A stretch of 64,000 bases of DNA from Acidobacteriota bacterium (GTDB taxonomy: Bacteria > Acidobacteriota > UBA890 > WLXD01): assembly GCA_963666055.2 (NCBI GenBank), contig CAXWPH010000001.1, positions 32,001-96,000 of the forward strand, written 5' to 3'. The notes under the pieces are model-generated. The model was not told the DNA's origin and ran no database searches. It was given only the letters and a program-made list of their open reading frames with translations. Below are positions 1-64,000 of the stretch, one piece after another; the stretch's first letter is position 1; each line of letters starts with the position of its first letter. The translations under genes and the position numbers were made by a program.

Positions 1-1624
1 GAATCTCGGAGCCCATTGGGCGGCCGTTGACGGTGGCTTCCAGGAACGGGCCGTTGGTGACGTAGGTGCGGCCCTGTCGGAAGGCGTCAAACCACGCGTC
101 GGCGCTGAACGGACCCTCGAGCTGCACGTAGGTGCGCTCCACACCGGGCAGCGTGGGGCCAAAGTAGGGGTAGTCGGCGCCAGCGGCCGGCAAGATGCGA
201 TATCCGAGGTTGAGAAAGTCGTACCAGAGATCGGTGTGCAGGCGCCCGCCTTGCAGGACCTCGATGAAGTCGATGAGGCCGTGCGGAATGTCGAGGGCGA
301 GGCCGCGCTCTCCGTTGAACAATGATCCGAGGTGGGCGTAACCGGTGATGCCTCCGTCCGCCCGGGTCTGCTCGAACACACTGTGATAGTCGTAAAAGGC
401 AGTCGCGTCGGCGTGCGTCGGGCGCTCGATGTTCCAGTGCAGTGTGTGGCCCCGGTGACCGGTTCTCGGGTCTTCCTGGCCCGACACGAGCACCGTTCCA
501 TCGCGGGCGAAGCGGCCCTCGCTCCCCCACGCCGGCTGGGTGAAGTAGGTCCCACCGATGTTGCCCATCTCGACCAAGTTGGCGACATGCACGTCTTCGG
601 CGGCGATCTGCGCCCAGACGTTCAGATCATCGACGCGATCGCGCTGCAAATGCACGTGAGCGTCACCCGAGAACCAGCCGCGGCTGGGCAGGTCATCGTA
701 GCGCCGCAGGGGCGCGATGAGCTCGGTGGTCTCACCTGCCTTAATGTCGAAGCCTCCCTGATAGGCGTGGTACTCGATGCCGTGGGTGGCGGCGAGCTCG
801 TAGCTCCCGACCGGCAGCCGCGCCTCGTAAGAGCCGTCGATATAGAAGGCCTGGCGGTTCTCGGAGGGCCACATGGTGCGGCGGTTCAACCAGTGGCGAC
901 GAACCTCGTCGATGAACCTCCACACCGGAATCGCCTTCTCTGAAGGCAGCGGCGCTCGACCGGTGTCGTCGTAGATACCCACCCGCGCCGGTATCGAGAC
1001 CCCGCTGGTGCCGTCCTCCACGGTGAGCCGCACAACACCGAATTGCGACGGCGCTGGGGTGGTGCCGCTGCGCTCGATCGACACGTCACAGAGTGCCACG
1101 GTGGCACCAGACGTGCCGACGGCAAAGTCGGTCTGTTGCGCCCCGAGTCCCGCCAGCCGCGCCCGGTCCAGGGTGACCGTCACTTGCCGGAACATGGCGC
1201 CTGGTTCGACCTCGACCTCCAGCCTGCCATGGCCGTCGCCGCCGTTGCGGTCCCAGATCACCTGAAACGAAGCGGCGCTGGTGAGCTCCGGAGCGTAGGT
1301 CAAGGTCAGGTCGACCGACTCGTCGATGTCATAGGCGTAGTCATCATCGACATCGAAAGAAATCATGTTGCCGACGACGCATTCCCTGCCGTCAATGGTG
1401 CGCATCTCGGCGTGGGCAACATCCATCTCCATGCCAAGCTCGGGGTAACCGAGGCCGATGACCTTGGTGAAGTTCTCCTTGTGCCAGGGAACCGGCTCGA
1501 TGTAACGCGCCTCGCGTCGTTCGGGTGACGCTGGCTGCTGTGGCGGCGCGGGCGCGCCATCGGTGCACGCCACCCCCAGAATCGCCACCGCTGTGGCTGC
1601 GCCCGTAGCAACAGCGTGCCGCAT
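1..1624 (-). CDS. CehA/McbA-family (PHP-like) metallohydrolase, putative lipoprotein; runs off the window start
   Basis: Not in the ORF track because the stop lies outside the window. Hand translation from ATG 1624 gives MRHAVATGAATAVAILGVAC (lipobox-like), then GWFSGDAHVH, GGITGYAH, WYDFLNLGYRI..AAGADY and GRTYVTNGP, motifs typical of this family. Confidence 0.75.
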   Translation of the reverse strand, partial: MRHAVATGAATAVAILGVACTDGAPAPPQQPASPERREARYIEPVPWHKENFTKVIGLGYPELGMEMDVAHAEMRTIDGRECVVGNMISFDVDDDYAYDIDESVDLTLTYAPELTSAASFQVIWDRNGGDGHGRLEVEVEPGAMFRQVTVTLDRARLAGLGAQQTDFAVGTSGATVALCDVSIERSGTTPAPSQFGVVRLTVEDGTSGVSIPARVGIYDDTGRAPLPSEKAIPVWRFIDEVRRHWLNRRTMWPSENRQAFYIDGSYEARLPVGSYELAATHGIEYHAYQGGFDIKAGETTELIAPLRRYDDLPSRGWFSGDAHVHLQRDRVDDLNVWAQIAAEDVHVANLVEMGNIGGTYFTQPAWGSEGRFARDGTVLVSGQEDPRTGHRGHTLHWNIERPTHADATAFYDYHSVFEQTRADGGITGYAHLGSLFNGERGLALDIPHGLIDFIEVLQGGRLHTDLWYDFLNLGYRILPAAGADYPYFGPTLPGVERTYVQLEGPFSADAWFDAFRQGRTYVTNGPFLEATVNGRPMGSEI

Positions 1625-1634
1625 CTTGCTCTGC

Positions 1635-3551
1635 CTACTTCAACCCGTTCGCCAACATCAGCTCCTGAACGGCTCGATCCGCCTGATCGATGGCGACGTT
1701 GGTATACGCCGCCGCACCAGCGTCGGCGTTGGCGATGGCGATCTTTCCGAAGGGCTTGCGACCGAGCACATGAGGACGCTCGGCATCGGGCACGTCTGGG
1801 TCGGCGAGCGTATCGTAGGTGTAGGCATAGCCGTGCGGCCAACGGTTGGCGGTGATCGCCAGGATGTCCTCGGACGGGTCGAAGCCGCCGCCCTCGAGGG
1901 CGCGCGTCAGCTGATCACGAATCTCCAGCTCGATGGTTTCGAACGAGGTCATCAGCATGTCGAGCATGCCGGCGCGCTGCTGGTCCTTGCGCGGCAAGCC
2001 AGGCTCGTTGGGGTTGCGCACCATGTGCAACACGATGGGCTCGTCGGGAGATTGTGTGCATTCGTAACCCCCCATCGACACGGGATAGTCGAGGCTGCAG
2101 GAGCTGTGGTACATGGCCGGATAGCTGATGCGGGAGACTCCCAGCTCCTTGAATGCCCGCCAGTTCCTGATGAACACGTTGGTGTACATCATCGGTACCT
2201 TCACCGCGTAGCCGAGCGCCTCCTTCTGCTCTTGCGGAAGGTCGGGGACCAGGTATGGAATAGCGTGGTTCCAGCAGGCGAGCAGACAGTTGCGGGCTCG
2301 CACCCGCACCATCTTGCCGTCCCGCACGTAGGCGACGCGCACCCAGTCGGCGTGCTCGGGCGCGCCCTCGTGCTCCACCCGTACGACGGTGCTGTCGAGG
2401 CGCAGCCGCCCTGTGGCCCCTTGCTCGTCGAGGCGATCGTAGCGCAGCGGGGCTTTTAGCACCGATTGCATGTCGTGGTCGCCGGGAAGCGCGGCGGGAA
2501 CCAGCCGGTTGATCAGCAGGCGCGCTATGGTGGCGTTGCCGTCTGGGAAGTGGAAGCGGTAGGCCCGGCTGCCCGGCCAGCGCGGCTCGAGGCCGAGGTC
2601 GAGGCCGTCGAATCCGGGCGCTCCGCCCTGCGCCGCCTCCAGCGCCGGCAACGTATCGATTCGCTTGTTGTTTCGATAGCCGCGGCCGAGGAAGAACTTG
2701 ATCGCCTCCGGGCTGACCTTTGCCACTTCGAGCAGGTAGTCCTGGTAACTCGTTCTGGCGAGGCGGGCGCGCTTCTCGGCCCGGCCTAGGCCGGTCATGT
2801 AATCGCGGTCGCCGGTGTGGAGCCGGATCAGATCCTGGCGCGCCTGCTCCGAGAACGGTGCCTGGCGGAAGAACTCCTCCCAGGACGCGTCTCCAGGCCC
2901 GACTACCAGCCGGTCGGCGCCGAAGGTCTCGCGATCGAAGAAGGTCGCCGAGTCCAACCCCGCGTAGACATCGCTGTCGACAAATTCGCCGGCGCGCTCT
3001 ACCTCGATGCCCAGATCCCGCACCAGAGCCTTGGCAGCATAGCTGTAGGGGAACGGTGAGACGATGCTCTGGGTGCCGCCGTAGCCGATCCAGGTCCGTC
3101 CCTTGTGGGTGAACTCGTTGCGCTTGGCGTGTCCGCCGAAGTCGTCGTGGTTGTCGAGGATCAGAACGGTCTGATCGTTGCCGAGCGCTTGACGGAAGAA
3201 GTGGGCGGCTGATAGTCCCGAGAGCCCGCCGCCAACGACCACCAGGTCATAAATCTCGCCGGAATCCGCCGCGCCAGACAAGCTCTCGTAGGCGCCATCA
3301 CGCAGCCGGTGCCCCACCTCGAACGAGCCCTCATGGCTGCCGCGCAGTCCGGTGAGGCTGGGTGGGTAGCTGGTAGCGACACCCTCCGGCGTGAGGTTCG
3401 ATCCTTTGAGCCCGCGGAGCGCGCTGCGTGTCGCCGCCCACGCGCCAGCGCTGCCCGCCGCGAAGCCGTTGACAAAGTCGCGCCGCGTGATGCCGCGGTC
3501 CATGCCGAGCTGACGTCCCTTGACCCGATCTACCATCGAACCCTCCTGCAC
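1635..3551 (-). CDS. Tat-exported FAD-dependent oxidoreductase, spermidine dehydrogenase (SpdH)-like
   Basis: ITRRDFVNG twin-arginine motif, YPPSLTGLRGSHEGS, VVVGGGLSG Rossmann motif, LDNHDDFGGHAKRNEF, NRWPHGYAY. The start could be a downstream Met. Confidence 0.8.
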   Translation of the reverse strand: MQEGSMVDRVKGRQLGMDRGITRRDFVNGFAAGSAGAWAATRSALRGLKGSNLTPEGVATSYPPSLTGLRGSHEGSFEVGHRLRDGAYESLSGAADSGEIYDLVVVGGGLSGLSAAHFFRQALGNDQTVLILDNHDDFGGHAKRNEFTHKGRTWIGYGGTQSIVSPFPYSYAAKALVRDLGIEVERAGEFVDSDVYAGLDSATFFDRETFGADRLVVGPGDASWEEFFRQAPFSEQARQDLIRLHTGDRDYMTGLGRAEKRARLARTSYQDYLLEVAKVSPEAIKFFLGRGYRNNKRIDTLPALEAAQGGAPGFDGLDLGLEPRWPGSRAYRFHFPDGNATIARLLINRLVPAALPGDHDMQSVLKAPLRYDRLDEQGATGRLRLDSTVVRVEHEGAPEHADWVRVAYVRDGKMVRVRARNCLLACWNHAIPYLVPDLPQEQKEALGYAVKVPMMYTNVFIRNWRAFKELGVSRISYPAMYHSSCSLDYPVSMGGYECTQSPDEPIVLHMVRNPNEPGLPRKDQQRAGMLDMLMTSFETIELEIRDQLTRALEGGGFDPSEDILAITANRWPHGYAYTYDTLADPDVPDAERPHVLGRKPFGKIAIANADAGAAAYTNVAIDQADRAVQELMLANGLK

Positions 3552-3764
3552 AGATCTAAGGGGTCCTGGCGATCACTGTCAACTGGGGCTGCTAGTGGGA
3601 CAGGTTGATCCAGGCTCCCCCGAAACCCTCCGTGAATCGGTTGTCTTTGCCGTTTGTCGTCGGTAGAGTCCGGACCTCGCTGTCAATCTGTCACTGGACG
3701 AACGTAGCGGTATCCGCCTGACGAACCCGGTGGCCTCGGCTTTGGCGAAGGGAGGGACATCAAG

Positions 3765-4145
3765 ATGCAAGGTAAGTGCCTGTGTGGAGGCGTGCAGTAC
3801 GAGGCCAGTGATTCTCAACTGATGGCGCACTGCCATTGCTCGCGATGCCAGCACAGCAGCGGAACAGCGCATGGCACGGTAGTGATGGTGAAGCCCGAGA
3901 ACTTCAAGATCACGCAGGGCGCCGACCTCGTGCACAAGTACGAAGAGGAGCCGTACACGGCTCGCGTCTCATGCTCGAACTGTGGTGGCAACCTCTACCA
4001 CGGCGAGATCTTCATCGAGGCCGGCACGCTCACCGAGGATCCAGGCGTGCGCCCGACGATGCACATCATGGTCGACTACAAGGCGCCATGGTTTGAGATC
4101 ACCGACGGCCTACCGCAGCACGGGGAGTGGCCGCCTAGCGACTGA
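3765..4145 (+). CDS. GFA/CENP-V family Zn-binding protein
   Basis: GKCLCGGVQY, HCHCSRCQ and CSNCG cysteine pattern; GGAGG RBS upstream. Confidence 0.9.
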   Translation: MQGKCLCGGVQYEASDSQLMAHCHCSRCQHSSGTAHGTVVMVKPENFKITQGADLVHKYEEEPYTARVSCSNCGGNLYHGEIFIEAGTLTEDPGVRPTMHIMVDYKAPWFEITDGLPQHGEWPPSD

Positions 4146-4190
4146 GTGCCGCCGGTTGCCGGTCGCAGCGCTGACCAACTCGACGTTTGC

Positions 4191-4230
4191 GCCCCGCCGC
4201 TCGATTCCCGGGTTCGGCGGGGCACTTTTC
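4191..4230 (+). terminator. probable intrinsic terminator after the GFA gene
   Basis: GCCCCGCCG (4191-4199) pairs with CGGCGGGGC (4215-4223), followed by ACTTTT. Confidence 0.6.
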
Positions 4231-4275
4231 TCATTGGGCGAGGTCTGCGTGCAAGAGAGACTGCGACAGGCGCTT

Positions 4276-4431
4276 CGCAAACGATTCGGCCGCATCACGA
4301 TCGCCAACTCCGATGCCGCCGCCGTCAGCCTCACCAACGCTGCGTTCGACCAGGCGCACCGTGCGGTACAGGAACTTCTGACCGACGTCATCCGACCGGA
4401 GTTCCAGTATCCCTGGGCCGAGCGAACCTGA
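4276..4431 (+). pseudogene. C-terminal remnant of an SpdH-like oxidoreductase paralog
   Basis: RKRFGRITIANSDAAAVSLTNAAFDQAHRAVQELL aligns with the C-terminus of 1635..3551 (RKPFGKIAIANADAGAAAYTNVAIDQADRAVQELM); no upstream portion is present. Confidence 0.75.
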
Positions 4432-4514
4432 TCCGCCTATCCAGAACGTCAACTTGAGGCGAACCGCCACGGAGTGCTAGATTCGCGCCGCCTCCAAGAA
4501 GAGAATCGCGGGAC

Positions 4515-5297
4515 ATGACGTGGACAAAGCATCGTTGTTGGCTCTGGCTGTTTGCCTGCGTCTTGCTGATCGCAGCCGCGGGCCCGGCCGAGCCGGGGCA
4601 GAATCCGTACGCCGCCGCGAGCGACGTCGCCGCCGGCCAGCAGCTGTTCTTGAAGAATTGTTCGTCGTGCCACGGTGGGAACGCCACCGGAGGACGAGAG
4701 CCTAACCTCCGACGTCGCCCGTACCGCAACGGCAACGAAGACGCGCAGGTCTTCTCGATCATCCAGAACGGGCTGCCCGGGATGCCCTGGAATGGCCTCA
4801 ACGACAGGAGCGTGTGGCGAATTGTCGCCTATCTCGGCTCCTTGAGCAGCGGTGCGGTGGAGGTTGCGGGCGATCCGACGCGGGGGCGCGACCTGTTTTA
4901 CGGCAGAGCCGACTGCGCCCTGTGTCACATGGTGAACGGCGCCGGCGGTCGCCAGGGGCCGGACCTGAGTTGGGTGGGATGGAGACTCGGCCCCGATGCA
5001 CTGCGCACGGCGCTTTTGGAGCCTGGCGCTAAAGTCGAGCCGCAATGGTGGAGAGCCGCGGTCTCCACCCGGGCCGGTGAGCAGATCGACGGCTACATAA
5101 TCGACGAGGATCAGTTCACCATTCGTCTCCTCGACGGCAACGACGGCTTGCATGCCCTCAGAAAGCGCGACCTGAATCGACTCGACAGGCAACTCGACTC
5201 ACTGATGCCAGCTTTCGGCCGGCTACTGACCGAGGACGAGCTCACCGACGTCATCGCCTACCTAGCCGGCCTCAACGGAGTGGAGAGGGGTCCATGA
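4515..5297 (+). CDS. periplasmic di-heme c-type cytochrome
   Basis: Signal peptide, two CxxCH motifs (CSSCH, CALCH), candidate axial Met in GMP and LMP; 4-bp overlap with the next gene. Confidence 0.88.
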   Translation: MTWTKHRCWLWLFACVLLIAAAGPAEPGQNPYAAASDVAAGQQLFLKNCSSCHGGNATGGREPNLRRRPYRNGNEDAQVFSIIQNGLPGMPWNGLNDRSVWRIVAYLGSLSSGAVEVAGDPTRGRDLFYGRADCALCHMVNGAGGRQGPDLSWVGWRLGPDALRTALLEPGAKVEPQWWRAAVSTRAGEQIDGYIIDEDQFTIRLLDGNDGLHALRKRDLNRLDRQLDSLMPAFGRLLTEDELTDVIAYLAGLNGVERGP

Positions 5298-6967
5298 GAT
5301 ACCGCGGCACGGCTCGGTTGCCAGGATTGGGGTTGCTGGGGTTGGTTGTGTCCGTGGTGGTTGCTGCGTTCTCGTTACACGAAGGGGCTACCGCTGCTGC
5401 TGCACAGGCACCGGGCGTAGCGCCTCCGGTGACCGCCGAGCGCCTCGAGCAGGCAGCCGATGAGCCGCACAACTGGCTGATGTATACGGGCTCGTACGCC
5501 AGCAATCAGTACAGCGCGCTAGCACAGATCGACCGCCACAACATCGCCGACATGCGCGTCGAGTGGGTTCATCAGTTCCGCACGCTGTCGACCGTCGAGA
5601 CCTCCCCGGTCGTCGCGGATGGGCTGATGATCATCACCGAGTCGCCCAGCAACGTGATCGCCCTCGACGCGGCCACGGGCCGACCCTACTGGAAGTACAC
5701 GCACCCCGTGCCCAGGAAGCTCACGATGTGCTGCGGCCTGAACAACAGGGGCGTCGCCATACTCGGCGATTCAGTCTACGTCGGCACCGTCGACGGACGG
5801 CTGCTGGCGCTCGATCTCAAGACCGGGAGCGTGATCTGGAACGCTGAGGTCGCCCGTCCCGACGCCGGCTACAGCATCACTGCGGCACCATTGATCGTGA
5901 AGAACAAGGTCATCACTGGCGTGGCTGGCGGCGAGTATGGCATTCGAGGCTTCCTGGATGCCTACGACGCCAAAACCGGTGAACGCCTGTGGCGTTTCTA
6001 CACGATCCCGGGTGAAGGCGAAGTCGGCAACGACTCGTGGGGCGGCGACTCCTGGCAGCGCGGCGGCGCCCCGACCTGGTTGACGGGATCGTACGACCCC
6101 GAGCTCGACCTGCTCTATTGGGGAACCGGCAACCCGAGCCCGGATTGGAATGGCGACGTCCGACCGGGCGACAACCTCTACGCCAACAGCGTCGTCGCTC
6201 TCGATCCCGAAAGCGGACAGCTTCGCTGGTACCACCAGTTCACGCCACACGACACCCACGATTGGGATGCCAACCAGACCATGGTGTTGATGGATGCCAC
6301 CGTCGACGGGACACCGCGCAAGCTGCTGCTGACCGCCAACCGAAACGGCTTCTACTACGTCATCGATCGCGAGAGCGGCGAGTTCCTTCGGGCCAAAGCC
6401 TACGCCAAGCAGACTTGGGCGTCAGGCATGGATGAGCAGGGGCGGCCGATCCTCATTCCCGGCCTCGAACCCAACGAAGAGGGTGTGCTTGTCTACCCGG
6501 GCTGGACGGGCGGCACCAACTGGTGGTCGCCCAGCTACAGTCGCAGCTCGGGTCTGTTCTACGTGCGGTCCATCGACGCCGCCGACGTGTACTACAAGCG
6601 CGAGGAAGAATACGTCGAGGGCGATCTGTACTACGGTGGCACCACCGAGGCGGCCGACCATATGGCTAACGTCACGGCGGCGATTCGCGCCCTGGACCCG
6701 TTGACCGGTGACCTGCGATGGGAGTATCCGATCACTCCTTCAGTCTCCTTCGGCGCTGGAATTCTGACGACGGCGGGCGGTCTGCTGTTCTCCGGCACTG
6801 TCGACGGGTATCTATTCGCCCTCGACGATCGCACCGGTGACGTCCTCTGGCACCTCAGCGTCGGCGGAACCGCGCACGCCGGCCCCATGACCTATAGCGT
6901 CGAGGGCCGCCAGTTCATCAGCGTGGCGGTGCAGAACTCGCTACTTACCTTCGCACTCCCAGAATAG
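5294..6967 (+). CDS. PQQ-dependent dehydrogenase, methanol/ethanol family
   Basis: Signal peptide, vicinal CC (MCCGLNNRG), AGGEYG, GNPSPDWNGDVRPGDNLY, HDTHDWD, ANRNGF, Trp-docking repeats. Confidence 0.9.
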   Translation: MRYRGTARLPGLGLLGLVVSVVVAAFSLHEGATAAAAQAPGVAPPVTAERLEQAADEPHNWLMYTGSYASNQYSALAQIDRHNIADMRVEWVHQFRTLSTVETSPVVADGLMIITESPSNVIALDAATGRPYWKYTHPVPRKLTMCCGLNNRGVAILGDSVYVGTVDGRLLALDLKTGSVIWNAEVARPDAGYSITAAPLIVKNKVITGVAGGEYGIRGFLDAYDAKTGERLWRFYTIPGEGEVGNDSWGGDSWQRGGAPTWLTGSYDPELDLLYWGTGNPSPDWNGDVRPGDNLYANSVVALDPESGQLRWYHQFTPHDTHDWDANQTMVLMDATVDGTPRKLLLTANRNGFYYVIDRESGEFLRAKAYAKQTWASGMDEQGRPILIPGLEPNEEGVLVYPGWTGGTNWWSPSYSRSSGLFYVRSIDAADVYYKREEEYVEGDLYYGGTTEAADHMANVTAAIRALDPLTGDLRWEYPITPSVSFGAGILTTAGGLLFSGTVDGYLFALDDRTGDVLWHLSVGGTAHAGPMTYSVEGRQFISVAVQNSLLTFALPE

Positions 6968-6990
6968 ACAGGAAGCTGCTCGAGGCCGAC

Positions 6991-9243
6991 ATGCCCACGA
7001 ATCAACCCCGCGGCTCGAGCAACCCCAAGCTCGAGCTTCGGCGAGAGAACCTAGACTCCCCAGCGGTGCAGAAGCTCTTCGCCGCCGCATCGCACACGGC
7101 GCTGCTGCGGCGGGTCCTCAGCAGCGTCCTTTCCGTCGCCGCGCTGGCCGTCCTGGCATCGGGCTGTGTCGCGAGAACGGCGAGCACAGATGCGGATGCC
7201 AACCTCTCGGCCCGCGTCGACGAGTTGTTCACCGATTTCACCGATGGGGGTGCAGCCTGGCGTGGCGGTCATGGTGGTCCGGGACGGTGAGATCGTCCAC
7301 CAGGTAGGCTACGGCTATGCCGACGTCGAGAATCAGGTTCCGCTGGCGCCTGACACGGGAGTGCGCCTGGGGTCGGTCACCAAGCAGTTCGTCTGCATGA
7401 CAGTGATGCTGCTGGCCGAGCGCGGACTGCTCGACTACGACGACCCGGTCAGCAAGTACATCCCAGAGATCTCCGAGCGCTACGGCGACGAGATCACCGT
7501 GCGGAAACCTGATGAACCACACCGGCGGCCTGCCCGACTACTACCCGGCGCTTGATGAATACGTGACCGATCGTGTGCCGAACAACGAGGACGGAGCGGC
7601 CGCCTACGCTCGTTGGGGTGAAGCGGTATTCCCTCCCGGAGATCGCTACGAGTACAGCAACTCCGGATACGAGATTCTGAGCCTCATCGTGCAACGCGTG
7701 GCCGAGGAGCCGTTCTCGAGCTTCATCGCGGCGAACATCTTCGAGCCGCTGGGCATGACCGGTGCGATCGCCTGGGACGACCCGGCCCAAGGTGATTCAC
7801 AACCGCGCCTTCGGCTACTCGCCCACCGACGTGGGCTTCGAGCTCAACGACGATCACCGCATGAACTACATGATGGGGGCAGGCGGAATCTACGCCAGCT
7901 TGCAAGACATGCACCGCTGGGACCAGGCGCTCTACACACAGCAGCTGGTGAGCGCAAAGACGCTACGCCAGGCATTCACCCCGGCGCGCATCAACAGCTT
8001 CGAAGACATCGGGTACGGCTTCGGCTGGCGCATCGGTGCGTATCAGGGCCACCGACGCATCTCCCACGGCGGCAGTTGGGTCGGCTTTCGCACCGCCATC
8101 GCGCGCCATCCCGATGCCAGCTTCAGCATCGTCCTGCTGTCTAACCGCGCCGATTTCGACAGCAGCGAGTTCATCGATCCGATCACCGACATCTACCTCG
8201 ATCCGCTCAGCGCCGAGGCGCGCGTCGACAACGTTTTGGGTTTCATGGACCGGGGCGCCCAGCCTGGAGCCGCGGTGCTTGTCGCACGAGACGGCGAGAT
8301 CCTCTACAGCGGCGGGTACGGCCTTGCCGAGGTGGCCGAGGGTATTCCGATCGACGCCGATACGAACTTCCGGCTGGGCTCGGTGTCGAAGCAATTCGTG
8401 GCGATGGCGGTCATGATCCTGGCAAAGGACGGCAGGCTGGGTCTCGACGACCCGATCGCCAAGCATCTCCCCGAGCTGCGGCGGTTCTCCGACATCACCA
8501 TCCGCCACTTGCTGGTACATACCGGCGGACTGCCGGAGTACTACGACGAGATCGAGCGGCGCTTCGCCGGGCAGCGGCCCGGCAACGAGGAGGCTGTTTC
8601 GGTGCTCGCCGATTGGGGCGAGCCGCTCTTTGACCCAGGTGAGCGGCACCAGTACAGCAACCCGGGCTATGACACGCTCGCGGGCCTCGTAGCACGCGTG
8701 TCGGGGCAGCCGTTCAGTGAGTTCGTCGACGAACGCATCTTCACGCCGCTCGGCATGACCCGATCATTCGTTCCCGACTACGCCGGCAGCTGGCCGTCGG
8801 GGCCCGACGATACGCTGCCGCAGATCGACAACCGCGCCATCGGTCACTCGCGGGCCGGCGACGGCTTCGAGGTCGATGACGACCACATGCTGAACTCGAT
8901 CGTCGGCGCCGGCGGTGTCTTCTCCACGGTGACGGATCTACTCCGCTGGGACCAGGCCCTCTACACGGACCGGCTGGTTAGCCACGCCACCCTCGACGAA
9001 GCGTTCACCTCCGGCGTCCTCAACGACGGCAGCGAGTTCGGCTACGGCTTCGGCTGGGGCGTCGACTCGCACCGCGGCCATCGACGGATCTCGCACGGCG
9101 GGGCCTGGGTCGGCTTCCGGACAGTGATCGTTCGCTACCCGGAGATCCGCCTGACCGTGATTGTCCTGACCAATCTGTCCATGCGCAATCCGAACGCCCT
9201 GGCCGACGAGCTCGCTGTATCGTTCTTCGAGCCAACCGATTGA
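6991..9243 (+). CDS. tandem two-domain serine hydrolase (beta-lactamase/class C PBP-like), probable lipoprotein; three +1 frameshifts in domain 1
   Basis: Lipobox-like LASGC; each domain has SxxK (SVTK, SVSK), HTGGL, YSN and HGG. The frame jumps at ~7246-7250 (G5), ~7505-7507 (A3) and ~7784 (GG), and the net shift is zero. Confidence 0.75.
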
Positions 9244-9265
9244 CGGCGCGAAAGGAGCGCATTCG

Positions 9266-10030
9266 ATGCGAGGTTTGAGGGGGAAGAACGTCGTTGTCAC
9301 CGGCGGCGCCAGCGGCATTGGGCAGGCCACCGCGACCCGCTTCCTGGAGGAGGGCTGCGCGGTTTGTGTGCTCGATCGCAGCGCCGAGGCACGCGAACGG
9401 GTGGCGGCGGAGCTACCTACTTTGGCAGGTGTGATCGACGCCGATGTCTCGCAGCTCGAGCAGGTGCAGGCAGCGTTCAAGGAGGCTATCGAGCGCATGG
9501 GGTCGGTGGATGTGCTGATCAACAACGCCGGGATCAGCATCCGGCACGACTTCCTCGAGATCACTCCCGAAGAGTGGGACGAGGTGTTGGGGGTCAACCT
9601 GAAGGGCGTTTTCTTGGTGGCACAAACGGCGGCACGCCACATGATGGAACGGGGCGCAGGGGTGATTCTGAACACCGCTTCTACCGGCGGAAGCACCGGC
9701 TACCCGCACTATGCCGACTACAACGCCAGCAAGGGCGGGGTTATGGCGCTGACCCAGTCGATGGCGCTCGAGCTCGCCCCGACGGTTCGCGTCAACGCCA
9801 TTTCCCCGGGCTATGTGCTGACGCCCATGCAACGCGCCGAGTACAGCGACGCCATGCTCGACGCCGTGAACCGCAAGATCCCGCTCGGCCGCCACGCCAA
9901 GCCCGAAGAAATCGCCGCTCTGTTCGCCTTTCTCGCCTCCGAGGACGCGGCCTTCACTACGGGCCACGTGTACGTGATGGACGGGGCCGAAACTACAGGC
10001 GGCCTCTGCAGCCAGTGGAGCCACGAGTAA
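9266..10030 (+). CDS. SDR family NAD(P)-dependent oxidoreductase
   Basis: TGGASGIG, NNAG, YNASK catalytic YxxxK, VNAISPG. Confidence 0.93.
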   Translation: MRGLRGKNVVVTGGASGIGQATATRFLEEGCAVCVLDRSAEARERVAAELPTLAGVIDADVSQLEQVQAAFKEAIERMGSVDVLINNAGISIRHDFLEITPEEWDEVLGVNLKGVFLVAQTAARHMMERGAGVILNTASTGGSTGYPHYADYNASKGGVMALTQSMALELAPTVRVNAISPGYVLTPMQRAEYSDAMLDAVNRKIPLGRHAKPEEIAALFAFLASEDAAFTTGHVYVMDGAETTGGLCSQWSHE

Positions 10031-10091
10031 AGTACTTGCGGCAGGCGTCCAGCGCCTCGCTGGACACAAAGCGGACAGGAGGATCATCTCA

Positions 10092-10283
10092 ATGAAACTC
10101 GAGGGGAAGGTTGCCCTGATCACCGGCGGGCACTCGACATCCTGTTCAACAACGCACGGTCCCGACGGGATCCGCGTCAACTGTGTCTGCCCCGGTGATA
10201 TCGAAACGCCGATGCTGTCCGACGACTCCTCCTTCGTTACCGGCGAGGCGCTGGTGGTCGACGGCGGGGGTGTTGCCGGCTAG
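10092..10283 (+). pseudogene. internally deleted SDR remnant
   Basis: 63 codons containing MKLEGKVALITGG, an out-of-frame ALDILFNNA, HGPDGIRVNCVCPG and SSFVTGEALVVDGG; no YxxxK. Confidence 0.8.
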
Positions 10284-10333
10284 AAACGCCAACCAGTGCG
10301 TCCCACACCAGCTTTGACAGGTCCGGGCGATCG

Positions 10334-11509
10334 GTGCGAACGTTGCCCGCCATGCACGAGGATCTAGTGAGCCAGGAACCATCCATCGAGGACCCGTCGG
10401 GCGGCCCGGATTGGACTCGCCGAAAGCTGCTGATGTCGGTCGGCGGCGTGGCGATCGTCGCTCCGTTCCTTCGCGGACGGCGAGCCAGTACCGAAGCCCC
10501 CTACATCATCCGCTACACCTCGCACGTGCCGCGCTCGCACGGCCTCTACACCGAGGGCTTCGTCCCTTTCCAGAAGTTGGTCGAGGAGGAGATGGGAGAT
10601 CGCCTTCGCCTCGAAGGCTATATGGACAGGTTGCTGCATGGCCCGCTAGACGGGTTCAAGGCCTCGATCACCGGCATCTCCGACTACACCCACGGTTACG
10701 CCGGGTACCAGCCCGGTAGCTTCCATCTACTGCACGCGCTGCAGCTACCGTTCCTGTTTGCCAGTCCGCCCGTCGCTTCGCTGGTGGCCGAGGAGCTCTA
10801 CCCGAAGCATTTCAAAGCCGAGTACGAGCGCATGGGCGTGTATCTGGCCCACTACGACACCACCAGTCCCTACAACATCATCTCCAAACGGCCGATCCGC
10901 ACGCTCGAGGACATGCAGGGCATCAAAATGCGCGTCACTGGGGGGCTGACTGCACAGGTCTTCGCGGAGCTCGGGGTGGTGCCGGTGGTGATGGCGGCAG
11001 GCGAGACCTACACGGCGTTTCAGCGCGGCATCCTGGATGCGGTGGCGCTCGGGGCGCCCGACATGGCGACCTACCGTCTCTACGAGATCGGGCGTGCCTT
11101 CACGCGCGTGGACGTCAACATGCTAGCGCTGCAATACTGCCTGAATCGACAGACCTTCGATGCCCTGCCCCCCGATATCAAGCACGACTTCTACCGGCTA
11201 CTGCGAATCCGCAGCCAGATGGCCTCTCAGAACTACTACTCGGGCCCCCGCGCCGATCGCGCCATGACAACCATCCTGGATGCGGGGGTGGAGCTGATCG
11301 AGTTATCGGAAGAGGAGACGCAGCGCTGGCGACAGCGACTGGTACCGCTCAAGGAGCGCTTCATCGCCGAGAACGAGGCACTAGGCCTGCCGGCGAGAGA
11401 GGTCGTGGACGATCTCGAGCAGGCGGCCGCGCAGTATGCCCACCTGACCAACGCCGAGATCCTCCAACGTGTCATCGAGCATCCGGTGGAAGGGATCATT
11501 GATTTCTGA
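10334..11509 (+). CDS. dctP: TRAP transporter substrate-binding protein (DctP family)
   Basis: PIRTLEDMQGIKMRV and ETYTAFQRGILDA motifs; N-terminal TRRKLL plus a hydrophobic stretch; precedes the small and large permeases. Start uncertain. Confidence 0.88.
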   Translation: MRTLPAMHEDLVSQEPSIEDPSGGPDWTRRKLLMSVGGVAIVAPFLRGRRASTEAPYIIRYTSHVPRSHGLYTEGFVPFQKLVEEEMGDRLRLEGYMDRLLHGPLDGFKASITGISDYTHGYAGYQPGSFHLLHALQLPFLFASPPVASLVAEELYPKHFKAEYERMGVYLAHYDTTSPYNIISKRPIRTLEDMQGIKMRVTGGLTAQVFAELGVVPVVMAAGETYTAFQRGILDAVALGAPDMATYRLYEIGRAFTRVDVNMLALQYCLNRQTFDALPPDIKHDFYRLLRIRSQMASQNYYSGPRADRAMTTILDAGVELIELSEEETQRWRQRLVPLKERFIAENEALGLPAREVVDDLEQAAAQYAHLTNAEILQRVIEHPVEGIIDF

Positions 11510-11529
11510 GCGCCTCAGGGAGCGGCCCG

Positions 11530-12036
11530 ATGCTTGAACTGACCGACCGCTGGTCGGCCCGCGCCGCACTGTGGCTCTATCGCCTCGGCGTGTACGGTGG
11601 GCTACCGGCGCTCGTGGTTCTGGTTACCGTCGACGTGTTGTTGCGCTACTTGTTCAACGCTCCGCTGCGCTGGAGCCGCGACGCCAATGGGCTGCTGCTG
11701 TTGATCTCACTGTTCGCCGCGTTGCCCTACGCCTGGGATCGGGGCTATCACATTCGCATGGAGCTGCTTTACTCGCGGCTGCGAGGGCGCCGTCGCCAGC
11801 TCGCCGATCTGCTCTCGGCACTTTCCGGGATCGTCGTGTTCGGTGCGCTGGCGGTGCAAAGTGCTCGGTTCGTCCCCTACATGGCCGCCACCTGGGAAAC
11901 CGGCGAAGACCTGATGTTGCCACTGTGGCCCTTCATGGCGTTCATGGGCGTCTGTAGCGTGGTGTTCGTGGCACGGCTGCTTTCCAACCCCGAGGGTAGA
12001 TCGGCAAGCGGGGAGGGGGAAAGCGATTGGATGTAA
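11530..12036 (+). CDS. dctQ: TRAP transporter small permease
   Basis: Four TM segments, DVLLRYLFNAPL and HIRMELL motifs. Confidence 0.88.
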   Translation: MLELTDRWSARAALWLYRLGVYGGLPALVVLVTVDVLLRYLFNAPLRWSRDANGLLLLISLFAALPYAWDRGYHIRMELLYSRLRGRRRQLADLLSALSGIVVFGALAVQSARFVPYMAATWETGEDLMLPLWPFMAFMGVCSVVFVARLLSNPEGRSASGEGESDWM

Positions 12037-13328
12037 CGATCGTCGGCCTGCTCGGGATCGCGCTCCTGCTGGCGCTGCTGATCGTCGGGGTGCCGATCGC
12101 CTTGGCCATGGCGGTCACCGGCGTCGTGGGGCTGTGGGTTCTCGAAGGCGCATCGGCAACCATCGCCCAGGTCGTGTTGATTCCGTGGGACGAAGGGCGC
12201 AGCTTCGTGATCGTAACGATTCCGCTCTTTGTGCTCATGGGACAATTCGTATTCCACACCGGCCTCGCTGCGGATCTCTATGACGGCGTACAGAAGTGGA
12301 TCGGGCGAGTCCCGGGAGGCTTGGCGATTACCTCCGTGCTGGCGTGCGCCGGCTTCGGCGCCGTGACCGGATCGAGCATCGCCACGGTCGCCACCATGGG
12401 CTCGATCGTCATGCCCGAGATGCGACGCCACGGCTACGACGCTCGGCTTGCCACCGGGGCGCTGGCAGCATCAGGGACCCTCGGTATCCTGATTCCGCCG
12501 AGCGTCATCTTCATCTTCTATGGCGTGATGACGGAGACTTCGATCGGCGCGCTGTTCATCGCCGGCATTATCCCCGGCATCCTCACCGCCCTGACGTTCT
12601 CGGCGATCATCCTGGTGCGCTGCCTGTGGCGGCCCGAGCTGGGGCCCAAGGGGCCACCCTCGACCTGGCAGGAACGGTTGCGGGCGGTCAAACGAGTGGC
12701 GCCGATTGGCAGCCTGTTTGTTCTGGTGATCGGCGGAATCTACGCCGGGATCTTCACACCTACCGAGGCCGCCGGCATCGGATGCATGGGCGTAATTGTC
12801 GCGGCCGCGTTGCTCCGCAAGCTGACCCTGAAAGCACTTTCCCGCGGTCTCTGCAGCACCGCGCTCATCGCCTCGATGATCTTCGCCATCATCATGGGCG
12901 GCTACCTCATGGCTCGCTTTCTGGCAGTCACCGGGCTGACCCAGGGCATCGTCAGCTTCCTCGTCGACATGCAGCTCGGGCGGGTGTCGTTTCTGCTTCT
13001 GCTGGTCGTGCTGTTCCTGATCCTGGGGGCGATGCTCGACGTCTTCGGCATGCTCGTGCTCACCATCCCGTTCGTTGTGCCTGTGATTGAGGAGCTCGGC
13101 ATCGACCTCATCTGGTTCGGGGTCTTCGCCGTCATCATGGCCGAGCTTGCGCTGGTAACTCCGCCGATCGGGGCAAACGTCTTTGTCATGCGCCGCGTAG
13201 CGCCCGAGGTGCCGATGGGCGACATCTTTCTCGGTGTCGCGCCGTTCGTTGCTGGCGTCCTGGGGGTGCTCGCGTTGTTGATCGCTTTCCCGGAGTTGGC
13301 GCTGTGGCTACCGCGGCAGATGGGGTGA
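12027..13328 (+). CDS. dctM: TRAP transporter large permease
   Basis: IPLFVLMG, GTLGILIPPS, FTPTEAA and TPPIGAN motifs; about 12 TM segments. Confidence 0.93.
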   Translation: MDVTIVGLLGIALLLALLIVGVPIALAMAVTGVVGLWVLEGASATIAQVVLIPWDEGRSFVIVTIPLFVLMGQFVFHTGLAADLYDGVQKWIGRVPGGLAITSVLACAGFGAVTGSSIATVATMGSIVMPEMRRHGYDARLATGALAASGTLGILIPPSVIFIFYGVMTETSIGALFIAGIIPGILTALTFSAIILVRCLWRPELGPKGPPSTWQERLRAVKRVAPIGSLFVLVIGGIYAGIFTPTEAAGIGCMGVIVAAALLRKLTLKALSRGLCSTALIASMIFAIIMGGYLMARFLAVTGLTQGIVSFLVDMQLGRVSFLLLLVVLFLILGAMLDVFGMLVLTIPFVVPVIEELGIDLIWFGVFAVIMAELALVTPPIGANVFVMRRVAPEVPMGDIFLGVAPFVAGVLGVLALLIAFPELALWLPRQMG

Positions 13329-13393
13329 TGGCGCGGCGCGACGCCGGGGCCGTAAGAAGGACCCCTCAGGCAACCCCACGGCCCTCCGGCAAG

Positions 13394-15274
13394 CTATTCA
13401 ACGACCGGCAGGATGACGTGCGACGGATACTCGGCGGAATGGTGAACGCCGTTGTGCGCCAGTAGCCATTCGGTCTCGTCGTAGTTGTTGCCGCCGGTGT
13501 TCATGTTGCGGCTGAAGCGCGGGAAGTTGCTGCTCGACACCTCGAGTCTGACACGGTGTCCGGAACCGAAATAGTTGCTGGTGGCGTGCAGGTCGAGGCG
13601 GGCCTCGTAGACCTCGCCGGCCTGCATCCACACCTTCTTGTCGAACCCTTCCCTGTAGCGCATACGTAGCGCGCCCTCCTGCACGTTGAAGGCTCTGCCA
13701 TCGGGGTAGACGTCGATCAGCTTGGCAGTGAAGTCGGTGTCCTTGGCGGACGAGTCCACATAGAGCACGACCTCCAACGGTCCGGACACCTCTACGCCTT
13801 CGTCAAGCGCCTCCGATGTATAGACGAGCACGTCGTGTCGCATCTCGTTCACCGATTGATCGTATCCGCCCTGCCCGGTGCTCATGCCCGTGCAGCACGC
13901 CTGGCCGCCTAGCGACATCACCGGGGTGGCGGGATCGTAGGTGAATCGATCAGCTGGCTCATCGCCCGGCGGCGCGGCACTCAGCAACCCGTCGCCGAGT
14001 CGACTGTTGGCGCGGCCGCCGCTATGCAAGTAGAGCTTCCTGTAGCTCGTACCGGCAGGCGGCCATGTATCGGCGGAACGCCACTCGTTCATTCCCATGA
14101 GGTAGTAGCTCACGTGCGGCATCTCGGTGACGCTGTTGTCGATTCCCTTCAGCCAGTAATCGAACCAGTCGAGATAGAGATCGACGAAGCCCCTGCGCGC
14201 ATCGCCGAGATCGCGCTCGCCGACGATGGTGCGCTCGGTAGCAGCACTGTGGCCACAGTGGGTCGTCGGGGCGACGATGAGGAACTGGTTGTCGCGCGCC
14301 CGTTGGCTCACCGAGCTCTCACGCATCTGGTTGAACAGCATGAGCGTCTCGCCGACGGCAAAGTCGTACCAGCTGTCAACGTACAGTGCCGCTGTATCGA
14401 AGCTGTCGTCGGCGCGAACGAAGTCCAGCTCCTGGAAATACTCTGCTTCCGGAGCATTGGAGGCGTAGTCCTCGTAGTCGGTCTCCGCGGCACCGGACTT
14501 TTTCACTACATCGATGATCGGCAACGTCCAGTAAAGCCCCAGCCGATCTACCCGCTGACGCTCAGGACCGGTGCGGAAGAGCTTGGCCTGTTCGGAGCCG
14601 AACCACTCTTCGCGGTCGACCCAGTCGGGAGGGCCGTAAAAGAGCTTCGTCGGGTTGCTGATAAACCAGCCCGCGGTTTGTGCCAGCTCGAAGGCACCAC
14701 CATCGAACGACGCCCATGGCCGACCGGGTGCGTAGTACGTCCCTGACGGAGCCATCGGTACGGCCGCCACGTGATTCGGATGCCGCGCCGCCATTAGCTC
14801 CAGCTGTACCCCACCGCGATACGAGCAGCCAAAGGTCGCCACCTTGCCGCTGGACCAGGGCCGCGTGCTCAACCACTCCACGGTGTCGTATCCGTCGTTA
14901 CGGTCGGTGGCGTGTACCACGTATCGACCCTCCGACTCGTAGCGGCCGCGGATGTCTTGCATGGCGACTACGTAGCCCTGGCCAACAAACGTCTCGACGT
15001 CGACCCGGTTTCCACCCTCCTTGCCGTACGGCGTGCGCACCAAGATCGTCGGCAGCGGCTCCGTCGCCCCCGCGGGGAAGTACAGGTCGGTCGACAGTGC
15101 GGCCCCGTCGCGCATCGGCACCATGACGCCGACATCGGGCCGAACGGAGTACGTGGCCTCGCGGCTATGGCCTCCGTCCATCTGCGCCCAACCTGTACCG
15201 ATGGAGATCACGGTGGCCAGACTCATACAGACGGCGAAGAGAGTGCTGCGGAGCTCTGCACGCCGTATGGTCAT
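13394..15274 (-). CDS. secreted CocE/NonD family (S15) alpha/beta hydrolase
   Basis: VPMRDG, RTPYGK, QDIRGRYESEG, GCSYRG nucleophile motif, SSSNFPRFSRN; AGGAG RBS before ATG 15274 and a signal peptide. Confidence 0.9.
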   Translation of the reverse strand: MTIRRAELRSTLFAVCMSLATVISIGTGWAQMDGGHSREATYSVRPDVGVMVPMRDGAALSTDLYFPAGATEPLPTILVRTPYGKEGGNRVDVETFVGQGYVVAMQDIRGRYESEGRYVVHATDRNDGYDTVEWLSTRPWSSGKVATFGCSYRGGVQLELMAARHPNHVAAVPMAPSGTYYAPGRPWASFDGGAFELAQTAGWFISNPTKLFYGPPDWVDREEWFGSEQAKLFRTGPERQRVDRLGLYWTLPIIDVVKKSGAAETDYEDYASNAPEAEYFQELDFVRADDSFDTAALYVDSWYDFAVGETLMLFNQMRESSVSQRARDNQFLIVAPTTHCGHSAATERTIVGERDLGDARRGFVDLYLDWFDYWLKGIDNSVTEMPHVSYYLMGMNEWRSADTWPPAGTSYRKLYLHSGGRANSRLGDGLLSAAPPGDEPADRFTYDPATPVMSLGGQACCTGMSTGQGGYDQSVNEMRHDVLVYTSEALDEGVEVSGPLEVVLYVDSSAKDTDFTAKLIDVYPDGRAFNVQEGALRMRYREGFDKKVWMQAGEVYEARLDLHATSNYFGSGHRVRLEVSSSNFPRFSRNMNTGGNNYDETEWLLAHNGVHHSAEYPSHVILPVVE

Positions 15275-15330
15275 CTGGATCTCCTGCATCTGCATTCGCA
15301 CTCGATAGCCTGGCTGGACAGCCACGCCTG

Positions 15331-17295
15331 CTAGACAGCCACCCCTGCCTTGAGCCCTTCGAAGACCGCTTCCTCGGCGGTACGTGGGCAGAGACAATCG
15401 CCAATGGCGACAACCTCACCGTCGAAGTCCACGAGCTCGGCCTCGAGCTCGTTGACGGCAGCGTGCCCCATGGCCAGCACCAGCGTATCGCAGCCCTCGT
15501 ACGTAACCTGCTCGCCGCTCGTGGTGTGCACGAAACGGATCGTGCCGTCAGCTGCGGCTCGTGCCAGCCGCAGGAGCGGCGCGACCTCGACTCCGAGGCG
15601 ATGCACCGCGCCCACCATGAGGTCGCGCACGTACTGCTGGATGGTCTCTCCGGGCATGGTGCCGTTGACACACAGCCGCACCGGATGCCCGGCGAGGGCG
15701 AGCTTCTGGGCGGTCCCGAGGCCAACCCAGTCGCAACGCCAGTCGGCGACGACAACGGAGCCATTGACTTCGACCTCGTCCCGCAAGATCTGCCAGGCAG
15801 TAACTGTGTGCACCTCGTCAATCCCCGCAATCTCCGGTATGTACGGCTTGGCTCCGGTGGCAAGAACGACTACATCCGGCGAGCGCTGAGCGATCAGCTC
15901 GCGAGTAACGTCGATGCCGGTGATGAGCTCCACGCCTGCGGCCTCGACCTCGCGCACCAAGTTCCGGGTCATGCCGCCGATCTCGGCGCGGTCTGGCAGC
16001 GCCGCGGCCAGCAGAAGCTGCCCTCCGAGCTCCGGCGAACGCTCGCAGAGAACCACCTCGTGGCCCCGCTGGGCCGCCACCGCTGCCGCTTTCATGCCCG
16101 CCGGCCCCCCGCCGACAACGAGGATCTTGCGCTGCACCTCGGCCGGGCGCAGCTCGCCGTAGACCAGCTCGCGCCCGCTCTCCGGATACTGGATACACGA
16201 GATCGGCACACCCATGTGCATGTGTCCGATACAGGCCTGGTTGCAACCGATACAGGTTCGGATCTCGTCCAGGCGGCCCTCGGCGGCCTTGTTGGGCATC
16301 TCCGGATCGCTGATCAGCGCCCGCGTCATGCCGCACAGATCAGCCTGGCCTGCCACCAGGATGCGCTCGGCATCGACGGGATCGACCGTCCGCCCGGTTA
16401 CGATCACCGGCTTGCCCACGACAGCACGCACTGCCGCGGCGTGGGGTGCCACAGAGGATCTCTCGATCTCCATGGGCGGCACGATGTGAGCGGAGCTTCC
16501 CAGCGTCGTGGAGGCCCCTGTCACGACGCTGAAATAGTCGAGCTCGCCATCGGCGTCGAGCGTCTGGCAGATATCGATCACCTCGTCAGTGCTCAGGCCG
16601 TCCGGGTTGAGCTCGTCGGCCGAGATACGCAGTCCGATGACCATGTCGCCGACCCGAGCCCGTACTGCCGATACCACTTGGCGAACGAGCCTGAGGCGGT
16701 TATCGAAGCTGCCGCCGTAGTCGTCGTCGCGCCGGTTCACCCGCGCGTTGAGGAATTGGGCGATCAGGTAGCCGTGACTGCCGACGATCTCGACTCCGTC
16801 GAACCCGGCTCGCTGCAAGCGCTCGGCGCCATCGGCAAAGCCGCTGATGATCTCGTCGATAAGATCCTTCGACATCGCCCTGGGCATGACGTGAAAGCGC
16901 TCGTTCGGAACCGCCGACGCCGAGTACGCCACCATGGCGCTACCGTCCTCGGTCTTGGGAAAGATCTCTCGACCGGGATGGAACAGCTGACCGAATACGA
17001 TGCAGCCGTGCTCGTGGCACGCTTCAGCGATCTTGCGAAACCCCGGCACGCAGTGATCGCTGGTCGCCATGATGATGCGCGGGGTATACCGCGAGCTGTC
17101 GTGGATCCCTGCGATCTCGGTGATGATCAGCCCGACCCCGCCTGCCGCTCGAGCGGCGTGATACGCAGCGGTGGTGGCGCTGGGCACACCGTTCTCGGCC
17201 ATCATCGTGTCGTGTCCGGTCGACACGATGCGGTTCTTGACGGTGACGTTGCGAATCGTCAGCGGCGAGAACAGCTCCGCAAGGGCGGCTCTCAA
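15331..17295 (-). CDS. OYE-family NADH:flavin oxidoreductase with Fe-S and FAD domains, N-methylproline/dimethylglycine demethylase (StcD/HpbA/DgcA)-like
   Basis: KNRIVSTGH, QLFHPGRE, SHGYLIAQFL, CIGCNQAC..C cluster motif, VVGGGPAG; lies immediately downstream of betB. Confidence 0.8.
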   Translation of the reverse strand: MRAALAELFSPLTIRNVTVKNRIVSTGHDTMMAENGVPSATTAAYHAARAAGGVGLIITEIAGIHDSSRYTPRIIMATSDHCVPGFRKIAEACHEHGCIVFGQLFHPGREIFPKTEDGSAMVAYSASAVPNERFHVMPRAMSKDLIDEIISGFADGAERLQRAGFDGVEIVGSHGYLIAQFLNARVNRRDDDYGGSFDNRLRLVRQVVSAVRARVGDMVIGLRISADELNPDGLSTDEVIDICQTLDADGELDYFSVVTGASTTLGSSAHIVPPMEIERSSVAPHAAAVRAVVGKPVIVTGRTVDPVDAERILVAGQADLCGMTRALISDPEMPNKAAEGRLDEIRTCIGCNQACIGHMHMGVPISCIQYPESGRELVYGELRPAEVQRKILVVGGGPAGMKAAAVAAQRGHEVVLCERSPELGGQLLLAAALPDRAEIGGMTRNLVREVEAAGVELITGIDVTRELIAQRSPDVVVLATGAKPYIPEIAGIDEVHTVTAWQILRDEVEVNGSVVVADWRCDWVGLGTAQKLALAGHPVRLCVNGTMPGETIQQYVRDLMVGAVHRLGVEVAPLLRLARAAADGTIRFVHTTSGEQVTYEGCDTLVLAMGHAAVNELEAELVDFDGEVVAIGDCLCPRTAEEAVFEGLKAGVAV

Positions 17296-17322
17296 TTCAG
17301 TCGACCAGCGGCTGGTGCATCA

Positions 17323-18786
17323 TCAGTACGGTGCCTCGACGTCGCCCATCTCCACGTACACGCTCTTGAGCTGCGTATAGTGATTCAAGGTGGTGAGGCT
17401 GTTCTCCCGACCGATGCCGGATTGCTTCGTGCCGCCGAACGGCATTTCGATCGGTGTGATGTTGTAGTTGTTGATCCAACAGGTGCCGGCCTCCAACTGC
17501 GCCACCACTCGGTGGGCGCGCTGAATGTCGCTGGTGAACACACCGGCAGCCAGCCCGTACATGGTGTCGTTGGCTCGTTTCACCACCTCTTCCTCGGTCT
17601 CGAAGGCGAGTACCGCCATGACCGGGCCGAAAATCTCCTCCTGAACGATCAGCATGTCGTCGCTGCAACCGTCGAAAACGGTCGGTTCAACGAAGAAGCC
17701 CTTGGCCAGCGCCGGGTCATCGGGCGGTCCGCCGCCGCACAACAACTTGGCGCCGTTCGCCTTGCCGGCCTCGATGTAGCTGATTACCCGGTCTCTGTGC
17801 TGCGCCGAGATCAACGCACCGACGTGCGTTTCGGGGTCGAGTGGGTCACCGATCCGCATCTGTCCGACGCGCTCCAGCAGACGATCGAGGAACTGATCGT
17901 GGATGCTGCTCTCGACAAAGACACGTGTGCCGTTGGAGCAGATCTCCCCCTGGGTATAGAAGTTGGCCATGATCGCCGCCGAGACGGCGTTTTCGAGGTT
18001 GCTGTCGGCGAAGATCAACAGCGGTGACTTGCCACCGAGCTCCATCGTTACGTGCTTGAGCGTACTGGCGGCATCGGCCATGACGAGCTTCCCGGTCGCG
18101 ACCTCTCCGGTGAGCGACACCTTGTCGATCCCTGCATGGCGGGTGAGGAGCTGGCCCGTCCGCGCGTCACCTTGCACGACGTTGAACACACCATCCGGCA
18201 CCCCGGCCTCGGTGAATATCTCCGCCAGTTTCGGGGCAGTGAGCGGGGTGAGCTCGGCGGGCTTGAAGATCATCGCGTTGCCACATGCCAACGCCGGCCC
18301 CGACTTCCAGCAGGCGATCTGCAGCGGGTAGTTCCAGGCGCCAATCCCGGCACACACCCCGAGGGGCTCGCGGCGCGTGTAGGCGAACGAGGTGCCCAGA
18401 TCGAAGTGCTCGCCGTGCAGGCTGGCCGCAAGGCCGGCGTAGTACTCGATGCAATCGGCGCCCGATAGCACGTCGACGACCGAGGCCTCCTGGATCGGCT
18501 TGCCGGTGTCCAGAACCTCCAGATGCGCCAGCTCGTCGTTGCGCTGCCGCAACAGCGCCACGGCACGGTTGAGGATTCGTCCGCGTGCCGCACCAGTCAT
18601 CGCCGACCACTCCTCGAAACCCGCTCGCGCCGCGGCTACGGCGTGATCCACGTCCTCGGCGCCGGCCTGCTGGATGCTGCAGAGCACCTCGGCGGTGGCG
18701 GGATTGACGGTCTGGAACGACTCGCCACTGGTGGCCGCCACGTACTTTCCGCCTATGTACAGCTGCTGATCAGGAATCGTCATCAA
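17323..18786 (-). CDS. betB: betaine aldehyde dehydrogenase
   Basis: [66 protein letters not shown] (BetB-type). Confidence 0.88.
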
Positions 18787-18868
18787 TGCGCCCCTCGCGC
18801 TAGCCGCATTTCCAAATACTCGATCGCCGGATCGATCAACCGCCGGCTACCTTCCGCACCGGTGTACG

Positions 18869-19555
18869 TTACCCCGCCCCGGTGAACTCATCGGTCGCGT
18901 CATCAATCGTCACCCCGCCGTCGCTCGAGAGGATCTGCGCCGGATAGTGCTCCGCCCAAACGGCGATGATCTCGTCCAGCGGCACATCCGTATAGTGACC
19001 GCGGTCGCGCACGTATTCCATATAACGATTGCCGTCGCGGTCGGACTGCTGGAACAACGAGTCGTTGCGACCATCGAACGACATCGGGTCGACGTTGAAG
19101 CGCTCACAGAGCGAGGCGTTGAACGCCGGCGTAGCCTTGACCCACCTGCCGTCCAGGTACAGCTCCGTGTAGCCGTGGAACACGAACAGGTCGGTTTGCA
19201 TCTCGCGTTTCAATCGCTCACTGGCGAGATGGTTCACGACATCGCCGAACCCCAACCGACTGGGAATTCCGTGCACCCGCGCCGCTGCTGCAAGCAGCGT
19301 CGCTTTGCTGATGCAGAACCCGAACCCGTTCTCGAGCACGGCGCTGGCGCGCATACCCTCGACGGTCAGGTCGATCGTGTAGGGGTCGTAGCGGAAATCG
19401 TCCCGTACACGGTCGTGCAGAGCAACCGCCTTATCAACGTTGGAGTCCTCCCGGTCGGCGCTCTGGAGAGCGAACTCGATGACCGCCGGGTGATCGCTGT
19501 CGATGAAAGGCGTCGCCGTCGAGTATTGGTCGAATTGGCTGTGCTGCTCGCTCAT
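18869..19555 (-). CDS. transglutaminase-like family protein
   Basis: GFCISKA (Cys), FHGYTELYLDGRWVKATP; ATG 19555 overlaps the upstream stop (ATGA). Confidence 0.85.
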   Translation of the reverse strand: MSEQHSQFDQYSTATPFIDSDHPAVIEFALQSADREDSNVDKAVALHDRVRDDFRYDPYTIDLTVEGMRASAVLENGFGFCISKATLLAAAARVHGIPSRLGFGDVVNHLASERLKREMQTDLFVFHGYTELYLDGRWVKATPAFNASLCERFNVDPMSFDGRNDSLFQQSDRDGNRYMEYVRDRGHYTDVPLDEIIAVWAEHYPAQILSSDGGVTIDDATDEFTGAG

Positions 19556-20364
19556 GCGATCACTCCCAGGCCAAGACCGCGGATCTGGTCGATATATTCC
19601 TGTGGAAAGACCATGTTCGGTGCGCAATCGTAGCTGAACACGGCGATCATGCGTGGCTTCGATCCGGCGCCGATCTCGGTCACTCGATGTATCGACTCAT
19701 CGCCCCTGAACAGGGTAAACGTGCCCGCCCCTATTTCCGGGCGCTTGGCGATCTGCTCAGGCCTAGCAAAGATGTCGGCTAGCGCCTCGTAGTTCTCGTT
19801 GCGCTCGTCGCGAACGTAGGGAACGTACTCGAACTGGCCGCCAGAGTCAGCCTGGCTCAGCAGCAGGGAGAATACCGCAGCATTGCCGTCGAAGTGCCAG
19901 CCGTTGCAATCGCCCGGGCCGCCGACGTGCACGGTGAGCGCCAGATGCGGGCAGGCGCTTCGAAATAGCGTCTCGTACCCGAGCACCTGGCGTACGAACT
20001 CGGTCAGATGTTCAGAAAGGTACAGCTGCCGGAGAAGGCTAGCGTTGGGAATCTGGTAGTTGAGGATCTGATGATAGCGGCAGTCATGCGTTGTAATTCG
20101 CGGATGACCCGGCGGCCATGCCTTGTCGTCAACATCGTAGGCAGGGCGTGCGTGGTCGAATCGGTAGGCCTCACCGAGGAGCAGCTCCACCTCCGCGGCC
20201 ATCCGCTGCACAACGTCGGGTCGTACGAATCCCGGCAACAGGCAGAGCGCGCCCTCCTCCAAGTCGGCGCCGCACTCGGCGATCAGGGTTCGCATCCGAT
20301 CGCTGTCGGGCTCGTCGAGCGGGTAGCGGGCGACATCCAGTAGTTGTCGCAGCGTACTGTCCAT
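19552..20364 (-). CDS. Fe(II)/2-oxoglutarate oxygenase-fold protein (ArpA/HalD/BesD-like clade)
   Basis: GWHFD (HxD), GGQFEY, FRGDESIHRVT (distal His), RMIAVFSY (2OG-binding Arg). Start at ATG 20364 is a judgement. Confidence 0.75.
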   Translation of the reverse strand: MDSTLRQLLDVARYPLDEPDSDRMRTLIAECGADLEEGALCLLPGFVRPDVVQRMAAEVELLLGEAYRFDHARPAYDVDDKAWPPGHPRITTHDCRYHQILNYQIPNASLLRQLYLSEHLTEFVRQVLGYETLFRSACPHLALTVHVGGPGDCNGWHFDGNAAVFSLLLSQADSGGQFEYVPYVRDERNENYEALADIFARPEQIAKRPEIGAGTFTLFRGDESIHRVTEIGAGSKPRMIAVFSYDCAPNMVFPQEYIDQIRGLGLGVIA

Positions 20365-20482
20365 CGCGCCTGTCCCCCATGGTAAGTTTGTTCTCGGCCG
20401 ACCCAGATATTGGACGTTATGAAAAACGCGAGCAAGCGCCGCGTCGTCGATACCGGCGCCCAAGCACGCGACAGGAGACAGA

Positions 20483-21922
20483 ATGGGCCACCGAACGGGT
20501 TGTTCTGACGATCAAAGCAAAGTCACCAAGGTGAGCCGGCGCGACTTCGCACGCTCGTCGGTGGTTGCCGGCGCCGTGGCAGCAACACTCTCCACCCCGC
20601 TGCGCGCCAACACCGCCGAAGCGGCAGGCGGGGGTCTCGGGCAAAGGCGCGGCAGATTCCCGGACGGCTGGCGCCCGGGCACGACGATCCCCGCCAAGTA
20701 CTACCTGGACGAGGAGATCTACCTGAAGGACGAGGCCATTATCAAAGATAACCTGTGGTTGCTAGCCGATCACGAGAGCCGCATTCCCAACGCCGGGGAC
20801 TACTTCGTTTTCGCGTATGGGCGTAGCGACAGCATCATCGTGGTACGGAACAACGAGGGAACGGTCAACGCGTTTCACAATGTCTGTCGCCATCGCGGAT
20901 CACGTCTTTGTCGTCACGATGCGGACTCGGTTCCGGCCGATCCGCGTCTCTCCGTCAAGCAGCTCGGCCAGGAAGGCAGCTCCCCGGTGTTTCGCTGCCC
21001 GTACCACGCCTGGACCTACGACATCGACGGCAACCTGATCTACGCCTACGGCATGCAGGATGACTTCGATCCGGCGGCGAACGGCCTACAGCCCTGCAAT
21101 GTCAGGACTTACGAGGGTCACATCTTCTTGCACCTCGGTGAGGGTGCGGCTCCAGACTTCGAACCGACGGTTCGGGCTATCCGAGGGCTCAGTCGGCGCC
21201 ACGGCACGGCGCAGCTCAAGATCGCCGCCCGACGGCAGTACACGGTGCGCGGCAACTGGAAGCTCGCTGTAGAGAACTTCCTCGAGTGCTATCACTGCGG
21301 ACCGGCCCATCAGTCGCTGGTGACAGCCCATGACTGGGACTATGCGCTCTCCAAGGAGCAACGGGCCGAGTTCGAGAAGAACCTGGATACCTGGGTCACC
21401 GGCGAGGCCCGCCCCGGAGCCGGTGGTGGAGGCATGGGCGGAGGCAGCATCGCCGACGGCTTGCAGACCGATGCCGGCGTCGGACGTGGTTTCCTCAATC
21501 CGGGAGTCGAGACCGGATCACTGGATGGCAACCGGGTGGCGCCGCTGCTGCCGACGTTCGACAAGCCGACGCACGGGTTCCGGGAAGCCGAGACAGGATG
21601 GGATACCGCGTACTGGGCTGCTTACGACGATTACGTGGCGATCGCGCGGTTCACACCTCGGGACGTGGAGCTCAGCGACTGCGAGATCCTGTGGCTGGTA
21701 CATCCGGACGCGCAGGAAGGTCGCGACTACGACGTCGAGGCGTTGATCGGCCTGTGGCACGTCACGATCCTGGAAGACATCTGGATCGTCGAGAACAACC
21801 ATGCCGGTGTGCGGTCCGGCGCGTATCGATCCGGACGCTACGCCATCCACGAAGGTCCTCCCGTACGGTTCGCCCGCTGGTACATGGGAGTCCACCGTGG
21901 TGACGACCCTGGCTCGGTCTGA
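20483..21922 (+). CDS. Rieske non-heme iron oxygenase alpha subunit (GbcA/choline/stachydrine demethylase-like) with a Tat-type signal
   Basis: NVCRHRG..CPYHAW Rieske ligands; NWKLAVENFLECYHCGPAH..ED mononuclear Fe site; N-terminal SRRDF; AGGAG RBS. Confidence 0.88.
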   Translation: MGHRTGCSDDQSKVTKVSRRDFARSSVVAGAVAATLSTPLRANTAEAAGGGLGQRRGRFPDGWRPGTTIPAKYYLDEEIYLKDEAIIKDNLWLLADHESRIPNAGDYFVFAYGRSDSIIVVRNNEGTVNAFHNVCRHRGSRLCRHDADSVPADPRLSVKQLGQEGSSPVFRCPYHAWTYDIDGNLIYAYGMQDDFDPAANGLQPCNVRTYEGHIFLHLGEGAAPDFEPTVRAIRGLSRRHGTAQLKIAARRQYTVRGNWKLAVENFLECYHCGPAHQSLVTAHDWDYALSKEQRAEFEKNLDTWVTGEARPGAGGGGMGGGSIADGLQTDAGVGRGFLNPGVETGSLDGNRVAPLLPTFDKPTHGFREAETGWDTAYWAAYDDYVAIARFTPRDVELSDCEILWLVHPDAQEGRDYDVEALIGLWHVTILEDIWIVENNHAGVRSGAYRSGRYAIHEGPPVRFARWYMGVHRGDDPGSV

Positions 21923-22117
21923 AGGGGACCGCTGCAGCATCCCCGACTGATAGCTTCTACGCGGCGAACGAGGCGTCCGCCTGTCGCGACGCGTTAAGTC
22001 GTAGCGACGTGTAGCCGTGCTGACAGGAGCACCGGCGAGCACGCTTGGGCCCGCTTGGCGTTCGCACTAGCCTGGTAGTGAAGCCCCCCGCACTCGACGC
22101 ACCAATGGAGAGTCGGA

Positions 22118-23212
22118 TTGACCCTCGACGCCTCGCTACGTATCGCCGCTTTGGTGACGGTCACGCTGCTACCGGCCAACGCTGCAGCCCAGTGCCTCGT
22201 CCCGGAAGCCGGCATCGTGAGCGGCGCGGCGCGCGACGCCATCCCGGCACTGACCAACCCGGAGACGCTTTCCGCCGCCGAAGCCGACCTCCTTCTGGCA
22301 CCTACTGATATGGTGCTCGGCGTAGTCCAAAACGGCGAGGCGCGAGCCTATCCGATGCGCCTCCTGTGGTGGCACGAGATCGTCAACGACGTGCTCGGCG
22401 GTGTCCCGATCGCTGTGAGCTATTGCCCGCTCACCGGCAGCGGCTTGGTATACGACCCCGTCCTCGACGGCCAGCATGTGATCTTCGGTACGTCCGGTCT
22501 ACTGTTCGACAACAACCTCATCATGTACGACCGAACGTCGCTGAGCCTATGGTCGCAGATGATGGTGAGCGGCATCTGCGGGTCGTATATCTCGCACCGG
22601 CCAAGCCTCTACCCTGTCACGGAGACCACATGGGCTGGCTGGAGGGCAATGCATCCCGACACCACGGCGATCAGCTTCGACACCGGCTACTCGCGCGACT
22701 ACAACCGCTATCCATACGGCGACTACGATACCGTTAGCAGTACACGGCTCCTTTTCCCTCACAGCTTCATCGACGACCGCCTGCCGCTCAAGGCGCTGGT
22801 ACACGGGATCGCGCACGACGGCACGGCGCGGGCCTATCCGCTCGACGATCTGACCGCCTCGGAGAGTCGCCTGGCGTTGAACGATCAGATCAACGGGCGG
22901 GCCTTGCTGGTGGTAGTCGACCGCGTCCGCCGCATGGTCGTCTCCTTCGATCGCCGGGTTCGCTTCCGCAACAGCAGGGGAAAGTGGAGGACGAAGAAGT
23001 TCATCTTCGATATCGTCGACGGCGGCGGCTTTCCGCTTCTCCTCAAAGACCGCCAAACGGGATCTACCTGGAATCTGCAGGGCGTGCCCGTCGGCGGTGA
23101 GCTCGTCGGCAACGTGGAGGGCGGAGGCCTGGCGCGAATCGCCGATGCACACAACGCGTTCTGGTTCGCCTGGGCGTCGTTCCATCGCGACACTCAGATC
23201 TACGGGCAGTAG
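22118..23212 (+). CDS. secreted DUF3179-family protein
   Basis: Signal peptide, RDAIPAL, WHEIVND, SYCPLTGS, FGTSGLL..NNLIMYDR, FWFAWASFH. Confidence 0.85.
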   Translation: MTLDASLRIAALVTVTLLPANAAAQCLVPEAGIVSGAARDAIPALTNPETLSAAEADLLLAPTDMVLGVVQNGEARAYPMRLLWWHEIVNDVLGGVPIAVSYCPLTGSGLVYDPVLDGQHVIFGTSGLLFDNNLIMYDRTSLSLWSQMMVSGICGSYISHRPSLYPVTETTWAGWRAMHPDTTAISFDTGYSRDYNRYPYGDYDTVSSTRLLFPHSFIDDRLPLKALVHGIAHDGTARAYPLDDLTASESRLALNDQINGRALLVVVDRVRRMVVSFDRRVRFRNSRGKWRTKKFIFDIVDGGGFPLLLKDRQTGSTWNLQGVPVGGELVGNVEGGGLARIADAHNAFWFAWASFHRDTQIYGQ

Positions 23213-23218
23213 GGTGTG

Positions 23219-23647
23219 TCAAGGTTCATCGGCGTTCCGAACGTCAGCGTTGGCTATGGCCAATTGCTGGCCGCTCCGTAGGCGGCGATAGTCGTCGCCA
23301 TCGACGACCAACACCGGCAACTCGGTGTCGTAGAGCTCTCCGGCGATCATTGCCGCCACCAGGATGGTGACGTCGGGCTGCGGCAGAATCACGGCGGCGG
23401 GACCGTTACCGAGTTGAAGAGCGTCGACCAGCGCCCCTGGGGAGCTGGTGCTGCCACGCGTGCCCGGCATGACCAGTATTCTCCCGGCGACACATTCGCC
23501 ACACTGTGGATGATGCTCATCGACGATGCGGCCGGATTTGGGATCGAGGCCGCCCCAGAAGCTCAACGGCTCCTCCAGGACAAGCGTCTCAGCGCGGCAC
23601 TCGCCGCCGAGCAGAACGTCGGTGACGCGCATGACCTCAGCCGCCAT
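23219..23647 (-). CDS. aconitase X swivel-domain subunit (DUF126)
   Basis: LSFWGGLDPKSGRIVDEHHPQCGECVAGRILV..RGSTS; overlaps the end of the catalytic subunit gene. Confidence 0.85.
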   Translation of the reverse strand: MAAEVMRVTDVLLGGECRAETLVLEEPLSFWGGLDPKSGRIVDEHHPQCGECVAGRILVMPGTRGSTSSPGALVDALQLGNGPAAVILPQPDVTILVAAMIAGELYDTELPVLVVDGDDYRRLRSGQQLAIANADVRNADEP

Positions 23648-24917
23648 CGGCCCAGAACTCCGTATCGGAGGCAATGCGGCCGCTCACAGCAGCTCGCACA
23701 CAGTCTTCCAGGCTCGCAAACGTCGGCCGAGATCCCAGACCGCCGGCCGCGTAGTAAGCCCACTTGGCGGAGTTGGTTACCACGCGCCCGTCGCAACCGG
23801 CGACCAAAGGCGCGTAGTAGGTACAGCGCCCAGTCACCGGGGCAACCCCGGCGGCGCGCAGCAGGTCGAGCCAGCCGTGATCCTCGACCTGCCCGAGCAC
23901 GTGGTCGCTGGTCGATACGTAGAAGCGCACTCCTTTGCGGACATGCACCCCTTCCAGCAACGGCATCAGCTGCTCGAACTCGGCCAGCGAGAAGTGTGGC
24001 GTTCCGAGGCACACTGCGCCCACCTCGCCGCCATCGCTGGCGCCGAGTTGCTCTGCGGCGGCGCGAAGCTCGCCCGAGCCGGGGCACATCCGCGTCCTCG
24101 GAACTCGTCCCTGGCTCGCTTCCTCGAGCGTTGGCGCCTCCGGCGTGATACCGACAGCGTGGAAGAGCTTCAGCGAACCCGATGCGGCGCCAGCGGAGCC
24201 GATGGCGCGGAGCTGCTCGGTGCGAGTCGTCAACGGCAGGCCGACAATCGCCGGAACTTCGTTGCCCACGGTCCGTCCGATGAGGAACCCGAGCACTTGA
24301 AAGAAACGGTCATCGGCGAGCCAGGTCGCGGGGAGGCGCTCGAGCTCCACCACAACGGTCGCGCGCCGATTCTCCGTCCGATGCAGCCCGGTGTCTGGAA
24401 CACGCCCGGTGATCGCCGCGCACATATCCAAGAACTCGACGTAGGCGTTCGTCCGCGCGCCCAGAATCGAGTTGGCATAGACCACCGCGCTCGACTCGGT
24501 CCACGCGACGTGCTCGCCAGGCTTGGGTTCGGCACGCACGTGGTACGGAGCACAGGTCATCGTGGGGCGACAGCCCATCTGCTCGTAGAGCTCGATCAGA
24601 CGGAGGCTCGCCTTCCGGTCAGCCGGCTCGGAGTCCGCGAGTCGCTGCAGGTTCAAGGAGCAGCTGGTCAGCGTGGTCGGGACCGTAACCCGCGTACTGA
24701 GCTCGATGAGCTTTTCCGCAAAGTCGATATTCGCCTGGCCGTTGTTGTAGGAGCTGCCGACGTGCGCCCAAGTAATGTCGATCAATCGTGGCGCACGCGT
24801 CGCTTCCGCCACCCGGACGATAAGCCGCATGGCAAGCTGAGCACCGGCTCCGCGGCCACCTGTCAGGGTTGCCTGGTCGGCAGCCGTGAGCTCCATTTTG
24901 CTAGTGCTGCTGATCAT
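23637..24917 (-). CDS. aconitase X catalytic subunit (DUF521; cis-3-hydroxyproline dehydratase/mevalonate-phosphate dehydratase family)
   Basis: TCAPY, AWTESSAVVYANSILGARTN, CAAITGRVP, LFHAVGITPEA, LGTPH, TNSAKWAYY. Confidence 0.87.
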   Translation of the reverse strand: MISSTSKMELTAADQATLTGGRGAGAQLAMRLIVRVAEATRAPRLIDITWAHVGSSYNNGQANIDFAEKLIELSTRVTVPTTLTSCSLNLQRLADSEPADRKASLRLIELYEQMGCRPTMTCAPYHVRAEPKPGEHVAWTESSAVVYANSILGARTNAYVEFLDMCAAITGRVPDTGLHRTENRRATVVVELERLPATWLADDRFFQVLGFLIGRTVGNEVPAIVGLPLTTRTEQLRAIGSAGAASGSLKLFHAVGITPEAPTLEEASQGRVPRTRMCPGSGELRAAAEQLGASDGGEVGAVCLGTPHFSLAEFEQLMPLLEGVHVRKGVRFYVSTSDHVLGQVEDHGWLDLLRAAGVAPVTGRCTYYAPLVAGCDGRVVTNSAKWAYYAAGGLGSRPTFASLEDCVRAAVSGRIASDTEFWADGG

Positions 24918-24941
24918 CGGCACGGTGACGTTTACAGGCCC

Positions 24942-26275
24942 CTAGTAGTACTCGAGATAGCGATCAACCTCCCATTCAGAGACCTGGCGCTGGTACTCGC
25001 CCCACTCCATGTCCTTGACCTTGAGGAACTCGTCGATGAACGCGCCGCCGAGCTGCTCGCGAAACAGCGAGTCGGCCTCGAGGGCGTCGAGTGCGGCGCG
25101 CAGGCTCTGCGGCAGAATGCCGACGCCGAGCTTCACGAGCTCGTCGATCGGTGTCGTGTAATGGTTGAAGTTCTGCGGCTCACCTGGATCGAGCTCACCA
25201 TCGATTCCGTCGAGACCCGCGGCAACGATCGCGGCCGTGGCAACGTACGGATTACAGCTGCCGTCCGGCAAGCGCAGCTCGAGCCGACCATGCGGTACGC
25301 GCACCATGCTCGAGCGGTTGTTGTCGCCATATGAGATGTAGGCTGGCGCCCATGTGGCCCCCGAAAGCGTGTTGCCAACGACGAGGCGCTTGTAGGAATT
25401 GACCGACGGTGCACAGAGCGCCGCCAGAGCCGGGGCGTGCTCTAGCAGACCGCCCAGGAAGCTGTAGGCGAGCCTCGACAGACCGAGGCTACGCTCGTCT
25501 GACTCGTCGCTGAACAGCGGCGTGCCATCGCGGTCGTCAATCGACAGGTGGAAATGCGTGCCGCTCCCGGTACGCCGCGTCACCGGTTTGGGCATGAACG
25601 AGCAAATAATGCCGAGCTCTCTGGCGATCTCCCCAGCCGCCATGCGGAAGAAGACGTAGCGATCGGCGGAGGTCATCGCGTCTGTGTAGGTGTAGTTGAT
25701 CTCGAACTGGCCGTTGCCGTCCTCGTGATCGATCTGGTACACGTCGAAGCCCACCGGTACCAGCGCGTCGACGAGCTTTTCGATGAAGGTTGTGCTCCTC
25801 GACAGACCTTTGTAGTCGTAGCATGGCTTGTCGAGCCGATCCGTGGGATCCGCTGGGCCGAGCGAGCCGTCCTCTGCGCGCCGCAGCAGCATGAACTCGG
25901 GCTCAATACCGGTGTTGAGTGTCCAGCCGCGATCTGCGAGGCGAGCCAGTTGCTGACCGGCAATGTGACGCGTGTCCAGCGGCCAGGGTTGACCGTTCAC
26001 ATGGCCGACGCAGACGACACGCGCGAAACCCGCCTGCCAGGGCACCAGGCTCAGCGTCGACGGGTCCCCACTGCCATGAAGTCGGGGTCGTGCGGCTCCT
26101 GACCGAGGCCCCAGACGGCAAAACCCGCGAAGCCTGCGCCGTCGGTGAGAACATCCTCGTAGTGACTCGCCGGAACCGCCTTTGTCTTCGCCACCCCATG
26201 AATGTCGACGAACTGAGCCAGAACGAACTTCACTCCGTTCTTCTCGAAGAAGGATGCCGCGTCTTTGCCTGTCAT
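24942..26275 (-). CDS. gmaS: type III glutamine-synthetase-family ligase, gamma-glutamylmethylamide synthetase (GmaS/GlnT)-like; one frameshift
   Basis: [25 protein letters not shown] joins [11 protein letters not shown] if one base is restored in the C4 run at 26066-26069; [26 protein letters not shown] and YGDNNRS follow. Confidence 0.75.
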
Positions 26276-26476
26276 GGTCTCCACCGATTTAGCAGGGTGC
26301 TCAAGAAAACTCTGGCGGGCCGGCAACCCCAACGCCCTGAAGAGTTACGGGGTCTTGCGGCCATCTGCCTCGTTGAGCCCCCTGGACGATACAACAAGCA
26401 TCGCCTGCGTCGTGCGGCCAACGGGCGAGAACCTTGCTCGGTCTCATCCGCTGCCGCGTTCGCCGTTGCCAGCCCG

Positions 26477-27115
26477 CTAGAAGGGCACGATGGCGCGCAG
26501 ATTGGCCGCCATATTGCGGCTGGCAACGAGCGGCGTTCCATCTCCGAGCATGACGCGGTAACGGCCCCCGAACCAGCGCTGGATCTCGCGCACGTGGTCG
26601 ATGTTGACCAGCGTGGCCCGATGGATGCGGATGAACTGCTGTGGGTCGAGCCGACGGGCCAGTTGCACCAGGGTGAAGTCGACGATGTGGCTCTTGGCCG
26701 CCGTGGTTGCCGCATAGACTAGCTTGTCCTGAGCGTAGAAGTGGGTCACCTCTTCGACCGGTAGCACCAACGTACGGTCGCCGATGCGGATGCCCAGCCG
26801 GCGCAAGAATCCCTCTGCAGCGGCAGCCGTCGATCTCTCCACCAGACGTTGTACTCGCTCGAGGAGGTCCGCCTGGCGCTGTCCGGAGTGGTATCGACGG
26901 ACCTTTTCGAGCGCCCGTCCGAGCCCCTCGGAATCGACCGGCTTGAGCAGATAATCGACGCTTGCTACTTGGAACGCCTCGAATGCGAACTCGTCGTAAG
27001 CGGTGGTGAATATCACCAGCGGGCTTTCTTCGAGCTCGCGCAGTAAGTCGAAGGCGGTGGCACCGCGGAGCCGAATATCGAGCAGCAGCAGGTCGGGATG
27101 GGAAGCGGCAATGAC
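26477..27115 (-). pseudogene. LytR/AlgR-type response regulator lacking the N-terminal part of the receiver domain
   Basis: PDLLLLDIRL, IFTTAYDEFA..VDYLLKP and LytTR FIRIHRATLVN are present; homology begins abruptly at VIAASHPD with no start codon or acidic pocket. Confidence 0.7.
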
Positions 27116-27510
27116 CGAGGTAGCGGCGGACGAGTCGCATTCCGCTGCCGCCCTCTGAGCCAACCGGTTCGTCTGCTCGGCCGGCGCAGGCGAACCCCGG
27201 CCCATTGTCGCGGATCTCGATCCGTATCGTGTCGCCCTCGGCCCGCACCAGGATCTCGACCTCACCGCGACCCTCCGATCGTGAAGCGCCATGCTTGACC
27301 GCGTTTTCGACCAGCGGCAGCAGCAGCATGCCCGGCACCGCGATGCCGGCCAACTCGTCGGGACAGTCGATACGAGACCAGAGCTGGTCACCGAACCGGT
27401 GTTGCTCGATGCTCAGATAGTCGGCGGCAGCATCGAGCTCGCTGCGTAGGGCAACGGTCTCCGCCTCGCCGATCTGAAGCGCCTGCCGGAAGTGGCGTGA
27501 CAGCGCCAGC
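27116..27510 (-). pseudogene. LytS/YehU-type histidine kinase fragment
   Basis: LSRHFRQAL..SELDAAADYLSIEQHRFGDQL..LPLVENAVKHG..IRDNGPG..GSGM; sensor and H-box are missing and the C-terminus is cut at the regulator junction. Confidence 0.7.
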
Positions 27511-27724
27511 TTGCCCTCTTGCCGTTGCTGTGCACCGACTGATGCGATCGGGGAGATCGGACACCCTCACGGTACGAGAGAGCGGGCGGTTACCATCAGC
27601 CTTTGCGGACGAAGTGCAAGGAGACGCTGACCAACGGGGGTAAGGCCCTGCTGAGAGGGAGCACGTGATCTACTCTTTGACCCGTCACACTTCCACCACG
27701 GGCTGCTAGGACGCGTCGCCTGCC

Positions 27725-28270
27725 ATGGCAACCTTGCTGCAAGAAGAGTTCATCGCCTGGCAATGCAGGGTGCGGAAAGAAGCGGTTCGCATGTATGGCG
27801 GACGGCCGCGTGCCGGTATGCGCCCCGGCGTGGCGCGAACGGACGGCAGCCTGATATCCGAGATCACCGTTCTGTTAGCCGAAGAGGATCCCGAGGTGCA
27901 CACCGGCTTCTTCCGCCACATCGTCCGCCAAACGCCGGATCCGAAGAAACGCTACGAAAGCGCCATCAAGCTGCTAGCTGCGGAGTACTACAACCGGCCC
28001 GAGAGGTTCTCGGGCATGCTCACGGCGCAGTTTGCCCACGATTCGGCAATAGCCTCCGAGCTGGTCGAAGCCGGTCGTTGCGTGCTGGCGTTCGCGCAAG
28101 GGGCGCGTGCGTATGGGCTACCTAGCGCTGTCGAAGAGTTTGTCTCTTCCGACGCCAACCACCAGGCGACCTGTTGGCACAACCACCTGTTCAATCCGTG
28201 CCCGCCCGACAAGATCCGGGTGCTCGGGTTCAGGCCCATCTGGGCAAAGGGTTGGAGGCTGAACCGCTAG
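27725..28270 (+). CDS. hypothetical protein
   Basis: 181-aa ORF with natural composition (FIAWQCRVR, WHNHLFNP) filling the gap, convergent on the methylamine cluster. Confidence 0.7.
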   Translation: MATLLQEEFIAWQCRVRKEAVRMYGGRPRAGMRPGVARTDGSLISEITVLLAEEDPEVHTGFFRHIVRQTPDPKKRYESAIKLLAAEYYNRPERFSGMLTAQFAHDSAIASELVEAGRCVLAFAQGARAYGLPSAVEEFVSSDANHQATCWHNHLFNPCPPDKIRVLGFRPIWAKGWRLNR

Positions 28271-28311
28271 CTTGGCTGCCAGTGAAGGGCTTCCTGCCCG
28301 TGCCTCGATCG

Positions 28312-28596
28312 CTAGCCGGCGCTGTCGTCGCCTGTCGTGCCGACAGGCAGTGACTCGGCGTGCTCGTAGCACTGAGGCGCCCCGGCGATGATCGTCGACC
28401 GCAGGTCGGCCTGCGATGCCAGCGCTCGGGCTTCCTTCTCGTAAGTACGTGCCTCGAGCCTCAGCTGCCAGATCATGTAGACGATGGTCAGTGCGAACGA
28501 CACGACAAAGAGCGCTATCTCGAGACCGACGAACGGGTACATCGGTCCGATCTCCAGCGGGTTGCCAAGCCAGTTCTCGATCAGTCCTGTTTGCAT
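28312..28596 (-). CDS. small single-TM membrane protein downstream of amt
   Basis: MQTGLIENWLGNPLEIGPMYPFVG followed by a hydrophobic helix; AGGAG RBS overlapping the amt stop. Confidence 0.75.
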   Translation of the reverse strand: MQTGLIENWLGNPLEIGPMYPFVGLEIALFVVSFALTIVYMIWQLRLEARTYEKEARALASQADLRSTIIAGAPQCYEHAESLPVGTTGDDSAG

Positions 28597-28600
28597 TCTC

Positions 28601-29992
28601 CTAGCCCCCGGCGACGCGCAGCTCTTCGCCGACGAGTTCGCCGAACGCCGCGGTCTCATCAGCCAGCACTTGATGATCCAGACCCGCCAGCTCGATGGCG
28701 CGTGGGATACGCAGCATATCGAACTTCTTCAAGACCGCGCCGAGGACGAAACACGGCGCAAATCCCAGCACGAAGAACATGATGAAGGCCCCCGCAAGCT
28801 GACCCCACGGTGTGATGTTGGCGAACTCGGGGTTCGGTGAGCTCGGGTACCCCCAGAGCATGAATCCGGCGATCACCACACCGAGCACGCCGGCGTAGCC
28901 ATGCACCGCGACCGCGCCTACCGCGTCGTCGATCTTGAACCTCCTCTCCACCCAGTGGTGCAGCTTATACAAGCACAGCACTCCGAACGCGCCGATGAGC
29001 AGCGCTTGCAGCGGATGGTAGAGGTCGTTGCCCGCGGAAGCGGTGATGATGCCCGCGAGGCCGCCCGAGAACGTCCAGTAGGGATCGCCCTTGGAGACGA
29101 AGTAGCCGGCGAACAGCCCGCCTGACAGCGACATTAGGAAGTTGAAGGTGATCGCGCTCAGCGTCGTCGGCGTGAGGTAGATCGTCGTCGCCGCGAAGAA
29201 GGTACGGGCAGAGTCCGGATCGATGTCGATGATCGGGATGTTGCACGCCGCGTAGAAGCCCCAGAAGCCGGTGTAAATCATGAACAGGCCGATAATCACC
29301 AGCCAGCTGTTTTGCGGCGGAAACGCTCGCGCTGTGCCATCGGAACGGAACCGTCCGATACGCGGCCCGAGGTGGTAGAGAACGGCCAACGCCGAGCCGC
29401 CGCTGATGGCATGGATCACGCCTGACGCGTAGGCGTCGTGATACCCGAGCAGTCGCACCATCCAGCCCTCACCGGACCAGCCCCAGGCAGCGTCGACGAC
29501 CCAGGTGATCGAGCCCAGCATGATGGCGAAGAGCCAGAAAGCGCTCGATCGAATGCGCTCGATGACAGCGCCGGAAAGGATCGAAGCGCAGGTCCAGGAG
29601 AACAGCAGGAACGCTCCGAAGAACACGCCGTTGAGGCGCGCCCAGGTCGCCGCGTCGCCCGGAGTCACCCCCGCCTGAACCGGTTGGCCACCCATGTGGG
29701 TGCCCATGAGCTCGCTCCATGGGAGCGCGAACGGAGCGGAGATCAAGCCGCCGGTAATGCCCGGTCCATTCTGCAGCGCGAAATAGATCCACCATCCGAA
29801 GAAGAAGAACGTCACGGTGATCAACGGAATCACCATCGCATTCTTCATCAAGGTGTGCATCATGTTCTTCTGGCGCGACACCCCGACCTCGTACAGGCAG
29901 AACCCGACATGGATCAGGAACATCAGGACGATGCAGACCCAGTAGTAGAACTCCGTGAAGATGACGGTAAGGGCGGTGAGCTCGTTTTCCAT
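28601..29992 (-). CDS. amt: Amt-family ammonium/methylammonium transporter
   Basis: About 11 TM segments; SGAVIER, twin His (GVIH, AVAVHG), LGPRIGRF, IDDAVGA. Confidence 0.9.
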   Translation of the reverse strand: MENELTALTVIFTEFYYWVCIVLMFLIHVGFCLYEVGVSRQKNMMHTLMKNAMVIPLITVTFFFFGWWIYFALQNGPGITGGLISAPFALPWSELMGTHMGGQPVQAGVTPGDAATWARLNGVFFGAFLLFSWTCASILSGAVIERIRSSAFWLFAIMLGSITWVVDAAWGWSGEGWMVRLLGYHDAYASGVIHAISGGSALAVLYHLGPRIGRFRSDGTARAFPPQNSWLVIIGLFMIYTGFWGFYAACNIPIIDIDPDSARTFFAATTIYLTPTTLSAITFNFLMSLSGGLFAGYFVSKGDPYWTFSGGLAGIITASAGNDLYHPLQALLIGAFGVLCLYKLHHWVERRFKIDDAVGAVAVHGYAGVLGVVIAGFMLWGYPSSPNPEFANITPWGQLAGAFIMFFVLGFAPCFVLGAVLKKFDMLRIPRAIELAGLDHQVLADETAAFGELVGEELRVAGG

Positions 29993-30062
29993 GGCTCCTC
30001 GGTGTCCTGCGTCAGACGGTCGTGGTGTTCAGCGGGTCGTCAGGCCCCGATCAACCTAGTGA

Positions 30063-31403
30063 CTAGCTCCAGGGGTAGGGGCTGTTGGACACCGGGTGCA
30101 ATTTCCCCGCGGCATAACGCGAGAAGCGAAACGGCTCGAGCAACACGCTTCGATTGCCAACGATCTCCTCCGCCACGAGCTTGCCGACACCGAGCATCTT
30201 GTAGCCGTGGTTGGAGTCGGCGATGAAGTAGCAGTTGCCGCGGAAGACATCGAATACCGGGAAGCTGTCTGCCGTGAACGAGCCGATACCGCCTGACGGC
30301 TCCTCGCCGCGGAACAGAGCGGACTTGCCAGCGAAGCGCTCCTGGCAAAACGCCAGCGCCGAGCACCACATGTTGGCGAAATCCTCGCCGACGATGAAGT
30401 CGGGCGATTTGGGCCCGTATGGATCGACTGCCACATCATCGGCATCCTTGTCGACCTTGTAGGGCATGGCGCCACCTTGAACGCCCCCGAAGTTGAAGTC
30501 CGGTTTGTAGTAGATGCCCCATATCTGGTCGGTGATCAGCGAGCCATCGAGGTCGGAGTAGAGCGGCGCGTCGGTGTCGATGTGCACCACCGGGGGCAAC
30601 TCGCCGTCGTTTGTCCGCTGGAGATCAGGCTCGACGCCGAGCGTGCCCTCTTGCAGGCACCAGTAACGCCACATTGGGATGTTCTCGTGCACGGTGCCGT
30701 TGTCGTTGACGGTGATGGTCTTGGGCAGCTCGAGCATGTCCCAGATGTGCTTCACCCACGGGCCCACACCCACGACGACGTAATCGGTGCGGATCGTCCC
30801 CTGGTCGGTCTCCACGGCGGTGATTCCGGCATCGGTGTACTGGAAGCCGGCAACTTTCACCCCGGAGTGGATCGTCACCCCGACGCCTTCCGCCTTGCCG
30901 GCAAGCCCGAGCATCGACGCCATGTTGTTGGCGTAACCACCCTTCTTCTCGTGCAAGACGGAGGTGATTCCACGAGCCCTCCAGTCGTGGAACAGACCCT
31001 TCATGTATTTCTCGGACTCGGCCGCTCCGACAATGAGCTCGGATTCGTAACCGATCGCCTTCTGTTGCTCGTAGATCTGCGCGACATCGGCCTCCATCAC
31101 GGCCGGACTGATCTGCATGTAGCCGACCGGATGATAGCTATACGCTTCCGGGTCGCTGTCCCATACCTCGACGCTATGCGCCATTAGCTCGCGCATTGCC
31201 GGCTGAAAATAGTTGTTGCGGATTACGCCGCAGGCAATCCCCGACGCTCCGGCGCCGACGCCTTCCTTGTCGAGCACGATAATGTCGGCCCCACTTCCCT
31301 GCCCCCGTGCTTTCAGCTCAAGCGCCAGATGATAGGCGGTGCTCAGGCCGTGAATGCCGGCACCGATGACGACGTACTTGCTTGCTTCCGGTAAAGAGCT
31401 CAT
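30063..31403 (-). CDS. DAO/sarcosine-oxidase-beta-family FAD-dependent oxidoreductase
   Basis: VVIGAGIHGLSTAYHLA, GASGIACGVIRNNY, DSNHGYKM, EPFRFSRY. Confidence 0.85.
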   Translation of the reverse strand: MSSLPEASKYVVIGAGIHGLSTAYHLALELKARGQGSGADIIVLDKEGVGAGASGIACGVIRNNYFQPAMRELMAHSVEVWDSDPEAYSYHPVGYMQISPAVMEADVAQIYEQQKAIGYESELIVGAAESEKYMKGLFHDWRARGITSVLHEKKGGYANNMASMLGLAGKAEGVGVTIHSGVKVAGFQYTDAGITAVETDQGTIRTDYVVVGVGPWVKHIWDMLELPKTITVNDNGTVHENIPMWRYWCLQEGTLGVEPDLQRTNDGELPPVVHIDTDAPLYSDLDGSLITDQIWGIYYKPDFNFGGVQGGAMPYKVDKDADDVAVDPYGPKSPDFIVGEDFANMWCSALAFCQERFAGKSALFRGEEPSGGIGSFTADSFPVFDVFRGNCYFIADSNHGYKMLGVGKLVAEEIVGNRSVLLEPFRFSRYAAGKLHPVSNSPYPWS

Positions 31404-31411
31404 CGAAAACC

Positions 31412-33757
31412 TCAGCTACGAGGACGTTTCTTGCCGGGGTCATAGAACGGGAACTGCACCACGGTCGCCGCGATGCGCTTCTGATGCCCGTCGAGCTTAC
31501 CGACTTCCAGCTCGGCGCCAGGGTCAGCGTGCTCCTTGGCCAACCGGCACAGGGCGATGTTCTTTCGCAGGATGGGAGAGCGCGTGCCGCTGGTGATCAC
31601 TCCCACCTGACTGCGACCGGCGTACACGCCGTCGCCGTGGCCACCGGTCTCGCTGCCTTCGAGCTCCAGGCCGACCAGCAGTCGCTGCGGGTGCGCTTTG
31701 CGCTCGACGAGGGCTGCCCGACCAACGAAATCGTCATCCGTGCTCTCGAGGTCAACGGTGAACCCGATGCCTGCTTCGAACGGATCCACCTGGTCGTCGT
31801 ACTCGTATCCTGGGAAGATCAGCCCCGACTCGATGCGCAAGATGTCGAGAGCATCCAGGCCTAGCGGCGCCAGATCGTGCGGCTCGCCCGCCTCCCAGAT
31901 CGCATCCCAAACGGCAACGGCATCGTTGGGGTGGCACCAGACCTCATAGCCGAGCTCACCCGTGTAGCCGGTTCGGGATACCAGCAGCGGCGTGCCGTCT
32001 GCCGCTGCTACGCGGCCGACGGTAAAGCGGAACCACTTGAGCTCGTCGATGCTCGGCTGGGTGGGCGCGGTCCAGACAACCTCTCGAAGGATATCGCGGC
32101 TACTGGGGCCCTGCACGGCGATGTTGTGGAGCTGTTCCGACGACGACTTGACCCACACCTTGAGCCGCCGTTTCTCGGCCTGTTCACGCAGCCAGATGCC
32201 GTCCGTCGCGTTGCCGCCGATCCAACGGAAGTTGTCGGCGCCGAGGCGGAACAACGTGCCGTCGTCCAGCAGACCGCCGGTCTCATTACACATCGACGTA
32301 TACGACACCTGACCGACGGCTACGCGGCGCACATTGCGGGTGAGCGTCGCCTGCATCAGTGCTTCGGCACCGGGGCCGAGAACCTCGAACTTGCGAAGGG
32401 CCGACAGATCCATCACCACCGCGCCCTCGCGGCAGGCGTAATACTCCTTGATGGCGCCGTAGTCGGTGAATTCCGTCGGCAGCCAGTAGCCGCCATATTC
32501 GGTGAACTTCCGAGTCAACGCCGAGGTACGCGGGTGGAACCCGGTCTCGCGCGTCAGCTTGGGCTCGGCGTCAGGAGTCATCCGATGTGCGATCCCCATC
32601 GAAAAAGAGCTCTTGGCCGGATACACGCGAACGTGCACCTCAGTGGGATTCCAGGCATTGGCAGCATCGATGTCGTCGGGACAAGCCGAGGTCAAACAGA
32701 CGAGATCGGTCAGCGCCCGGAGCAAGACGTAGTCGCCCGGCCGCGACCACGGCTCGTCGAGGTACAGGACGTTGTTGTCGTCGATGCGGGTATTGTAGAA
32801 GAAGTTGATCGCCGGCCAACCTCGCCGCGATGCGATGGTGTATGGATCCAGCGCGGCGCTGAAGTTGTCAGAGCAATTGGCGTGGCCGAAGTAGCCCATG
32901 TCCTCGTAGTACTTCGCCGTGCATGCCAGCCCGAAGGTGTCGTGGCGCCCGACCGTGTCGCGTACGACCTCGAGAAGCGCCTGGAGGTCCTGGTCATAGA
33001 ACTTCGAATACAAGCCGGGCGCTGGGTAGGCCGCACCCATGAACGTCCGAGTAGCCGTGGCGTCGAGACCTTTCTCCACCCCGTTTTGCAAGGCGCCGGA
33101 ACGAAACGCGAGAAAATCCGAGCATTGCCGTCCGGCCACGTCGATAACTTGGATGTACTCGCCGGCCTTCACCTCGTAGGCGCGTGCTGCGGCGCGCTCG
33201 ATGCGCATGTCGAGACGCATATCGCCAAGTGGTGTCGGGAGCGGTACCTTCGGAGTCTCGGTCACCCGGGCCCGCTGAACGATCACCCGCAGGTCGGTCG
33301 GCGGATCCTGCGCATCGACGCGCATCGGACCACCCGGTGCTCCAACAATGCAGATGACGTCACGCTCCGCCGTGAACGACTCCGCCGCTCCCGGAGGCCC
33401 ATCGCCGCGGAACAGCTGCAGCGCCGGCGCACCACGTGGATCGATACCGCGCGCCAGCAGAGCGGCGACCGCGGCGTCCGTATCGGCTTCCCGCTCAGCT
33501 TGCGCAATTCCCAGTACGCCCAGCTTGCTGTCGGCTGCGACGTTGAGCGCGGCGCTGTCCTCGCCGCCGGTTGGAGAGAAGACCGCCAGCTCGCAGCGCT
33601 GCCCGCCCTCGACGTCGGTGATGTCGATGCGGTCACCGGCCGCCAGCGCCACGACCGTGGCGCCACCGCCTGCGACTCGATACCGCTCCCTGCCGGGCGC
33701 CTCGGGGAGCAGGCCTCCCGCGACCCAGCGCGACCCCTCGAGCTGCGACAGGATCAC
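31412..33757 (-). CDS. tdm: trimethylamine N-oxide demethylase (DUF1989 + GcvT aminomethyltransferase domains)
   Basis: 781 aa; GRQCSDF, RHDTFGLAC..NCSDNF..SACPDD metal-binding Cys set, then GcvT DLSALRKFEV and SRTGYTGELGYE; methylamine-cluster context. Confidence 0.85.
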   Translation of the reverse strand: MILSQLEGSRWVAGGLLPEAPGRERYRVAGGGATVVALAAGDRIDITDVEGGQRCELAVFSPTGGEDSAALNVAADSKLGVLGIAQAEREADTDAAVAALLARGIDPRGAPALQLFRGDGPPGAAESFTAERDVICIVGAPGGPMRVDAQDPPTDLRVIVQRARVTETPKVPLPTPLGDMRLDMRIERAAARAYEVKAGEYIQVIDVAGRQCSDFLAFRSGALQNGVEKGLDATATRTFMGAAYPAPGLYSKFYDQDLQALLEVVRDTVGRHDTFGLACTAKYYEDMGYFGHANCSDNFSAALDPYTIASRRGWPAINFFYNTRIDDNNVLYLDEPWSRPGDYVLLRALTDLVCLTSACPDDIDAANAWNPTEVHVRVYPAKSSFSMGIAHRMTPDAEPKLTRETGFHPRTSALTRKFTEYGGYWLPTEFTDYGAIKEYYACREGAVVMDLSALRKFEVLGPGAEALMQATLTRNVRRVAVGQVSYTSMCNETGGLLDDGTLFRLGADNFRWIGGNATDGIWLREQAEKRRLKVWVKSSSEQLHNIAVQGPSSRDILREVVWTAPTQPSIDELKWFRFTVGRVAAADGTPLLVSRTGYTGELGYEVWCHPNDAVAVWDAIWEAGEPHDLAPLGLDALDILRIESGLIFPGYEYDDQVDPFEAGIGFTVDLESTDDDFVGRAALVERKAHPQRLLVGLELEGSETGGHGDGVYAGRSQVGVITSGTRSPILRKNIALCRLAKEHADPGAELEVGKLDGHQKRIAATVVQFPFYDPGKKRPRS

Positions 33758-35151
33758 TGCGACTCCTCGGCCTCCGCGAGCAGTTCCTGGGCCAGCGCGC
33801 TCTTGGCCGCAGCGTCCATCTTCTTGATCTCGTTGTGGAGTACGCGCTCGTTAACCGATTGGTTCCAGTAGTCGATCGAGTCGAACCCCAATAACACCGC
33901 CTTGCCGACAAACTGCCGCAGTACCTCGTTGGTCGGGCCCATGACCCAACCAGCCTTGCCGTCGCGAAGGTAACGCTCGATGCCCAGGCCCGGCTTGTAG
34001 CCGGTTCCGCCACAAGCGTGGAGCATCTTGTCGGCAACGTTGGCGACGTTCTTGGCGGCGGTAAACTTCACCTGCCACATCCAGTGCAGCACGGTCGATC
34101 GCGGCAGCACCGCGACGTCCTCGTGGATCGACCAGTCGCAGTCGTTGGTCTTCTGGTCCATCGCCGCGGTCAACTGGTAGACGAACGCGCGCGACGTGTT
34201 GGTATCGATCACGGCCTCACCAATGTAGTCCTGAATGGTCGGGTAATCGCAGACCCGCATGCCCACGTCGACGTGTTTCTTCTTGGTCGTGTGCCCCTTC
34301 GCGATATCGATCAGACCCATCGATATGCCGTTCCAGCAGGACGACGAGCACGCCAGAAAGAAGGGATCGACGGCCTCGTCATTGGAGCTCGCGCCGTCAC
34401 CGATCCGACCGATGAGACGACCCTCGGGAATCGTCTTGTCCTCTACCTGCAGCGGCCCCGATTGGTTGCCACGCAGACCGAGACCGTCCCAGGTCGATGG
34501 ATCGGCGCTGATCTCGTCGGCCATGATCAGGAAGCACGATAGGTCCGAGTAGTCGCCATCGAAGTTCGGGCTGGTGGTCTGTATGACGTACCAGTCGGCG
34601 AACCCGCCTGAAGTAGTCCACGACGACTTCTTGTTGACCTTCCAGCCGTCCTCGACGCGCTCCGCGCTGGAGGAGAACGGATACCAGAAGTGCGATCCGG
34701 TCTCCGGATCCGAGTACGACAGGGTGCCGATCAGGACCTCATCGTCGAGGCGCCGCATGAGGCTCTGGATGGTCTCGTTACCGTGGGCCCGGAACATCGC
34801 CGCGGCGACAGCGCTGACGTGCATGGTGTAGCACATCGCCGTGCTGGCGCATCCGTACCGAGCTATGGTCTCGACCACCATGGCCATGCAAGTGTGGCTC
34901 TCGCCGCGCCCACCGAGCTCCTTCGGCACCAACAAGCCGAGAAGACCGAGCGATGCGAGAGCCTCGAAGTTCTTGCGCGGAAAGATCAGGTCGCGATCGC
35001 TCTCCACGGCGTTGTCACGCATCGTGCTCTGGCAGAGATCGATGAGCGACGCCTGAAGCTCCTGCTGTTCCGGGGTGAGGATCCATTGCGGATCCCAGTC
35101 GTAGGACAGCCCCCAGAACTCGTCGGCGCCCCACTTCTTGGTTTCGCTCAC
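33754..35151 (-). CDS. acyl-CoA-dehydrogenase-fold flavoprotein, possibly a flavin-dependent monooxygenase
   Basis: VPKELGGRG, SDPETGS, KSSWTTSG, GLRGNQSG, HACGGTGY..IERYLRD; GTGA overlap with the tdm start. Confidence 0.85.
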   Translation of the reverse strand: MSETKKWGADEFWGLSYDWDPQWILTPEQQELQASLIDLCQSTMRDNAVESDRDLIFPRKNFEALASLGLLGLLVPKELGGRGESHTCMAMVVETIARYGCASTAMCYTMHVSAVAAAMFRAHGNETIQSLMRRLDDEVLIGTLSYSDPETGSHFWYPFSSSAERVEDGWKVNKKSSWTTSGGFADWYVIQTTSPNFDGDYSDLSCFLIMADEISADPSTWDGLGLRGNQSGPLQVEDKTIPEGRLIGRIGDGASSNDEAVDPFFLACSSSCWNGISMGLIDIAKGHTTKKKHVDVGMRVCDYPTIQDYIGEAVIDTNTSRAFVYQLTAAMDQKTNDCDWSIHEDVAVLPRSTVLHWMWQVKFTAAKNVANVADKMLHACGGTGYKPGLGIERYLRDGKAGWVMGPTNEVLRQFVGKAVLLGFDSIDYWNQSVNERVLHNEIKKMDAAAKSALAQELLAEAEESQ

Positions 35152-35221
35152 GTCGGCCTCGCGATCAACCCTCGTCGATCGATGTGGGCCGCGTCGCGAC
35201 CCCGCTGGAGAGAAGAACGCC

Positions 35222-35638
35222 TCAGAACTTCTTGTGCCGCTCTCCCAGGTCGTAGAGCGGGTGCTGTGGCGACATTTGGAATTTCAGCAGCAGCTCGCGC
35301 GCCACCATGTCGCGTTCCTGCTGCGAGTCGGGCAGCTCCATGTCTTCCGGGACCACCACCCAGCCGTTGATGTTGCGGTCGAAGACGGCCGAACGACCTT
35401 CCTCGTAGCCCATGTGAACATCTTCCATCCAGTTGAGATCCGGCCAGCCCATGTGTTCGATGTACTTCTCGAGCAGCGGGGTCATCAGCGAGTAGTCCGG
35501 CACCAGGTTGACGTCGTACCGGTAGCCGATGTGCTGACCGATCTCGAGCTCACGGTCGGTGTCCAACCCGCTCGATTTGAGATAGTAGTCGACGTCCTCC
35601 GCTTGGGACTCGCTGTTCTTTTGGGCTTCGTCGCTCAC
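35222..35638 (-). CDS. hypothetical acidic protein (138 aa)
   Basis: Co-oriented ORF 21 bp after mgsC, GTG start with GAGAG upstream, C/G-ending codons like its neighbours. Confidence 0.8.
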   Translation of the reverse strand: MSDEAQKNSESQAEDVDYYLKSSGLDTDRELEIGQHIGYRYDVNLVPDYSLMTPLLEKYIEHMGWPDLNWMEDVHMGYEEGRSAVFDRNINGWVVVPEDMELPDSQQERDMVARELLLKFQMSPQHPLYDLGERHKKF

Positions 35639-35659
35639 GTTGTCTCTCGCTGTGTTGGA

Positions 35660-37003
35660 TCAGAATCGGGTCATTTCAGGGTGGCCGACAGTGTAGCGAG
35701 TGCCCGCAATGGGCACCTCCGCCATAGCCGAGGCCTCGGAGGTCAGCGCCGCCAGGTCTTCCGGCTCCAGTGAGTGGACGTTGGTCTTGCCGCAGGCGCG
35801 CGCCATCATCTGACATTCGATGGTCAGCGTGTGCAGGAAGTTGAACACGCGAATCGCCGCTTCGTCGGGATCCAGACGCTTGCGCAGCTCGGGATCCTGA
35901 GTGGCGACACCCACGGGGCACAAACCGGTGTGGCAGTGGTAGCAGTAGCCCGCCGGCACGCCGATCGTTCCCTCGAAGTCTGCTTCGGGGATGTCGCGGT
36001 TGCAGTTGAGCGCCACCATCGCCGCCGTACCGATCGCAATGGCGTCGGCACCCAGCGCCAGCGCTTTGGCCACATCCGCGCCATTGCGGATGCCGCCGGC
36101 GTAGACCAGCGATATCTCGCCCGTCTTGCCGACGTCGTCGAGCGCGTGCCGTGCCTGCCGGATCGCGGCGATCCCCGGAACGCCAGTCTCCTCGGTGGCG
36201 AGATGGGGCCCGGCCCCGGTGGAGCCTTCCATACCGTCAAGGTAGATGCTGTCCGGGCCCGTCTTGGCGGCCATGCGAACGTCGTCATAGACGCGTGCCG
36301 CTCCGAGCTTCAACTGAATGGGGATCTCGCCGTTGGTGGCCTCGCGGATCTCGTCGATCTTCAGCGCCAGATCATCTGGCCCCAGCCAATCCGGGTGCCG
36401 CGCCGGCGAGCGCTGATCGATCCCCGCCGGCAGGTTGCGCATCTCCGCCACCTGATCGGTGACCTTCTGCCCCATGAGGTGGCCGCCGAGACCCACCTTG
36501 CAGCCCTGTCCGATGAAGAACTCGCAGGCGTCGGCAAGGCGCAAGTGGTGCGGGTTGAATCCGTAACGCGACTGGATGCACTGGTAGAGCCACTTCGACG
36601 AGTACCGGCGCTCGTCGGGCAGCATGCCGCCCTCTCCCGAGCAGGTGGCCGTTCCGGCCATCGTGGCGCCGCGTGCCAGCGCCACCTTCGCCTCGTAGGA
36701 CAGCGCGCCGAAGCTCATTCCGGTGATGTAGATCGGGATGTCCATCAACAGCGGACGCTTCGCTTTGGGGCCGATGACGGTCTCCGTGAGGCACTTTTCA
36801 CGGTAGCCCTCGATGACGAACCGAGTGAGCGTGCCGGGCAGAAAGGTGAGGTCGTCCCAGGTCGGGATCTTCTTGAACAGCGCCATACCGCGCATGCGGT
36901 AACGACCCAGATCCGACTTGATGTGGATGTCATCGATGACGCTGGGCTTGAACACGAAGTTCTGCCCCAGAATGTCCTTGTTACGCTTGCCGTTGTCGGT
37001 CAC
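35660..37003 (-). CDS. mgsC: N-methylglutamate synthase subunit C (FMN-binding glutamate synthase domain)
   Basis: GMSFGALS, SGEGGM, GQGCKVGLGGHLMGQK, DQRSPARHPD, CYHCHTGLCPVG 3Fe-4S motif. Confidence 0.88.
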   Translation of the reverse strand: MTDNGKRNKDILGQNFVFKPSVIDDIHIKSDLGRYRMRGMALFKKIPTWDDLTFLPGTLTRFVIEGYREKCLTETVIGPKAKRPLLMDIPIYITGMSFGALSYEAKVALARGATMAGTATCSGEGGMLPDERRYSSKWLYQCIQSRYGFNPHHLRLADACEFFIGQGCKVGLGGHLMGQKVTDQVAEMRNLPAGIDQRSPARHPDWLGPDDLALKIDEIREATNGEIPIQLKLGAARVYDDVRMAAKTGPDSIYLDGMEGSTGAGPHLATEETGVPGIAAIRQARHALDDVGKTGEISLVYAGGIRNGADVAKALALGADAIAIGTAAMVALNCNRDIPEADFEGTIGVPAGYCYHCHTGLCPVGVATQDPELRKRLDPDEAAIRVFNFLHTLTIECQMMARACGKTNVHSLEPEDLAALTSEASAMAEVPIAGTRYTVGHPEMTRF

Positions 37004-37836
37004 AGCACGATCTTCTTTTCAGTGGGTTCGAGGTTGTCGTAGTTCCACAGCTGTTTGCCGGCGACGATCTTCTGCAGCTTCTCTACGCCGTTGGGCGCCT
37101 TGAGACCGTAGAGGTCGAGCTTACGCTGCAAGAACGCCGCCTCGTGATCGGTCATCTCGCCAGGCACCGCGTCGATGCCCAGCGAAGCGATGTCGCCGCC
37201 GACATAGATGGTCCCGTCGTACATCGAGTCGCCAAGGCTCTCGTCGGCGTCGCCGAGGATGATCATGCGCCCGCGCTGCATCATGAACGCTGACAACATT
37301 CCGGTACGCCCACCGACAATGATCGTTCCGCCTTTCTGATTGATTCCGGTTCGCGCTCCCACGTCGCCGCGGCAGACGAGGTCGCCTCCGCGGATGGCGG
37401 CGCCGAAGCATGACCCGGCGTTCTTCTCCACCACGATCGTGCCTGCCATCATGTTCTCGCCACACGACCAGCCGACCCGGCCTCGGATTCGTACATTCGG
37501 GCCATCGTTCAAGCCGATCCCGAAATAGCCGAGCGAGCCATCGAAGTCCAGCTTCAGCCGGTTGAGGATTCCAACCCCGAGGGAGTGTTTGGCGCCTGGG
37601 TTGCGGACGATGATGTGGCCATGTCCCTCGCCGATGAGCTCGCGGATGCGCACGTTGATCGCACTGGTGTCCATCTCGGCAGCATCAAATTCGGCGGAGT
37701 GATCGAAGTCGACCTCGACACTGTCCGGATAGACGAGATTCTCCCCCTCCTCGGCCCGGAAGAAGGTCTTGTAGGAACGGCCCTTCAGCGGTTCCGCGTG
37801 CACGTCGATCGGTTCACTCGTCGATTGCTTTGCCAT
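37000..37836 (-). CDS. mgsB: N-methylglutamate synthase subunit B (GXGXG/FwdC-like beta-helix)
   Basis: NPGAKHSLGVG, ENMMAG, AFMMQRG, GDSMYDG; lies between mgsA and mgsC. Confidence 0.85.
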   Translation of the reverse strand: MAKQSTSEPIDVHAEPLKGRSYKTFFRAEEGENLVYPDSVEVDFDHSAEFDAAEMDTSAINVRIRELIGEGHGHIIVRNPGAKHSLGVGILNRLKLDFDGSLGYFGIGLNDGPNVRIRGRVGWSCGENMMAGTIVVEKNAGSCFGAAIRGGDLVCRGDVGARTGINQKGGTIIVGGRTGMLSAFMMQRGRMIILGDADESLGDSMYDGTIYVGGDIASLGIDAVPGEMTDHEAAFLQRKLDLYGLKAPNGVEKLQKIVAGKQLWNYDNLEPTEKKIVL

Positions 37837-37838
37837 CG

Positions 37839-38786
37839 CTAGTTGGTGCTCCACACCCGTACCTCACCAGCGTACGGATCGAAGGTATCAATTTCCTCGT
37901 GAAAAACGGTGCGGATCGCGACCTCTTCGGATGCCATGACGATGCAGTCGTCGCTTTCGTACAAGACCATGGGTTTGGCGGCCATCGTGTCCTTGGCCAG
38001 CCCCAGCGCGTCGCTGGTAGCAACCAGGTAGCTGAACACCCCGTCGAGCTCGTCGACCGACTGGTGCATCGCCTCTTCGAGTGACTTGCCGCGTTGGGTC
38101 AGCTCGGCGACGTAGACGGCAATCAGCTCCGAGTCGCAGTCGGAGAGAAAGCGGTGACCGGTGCGCTCGAGCTCACGCCGCTTGCTCCAGTAGTTGGTGA
38201 GCTGACCGTTGTGCACCACGCAAACGTCGCTCACCGGATAAGCCCAGTAGGGATGGGCCGAGCGGATGTCGACGTCCGATTCCGTCGCCATCCGTGTGTG
38301 GCCGATGGCGTGAGTGCCGACGAACTCGCCCATCTCGTACTGATCGCTGACCTCGGTGGCGTCGCCCAGATCCTTGACGAGCTCGAGCGCATTGCCGATC
38401 GAGAGAACCTCGGCACCCTCGACGTCCTCGATGTAGTCGGCCAGACGCACCAGGCTATCGAGCTCGGGATCGAATCGAAGGCGATAGAGGAAGGCGTACT
38501 CAGTCGGCGCCTCGGCCACCTGGATCTCGCCGCCCATGGACTCGATGCGCTCGTCCACCTGCGCCCGGCGCTGCTTGATCAACTCGTGGATCTCGAACCC
38601 GGAGTCGAGATCGTCGCTCTCGGCCACCTTGAAGCGCAACAGCAGCTCGCCTTCAGTCGGCACGCCGTAGAAGGCGAAGCCGGTCGAATCCGGGCCGCGG
38701 TGCTTCATGGCCTGGAGCATGCCGGTCATCTCGGCGCCCACGTTGCCGGTCTTGTTACGGTGAATGATTCCTGCGATTCCACACAT
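37839..38786 (-). CDS. mgsA: N-methylglutamate synthase subunit A (class II glutamine amidotransferase)
   Basis: MCGIAG N-terminal nucleophile, HRGPDSTG, GHTRMATES, VVHNGQLTN, DSE. Confidence 0.88.
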   Translation of the reverse strand: MCGIAGIIHRNKTGNVGAEMTGMLQAMKHRGPDSTGFAFYGVPTEGELLLRFKVAESDDLDSGFEIHELIKQRRAQVDERIESMGGEIQVAEAPTEYAFLYRLRFDPELDSLVRLADYIEDVEGAEVLSIGNALELVKDLGDATEVSDQYEMGEFVGTHAIGHTRMATESDVDIRSAHPYWAYPVSDVCVVHNGQLTNYWSKRRELERTGHRFLSDCDSELIAVYVAELTQRGKSLEEAMHQSVDELDGVFSYLVATSDALGLAKDTMAAKPMVLYESDDCIVMASEEVAIRTVFHEEIDTFDPYAGEVRVWSTN

Positions 38787-38810
38787 CGTTTCGCTATCTC
38801 CGCCGATACG

Positions 38811-40274
38811 CTACGGCAAGCAGTCCAGGTAGGTTTCGAGGTCCCATTCGGTGGTCTGAGCGAGGAACCGCTCCCACTCATCGGTCTTGTAGTGCATGAA
38901 GACGCGGTACATATCGCCGGGCAACGCTGACTTGACGACCTCGTCAGCGGCAAGCGTATCCAGGGCAGCACCGAGCGACAAGGGCAGCTTGATTACCTCC
39001 TTGCCCTCCTCGATGGCATCGTAGATGTTGCGTTCCTCGGGCGGGCCAGGGTCGGCCTTGGTGCGGATGCCGTCGTCAAACGCCGCCAGAATCCCGGAAG
39101 CCATCAGGTAGGGATTGACCATCGAGTCGACGGCCCGGTACTCGAAGCGGTCGGGCGAAGAAACGCGCAGCCCGCAGGTACGGTTCTGGAAGCCCCAGTC
39201 GGCGAAGATCGGAGCCCAGAACCCCGTCTCGCACAGGCGACGGTAGGAATTCACCGTCGAGCAGCCGATCGCCGTGAGCGCCGGCAGATGCTCTTTCAGC
39301 CCGCCCAGGCACTGCAGCCCAAGCTCCGACGGAATGCGCTGCCCGGCCTCCGGCAAGAAGACGTTCTCACCGCCCTTCCGGTAGGTGAAGTTCTCTTCCA
39401 TACCGGGTAACGGGTCGTGGCCGAGCGCCTTGACGGTGTTCTCGCCGCCGCGCCACAAGGAGACGTTGTGATGGCACCCTGATGCCGACACCCCCATGAA
39501 CGGCTTCGACATGAAGCAGGCGATCATGTTGTGCTGCTTGGCGACCTCGGCGCAGATCTGTCGATAGGTGGTCAGGCGGTCACAATTTCGGAGCGCGTCG
39601 TCGTAGGTGAAGTTGAGCTCGAGCTGTCCGGGAGCGTCCTCGTGATCGCCCTGGATGATGTCCAGACCCATGGCACGGCTGTACTCGACCACCTGCAGCA
39701 CCACCGGACGCAGCGTTTCGAACTGATCGATGTGGTAGCAGAACGGCCGCGTAACGCCGCCATCCGGCCGACCGTCGGCACCCTTCTTCAACCACATCAT
39801 CTCCGGCTCGGTACCCGCGCGCATCTCGAGTCCATGATCGGCGGTGAATTGCTCCTGCGTGCGGCGCAGGTTGCCGCGACAGTCCGACGTCAGAAAGGCC
39901 CCCGGGTTCTCCGGCTCTTCGCGGTTGCGGAAGCAGGTGCAGAAGACGCGCCCGATACGCTTTTCCCAGGGCAATTGCACGAACGTCTCCACATCCGGGA
40001 TGCCGACGAGCTCGGATGATTCCGGTCCGTAGCCGATGTAGTTGCCGTGCCGATCGGTGAACAGGTTGGCGGTGGAGCCGTAGACGAGCTGAAAGCCGTC
40101 CTCGGCGAACTTCTCCCAGTGGTCCGCGGGAGCGCCCTTACCGACGATGCGGCCGGTTACCGAGACGAACTGGTAGTAGATGTACTCGATCCCGAGCACG
40201 TCAATCTGCCTACGAACTTCCTTGACCAGCTCGTCGCGGCCGTCGGCACGAACATAGGCTTCTAGATCGGTCAT
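38811..40274 (-). CDS. glutamine-synthetase-family gamma-glutamyl-amine ligase (probable GmaS, divergent type)
   Basis: GTEPEM, DHEDAPGQLELNF, FMSKPF..GCHHN, NSYRRL, QNRT, RFEYR; embedded between mgdD and mgsA. Confidence 0.8.
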   Translation of the reverse strand: MTDLEAYVRADGRDELVKEVRRQIDVLGIEYIYYQFVSVTGRIVGKGAPADHWEKFAEDGFQLVYGSTANLFTDRHGNYIGYGPESSELVGIPDVETFVQLPWEKRIGRVFCTCFRNREEPENPGAFLTSDCRGNLRRTQEQFTADHGLEMRAGTEPEMMWLKKGADGRPDGGVTRPFCYHIDQFETLRPVVLQVVEYSRAMGLDIIQGDHEDAPGQLELNFTYDDALRNCDRLTTYRQICAEVAKQHNMIACFMSKPFMGVSASGCHHNVSLWRGGENTVKALGHDPLPGMEENFTYRKGGENVFLPEAGQRIPSELGLQCLGGLKEHLPALTAIGCSTVNSYRRLCETGFWAPIFADWGFQNRTCGLRVSSPDRFEYRAVDSMVNPYLMASGILAAFDDGIRTKADPGPPEERNIYDAIEEGKEVIKLPLSLGAALDTLAADEVVKSALPGDMYRVFMHYKTDEWERFLAQTTEWDLETYLDCLP

Positions 40275-40987
40275 GTTCCCCTCTCAGTACTGTCTGCAGC
40301 GATCTTTGACAGCGCATCGTGCCCGATCGGCGTGATGCCGTACTCCTCGCCCGCCTCCAGAATCGTCTCCCACACATAGGCCGCACTCGACCGCGCTCCG
40401 ACCACCGTGAAGGCGGGAAGCTGGCCAATGTCACGGCGAACGACAAGCTGTGCCGTCTTCGCGAAGCTCGTGCGCTTGGCCACCCCGTCAGGAAACGCGG
40501 CGGGGCTGAAGTCCAGGCCGCACAGCTTGCTCATGAATTCCGCTACGCGCGGGCCGATTATACGGACGCTGGCCTGCCCGTGCGTCATCACCGTCACGGT
40601 GATCCGATGACCCGCCGATTGCGCCGCAGACTCGATCGCGCCGGCGGTCGATTCCTCATCCCCGGGGGCGGTGATGACCGAGAACAAATCGGCACGCAAA
40701 CGATAGCAGCGTCCGTTCCCGACGGTCGCGCTTTCGCCGATCGCCAGTGCCGGCAGCCCGTAGGCGGCGCGCAGCGTGGTTTCCGCATCGGCGCCCTCGA
40801 TCCTCAAGTTGCCATCCGCCGAGACGTCCGCGATCGCCAGCCGGTCGCGCGCCGCGGCCTGCTCCGACGCCGACTCGGTATAGGCATCTGCGATCAGCCA
40901 GCCGTCGCCGATTTCGACGAACCGCGCCCCGAGACCCTTGGTCACTCCGTACAAGGGTGTCAGCAGGGCCGGCTTCGTGGCGCTCAC
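40271..40987 (-). CDS. soxG: N-methylglutamate dehydrogenase/sarcosine oxidase gamma subunit
   Basis: GcvT-like fold; SKLCGLDF..FP..AKRTSFAK, RSSAAYVWETI; GTGA overlap with the soxA stop. Confidence 0.8.
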   Translation of the reverse strand: MSATKPALLTPLYGVTKGLGARFVEIGDGWLIADAYTESASEQAAARDRLAIADVSADGNLRIEGADAETTLRAAYGLPALAIGESATVGNGRCYRLRADLFSVITAPGDEESTAGAIESAAQSAGHRITVTVMTHGQASVRIIGPRVAEFMSKLCGLDFSPAAFPDGVAKRTSFAKTAQLVVRRDIGQLPAFTVVGARSSAAYVWETILEAGEEYGITPIGHDALSKIAADSTERGT

Positions 40988-43884
40988 GTGCGCAACCTCT
41001 TGCCCTCGGGATCGTAGAAGGCGCCGTGCCAAACGCGCGCCGACTGCGATCGGCCGTCGACGTGGATGGTGAACTCGGCACCCTCGCGATCACCGAGCTC
41101 CGCCGGCAGCCAGCACAACCCAATGATCTCTCCGAGGGTCGGGCTCAAGCGGCAGGAGGTGATCCAGCCGATTACCTCCCGCTTGCCGTTGGATGCAGCC
41201 ACGATTTGCATCCCTTCCTCGGGCTTGGCGCCGCCCGACGAGACCTTGAATCCGACCAGGCGCTGATGCGGCCCATGCTCTGCAACCCGACTCAGGTGTC
41301 GCATCCCGAGGAAATCAGACTTGTCCAGCTTCACCGCCCATTCCATGTTCGCCATGATCGGATCGGTGAGCCCGTCGGTGTCGTGGCCAACGATGCTATG
41401 GCCCTTCTCGAGCCGCAGGACACGCTGCGCCTCGACACCGAACGGCTTGATGCCGTGTGGCTGACCTGCGGCGATCAGCGCCTCCCAAAGATGCACGGTG
41501 TAGCCCGACGGGCAGTGGATCTCGTAGGACAGCTCGCCGGTAAAACCGATGCGCAGGAGCTGGCACGGCACTCCTGCCACCACACCGCTGCGAACCCCCA
41601 TGTAGGGGAACGCCTCGTTGGACAGGTCGACATCGGTGAGGTCGCCAAGAACCTCGCGCGCACGCGGACCGGCGAGGTTCATTGCCGCGAACGCCTCGGT
41701 CACGTTGGTCAGGTGAAGACCCTCGCCCCAGCCCGACTGGATCCACCACTGCATCCAGTCGTACATACCGGTCGCACCGGAGGAAGTGGTGCTCATGTAC
41801 CACTCCTGCTCGCCGACGCGGGCGCAGACACCATCGTCGAGCACGATGCCTTCGTCGTTGCACATCACACCGTAGCGCGCCTGGCCGACGCCCAACTTCC
41901 TCCACTTGTTGATGTAGACGCGTTGCAGCAAGTCCGGCACGCCGGGGCCGGTCAGGCGAAGCTTCCCGAGCGAGCTCACGTCGATCAGGCCCACCGCGTC
42001 GCGCACCGCTTTGACCTCGGCGATGGCGTCGCCGTAGTGCTCGGCGCGGATCCAACGTCCCGCCACCATCGGCTTGCCGCCGTTCGCCAGGTGCCAATCG
42101 TGCAGCGCGCCAAGCTGCACCGGCTCCATGTCCTGCCCGGCCAGCGTGCCGAGTGAAACCGGCGTCGCCGGCGGTCGCGAGGTCGTCGTGCCCGTGTCCG
42201 GGATCGAACGCTCCGTCGCCCGGGCGCACATCTGGATGGCGGCCATCGAGCACATCTTTCCCTGGCAGGGCCCCATCGAGACGGTGCTGTAACGCTTGAG
42301 CAGCTGCATGCTGTCGAACCCTTCGGCGATGGTCGCGAGGATGTCCTCCTCCGTGACGTCTTCGCACAGGCACACGAAGCGCTTCTTCGGCATGCCGCCC
42401 GGAACGCTCACGCGCGGCGAGCTGCGCCGGGGCTCGGAGCTCTTGAGCCGCTGCAGCTCAGCCGCCTGCGCGGCGTCCGGCGGCGGCCCGATGCCCAGCC
42501 GGTGAGCCGCCCCCCGGCCCGCAATCGCCCCCTCCAGGAGCTGTGTCGCCAGCTCGTGCGTCCCGGCGGCGCGGCCGACGACATGAAGATGCGACGGCAG
42601 CTCGGTCGGAAGCATCTCGGCGTGATCGGCGTCGTAGCGTGTCTTGCCGCCGGCAAGATGTGTGAGGTCGGTGTCCGGCGTCCAGCCGACGCTGACCACC
42701 AGCAGGTCGCAGTTGATCGTCTTGCAGGTTCCCTTGTCCACGCCATCGCCGCTGGCGGTCTGAGCGATGATGGCCGCAGTAACGCCCTTCCCCCCGACCG
42801 CCTTGACCACCGTGTGCTCGTAATGAACCGGAACTCCCTGTGCCACCAGAGCCTCGCCGTGCGGACTCGCGCACGCCTCGGCAGGGCGCTCATCGACGAT
42901 CGCAGCCACCTCCACCCCCGCGGCACGCAGATCAGAAGCGACGTCCCAGCCGTCGTCGTTGGCAGTGGCGACCAGCGCCCGCCGCCCGGCGGCCACACCG
43001 AACTGGTGCAGCAGTCGTCGAACGGCGCCGCCCAGCATCACCCCGGGCAAATCGTTGTTTTCGAACTGCAGCGGCCGCTCGAAGGCCCCGGTAGCCGCCA
43101 CCAGCGAACCCAGGCGGACCTTGAAGAGACGGTTACCTGACTTCGCTGCTAGCCAATCCTTCCGATACCACCCCAGCACCGAGGTATTGGTCAGCACCTC
43201 GACATTGTCCATGCCGGCGAGCCCGCTTCGCAGCCGCTCGACCGCAGCCGTCTCGGAGTCCGGTCGCGCGCCGGCAAATCTGAGATGGCCGCCGAGCTCA
43301 GCGTTCTCGTCGATCAGCAGCACGCGCGCACCGCTCTTGCCGGCCGCATGGGCCGCGCTGATCCCCGCCGGGCCGCCGCCGGCAACCACGATGTCGGCGT
43401 GCAGATAGCGCTTGTCGTACTTGCCGCGGGGTGTTTTCGGATCGACCACGCCAAGGCCGGCAGCATGGCGCAGCACATGCTCGTAGAAGGGCCACAGCCA
43501 CTTCGGCCGAATGAACGTCTTGTAGTAGAAACCGGCGGGCATGAAGCGCGACGCGAACCGCGACAGCGACAGAAGGTCGAACCGCAGCGACGGCCAGGCG
43601 TTCTGCGAGCGCACCTGAATGCCCTCTTCGACCGGCCGCATGCAGGCGCGGACGTTGGGCTCGTCGCCTATCTGAACCAGGCAGTTAGGACAGTGACCCG
43701 AGCAACAAAGCAGACCCCGAGGCCGGTGGTACTTGAACGACCGGCTGATCACCCGCACTCCCGACGCGGCCAGCGCCGAGCCGATCGTGTCGCCCTCGTG
43801 CGCCATCACCTTCCTGCCGTCGAACGTAAACGCGAGGCTCGACGATCGGTCGATCGAACTGCCGCCAGCCGGCAGGCGCTTCAC
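40984..43884 (-). CDS. soxA: N-methylglutamate dehydrogenase/sarcosine oxidase alpha subunit
   Basis: SRSFKYHRPRG, AGFYYKTF, GGGPAG, LKRYSTVSMGPCQGK, C-terminal GcvT domain. Confidence 0.9.
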   Translation of the reverse strand: MKRLPAGGSSIDRSSSLAFTFDGRKVMAHEGDTIGSALAASGVRVISRSFKYHRPRGLLCCSGHCPNCLVQIGDEPNVRACMRPVEEGIQVRSQNAWPSLRFDLLSLSRFASRFMPAGFYYKTFIRPKWLWPFYEHVLRHAAGLGVVDPKTPRGKYDKRYLHADIVVAGGGPAGISAAHAAGKSGARVLLIDENAELGGHLRFAGARPDSETAAVERLRSGLAGMDNVEVLTNTSVLGWYRKDWLAAKSGNRLFKVRLGSLVAATGAFERPLQFENNDLPGVMLGGAVRRLLHQFGVAAGRRALVATANDDGWDVASDLRAAGVEVAAIVDERPAEACASPHGEALVAQGVPVHYEHTVVKAVGGKGVTAAIIAQTASGDGVDKGTCKTINCDLLVVSVGWTPDTDLTHLAGGKTRYDADHAEMLPTELPSHLHVVGRAAGTHELATQLLEGAIAGRGAAHRLGIGPPPDAAQAAELQRLKSSEPRRSSPRVSVPGGMPKKRFVCLCEDVTEEDILATIAEGFDSMQLLKRYSTVSMGPCQGKMCSMAAIQMCARATERSIPDTGTTTSRPPATPVSLGTLAGQDMEPVQLGALHDWHLANGGKPMVAGRWIRAEHYGDAIAEVKAVRDAVGLIDVSSLGKLRLTGPGVPDLLQRVYINKWRKLGVGQARYGVMCNDEGIVLDDGVCARVGEQEWYMSTTSSGATGMYDWMQWWIQSGWGEGLHLTNVTEAFAAMNLAGPRAREVLGDLTDVDLSNEAFPYMGVRSGVVAGVPCQLLRIGFTGELSYEIHCPSGYTVHLWEALIAAGQPHGIKPFGVEAQRVLRLEKGHSIVGHDTDGLTDPIMANMEWAVKLDKSDFLGMRHLSRVAEHGPHQRLVGFKVSSGGAKPEEGMQIVAASNGKREVIGWITSCRLSPTLGEIIGLCWLPAELGDREGAEFTIHVDGRSQSARVWHGAFYDPEGKRLRT

Positions 43885-44180
43885 GGCTTCGCCCCTGTTT
43901 CAGAATCCGGACCCGCGTTGTCGTCCGGGCGCCACAGGTAGGTGCGCAATATCTCGCCCGTCTTGGTGTGCCGCTCGGCAAGGAACCACAGGCCGCAGCC
44001 GGTGCCGTGGTGCCACCACTCCTTCTGCACTCCCACCTTGTTGCTGCGCAGATGCAGGTAGTCGACCCACTCGGCTTCGCTGGCGCCGGCCGGATCGGCC
44101 GGCCGGGGATTGTACTCGTTGCCGAAGTGGAACTCGCTCACGTTCCTCGGGCCGCAATTGGGACAGGTCAGTAGCAGCAC
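43881..44180 (-). CDS. soxD: N-methylglutamate dehydrogenase/sarcosine oxidase delta subunit
   Basis: CPNCGPR..EF..EWWHHGTGC Zn site. Confidence 0.9.
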   Translation of the reverse strand: MLLLTCPNCGPRNVSEFHFGNEYNPRPADPAGASEAEWVDYLHLRSNKVGVQKEWWHHGTGCGLWFLAERHTKTGEILRTYLWRPDDNAGPDSETGAKP

Positions 44181-44226
44181 GGCGTCGTCCTGCTCCTATG
44201 CATCAGCGCTAGCCTCACTGCTCGCA

Positions 44227-45465
44227 TCAATGCCCAACCGAGGCGGCACCGCCCTCTCCGACGAGATCGTACTCGGCGAATCGAGACAGCCGGAATGGGC
44301 GAATCAGGTCGGGAGTACGCCCGGTAGCAAGCAACTCGGCCAGGGTCTTGCCGCAGATCGGCGACGCCTTGAAGCCATAGGTGCCCCAACCCAGATCGAT
44401 GTGGAACCCCTCCACCGGGGTCTTGCCCATGATCGGGCTGTAGTCGGGCGTCATGTCACAGAGACCGGCCCACTGTCGAAGGACACGCACCTTCGGCAGG
44501 CACGGGAACAGCGCCAGCAGATGCCCTGCCAGCGTCTCGAGGAAGTCGAGCGACGAGTTCATCGAATACGAGGCGTACGGGTCGACGCTGCCGCCGCACA
44601 CGAGCTCACCGCGATCCGACTGGCTGACGTAGGCGTGCAGGCTGCCGGAAACGATCACCACGTTGAGGAACGGCTTCAGTGGCTCGGTGACGAACGCCTG
44701 CAGCGGGCGCGTCGACATGGGGAGCTTCACGCCTGCCATGTCGGAGATGATCGCCCCCCAACCGGCGGTAGCGTTGAGCACGGTGTCGGTCTTGATCCGT
44801 CCCCGTGTGGTCTGGACGCCGATGACCTTGCCGTTCTGGATGTCTATTCCGGTGGCGGCGGTGTTCTGGTGGATATGCACGCCACGCGCGTCGGCCTGAT
44901 GGGCGTAGCCCCACACCACCGCGTCATGGCGAATGATGCCGCCGGGAGGGTGGTAGAGGGCCGCCAGAATCGGATATCGCGGCCGGTCGCTGAGGTCCAA
45001 ATCCGGGCACAGCCTGGCGATCTCCTCGGGGAAGATCAGCCTCGAATCGACGCCGACCAGCCGGTTGGTCTCGGCGCGTCGCCGCATCGTGATCACCGAG
45101 GAGTCGCTGTGTGCCAGCGTCAGGTGTCCGCGCTGCCCCAGCATGACGTTGAAGTCGAGGTCACGGGCCAAGTCTTCGTAGAGCTTGAGGCTGGCGTCGT
45201 AGAAACGCACCCCGTCCGGCGTCAGGTAGTTGCTACGTACGATGGCGGTATTGCGCCCGCTCCCACCCGAACCGATGTAGGTCTTTTCGACGACCGCGAC
45301 ATCAGTGATGCCGTGGTCTTTGGCGAGGTGGTAGGCGCACGCAAGCCCATGCGCACCACCCCCGATGATGACCGCCTCATAGCTGTCCCGCAGCGAGTGC
45401 TGGCGCCACATACGTGGTAGTCGCTGGCGACCGGCCAGGGCTTCGCGGAACAGCTTTAGTGACAT
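44227..45465 (-). CDS. soxB: N-methylglutamate dehydrogenase/sarcosine oxidase beta subunit
   Basis: IIGGGAHG, GGSGRNTAIVRSNY, RHDAVVWGYA, DMTPDYSPI, GWGTYGFK; ATG 45465 chosen as start. Confidence 0.9.
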   Translation of the reverse strand: MSLKLFREALAGRQRLPRMWRQHSLRDSYEAVIIGGGAHGLACAYHLAKDHGITDVAVVEKTYIGSGGSGRNTAIVRSNYLTPDGVRFYDASLKLYEDLARDLDFNVMLGQRGHLTLAHSDSSVITMRRRAETNRLVGVDSRLIFPEEIARLCPDLDLSDRPRYPILAALYHPPGGIIRHDAVVWGYAHQADARGVHIHQNTAATGIDIQNGKVIGVQTTRGRIKTDTVLNATAGWGAIISDMAGVKLPMSTRPLQAFVTEPLKPFLNVVIVSGSLHAYVSQSDRGELVCGGSVDPYASYSMNSSLDFLETLAGHLLALFPCLPKVRVLRQWAGLCDMTPDYSPIMGKTPVEGFHIDLGWGTYGFKASPICGKTLAELLATGRTPDLIRPFRLSRFAEYDLVGEGGAASVGH

Positions 45466-45703
45466 GCTAGACAACGGGGGGGGGTAGCGGGCTCGGGGAA
45501 GCGACTCTCGGGAGAACCCCGAGCGCTTCGTATCGCAGAGAATACCCGCTGCACTTTTGACCGGCAAGCGGGCAACTCGGGGCTTTCCGGACCTCTCGAC
45601 CAAATCTCGTGAGGCTGTTTCAGGGTCCTTGACAGGCCGACCGAGCCAACTGAACCTGCTCAGATGCCCCTCGAAATCTCCGTCTCCAAAGGATGCCCGT
45701 CAG

Positions 45704-48547
45704 ATGCGCTCTGAGGTTGTGGCCGTTGTCGCCGTTCTCGCTTCATCAACGTTGCTGCTGGGCGCTGGCTCTTCAGCCCTCGCTGCCCCGCAAGACACGC
45801 CGCCGGCGGCCGTCAAGAAGATCCTGCGCACCGACGACTATCAGCGTTGGCGACGTATTACAGAGCCGGCAATCTCGGATGATGGCGCCTGGGTAACGTA
45901 TGGGTATAGCAAGCCGAACGCCTTCAACCCCGAGGTGGTGCTGCATATAAGGTCGCTGCGCGACGACACCGAGTTCGAGCTGCTCGATGCCTCGGAGGCG
46001 CGGTTCTCCGATGACTCTCGGTGGGTCGCCTACTTCGTCGACCTGACCTTCGACGAGGCGCAGAAGCTCCGCCGTGAGGAGGCGCCGCGGCCGCGCACGG
46101 TGCAGCTGCTCAACCTCGCGTCCGGCGAGCGCTTTACCTGGGCCAACGCGGCGGCGTTCCAGTTCGCCGCCGGCGCCGACTTTCTCGCCGTCAAGAAGGC
46201 ACGAGCCGACCGTGACGCGGATCATGAGGGCTCCGACCTAGTTCTCCGAGACCTGGAGAGCGGAACCGAACAGCTCATCGGCAGCGTCAATGAGTTCGCC
46301 TTCGACCAGCAGCTCACCGGTGACGCTGAGCAGCTGCCGCCCGATCGCGCCGCCCGTTGGCTCGCGTATACCGTCGATGCGGCAGATCAGACCGGCAACG
46401 GTATCTATCTGATCGATCTCGACAGTCGGGCGCTACGGCCACTCGACAACGACGCCCGTACATATTCGAGACTCGCCTGGAGTACGGACGGGAGCGCCCT
46501 TGCCCTTCTCAAGGGCAGCAAGCCCGACGGCCAGGCCGAGCGCCTGAACATTCTCGTAACTGTTCGCCGCCTGGGCTCGTCAACGGGCGACGCCGACACA
46601 CCGATCACCACCCAGCTGGACCCCAGGTTCGACGATACGTTCCCCGATGGAATGGTCATCAGCGAACGGTCGCCGATCGCCTGGAGCGAAGACCTCAGCC
46701 GCGTCTTCTTCGGGCTCGACGAGCAACAGGCTGTAGTAGAGGAGCCAGAGGATCCGGATCGAGTTGCCAACGTCGACGTTTGGCATGTGCAGGACGAGCG
46801 TATCCAGTCGGTACAGATGATGCAGGCGGACCGCGATCGCAACTTCACATACCGCGCCGCCCTTGTCCTCGATGGCGAGCGTTTCGTGCGCCTCACCGAC
46901 GAGACGATGCGCCGTATGACGCTCAGCCGTGATGGGAGGTGGGGCGTGGGTGTCGACGACAAACCCTACATTTCGGATTGGCAGGAGCCGCAAGCCGATT
47001 ACTACCGCGTCGACACCAGCACCGGCGAGCGCACGCCGATGCTACAGGGGCAGAAGCTGACCCTCGGGCTCTCGCCCGACGGGCGACACTTCTTGTACTG
47101 GCGCGGCGCGCAGCTGTGGCTGTACGAGCTTGAATCCGGCGGCACCCGGAGCCTCACTGCAGACGCTCCGGTAAGCTTCGTCAACCGCGAGTACGACTAC
47201 CCCGGGACTACCCCGTCCTACGGCATCGCCGGCTGGACGAAGGACGGGCTAGCGCTAGTCCTCAACCACCGCTACGACCTCTGGTTGCAGCCGCTCGACG
47301 GCAGCCCGGCGACAAACCTCACTGGCGGTCGGGGAGACTCTCGGGAACTCCGTTTTCGTTATGTCCAAACCGACGCCGGGGAGCCCACCATCGACCTCAG
47401 CCACCCGATCCTGTTGTCGGCCTATGGCCAATGGACCAAGCAAGCCGGCTTCTACCGGCTCGCCAACGGCGAACTGGAAGAGCTCGTATTGGACGATCGA
47501 CGCTTCGGTCGACCGCTCAAGGCGCGGGACGCCGACGTGTACCTGACAACCCGCGAGACCTTCGAGGAGTTCCCCGACATCTACGCCAGCGATGACGGCT
47601 TCACCAGCCTGCGGCGTATCACCGACGCCAACCCGTGGCAGGCGGAATACCGCTGGGGCCGGCGCATCCTCTTCGACTACACCAACGACGACGGCGTGCG
47701 TCTTCAGGGCACGCTGGCCGTTCCCGACGACTACGCTGCAGGCGAGCGCCGCCCGATGCTGGTGAACTTCTACGAGAAGAACTCACAGAACCTCCACCGG
47801 CATATCGCCCCGAGATATGTCACCGGATTCGGCTCACCGCTGATCGAAGCGGTGAGCAAAGGCTACTTGGTAATGCAGGCCGACATCCACTTCCGTACCG
47901 GCAACACCCACGCCGACATGCTGGAGTGCGTCGAAGCCGCCACCCGCAAGGTAATCGAGATGGGTTATGCCGATCCCCGGAGCATCGGCTTGCATGGTCA
48001 CAGTTTCAGCGGCCAAGGCTCCGCCTACATTGCCGGGAACTCGACGATGTTCGCCGCCGTGGCGGCAGGCGCCGCAGCAACCAACTTGCTGGCCGATTTC
48101 AACCATATGTGGGGATGGACCCCGACGAACATGATCGGCACGGGCGCGAACGCTCATCGCTACGACTACTACGGACAAGGCCGGCTGGGTACCAACCCCT
48201 ACGACGACAGAGAGCTGTACTGGCGAGAATCCGCCACCAATCACGTGCGCACGATGGACACGCCGTTGTTACTCATGCACGGCACCGCCGACGGCGTCGT
48301 CGCGGTGATGGAGGCGGTGCAGCTGTACAACGGTCTGCGGTTCAACGACAAGAACATCATCCTTCTCGCCTATCCCGGCGAGGGACACGGCCTCAGCAAC
48401 CTCGCAAACCGCCGCGACCTGACGATCCGAATGCAGGAGTTCTTCGATCACCACCTGATGGATTCCCCGCCGCCGGACTGGGTAATCAAGGGGGTGCCTT
48501 TCCTGGAGAAGCAGTACGGCGCCTGGGATCGCGGCTCGGTTCCGTAA
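45704..48547 (+). CDS. secreted S9 family (prolyl oligopeptidase-like) peptidase
   Basis: Signal peptide, propeller repeats, GHSFSG nucleophile, HGTADG (Asp), GEGHG (His). Confidence 0.9.
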   Translation: MRSEVVAVVAVLASSTLLLGAGSSALAAPQDTPPAAVKKILRTDDYQRWRRITEPAISDDGAWVTYGYSKPNAFNPEVVLHIRSLRDDTEFELLDASEARFSDDSRWVAYFVDLTFDEAQKLRREEAPRPRTVQLLNLASGERFTWANAAAFQFAAGADFLAVKKARADRDADHEGSDLVLRDLESGTEQLIGSVNEFAFDQQLTGDAEQLPPDRAARWLAYTVDAADQTGNGIYLIDLDSRALRPLDNDARTYSRLAWSTDGSALALLKGSKPDGQAERLNILVTVRRLGSSTGDADTPITTQLDPRFDDTFPDGMVISERSPIAWSEDLSRVFFGLDEQQAVVEEPEDPDRVANVDVWHVQDERIQSVQMMQADRDRNFTYRAALVLDGERFVRLTDETMRRMTLSRDGRWGVGVDDKPYISDWQEPQADYYRVDTSTGERTPMLQGQKLTLGLSPDGRHFLYWRGAQLWLYELESGGTRSLTADAPVSFVNREYDYPGTTPSYGIAGWTKDGLALVLNHRYDLWLQPLDGSPATNLTGGRGDSRELRFRYVQTDAGEPTIDLSHPILLSAYGQWTKQAGFYRLANGELEELVLDDRRFGRPLKARDADVYLTTRETFEEFPDIYASDDGFTSLRRITDANPWQAEYRWGRRILFDYTNDDGVRLQGTLAVPDDYAAGERRPMLVNFYEKNSQNLHRHIAPRYVTGFGSPLIEAVSKGYLVMQADIHFRTGNTHADMLECVEAATRKVIEMGYADPRSIGLHGHSFSGQGSAYIAGNSTMFAAVAAGAAATNLLADFNHMWGWTPTNMIGTGANAHRYDYYGQGRLGTNPYDDRELYWRESATNHVRTMDTPLLLMHGTADGVVAVMEAVQLYNGLRFNDKNIILLAYPGEGHGLSNLANRRDLTIRMQEFFDHHLMDSPPPDWVIKGVPFLEKQYGAWDRGSVP

Positions 48548-48626
48548 AAGGCGACATCGAGCAACGCGTTTTCGGCGGCGGGGGGAGGGTGGATCCGCCG
48601 TCGCTCCCCATCCCCAGTCGACCGAA

Positions 48627-49283
48627 TCACAGATCGTACTCGGGCTCGATCCACTCCTCCCGCGCAGCGGCGTTGCACCATTCGACAATATGGGGATGCC
48701 GCCAGACCGACTGCGCGTATTGTTCGCAGACGTCATCCAACTCGACGGCATAGGTGCGAAAGCGACTCACTACGGGAGCGTAGGTCATGTCTGCCGCGGA
48801 GTAGGCACCGAACAAATACTCCCCCTCCTTCGCCTGTGTACGACAGCGGCGCCAAATCTGCGTAACCCGGGCGATGTCCTCGGCGACACCGGCCTCTCTG
48901 CCTACACCTGGGCTCGAGCGGCGACAGTTAAACGGCATCGCCGCCCGTAGGGCGGTGAACCCAGCGTGCATCTCAGCCACCACAGACCGGGCTCGCGCCC
49001 GATCGGCCTCGACGGCGGGCCAGATCCGAGCTTCTGGAAATCGCTCGGCGAGATACTCGGTGATCGCCAGCGAGTCCCAGATGATCAGGTCGCCGTGGCG
49101 CAGGGCCGGGACCTTTCGAGACGGTGAGTACTCCCCGATTCGGTCGCGCACGCCGTCGGCACCGAGATGAAACGCTACTTCGTCGAATTCACATCCCGAC
49201 TGACGCACCGCAAGCCAGCCGCGCATCGACCACGAGGAGTAGTTCTTGTTGCCGTGGTAGAGGACGTATGCGTCAGCGTTCAT
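48627..49283 (-). CDS. glutathione S-transferase family protein
   Basis: GNKNYSSWSMRGWL, SPSRKVPAL, WDSLAITEYLAE, ADMTYAPVVSRF; AAGGAG RBS. Confidence 0.92.
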   Translation of the reverse strand: MNADAYVLYHGNKNYSSWSMRGWLAVRQSGCEFDEVAFHLGADGVRDRIGEYSPSRKVPALRHGDLIIWDSLAITEYLAERFPEARIWPAVEADRARARSVVAEMHAGFTALRAAMPFNCRRSSPGVGREAGVAEDIARVTQIWRRCRTQAKEGEYLFGAYSAADMTYAPVVSRFRTYAVELDDVCEQYAQSVWRHPHIVEWCNAAAREEWIEPEYDL

Positions 49284-49355
49284 GCTTGCCGCTCCTTTCG
49301 GAGCCCCCCGACTCCAACACAGGCCATCGCTTGCCAAACAGGCGGGAACACCGTC

Positions 49356-51278
49356 TCAGTTGCCGTGAACAGCGTACAGATGCTGGTGACCGCGAATATA
49401 GATACGACCGTTGGCGATGGCCGGCGAGGCGTAGATAACCTCATCGAGGTGATTCCTGGCGATCTCCTTGTACTCTCGTCCGGCCTCGAGGACGGCGACG
49501 GAGCCGTCGGCGCCGGCGATGTAGAGCTTGCCATCCCCTGCTACCGGCGAGGCCGTGTACTGCGCCCCCAAGCGCTGTCTCCAGAGGATCTCGCCGGTGG
49601 CCGGGTCGGCGCAAAACATCCGACCATTCTGAGTTACCCAGTAGATGAGGTCGCCGTAGATGATCGGCGACGACACGTCCGGAGTACCACGACTGACCTT
49701 CCAACGAAACGGGCGGCGCTTGGAGGTCGCGGTCCGCTCCGCCTCATGACCGTCCTCATCGGTCAAGGCCACCGCGGCGATCACCGCCGGGCCGTAGAGC
49801 CCGCCGGACATGAAGGCGGTCTCGCCGTTTGCAACCACGCTCGGGACCGGCACGTGCAGCGGCGTCTCCACCGACCAGAGGTGTTCCCCGGAGTCGGCAT
49901 CGTAAGCATGCATGTGATCGTTGACGCTTATCAGTACCGACACGCCACCCGATGTCGGCACCAGCAGAGGCGTTCCGAAGGCGTCGCGACCACCAGCCAT
50001 GCCGTCGACCCGCCAGCGTTCCTCGCCGGTCGCCAAGTCCAGTGAGACGAGATACGACAACGACTCGAATGACGTGTCGGTCGTGGCCTCCTCCATGCCG
50101 GCCTCGCGCGTCTCCGGCAGGAACATGAACAGCACGTTTTCTCCGTAAATCACCGGCGATATCGCCGCGCCGTGGCGCAGGTAGCGCATGAACAGCGGCT
50201 CCCGGCGCTCCCAGAGGATGTTGCCGTCGAAGTCCATGGTCACCAGCGTGGGGCCAAAGTTGACGACCACGTATCGACCGTCCGTTGCCGGCGTCGGCGA
50301 GGCATAGGAGTTGGTCGGGTATTTGCGCCCAGAGGGCGCGCCCACCCCCTGTGTCCAGATTTCTTCGCCGGTGTCCGCATCGAGCGCTGTGACGGCGCGC
50401 CAGAGCCCGACGCTGGGCTCCACGAAGTTGAAGAAGGCGAAGCTGAGCAGGCCGAGAACCGCCAACCCCCCCGCGGCCACGTAGACGATCGACGCCGACG
50501 CCCGCCGCGGTCGCCCGGCGAGGCGCACGATCATCCAAAAGACAACGAACCAGGCGACCGCGATAGCGGCGGACCTCAGTACGTTCATCTGCCACTCTGC
50601 GGGAACCGCCAAGTTCGCAAGCCCACGTGGCTGATTGAAGTGGAACGCGGCGGTAGCAGCGGCCAGCGATCCGGCAGCGACCAGGCGCAACCAACTCCCC
50701 GCCCGCAGCGTCCCCACCGACGCTATCAACCCGAGGACGATGACCTCGGCACTCAGGATCCAGGTCAGGTGGGGACTCTCGACATTGAAGCCGGCGCTCT
50801 TCCACAGCAGCAAATCGGTCAGCTTCCACAGGAAGTACAGCCCCACCGAGAGGACTGCCAGCGTCTCGAGCCTGACCGCCTGACCCACCCAAAAAGGTGC
50901 CGACGATACGTCGTAATCACGGAGCCCGGGGCCGCGCCAGGCGCACATCAGCATGAGCACCAGAACCGCCAGGCCCAGCAGCCCGCTGACCGCGATCAAG
51001 AGCGACTTGGTAAAAACCGTGTCGGTGCGCTCATAGGCAGTGGTAACGAGGACTCGATCACCAAACACTACCGGCGAGGAGTGCCCCGCGCCGGGAAGAG
51101 ACTTCTTCCAAAGAACGCCCCGCTCGGTATCCCATTCGACCGGCAGGTTTATTTCGCGCGACACGCCGCTACCATCCCCTCGCCAGCCCGGCCAGTTGCC
51201 CTCCTGGGCGCTCACATCGGATGTCAGGGCGGCAATGACGAAGACGAGGGCCCCGATCGTGGTGGCTCGTGTACGCAT
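49356..51278 (-). CDS. PQQ-like (BamB-type) beta-propeller protein with an inserted multi-TM segment
   Basis: Signal peptide, NWPGWRG, GHSSPVV, YASPTPATDG, LDxxTGxxxW repeats, YASPAIANGRIYIR. Confidence 0.82.
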   Translation of the reverse strand: MRTRATTIGALVFVIAALTSDVSAQEGNWPGWRGDGSGVSREINLPVEWDTERGVLWKKSLPGAGHSSPVVFGDRVLVTTAYERTDTVFTKSLLIAVSGLLGLAVLVLMLMCAWRGPGLRDYDVSSAPFWVGQAVRLETLAVLSVGLYFLWKLTDLLLWKSAGFNVESPHLTWILSAEVIVLGLIASVGTLRAGSWLRLVAAGSLAAATAAFHFNQPRGLANLAVPAEWQMNVLRSAAIAVAWFVVFWMIVRLAGRPRRASASIVYVAAGGLAVLGLLSFAFFNFVEPSVGLWRAVTALDADTGEEIWTQGVGAPSGRKYPTNSYASPTPATDGRYVVVNFGPTLVTMDFDGNILWERREPLFMRYLRHGAAISPVIYGENVLFMFLPETREAGMEEATTDTSFESLSYLVSLDLATGEERWRVDGMAGGRDAFGTPLLVPTSGGVSVLISVNDHMHAYDADSGEHLWSVETPLHVPVPSVVANGETAFMSGGLYGPAVIAAVALTDEDGHEAERTATSKRRPFRWKVSRGTPDVSSPIIYGDLIYWVTQNGRMFCADPATGEILWRQRLGAQYTASPVAGDGKLYIAGADGSVAVLEAGREYKEIARNHLDEVIYASPAIANGRIYIRGHQHLYAVHGN

Positions 51279-51512
51279 GGGTTGGGCTCCTGCGGCTCGC
51301 GCTCCTGTCTGCCGGAGCAGGACGTTTCCCCCTACCCCCGCATCCGCGAAGTATAGGACGGCCCTGCGAGCCTCGTCAGCGAAACGTGGCCGAGCTCTCG
51401 CCGAGCAGGTCCGTTGCCGCCCGGACTGTCACGGCGCCCGATCGAAGCCTCTTGACCACGGTCTTCGGCGCATTTACGCTCCCACGGCGTTCATTGTTCA
51501 CCTTGGGAATCG

Positions 51513-52367
51513 ATGCGAACAATCGCTGTTAGCAACATCAAGGGCGGCGTCGGCAAGACGACGACGGCGTTCAATCTCGCCGCCGTGCTGGCCGAGCTCG
51601 GGTCATACCGTGCTGCTCATCGATGCCGACTCTCAGGGGAGCCTCACGGAATACCTCGATTTGCGCGCCCTCGGAGCGCACCACACCCTCGCCGACGTGC
51701 TCCGCGGCCAGGCAACGATCGGTACAGCCGCCGTCCGCACACGGATTCCCGGAATTTGGGGCGTCGCCGCGGCGCCGCTGCTCGATGAGATCAATCGGCG
51801 CAACTTGGCGGGCGAGCGCGCGTGCTGCTGGCTCGCCTCCCGGAGACCTGCGACTACGCCATCATCGATTGCCCACCCAGCAATGGGGTGGTGCTGCTCA
51901 ACGCTTACGTGGCGGCGCAGCACATCCTCTGCCCCATACAGGCTCGTGGCATGAACTTCCAAGGCGTCGAACGCGTGCTGGCGTTGGTAGGAGAGTTGCG
52001 CGATCTGGGCGCAAATCCGAGTCTCGACCTGCTCGGCATTTTCGCGAATGCGTTCGACTCTCGCACTCGTATCGCCCGTCAGGTCCTCGAAAAAATGAGA
52101 GCAAACTACGGTGACCTGGTCCTCGACACGGTGGTGAACGATTGCGTACAGATCTCGGAGTCGACCGACGCGCGCGCGCCGATCACGCGATATGCGCCGG
52201 CCACCCGGGCGGCGGCTGAGTTCCGGTCGCTGACCAGAGAGATCATCCGCCGGGCAGCCTCCCGCAGGGGATACTTCGGATTGCCTCAGCACCATGAGGA
52301 GAGCCGGCGCCTCACACTGATCGACGGCCACTCAACACAGGCCCGACACCAGTCTGCCGGCCTCTGA
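51513..52367 (+). CDS. ParA/Soj family ATPase; two frameshifts
   Basis: KGGVGKTT deviant Walker [13 protein letters not shown] in a shifted frame, IIDCPPS. Shifts at ~51600-51602 (G3) and ~51820 (extra GC) give a net zero. Confidence 0.78.
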
Positions 52368-52371
52368 GCCG

Positions 52372-53067
52372 TTGCACCTGCGTGACTGGCCACTTTGGGC
52401 CTGGGCGCTCCTGACCATCGTCGTCTACCCGCTAGGCTACGAGCTCACCGTTGGCGCCTACACGTTCTCGACCGCCGTTGCGCTGCTGGCAGGCTGCGTG
52501 CTCGGTACCTCGGGTGTGGTTCGCTCGCAGGGCATGGCGCTAGTGGCTCTCATGGCGCTGAGCCTCATGGGCGTCGTCGGAGAAGTCGCCGACTGGGGCT
52601 ACATGGCAGGCCGTGTAGCGGCAGGCGCAGCAGCGAGCCATTTGGTCACTGACACCGCTCAGCTGGGCCGCCGATCCATCCGATGGATCCTGCTGATCAT
52701 GGCTCTGGTGACCGCGGCCACGGCGTACGCCTGGCAGGAGCCGTGGATTGGTCAGCAGCTCAAGCCCTATTTCAACGCCGTTCTGGTCCTGGCCCTGGTA
52801 ATTGCGTTCTTCTACACCCTGCGGCTCGTGGCGCGGCCGGCTCGAGTTCTGGCGCTCACCGCCAGCCTCGCGCCCTACTATGCGGCGGGCCTCGCATGGG
52901 CCGCTCTGAGTCAGCGCTATTTGCAGTCCGCCGGCGCGGTCATGGCTCCGGGGGATCTACTGTTTCACGGCTATGTGACCCATGTGCCAGGCGACGTGCT
53001 GATGACCGTCGCGGTCGCGTTCCTTACCGGACCCAAGCACGGTGAGCGCGCCGCCCCGTTGCGTTGA
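52372..53067 (+). CDS. hypothetical integral membrane protein
   Basis: 231 aa with about 7-8 hydrophobic segments; TTG start 4 bp after parA. Confidence 0.65.
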   Translation: MHLRDWPLWAWALLTIVVYPLGYELTVGAYTFSTAVALLAGCVLGTSGVVRSQGMALVALMALSLMGVVGEVADWGYMAGRVAAGAAASHLVTDTAQLGRRSIRWILLIMALVTAATAYAWQEPWIGQQLKPYFNAVLVLALVIAFFYTLRLVARPARVLALTASLAPYYAAGLAWAALSQRYLQSAGAVMAPGDLLFHGYVTHVPGDVLMTVAVAFLTGPKHGERAAPLR

Positions 53068-53093
53068 CCGTTTTCGCGTGCCGCTGCTATAGT
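53064..53093 (+). promoter_or_regulatory. sigma70-type promoter for tRNA-Val/thrS operon
   Basis: TTGACC (53064-53069), 18-bp spacer, extended -10 TGcTATAGT (53085-53093). Confidence 0.7.
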
Positions 53094-53157
53094 TCCAACC
53101 TTGCCGCGGCTCTCGTGCACACCTGCTAGCAGGCCGAGAGCCGCGTTGTTTTAGCGC

Positions 53158-53230
53158 AGGCGCGTAGCTCAGTTGGGAGAGCGCTTCCCTGACGCGGAAG
53201 AGGTCGTCGGTTCGAGCCCGGCCGCGCCTA
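53158..53230 (+). tRNA. tRNA-Val (GAC), CCA not encoded
   Basis: Acceptor stem AGGCGCG/CGCGCCT, D arm GCTC..GAGC, anticodon arm CTTCC-CTGACGC-GGAAG, T loop GGTTCGAGCC. Confidence 0.95.
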
Positions 53231-53277
53231 TTCATCCTTCCACCAGTCGTGGTGAAGGGACCCGTGCGAATGCATCG

Positions 53278-55233
53278 ATGAGTCAGCTCCAGATCAAGAT
53301 CAGCGGCCAGACGCACGACGTCGACGACGGCGCACGCGTCGGCGAGTTCCTGGCGCAAGCTGCTCCCGACTGGCTCGCCACCGGAGTCGGTGTGCGCCTC
53401 GGCGAGCACGATCTCGATTTCCAGATGGCACTGGAGGAGTCGGGCGAGCTCGAGCTCATCAGCGCCGAGTCGAATCCGGCCGCCGCCCTGGAAATGGTTC
53501 GCCATACGGCATCTCACGTGATGGCGCAGTCTGTGCAGCAGTTGTTTGGTGATACGCAGGTGGGAATCGGCCCGCCGACCGCCACTGGTTTCTACTACGA
53601 TTTCCTGCGCGAGCGACCGTTCACGCCGGAAGACCTGGAGAAGATCGAAGCGCGGATGCGGGAGCTGATTGCCGACGATCAGCCGATGCTGCGTCTCGAG
53701 ATGCCAAAGGAAAAAGCACTGGAGCTGTTCGCGAGCAAAGACGAGTCGCTCAAATGCGAGCTTATCCGCGACAAGGGCGGCGACTCCGTCTCCTGTTATC
53801 AGCAGGGCGAGTTCATCGATTTCTGCACCGGGCCGCACCTGCCATCGACGGCACACATCCCTTTCGTCAAGGTACTGCACTCGGCAGCGGCCCACTGGCG
53901 CGGCCGCGACGACGCGCCGATGATGCAGCGTATCTACGCCACCGCGTTCTTCTCCGACGAGGCTCTTCAGGAGCATCTCGATCAACTCGAGGAGATTCGC
54001 AGACGGGACCATCGTCGCCTCGGAACCGACCTCGATCTCTACCACATCGACGAAACGGCGGGACCGGGCATGGTCTTCTGGCATCCGAAGGGTGCCTTGA
54101 TCAGGTCCCTGATCGAGGACTATCTGCGTGCGGAGCACCTACGACGTGGCTATGACCTCGTGTACACGCCGCACATCGCTCGCCGGAAGCTATGGGAGAA
54201 GTCCGGGCACTGGGATTACTATCGGGACAACATGTACTCGCTCAACATCGACGAGCAGGAATACGTCCTCAGACCGATGAACTGCCCAGGCCACATCCTC
54301 GTGTACCAGACCCGCGGTCGCTCGTACCGTGAGCTACCAGTGCGCTTGGCGGAGTTCGGCACCGTCTACCGCTACGAGCGCTCTGGCGTCCTACACGGGA
54401 TGCTGCGGGTCCGCGGGTTCACCCAGGACGATGCGCATCTGTTCTGCACACCCGAACAGATCGACGAGGAGATCCTGGGCACTTTGCAATTCATGCGCGA
54501 CCTCTTGGCAACGTTCGGTTTCGACGAGTACAGCGTCGAGCTCTCGGTTCGGGACCCCGAAAATACTGCTAAGTATGCAGGCTCCGACGCCGACTGGGAG
54601 CGCGCCGAGACGGCGCTCAGCCGGGCGCTCGATGCGGAGGGGTTCGACTACACGCGGGTGGAAGGCGGGGCGGTCTTCTATGGACCCAAGATTGACATCC
54701 AGGTCACCGACGCGATCGGCCGCAAATGGCAATGCTCCACCGTACAGTTCGACTTCACCCTTCCCGAACGCTTCGACATCGCCTTCATTGGGAGCGACTC
54801 CCACGAACACCGTGTGATCATGATCCACCGAGCGCTGCTGGGGTCGTTCGAGCGTTTCTTCGGTATGTTGGTGGAGCACTACGCGGGCGCCTTCCCACTC
54901 TGGCTAGCGCCGACACAGGCGACCGTGATTCCCATCGCAGACCGGCACGGCGACTACGCTCGGCAGATCGCCGATGAAGCGCGAGCGCGCGGCCTTCGTG
55001 TTTCTGTCGACCAGCGCTCCGAAAAGATGGGCGCCAAGATCCGCGAGGCTCAGATGCAAAAGACCCCGTTCATGTTGGTGGTCGGCGACCGCGAGGTCGA
55101 GGCCGGCCAGGTGGCCGTTCGTCACCGCGCCGCAGGCAATCTCGGCGCGATGCCGGTGTCGGAGTTCATCGAGCGAACCGTGGCCGACGTCGAGGTCCGT
55201 GCCCTTCAGGAGTGGCCTGTCGAGGCGGACTGA
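53278..55233 (+). CDS. thrS: threonine--tRNA ligase
   Basis: RHTASHVMAQ, DFCTGPH, RDHRRLG, RPMNCPGH, RVRGFTQDDAH, MIHRALLGS. Start is ATG 53278; the ORF-track start lies inside the tRNA. Confidence 0.97.
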   Translation: MSQLQIKISGQTHDVDDGARVGEFLAQAAPDWLATGVGVRLGEHDLDFQMALEESGELELISAESNPAAALEMVRHTASHVMAQSVQQLFGDTQVGIGPPTATGFYYDFLRERPFTPEDLEKIEARMRELIADDQPMLRLEMPKEKALELFASKDESLKCELIRDKGGDSVSCYQQGEFIDFCTGPHLPSTAHIPFVKVLHSAAAHWRGRDDAPMMQRIYATAFFSDEALQEHLDQLEEIRRRDHRRLGTDLDLYHIDETAGPGMVFWHPKGALIRSLIEDYLRAEHLRRGYDLVYTPHIARRKLWEKSGHWDYYRDNMYSLNIDEQEYVLRPMNCPGHILVYQTRGRSYRELPVRLAEFGTVYRYERSGVLHGMLRVRGFTQDDAHLFCTPEQIDEEILGTLQFMRDLLATFGFDEYSVELSVRDPENTAKYAGSDADWERAETALSRALDAEGFDYTRVEGGAVFYGPKIDIQVTDAIGRKWQCSTVQFDFTLPERFDIAFIGSDSHEHRVIMIHRALLGSFERFFGMLVEHYAGAFPLWLAPTQATVIPIADRHGDYARQIADEARARGLRVSVDQRSEKMGAKIREAQMQKTPFMLVVGDREVEAGQVAVRHRAAGNLGAMPVSEFIERTVADVEVRALQEWPVEAD

Positions 55234-55302
55234 GGCATCCTGTAGTATCCGCCGCCCGAGTTCGGCGGGTGATACGCGCCAACCATTCGAGGAAACCAAC
55301 CA

Positions 55303-55812
55303 ATTAGCAACAAGCGCCATCGTATAAACGAAAGCATTCGCGTCCCGCAGGTTCGTCTGATCGACGGAGACGGTAACCAGGCCGGCATCGTCGCCACCGA
55401 GGAGGCCATGGATCTGGCTCGCCAGGCAAGTCTGGATCTGGTCGAGGTCGCGCCCACGGCGCAGCCGCCCGTATGCCGGCTTATGGACTACGGCAAGTAC
55501 GTCTACCGTCTGGCGAAAGATCGCAAGCAAAAGGCACATCAGCCACAGCTCAAAGAAGTAAAATTCCGGCCCAAGATCGACGAGCACGACTACGCCTTCA
55601 AGCTCAACCACATCAAGCGATTTCTCGGCGAAGGTCACATGATCAAGGCGACGATCATGTTTCGCGGCCGCGAAATGGTACATCCAGAGCTCGGACGGCG
55701 CATTCTGGAACGCGTCCAAGAGGACCTCGACGAGGGCAGCTTCAGGGTCGAGAGTCGCCCCAGCATGCTGGGACGGCAGATGATCATGATCCTGACACCG
55801 AAACGCGACTGA
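55303..55812 (+). CDS. infC: translation initiation factor IF-3 (ATT start)
   Basis: GAGG RBS then in-frame ATT at 55303 giving [21 protein letters not shown]; [33 protein letters not shown]. Confidence 0.95.
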
Positions 55813-55876
55813 GGCTCCTGCAAACACCTGGGCGCGAGGAACGTCCGCGGGTATTCCGTGGTCAACGAGGAACGAC

Positions 55877-56071
55877 ATGCCGAAGATGAAGACGCATCGC
55901 GGCGCAGCCAAGCGCTTCAAACGCACCGGTACCGGCAAGCTAGTGCGCCGCAAGGCCTACAAGGCCCACATCCTGACCAAGAAGTCGCGCAAGCGGAAGC
56001 GGCGGCTCGGCAAACCGACTACGCTGACCAGCGCCGACTACAAGCGCGTGGATCGGCTGCTCCCCGGCTAG
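55877..56071 (+). CDS. rpmI: 50S ribosomal protein L35
   Basis: [21 protein letters not shown]. Confidence 0.97.
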
Positions 56072-56096
56072 CCGGCCAGCAACGGAGGAAACACCC

Positions 56097-56450
56097 ATGC
56101 GCGTCAAGCGCGGCAATGTCCATACGAGGCGGCGCCGCCGTGTTCTCAAGCAGGCGAAGGGTTACTTCGGCGCCAGGAGCCGCCTCTACAGCGAGGCGAG
56201 CGAGGCAGTCGACCGCGCGCTGCAGTACGCGTTCCATGGCCGCAAGCGCAAGAAGCGCGACTATCGCCGTCTATGGATCACGCGAATCAACGCGGCAAGC
56301 CGTGAGCACGGACTGTCCTACAGCCAGTTCATCAACGGCCTCGCGGTCGCCGGCGTCGGCCTTGACCGCAAAGTGCTTGCCGAGCTCGCCGTAAAGGATC
56401 CGCACGCCTTCGAGGCGCTCGCCTCCACCGCCAAGAACGCCCTTAGCTGA
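56097..56450 (+). CDS. rplT: 50S ribosomal protein L20
   Basis: [33 protein letters not shown]. Confidence 0.97.
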
Positions 56451-56457
56451 GCTGGAT

Positions 56458-57531
56458 ATGGCGGCTGCCCCGCTGGACGACGTGGCGGGCGCGGCCACTG
56501 ATCCGCTAGAGCTCGTCGAGACGATCGTCGAAGAGTTTCACCGCGAGAGCGCCGACGTGACCGATCTCGACACGCTCGAAGAGATCCAGGCACGCTACCT
56601 GGGTCGCAAGCGCGGTCGACTGACCGCCGTCTTTCAGGACATGCGGAATCTCGATGCCGATACGAAGCGGCAGGTAGGCGCGGCGGCAAATCGCGCCAGA
56701 CAGGTCATCGGCACGGCGCTGGTGGAGATCGAGCATCGGCTCCGCGTCGCCGCATCCGCCACGCGTGCCAGAGACGAGGCCATCGACGTCACCCAACCGG
56801 CGGTACCCGACGCGCTCGGCGGACTTCACCCGATCACGCGTACGCTCACCGAGATTGAGAATATCTTCGTTGCCATGGGGTACGAAGTAGTCGACGGACC
56901 CGAGATCGAGACCGACTGGTACAACTTCGGAGCGCTCAATTTTCCACCCGATCACCCGGCGCGCGACGCCCAGGACACCTTGCATCTGGACGACGACCTG
57001 CTGCTTCGCACGCACACTTCGCCCGTCCAGATTCGCTACATGGAGACGCACAAACCTCCCTTCGCGATCATCGTCCCTGGGCGCGTCTTCCGCCGTGACA
57101 CGCCGGACGCAACCCACACGCCGATGTTCGTCCAGCTCGAGGGCCTGGTGGTCGACACCGACATCACGTTGGCAGACCTGAAAGGCACACTCGATACGTT
57201 CGCCAAGGCGCTATTCGGACCCCAAACGGCGACGCGATTTCGACCCGGGTACTTTCCGTTCACCGAGCCTTCTGCCGAGCTCGACGCCACCTGCCCCGCC
57301 TGTAGCGGCGAGGGATGTCGCACCTGCAAGGGATCAGGCTGGGTAGAACTGCTGGGCGCCGGCATGGTGCACCCCGTGCTGTTCGAGAACGTCGGCTACG
57401 AGCCTGGCCGTTACCAGGGTTTCGCGTTCGGCTTCGGTATCGACCGCATCACGGCGGTGCGCTACGGCGTCGAGGACATCCGCTACTACTACGAAAACGA
57501 CCTGCGCTTCCTGCGCCAGTTTGCTTCCTAG
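56458..57531 (+). CDS. pheS: phenylalanine--tRNA ligase alpha subunit
   Basis: HPARDAQDT, LLRTHTSPVQIR, RFRPGYFPFTEPS, GFAFGFGIDR. Confidence 0.97.
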   Translation: MAAAPLDDVAGAATDPLELVETIVEEFHRESADVTDLDTLEEIQARYLGRKRGRLTAVFQDMRNLDADTKRQVGAAANRARQVIGTALVEIEHRLRVAASATRARDEAIDVTQPAVPDALGGLHPITRTLTEIENIFVAMGYEVVDGPEIETDWYNFGALNFPPDHPARDAQDTLHLDDDLLLRTHTSPVQIRYMETHKPPFAIIVPGRVFRRDTPDATHTPMFVQLEGLVVDTDITLADLKGTLDTFAKALFGPQTATRFRPGYFPFTEPSAELDATCPACSGEGCRTCKGSGWVELLGAGMVHPVLFENVGYEPGRYQGFAFGFGIDRITAVRYGVEDIRYYYENDLRFLRQFAS

Positions 57532-57541
57532 TCGCCGCCCG

Positions 57542-59587
57542 ATGCGCTTCTCTCGCAACTGGATCGCCGACTATACGAACCTCCCGGACGAGACTCAGGC
57601 GCTGTGCGCCGCGCTCTCCATGCTCGGGCTCGTGGTGGATGACGCGCGACTCGAGGGCGACGACCTGAGCCTCGACCTCGACTTGCCGAGCAACCGGCCC
57701 GACGTCCTCAACCACTACGGCCTCGCTCGTGAGCTCGCGATCACACTGGATGCCGACTTACGCCAACCGCCAAGCGAAATCAGCGAGTCCGGGGCACCAA
57801 CCGCGTCGCTCAGTGGCGTGCAGGTTGACGATCCGGCGGCGTGCCCGCGCTTCGCCGCGCGCGCCATCGTCGATGTCGAAGTAGGCCGGTCACCAGACTG
57901 GATACGCGCGCGGCTTGAATCGATCGGCCTGCGCCCGATCAACAACGTCGTCGACGTGACCAACTTCGTGATGTGGGAGCTTGGGCGGCCAATGCACGCC
58001 TACGACCTCGACGAGCTGGTCGACGGCCAGTTGTTTGTTCGCTGGGCACGGGATGGCGAACGTCTCGTCACCCTCGACGAGGTCGAACGCAAGCTCACCT
58101 CCGACGACCTAGTAATCGCCGACCCCGAGCAGCCCGTAGGACTCGCGGGAGTGATGGGAGGCGCGAAGACCGGCGTAACGGAGTCGACCCGGCGAGTGCT
58201 GCTCGAGTGCGCCTACTTCGATCCGGTCACGGTGCGTCGGATGTCCAAGCGCCTCGGGTTGCACACCGACGCCAGCCACCGTTTCGAACGTGACATGTCG
58301 CCGCAAGGTATCTCTGCGGCCATCCAGCGAGCCTGCCATCTGATCGCGCTACACGGTGGAGGAACTATCAGTTCCGAGGGAATCGACGTGGTCGGTTCGT
58401 TGCCGCAAGACCGGCGTCTGGTTCTTCGTGCCGCGAGGCTGTGCAGCTATCTCGGGGTGGAGGTCCCCGCGGCCCGCGTCACCGCCATCCTGAGCGCACT
58501 CGGGTTCGCGGTCAGCGACGCGGCGGGAGATTTCGCCGTCGTCGTACCGCCGCGCCGAGTCGACGTTTCGCGCGAGGAAGATTTGATCGAGGAGATCGCC
58601 CGCTTCCACGGCTACGATCAGCTGCCGAGCACGCTACCCCTGTTGCGCAGGCGTAATACTCGCGGCGCCAGCGAAGCGCTCCGGCGCGAGCGGCGACTCA
58701 AGAATATTTGCGCCGCCTCCGGCTACTGGGAAACGATGACCTTCGCGTTCACCAGCGCCACTGAACAGGCTCCTTTTCTGATCGGAGAGACGCCGTTGGC
58801 GATCGTCAACCCGATCTCAGAGGCGATGGGCGTGATGCGCACGAGCATGCTGCCAGGCCTGCTCGCCGCTGTAGCTCGCAATCGTAATCGTGGGGCACGC
58901 CGAATCAGGCTATTCGAAGTCGGCCGAACGTTTCATGGCGGCGACGGCGGGCCCCCAATCGAGCGCCGTGGGCTGGCGCTTGCAGCGTGTGGCACGGTTC
59001 ACGAGGCGCATTTCGCCGCCCCGGAGATCTCCAGCGACTTCGGCGAGCTGAAGGGCACGCTAGAAACCTTGCGCGCCCGAATGCGCTGGCCGCCAATCGA
59101 GTGGTCTGCTGCACAGATACCGGGTCTGCAGCCTGGCTCGGCAGCCGAGATTTGCATCGGCGAGCTAGCCGCCGGGATTGCCGGCAAGATCGCCCCCGAA
59201 GTAGCGGCGGCGCTTGGTGCCGACGTCACCGTGTGGGCGGCAGAGATCGAAATCGGCGCATTGCTGGAGCACGCAGCGGCTGATTTCCGCATCGATCCCC
59301 TGCCCCGCTACCCGGCCGGCGAGCGCGACTTGACGATCTTGATCGATGACGATCTACCGTACGGGAAGGTTGAGGCAGAAGTAGCCGCGTTGCAGGGGAT
59401 TCCGCTGGCAGAGCTGCGGTTGCTCGACCTCTACAGCGGCGGCGACGTGCCGGACGGACGGCGGGCCGCGACGCTGCGGTTGACCTATCGCGCCGACGAC
59501 CGCACCCTCACTGCCGAGGAGATCGAGGCCGCCCAAGAGCGAGTGGCCGAGCATCTTGAAACCAGCCTCGGTGCCACACGCCGCTGA
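57542..59587 (+). CDS. pheT: phenylalanine--tRNA ligase beta subunit (short form)
   Basis: NRPDVL, RPINNVVDVTNFVM, DLIEEIAR, C-terminal FDX-ACB; 681 aa without the B2 OB-fold insert. Confidence 0.95.
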   Translation: MRFSRNWIADYTNLPDETQALCAALSMLGLVVDDARLEGDDLSLDLDLPSNRPDVLNHYGLARELAITLDADLRQPPSEISESGAPTASLSGVQVDDPAACPRFAARAIVDVEVGRSPDWIRARLESIGLRPINNVVDVTNFVMWELGRPMHAYDLDELVDGQLFVRWARDGERLVTLDEVERKLTSDDLVIADPEQPVGLAGVMGGAKTGVTESTRRVLLECAYFDPVTVRRMSKRLGLHTDASHRFERDMSPQGISAAIQRACHLIALHGGGTISSEGIDVVGSLPQDRRLVLRAARLCSYLGVEVPAARVTAILSALGFAVSDAAGDFAVVVPPRRVDVSREEDLIEEIARFHGYDQLPSTLPLLRRRNTRGASEALRRERRLKNICAASGYWETMTFAFTSATEQAPFLIGETPLAIVNPISEAMGVMRTSMLPGLLAAVARNRNRGARRIRLFEVGRTFHGGDGGPPIERRGLALAACGTVHEAHFAAPEISSDFGELKGTLETLRARMRWPPIEWSAAQIPGLQPGSAAEICIGELAAGIAGKIAPEVAAALGADVTVWAAEIEIGALLEHAAADFRIDPLPRYPAGERDLTILIDDDLPYGKVEAEVAALQGIPLAELRLLDLYSGGDVPDGRRAATLRLTYRADDRTLTAEEIEAAQERVAEHLETSLGATRR

Positions 59588-59629
59588 TTTGTCGGGTGCC
59601 AGGGCCCATCGTCTGACTCGGACCGCTCC

Positions 59630-59956
59630 ATGATCGAGAATCCCTATGCGCCACTCGAACGGGCCATCGCGGCTGCGGTTGTCGAGATCCGCTCGCTGCG
59701 TGACCAGCGCGACGCTCTCCAGGCGCACGTCGAGCAGCTCGAGGAGCGGCTCGCAGCACGTGTTCACGACGCCGGCTGGCCCGCTCCCTCGCAGCCGCGC
59801 GGCGGCATCGGCGCGGATATCGGAGGCGCAAGCGAGCGGCTACAGCAGTTGGAGAGCGAGCGCGAGGCGATCAAGACTAGGCTTCTCAGCCTTCAGGCAC
59901 GACTCGGATACCTGGAAACCGCCGAGCCAGAGGAACGCCAAAATGACCACCGTTGA
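59630..59956 (+). CDS. coiled-coil protein, ZapB-like
   Basis: Heptad-rich 108 aa between pheT and zapA. Confidence 0.6.
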   Translation: MIENPYAPLERAIAAAVVEIRSLRDQRDALQAHVEQLEERLAARVHDAGWPAPSQPRGGIGADIGGASERLQQLESEREAIKTRLLSLQARLGYLETAEPEERQNDHR

Positions 59957-60251
59957 TATTCTCGGTCGCAGCTATAACATAAGAGGCGAACATGATCCGA
60001 ACACAATCCGGGTCCTTGCTCGCTACGTCGACAGCCGGATGCGGCAGATGGAAGAACGGGTGGGCCCCGGGGATGCACTGGGCGTCGCCGTGTTGGCGGC
60101 GCTCAATATTGCTGACGATTACTACCGAACCCATACGGCTCTCGAGAAACAACAGAACGAAGTCAATGAACGGACACGAGACCTAGCGCAAGTACTAGGC
60201 GAGGTTCTCGAACCGGCGCACGAGGAACACGGACGGCCACTCGACGAATGA
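59943..60251 (+). CDS. zapA: cell division protein ZapA
   Basis: From ATG 59943: VDILGRSYNI..LARYVDSRM..AVLAALNIADD. Confidence 0.9.
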   Translation: MTTVDILGRSYNIRGEHDPNTIRVLARYVDSRMRQMEERVGPGDALGVAVLAALNIADDYYRTHTALEKQQNEVNERTRDLAQVLGEVLEPAHEEHGRPLDE

Positions 60252-60261
60252 GACAACCAAC

Positions 60262-60365
60262 GGTAAACAGCCTTAACGACACCATCTGTGGAGGATCGCA
60301 AGCGCAACGCTCGCTGGCTGGCTGAGCCTCCACTCCCTGCACTTCGCACCTTTCGCCTGTTTGCC
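60262..60365 (+). ncRNA. putative structured RNA at the usual 6S RNA (ssrS) locus
   Basis: Lies between zapA and rny; GGTAAACAG/CTGTTTGCC outer stem, large internal bubble, GTGGAGG/CCTCCAC inner stem. Boundaries uncertain. Confidence 0.35.
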
Positions 60366-60449
60366 CGGTACGTGGCTGCTCCGAAGCCTCGAACGCCTCT
60401 AGTCCGCCCATAGACTCGCCTGTCGCCTCCGGAGCCCGGAGGGGGTGAC

Positions 60450-62021
60450 ATGTCGCAGGCGTTCATCGCGGGGGCGGGCACAACCGCAGGCCTCGCAGTT
60501 CTTGTTGTCATCGTTTGGTTCTTCGTGCGCCGACGGCCCGGCGCCCGGGAGGACCTGGGCAAGGCACGAGGCGAAGCCGGGCGCGTCATCGAGGAGGCTG
60601 AACGTCAGGCGGCTGTGCTGCTGAAGGAAACGCGCATAGAAGGACGCGAGCAGCTCCACATCGAGCGACAGGCTCTTGATGCCGAGTCGCGCGAGCGCCG
60701 TCAGCACATGGTCGAGGCTGAGGCGCGCGTACACGAGCGGCAAGAATCACTCGAGCGACGGGCGAACCGAGTCGACGAGCGTGAGCGCAAGCTCAAGCAC
60801 TATGAGGACCGCCTGCGGAGCATGGAGCGCGACGTGAACCTGTTGCGCGAGGAGGCCGCTGAGCGGCGTGACGAAGCGGTCACACAACTCGAGAAAGCTG
60901 CGCACTACCACCGCGATGACGCCAAAGCGCAGTTGGTTCGAGCGATGGCGCGCGAGGCAAAGGAAGAAGGGGCACGGCAGGCAACTCGCATTATCAACGA
61001 CGCCAAGACGAACGCCACCCGGGAGGCCAACCGTGTCGTGGCAACGGCAATTCAACGGTGCGCCAGCAACCACGTTGCCGAGAACACCGTGTCCGTCGTG
61101 GCGCTGCCCTCGGACGATATGAAGGGGCGCGTGATCGGTCGCGAAGGTCGCAATATTCGTGCGTTCGAGATGATGACGGGTGTCAACCTGATCGTCGACG
61201 ACACGCCGGAGGCGGTGCTGATCTCGAGCTTCGATCCGTTCAGGCGCGAGATTGCGAAACTCGCGCTGGAGCGGCTCGTTTTGGACGGACGTATCCACCC
61301 GGCCCGCATCGAGGAGGTCGTGCAACGGGTGCGCGAGGAGATCGAAGAGCAGATCCTCGTCGATGGGACCAACGCCGCCGCCGAGATCGGCATTCACGAC
61401 ATGGCAACGAAGTTACTTCGCCTCCTCGGCATGCTGAAGTTCCGTACTTCGTATGGTCAGAATGTGCTGCGCCATTCGATCGAAGTCGCGACGATTTCCG
61501 GCATCATCGCGGCTGAGCTCGGCGCTGACCACGCGGTGGCGCGCCGCGGCGGCCTGTTGCATGACATCGGCAAAGCGGTCGACCAAGAAGTAGAAGGGAC
61601 GCACCTGCAGATAGGTATCAGGTTGCTTCGCAAGTGCGGCGAATCCAAAGAGGTCGTACACGCGATGGAGGCGCACCACTTCGACGTCGAACCGGCGACC
61701 GTCGAGGCGGTGATCGTACAAGCCGCGGATGCGTTATCGGCGGCCCGCCCGGGTGCGCGACGCGACATGCTCGAGACATATGTGAAGCGTTTGCAGAAGC
61801 TCGAAAAGATCGCCGACTCGTTCCGCGGGGTGGCCAAATCCTACGCCATTCAGGCGGGGCGTGAGCTGCGCATCATCGTCGAATCCAGCAAGGTCAGCGA
61901 CATCGAGTCGATCTGGCTTTCGCGCGATATCGCCAACCGCATCCAGCGCGAAGTGCAGTATCCCGGCGAGATCAAAGTCACCGTGATCCGTGAGACCCGA
62001 GCGGTGGAGATCGCCCATTGA
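60450..62021 (+). CDS. rny: ribonuclease Y
   Basis: N-terminal TM, coiled coil, KH ([14 protein letters not shown]), HD (LLHDIGK), SYAIQAGRE. Confidence 0.97.
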
Positions 62022-62812
62022 AGCTCCTGTTCCTCGGTGACGTGGTGGGGAAGCCTGGGCGTCGGGTACTCGCCGAGCGGCTCGGACCACTGCAGCACAA
62101 GTGGCAGGCAGACTTCACGATTGTCAACGGCGAGAACTCGGCCGGCGGCCGCGGCATCACACCGGCGATGGCCGACCAGATGCTGGCACTCGGTGTCGAC
62201 GTAATCACGAGCGGCAATCACATTTGGGCACAAGGAGCCATCGAAGGCTATTTACGCACCGAGACGCGCCTGCTGCGTCCCGACAATTACCCTGCTCCAA
62301 GCGCCGGCAGCGGCCTGTTCCTGGGCCGCAGCCGCCGCGGCGTCGAGGTCGCCGTAATCAATCTCCAGGGCAGAGTGTTCATGCCGGCGATCGACTGCCC
62401 GTTCCAGGCGATTGATAGGATTCTGGACGAGATCGGCGACCGTGCCCGCGTCGTCTTGCTCGACATGCATGCCGAAGCGACCTCCGAGAAGCTGGCCATG
62501 GGTTGGTACTGCGATGGTCGGGTTACTGCCGTATTGGGGACCCACACACACGTACCCACGGCCGACGCCCGCATCCTTCCCGGTGGCACGGCATTTTGCA
62601 CCGACGTCGGCATGACAGGTCCCTACGACTCGGTCATCGGAACGCGGCCCGACCTGGCCATCGAGCGTTTGTTGAGCGCGCGGCCGGTGCGGTTCCAGGT
62701 GGCCACCGGCAACTGCTGCGTGGCGGGCGTTGTCGTTGAGGCCGACCCCGAGACAGGCCGCGCACTCAGCATTCAGCAGGTCATTGATCCGCCACTAGCA
62801 AGCTCGCGATGA
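62018..62812 (+). CDS. YmdB/TIGR00282-family metallophosphoesterase
   Basis: [37 protein letters not shown]. Confidence 0.93.
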
Positions 62813-64000
62813 CCAACCAAGGCACGCTACCGCTGACTGGCGCGGCTGATCGCCGCGTATGGTCGGTCAGCGACCTGATCGAGGACGCCAAGTGGTGCCT
62901 GGAGACGACATACTCCGCCGTATGGGTGCAGGGCGAGGTTTCCAACTTCCGCGCCCAGGCAAGCGGACACTGGTATTTCGATCTCAAGGACGAGCATGCC
63001 GTCTTGCCGGTGGCGATGTTTCGCAGCGACAACATCGGCGTCCCGTTCGGGGTTGAAGAGGGCCTCGAGGTCACCGCCTTCGGCCGCCTCTCGCTGTTTG
63101 TGCGTGCCGGCCGCTTCCAGCTGATCGCCAACCTCCTGGAACCGCGAGGCTGGGGCGCACAACAACTCGCATTCGAACAGCTCAAGCGCAAGCTCGCAGC
63201 CGAGGGATTATTCGACGAGCAGAATAAGCGCACCCTACCTTTACTACCGCGGTGTGTCGGTGTGGTAACGAGCCCGGACGGAGCTGCCTGGCACGATATG
63301 ACGCGGGTTTGGCAGCGTCGCCAGGTCGGGATGCGCGTCCTGCTGGTACCGGCAACAGTGCAGGGTGACCGCGCGCCAGGAGACATCGTCGACGCGATCG
63401 AGCTGCTGAACCGCCACGGCCAAGCCGACGTGCTGATCGTGGGACGCGGTGGCGGCTCGCGCGAAGATCTATGGGCATTCAACGATGAACGGGTGGCGCG
63501 GGCCATCTCGAGCTCGCGAATCCCGGTGATCAGTGCCGTAGGTCACGAGATCGACGTCACCATCGCTGACTTGATCGGTGATCGTCGCGCTGCCACTCCT
63601 ACCGCCGCCGCCGAGATCGTCGCTCCCGCCCGTAGTGATCTTGTGCGCCGGCTGCGCGCCGCTGCCCGACGGGCGGAATCCGCCGTTGACCGCCGCGCCC
63701 GACAGGCCCGCGCGCGGCTGCAGGATAACTTTCTCAGACGCGCGCTCGAACGCCCGGAGCGTAGCCTGACCGCCTATCACCAGCGACTCGACGCGGCGTG
63801 GTCGAGTACTGACGCATCCGTCCGGCGCCAGCTCGAAGCCGGGCGGGCTCGGCTCGAAGCTGCTGCGTCCCGCACCAGCCGGCATTCGCCTCAACGCGTT
63901 GTCGAGCATCGAGCCGCCCGGCTGCACAGCGTTTCGGAAACACTGCAGACAACGATGCGCCGGCGCCTACACAGCGCCCGAGAACGGCTCGCTTCGACGG
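62809..64000 (+). CDS. xseA: exodeoxyribonuclease VII large subunit; runs off the window end
   Basis: Hand translation from ATG 62809: VWVQGEVSNF..SGHWYFDLKD, GVVTSPDGAA, IVGRGGGSREDLWAFNDE, ISAVGHEID, ATPTAAAE. Confidence 0.95.
   Translation, partial: MTNQGTLPLTGAADRRVWSVSDLIEDAKWCLETTYSAVWVQGEVSNFRAQASGHWYFDLKDEHAVLPVAMFRSDNIGVPFGVEEGLEVTAFGRLSLFVRAGRFQLIANLLEPRGWGAQQLAFEQLKRKLAAEGLFDEQNKRTLPLLPRCVGVVTSPDGAAWHDMTRVWQRRQVGMRVLLVPATVQGDRAPGDIVDAIELLNRHGQADVLIVGRGGGSREDLWAFNDERVARAISSSRIPVISAVGHEIDVTIADLIGDRRAATPTAAAEIVAPARSDLVRRLRAAARRAESAVDRRARQARARLQDNFLRRALERPERSLTAYHQRLDAAWSSTDASVRRQLEAGRARLEAAASRTSRHSPQRVVEHRAARLHSVSETLQTTMRRRLHSARERLAST

Follow-up and report, generated by a model that had tools for sequence, protein, structure and literature searches.

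In many bacteria, trimethylamine (TMA) is oxidised to its N-oxide (TMAO) by Tmm, an FMO-type (class B) trimethylamine monooxygenase, and the Tmm-Tdm-DmmDABC-GmaS/Mgs/Mgd pathway is known from Methylocella silvestris and Ruegeria pomeroyi. To our knowledge, the TMA-to-TMAO step has so far been credited to Tmm alone. We analyzed a 64,000-nucleotide stretch of contig CAXWPH010000001.1 from an Acidobacteriota bacterium, hereafter the window, in which the TMAO demethylase gene tdm is preceded by a gene for a flavoprotein with the acyl-CoA dehydrogenase (ACAD) fold. The question is which enzyme would supply this demethylase with TMAO.

The tdm locus and its surroundings

The features relevant to this question are the following (counts refer to 80 loci of the ACAD-fold family, see below):

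27725..28270 (+): conserved protein of 181 aa that belongs to no known family; present in methylamine clusters whether or not they contain the ACAD-fold gene
28601..29992 (-): Amt-family transporter (putative ammonium or methylated amine), in 23/80 loci
30063..31403 (-): SoxB/DAO-like FAD oxidoreductase, 8 bp after tdm, in 10/80 loci
31412..33757 (-): trimethylamine N-oxide demethylase (Tdm), 781 aa, from NF053776, the PDB 9Q59 match and residues
33754..33757 (-): GTGA, in which the stop of the ACAD-fold gene overlaps the start of tdm; GAGGAG precedes the tdm GTG
33754..35151 (-): 465-aa flavoprotein of ACAD fold, lacking the catalytic Glu at both positions; candidate for the oxygenase part of a TMA N-oxygenase
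35222..35638 (-): 138-aa protein directly upstream of the ACAD-fold gene, travelling with mgsC, in 21/80 loci
35660..38786 (-): N-methylglutamate synthase genes resembling mgsABC, tentatively labelled by family matches and gene order
38811..40274 (-): GmaS-like protein with the fold of type III glutamine synthetases, scoring under the TIGR03105 cut-off
40271..45603 (-): mgdABCD-like genes of the heterotetrameric sarcosine oxidase type, labels tentative

The gene overlapped by the ACAD-fold gene is a genuine tdm. Its product passes the cut-off of NCBIfam NF053776 (1215 bits, cut-off 1100), matches Paracoccus TDM (PDB 9Q59) with an E value of 3.6e-266 and has the DUF1989 plus GcvT architecture. 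It keeps the ligands of the 3Cys-Zn site (C279, C295 and C359) together with D214 and D361, and has Y321 at the position of Paracoccus F327; residue roles were taken from passages of PMC13619132. Among Tdms linked to the ACAD-fold family, D214, C279, C295 and C359 are kept in 65 of 65. The overlap of the ACAD-fold stop with the tdm start as GTGA was read correctly in the first-pass annotation, and the GAGGAG just 5′ of the tdm GTG resembles a Shine-Dalgarno sequence. Translation of tdm is predicted from the sequence to be coupled to that of the ACAD-fold gene.

Pfam and NCBIfam scans of 15+15+30 ORFs of the window, which took in only part of the small and shadow ORFs, returned no FMO, ETF, CoA-ligase or beta-oxidation gene, as had been noted before; two ETF gene pairs lie elsewhere in the genome. 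No PF01613 flavin reductase is found in the window, and the only PF01613 gene of the genome is on contig C2, unlinked to the ACAD-fold gene. When the remainder of the genome, which is 95.7% complete, was searched for tmm, a check that had been proposed at the outset, none was found and there was no PF00743 match. Neither dmmABC nor a TMA dehydrogenase was found in it. An OYE-type gene (15331–17295), considered as a TMA dehydrogenase, was rejected, since 2,4-dienoyl-CoA reductase (E 2.6e-79) matches it more closely than TMADH does (E 1e-52); it has no other full-length paralog in the genome. The GmaS-like protein is 31% identical to a Rhizobium glnT protein, and the 138-aa protein has no Pfam or NCBIfam match. 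The 181-aa protein, considered as a stand-in flavin reductase, gave no Pfam, PDB or Atlas match and occurs in tmm clusters too. Rfam had no match in 26000–47000, and promoter and terminator scans gave no more hits than shuffled sequences.

The ACAD-fold protein

In the Pfam scan the 465-aa protein matches only ACAD families, with Acyl-CoA_dh_N and Acyl-CoA_dh_1 above cut-off and no FMO-like PF00743 domain, and it has the three-domain ACAD fold. The catalytic Glu is absent from the IYEGT-type site, as the first-pass annotation had stated: RDGKAGWVMGPTN aligns with RDAKITQIYEGTN and Gly405 stands in its place. At this position of the SCAD/MCAD-type YEGT loop, Gly405 occurs in 222/222 aligned rows, which are not independent of each other. 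A check of the alternative IVD/LCAD position, proposed in the same annotation, gave a concordant result: the DYER motif of isovaleryl-CoA dehydrogenase 4o5m aligns with D262-P263-F264-F265, which contains no Glu. Position 264, in helix G, is never Glu in the same 222 non-independent rows, and the Arg that follows the IVD-type Glu is also missing. Because of G405 in all 222 rows and the lack of Glu at 264, we do not regard the protein as an acyl-CoA dehydrogenase. It falls far below the cut-off of every curated ACAD model, and scores 211.6 bits with the Rv1679/FadE16 family NF049984, the cut-off of which is 600. From the SCAD/MCAD and IVD/LCAD enzymes and Rv1679/FadE16, to which it is about 22% identical, it differs in the missing catalytic base, in an additional helical tail at the C-terminus and in its methylamine gene context.

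Residues K/R291, Q307, G381-G382 and T407, which we take to be FAD contacts in ACADs, look retained in the family. D258, E259, H154-x-W156-Y157 and W402 are acidic or aromatic positions (with H154) that are invariant in its alignment. The best matches of the predicted structure are true ACADs; the active-site loops 149–155 and 398–410 have pLDDT values below 50.

ACAD-fold proteins also include the group D two-component monooxygenases, such as HsaA, C2-HpaH, DszC, SfnB, Dms1-3 of Acinetobacter baylyi, KijD3, ORF36 and DnmZ. Like these, the 465-aa protein combines the ACAD fold with the loss of the catalytic base, and an HpaC-type reductase is a neighbour of the family in 42/80 loci. The heteroatom oxidation proposed here is likewise documented for group D, members of which carry out N-hydroxylation (in passages of PMC6165268) and oxidise dimethyl sulfide to DMSO (in passages of PMC13352529). 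Unlike them, it lies far below the curated cut-offs of the HsaA, DszC, C2 and SfnB models. The closeness to the amino-sugar N-oxygenases KijD3, ORF36 and DnmZ that had been suggested for it was not supported: by sequence and fold alike it lies no nearer to them than to true ACADs. KijD3 (presumably structures 3m9v and 4kcf) and DnmZ are weaker matches (E 1e-13 to 1e-11) than ACADs (E 1e-29), the profile E values being 2.8e-13 for 3m9v, 4.9e-11 for DnmZ and 7.7e-30 for an ACAD. These N-oxygenases are a precedent for the chemistry and not demonstrated relatives. In the literature we found no tertiary-amine N-oxygenase among group D enzymes, and a full-text search over passages, chiefly of non-subscription journals, returned no ACAD-fold protein tied to tdm or TMA oxidation. 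A plasmid collection held no close relative (best 31%).

Distribution of the family with respect to tdm, tmm and dmm

Close relatives of the ACAD-fold protein are encoded in 344 GTDB stretches, and the family is linked to tdm across eight phyla. The association with tdm seen in the window is general in the family: tdm lies within 10 kb in 56/80 loci and is present in 75 of 79 carrier genomes, which were picked by similarity to the ACAD-fold protein alone (locus L039 was left out of this set, being from the same MAG as L036). The ACAD-fold gene is upstream of or convergent to tdm in 71/71 loci, and tmm in 31/32. The PF01613 reductase is within 1 kb of the ACAD-fold gene in 24 loci and within 400 bp of tdm in 17 more, and it occurs in all 12 Hyphomicrobiales loci fetched. 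It was not found in 38/80 loci, some of them truncated, which include the two closest relatives of the window and all 16 cyanobacterial loci. No ETF is among the annotated neighbour clusters.

Nine Hyphomicrobiales clusters have the arrangement tmoP / ACAD - flavin reductase - tdm - dmmD-dmmA-dmmB-dmmC with no tmm, and match the known pathway in everything but tmm; seven of these nine genomes retain a lone tmm elsewhere. An Armatimonadota locus reads dmmA-dmmB-dmmC-ACAD-tdm, and in Rhizobium it is tmm that fills the slot after dmmC. The family therefore resembles Tmm in its tdm-adjacent position, its gene layouts and its co-clustering with tmoP and dmmDABC, as well as in the reaction proposed for it. 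It differs in its fold, unrelated to the Rossmann FMO fold of Tmm, in a predicted need for a separate reductase, and in its occurrence mostly in genomes that lack tmm, including those of Acidobacteriota, Latescibacterota and cyanobacteria.

The anti-correlation with tmm foreseen in the first-pass annotation stood as a depletion, with tmm in 1/79 carriers, and not as a strict rule, since nine genomes have both genes. Only one of the fetched loci contains both; Virgifigura deserti has them in one locus. In an even draw of tdm-positive Alphaproteobacteria, the ACAD-fold gene was present in 0/20 genomes with tmm vs 8/15 without (Fisher p 2.7e-4, or 0.0015 if G024, the excluded centre of the draw, is included), so that 8 of the 35 carry it and have no tmm. 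Among 80 tdm-positive Hyphomicrobiales the corresponding values were 8/70 and 4/10 (p 0.038). These 80, out of 95, are the genomes to which all three queries were applied (for G047 and G397 the result came from other searches); the other 13 were run with the ACAD-fold query only and were all negative. G491 was scored tmm-negative despite a tmm fragment at a contig end, and the broken tmm of G162 was scored positive. The Fisher p-values overstate the support because the genomes, mostly incomplete MAGs, are related and independent contrasts are few: the Tdm tree has at least seven swaps, but only four phylogenetically independent contrasts on well-supported branches, of which 3.3 point in the same direction and 0.1 in the opposite one (median p 0.25, not significant).

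Which step is concerned was approached with 115 evenly drawn tdm-positive genomes. The ACAD-fold gene was absent from all 45 that have tmm and lack dmmC, and it occurred in 12 of the 25 without tmm, which points to the TMA-to-TMAO step and not to the dimethylamine step. The other 13 of these 25 have neither gene, and thus tdm can occur without any known TMA oxygenase. Only 1/79 carriers had a confirmed close DmmC; PF11927 matched in nine, and of six checked, five were 24–32% identical. Paralogs 50–62% identical lie away from tdm (L112, L121 and L123), and G778 combines a canonical tmm cluster with a 52% paralog that is likewise distant from tdm. In some sub-lineages the neighbours of the ACAD-fold gene include a PhyH dioxygenase, a desaturase or a Cu amine oxidase.

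Proposed reaction and alternatives

The linkage to tdm, the depletion where tmm is present and the reductase partner support the proposal of a non-Tmm TMA N-oxygenase, a function read from gene context. We consider that the ACAD-fold protein is probably the oxygenase half of a two-component TMA N-oxygenase that feeds the coupled Tdm in place of Tmm. By analogy with group D monooxygenases, a separate reductase would use NAD(P)H to reduce flavin, which the oxygenase would bind and convert with O2 to the C4a-hydroperoxyflavin, and the distal oxygen would pass to the amine nitrogen, converting TMA into TMAO. The alignment suggests that D258, E259, H154-x-W156-Y157 and W402 may remodel the acyl-CoA site as a small methylated-amine pocket, in which F264/F265 would replace the Glu/Arg pair. 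Tdm would then yield dimethylamine and formaldehyde from TMAO, and the GmaS/Mgs/Mgd-like genes would deal with methylamine. In the source genome reduced flavin would have to be supplied in trans, the sole PF01613 gene being that of contig C2. The enzyme may also attack dimethylamine in carriers without dmm.

A reduced-flavin oxygenase with other or wider substrates (N-methylated tertiary amines, dimethyl sulfide), the N-oxides of which go to Tdm or which works alongside it with TMA as a side substrate, seems to us rather unlikely. Such an enzyme would fit the nine genomes that keep the gene beside tmm, the paralogs away from tdm, the oxygenase-type and amine oxidase neighbours of the sub-lineages and the oxidation of dimethyl sulfide by group D enzymes; it fits less well with the TMAO-site residues retained in the linked Tdms, the company of tmoP and dmmDABC in nine genomes and the depletion where tmm is present. 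We give little credence to a dimethylamine oxygenase that replaces DmmABC (dimethylamine to methylamine), the other step for which the source genome has no known gene. The lack of DmmA, DmmB and DmmC there and the near absence of a close DmmC among carriers speak for it, but the gene shares a run with the full dmmDABC in nine genomes, directly follows dmmABC in another, and is missing from the 45 sampled genomes that have tmm and tdm and lack dmmC, in which a dimethylamine enzyme would be of most use. Moreover, tdm carriers are commonly without dmm anyway, according to passages of PMC5520151.

The retained positions with presumed FAD contacts and the ACADs as nearest structures, together with ETF genes elsewhere in the genome and no linked reductase in the window, would also suit an FAD-retaining amine dehydrogenase or oxidase that passes electrons to ETF or O2. 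This we judge improbable to a similar degree as the dimethylamine enzyme, since oxidative demethylation bypasses TMAO and would make the tie to tdm in 75/79 carriers needless, and since the recurrent partner is a flavin reductase, with no ETF among the annotated neighbours. That an ordinary acyl-CoA dehydrogenase came to lie in a methylamine operon by chance is very improbable indeed: ACADs provide its automatic database names and its best matches in PDB and by fold, but it has neither catalytic Glu and also lacks the Arg that follows the IVD-type one, all curated ACAD cut-offs are far from reached and linkage to tdm extends over eight phyla.

Returning to the TMA N-oxygenase, it appears fairly probable that the family is a second, independently evolved and reductase-fed TMA monooxygenase, widespread and interchangeable with Tmm in tdm clusters, that carries out tertiary-amine N-oxygenation. 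With the same fair probability it extends aerobic oxidation of TMA to Acidobacteriota, Latescibacterota, Gemmatimonadota, cyanobacteria and many Alphaproteobacteria scored as tmm-negative. Mutants of R. pomeroyi in tmm, tdm and dmmA are available (in passages of PMC13390433), which makes the TMAO claim directly testable. If true, there would be a second enzyme, unrelated to Tmm, for the TMA-to-TMAO step, a clear case of non-homologous enzyme replacement, and tertiary-amine N-oxygenation would join the chemistry of the ACAD fold. How much of this volatile, aerosol-forming amine escapes from soil and sea is governed by TMA oxidation, for which surveys use the tmm gene as the measure; tmm-based estimates would then overlook a sizeable group of TMA oxidisers, whole phyla included.

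The methylamine gene run and its Tdm

The ACAD-fold gene and tdm lie within a 17-kb minus-strand gene run. The overlap of the two genes claimed in the first-pass annotation (GTGA) was confirmed: it joins the stop codon of the ACAD-fold gene to the tdm start, with GAGGAG upstream, and the GC and GC3 of both genes resemble the values of their neighbours.

Features of the methylamine region (window coordinates)
17-kb run, minus strand: mgdABCD-like genes
17-kb run, minus strand: gmaS-like gene, 31% identical to the Rhizobium glnT/GmaS protein
17-kb run, minus strand: mgsABC-like genes
35222–35638, minus strand: 138-aa conserved protein of no known family
33754–35151, minus strand: ACAD-fold gene
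31412–33757, minus strand: tdm
30063–31403, minus strand: SoxB-like FAD oxidoreductase, 8 bp behind tdm
17-kb run, minus strand: Amt transporter gene
27725–28270, plus strand: 181-aa conserved protein of no known family

By sequence comparison, the partner of the ACAD-fold gene is a genuine Tdm: it scores 1215 bits against NF053776 (cut-off 1100) and matches Paracoccus TDM 9Q59 with an E-value of 3.6e-266. The Zn- and TMAO-binding residues named in the excerpts used of PMC13619132 map to D214, C279, C295, C359 and D361, and Y321 is found where Paracoccus TDM has F327. Divergent Tdm-like proteins (45–50% identity, long branch) occur in three loci, L134, L135 and L138, of genomes (G300, G327 and G401, respectively) that lack both tmm and the ACAD-fold gene; they may represent a Tdm paralog acting on a different substrate.

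Other genes of the region deserve mention. A second glutamine-synthetase-fold gene (24942–26045, minus strand), of a type present near the cluster in 15 of the 80 loci of the best relatives, is closer to the Rhizobium glnT/GmaS protein (41% identity) than the gmaS-like gene of the operon (31%). Both the 138- and the 181-aa protein accompany gmaS/mgsABC clusters, even those that hold tmm or neither oxygenase; WQC, WHN and Arg residues are invariant in the 181-aa protein. Positions 19552–21922, 10 kb from tdm, hold genes for an Fe/2-oxoglutarate protein resembling HalD and for a Rieske ring-hydroxylating alpha subunit whose N-terminus is twin-arginine-like.

Linkage of the ACAD-fold family to tdm and to flavin reductases

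Relatives of the ACAD-fold protein are encoded in 344 GTDB stretches, the best 80 of which (69–90% identity) span eight named phyla. Among these best 80, 56 loci have tdm no more than 10 kb away, many loci being truncated; the link to tdm seen in the window extends across genomes, 75 of the 79 hosts carrying tdm. The loci fetched around the genes concerned are no random sample; in them, the ACAD-fold gene stands upstream of tdm on the same strand 42 times and is convergent with it 29 times. For tmm the counts are 21 convergent, 10 upstream and 1 downstream, and a single locus (L024) holds both oxygenase genes. Cyanobacterial loci (L060, L064, L065, L077 and others) show the order PhyH dioxygenase, ACAD-fold gene, Cu amine oxidase, a short tdm (about 170 N-terminal residues missing) and amt, which suggests that these cyanobacteria use TMA as a nitrogen source; the same PhyH family also precedes tmm in L142, L147 and L149. 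Paralogs distant from tdm (50–62% identity) were seen in L121 (G462, 7230–8561), adjoining mgsABC-like genes, in L112 (G778, 7826–9154), adjoining a flavin reductase, and in L123 (G055, 6934–8274), and may act on another amine.

Clustering of neighbour genes revealed a PF01613 flavin reductase in 42 of the best 80 of 344 loci, less than 1 kb from the ACAD-fold gene in 24 and less than 400 bp from tdm in 17 more. Group D two-component monooxygenases are recognised by the combination of a Glu-less ACAD fold and such a reductase, according to the sections consulted of PMC6165268 and PMC10696468. No linked PF01613 reductase was found in the window, its two closest relatives or the 16 cyanobacterial loci; the genome of the window holds one PF01613 gene on contig C2 (34–53% identical to the linked reductases) and three PF03358 genes. 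The layouts ACAD >< tdm <> reductase (G508) and tmm >< tdm <> reductase (G814) look like an in-place swap of the two oxygenase genes. A flavin reductase stands beside tdm in two tmm-positive genomes without the ACAD-fold gene (L168 of G814, 9270–9734; L144 of G149, 9076–9546), possibly as a remnant after tmm displaced it.

TMA or DMA as the substrate

A search of the rest of the genome (95.7% complete) for tmm, as proposed earlier, gave no FMO match, and DmmA, DmmB, DmmC, TmoP and TMA dehydrogenase gave none either, which leaves TMA-to-TMAO and DMA-to-methylamine each without a known gene there. Reference Tmm and Dmm proteins were taken from the annotated Rhizobium pRL11 cluster, whose Tmm matches solved Tmm structures with E-values of 1e-228 to 1e-178. 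The anticipated anti-correlation with tmm is borne out, if not strictly: tmm occurs in 1 of 79 carrier genomes and the ACAD-fold gene is commoner in tmm-less tdm genomes, but both genes coexist in some. Among tdm-positive genomes of an unbiased control draw of 401 Alphaproteobacteria (36 tdm-positive, the centre genome being left out of the comparison), the ACAD-fold gene is present in 0/20 with tmm versus 8/15 without (p = 2.7e-4); in a draw of 401 Hyphomicrobiales, where 80 of the 95 tdm-positive genomes were tested with every query, the values are 8/70 versus 4/10 (p = 0.038). A DMA enzyme is expected in genomes with tmm but not dmmC, and a Tmm substitute in tmm-less ones; when both draws were pooled (115 genomes), the gene was found in 0/45 and 12/25, respectively. 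This pattern and the tmoP/dmmDABC clusters argue against the DMA step. In nine Hyphomicrobiales, which form a single clade of the Tdm tree, a divergent tmoP precedes the run ACAD, flavin reductase, tdm, dmmD, dmmA, dmmB and dmmC; this makes up the aerobic TMA pathway as known, complete but for tmm. In an Armatimonadota locus (dmmA-dmmB-dmmC-ACAD-tdm), the ACAD-fold gene fills the slot after dmmC that tmm occupies in Rhizobium (dmmC-tmm).

Some evidence cuts the other way. Seven of the nine cluster genomes retain tmm elsewhere, and the 13–14 kb around that tmm hold no tdm, dmm, gmaS or mgs genes; the two earliest-branching members of the clade are devoid of it. Virgifigura deserti has both oxygenase genes in one locus, and G778 carries a 52% ACAD-fold paralog with a reductase apart from a canonical tmm cluster. 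A FastTree phylogeny of Tdm (117 rows) calls for at least seven label changes, but only four independent contrasts fall on supported branches (3.3 in the predicted direction, 0.1 opposite, median p 0.25); with so few contrasts, the pooled p-values are inflated by kinship. Thirteen of the 25 tmm-less tdm carriers hold neither tmm nor the ACAD-fold gene, three of them with a divergent tdm paralog.

Proposed mechanism and novelty

The ACAD fold, the absent catalytic bases, the coupling to Tdm, the reductase linkage of the family and its distribution are established. In the mechanism that we propose, the reductase would provide reduced flavin, probably FAD because the FAD-contacting positions of ACADs look retained, to the ACAD-fold oxygenase. 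O2 would form a C4a-hydroperoxide with it, TMA would be oxygenated to TMAO in an acidic, aromatic pocket, and Tdm would then free DMA and formaldehyde. The predicted model is uninformative on this pocket, its active-site loops having pLDDT <50. Group D enzymes oxidise DMS, a comparably small methylated heteroatom compound, to DMSO (PMC13352529, in the passages used). In the genome of the window, where neither Dmm nor a DMA dehydrogenase was matched, the candidates for the DMA step are the SoxB-like gene behind tdm and a possible side reaction of the oxygenase; SoxB-like oxidoreductases occur in 10 of the 80 loci, usually beside gmaS. SAR11 likewise has no explained DMA step, according to the excerpt used of PMC5520151.

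A full-text literature search returned no description of an ACAD-fold/tdm enzyme family. In the portions consulted of a 2026 paper on TMA catabolism (PMC13390433), Tmm is the sole enzyme named for TMA-to-TMAO, and neither 'acyl-CoA' nor 'flavin reductase' appears in its main text. The ACAD-fold family is real, conserved and undescribed, and there is a good probability that it is a non-homologous replacement of Tmm, a variant of a known pathway.
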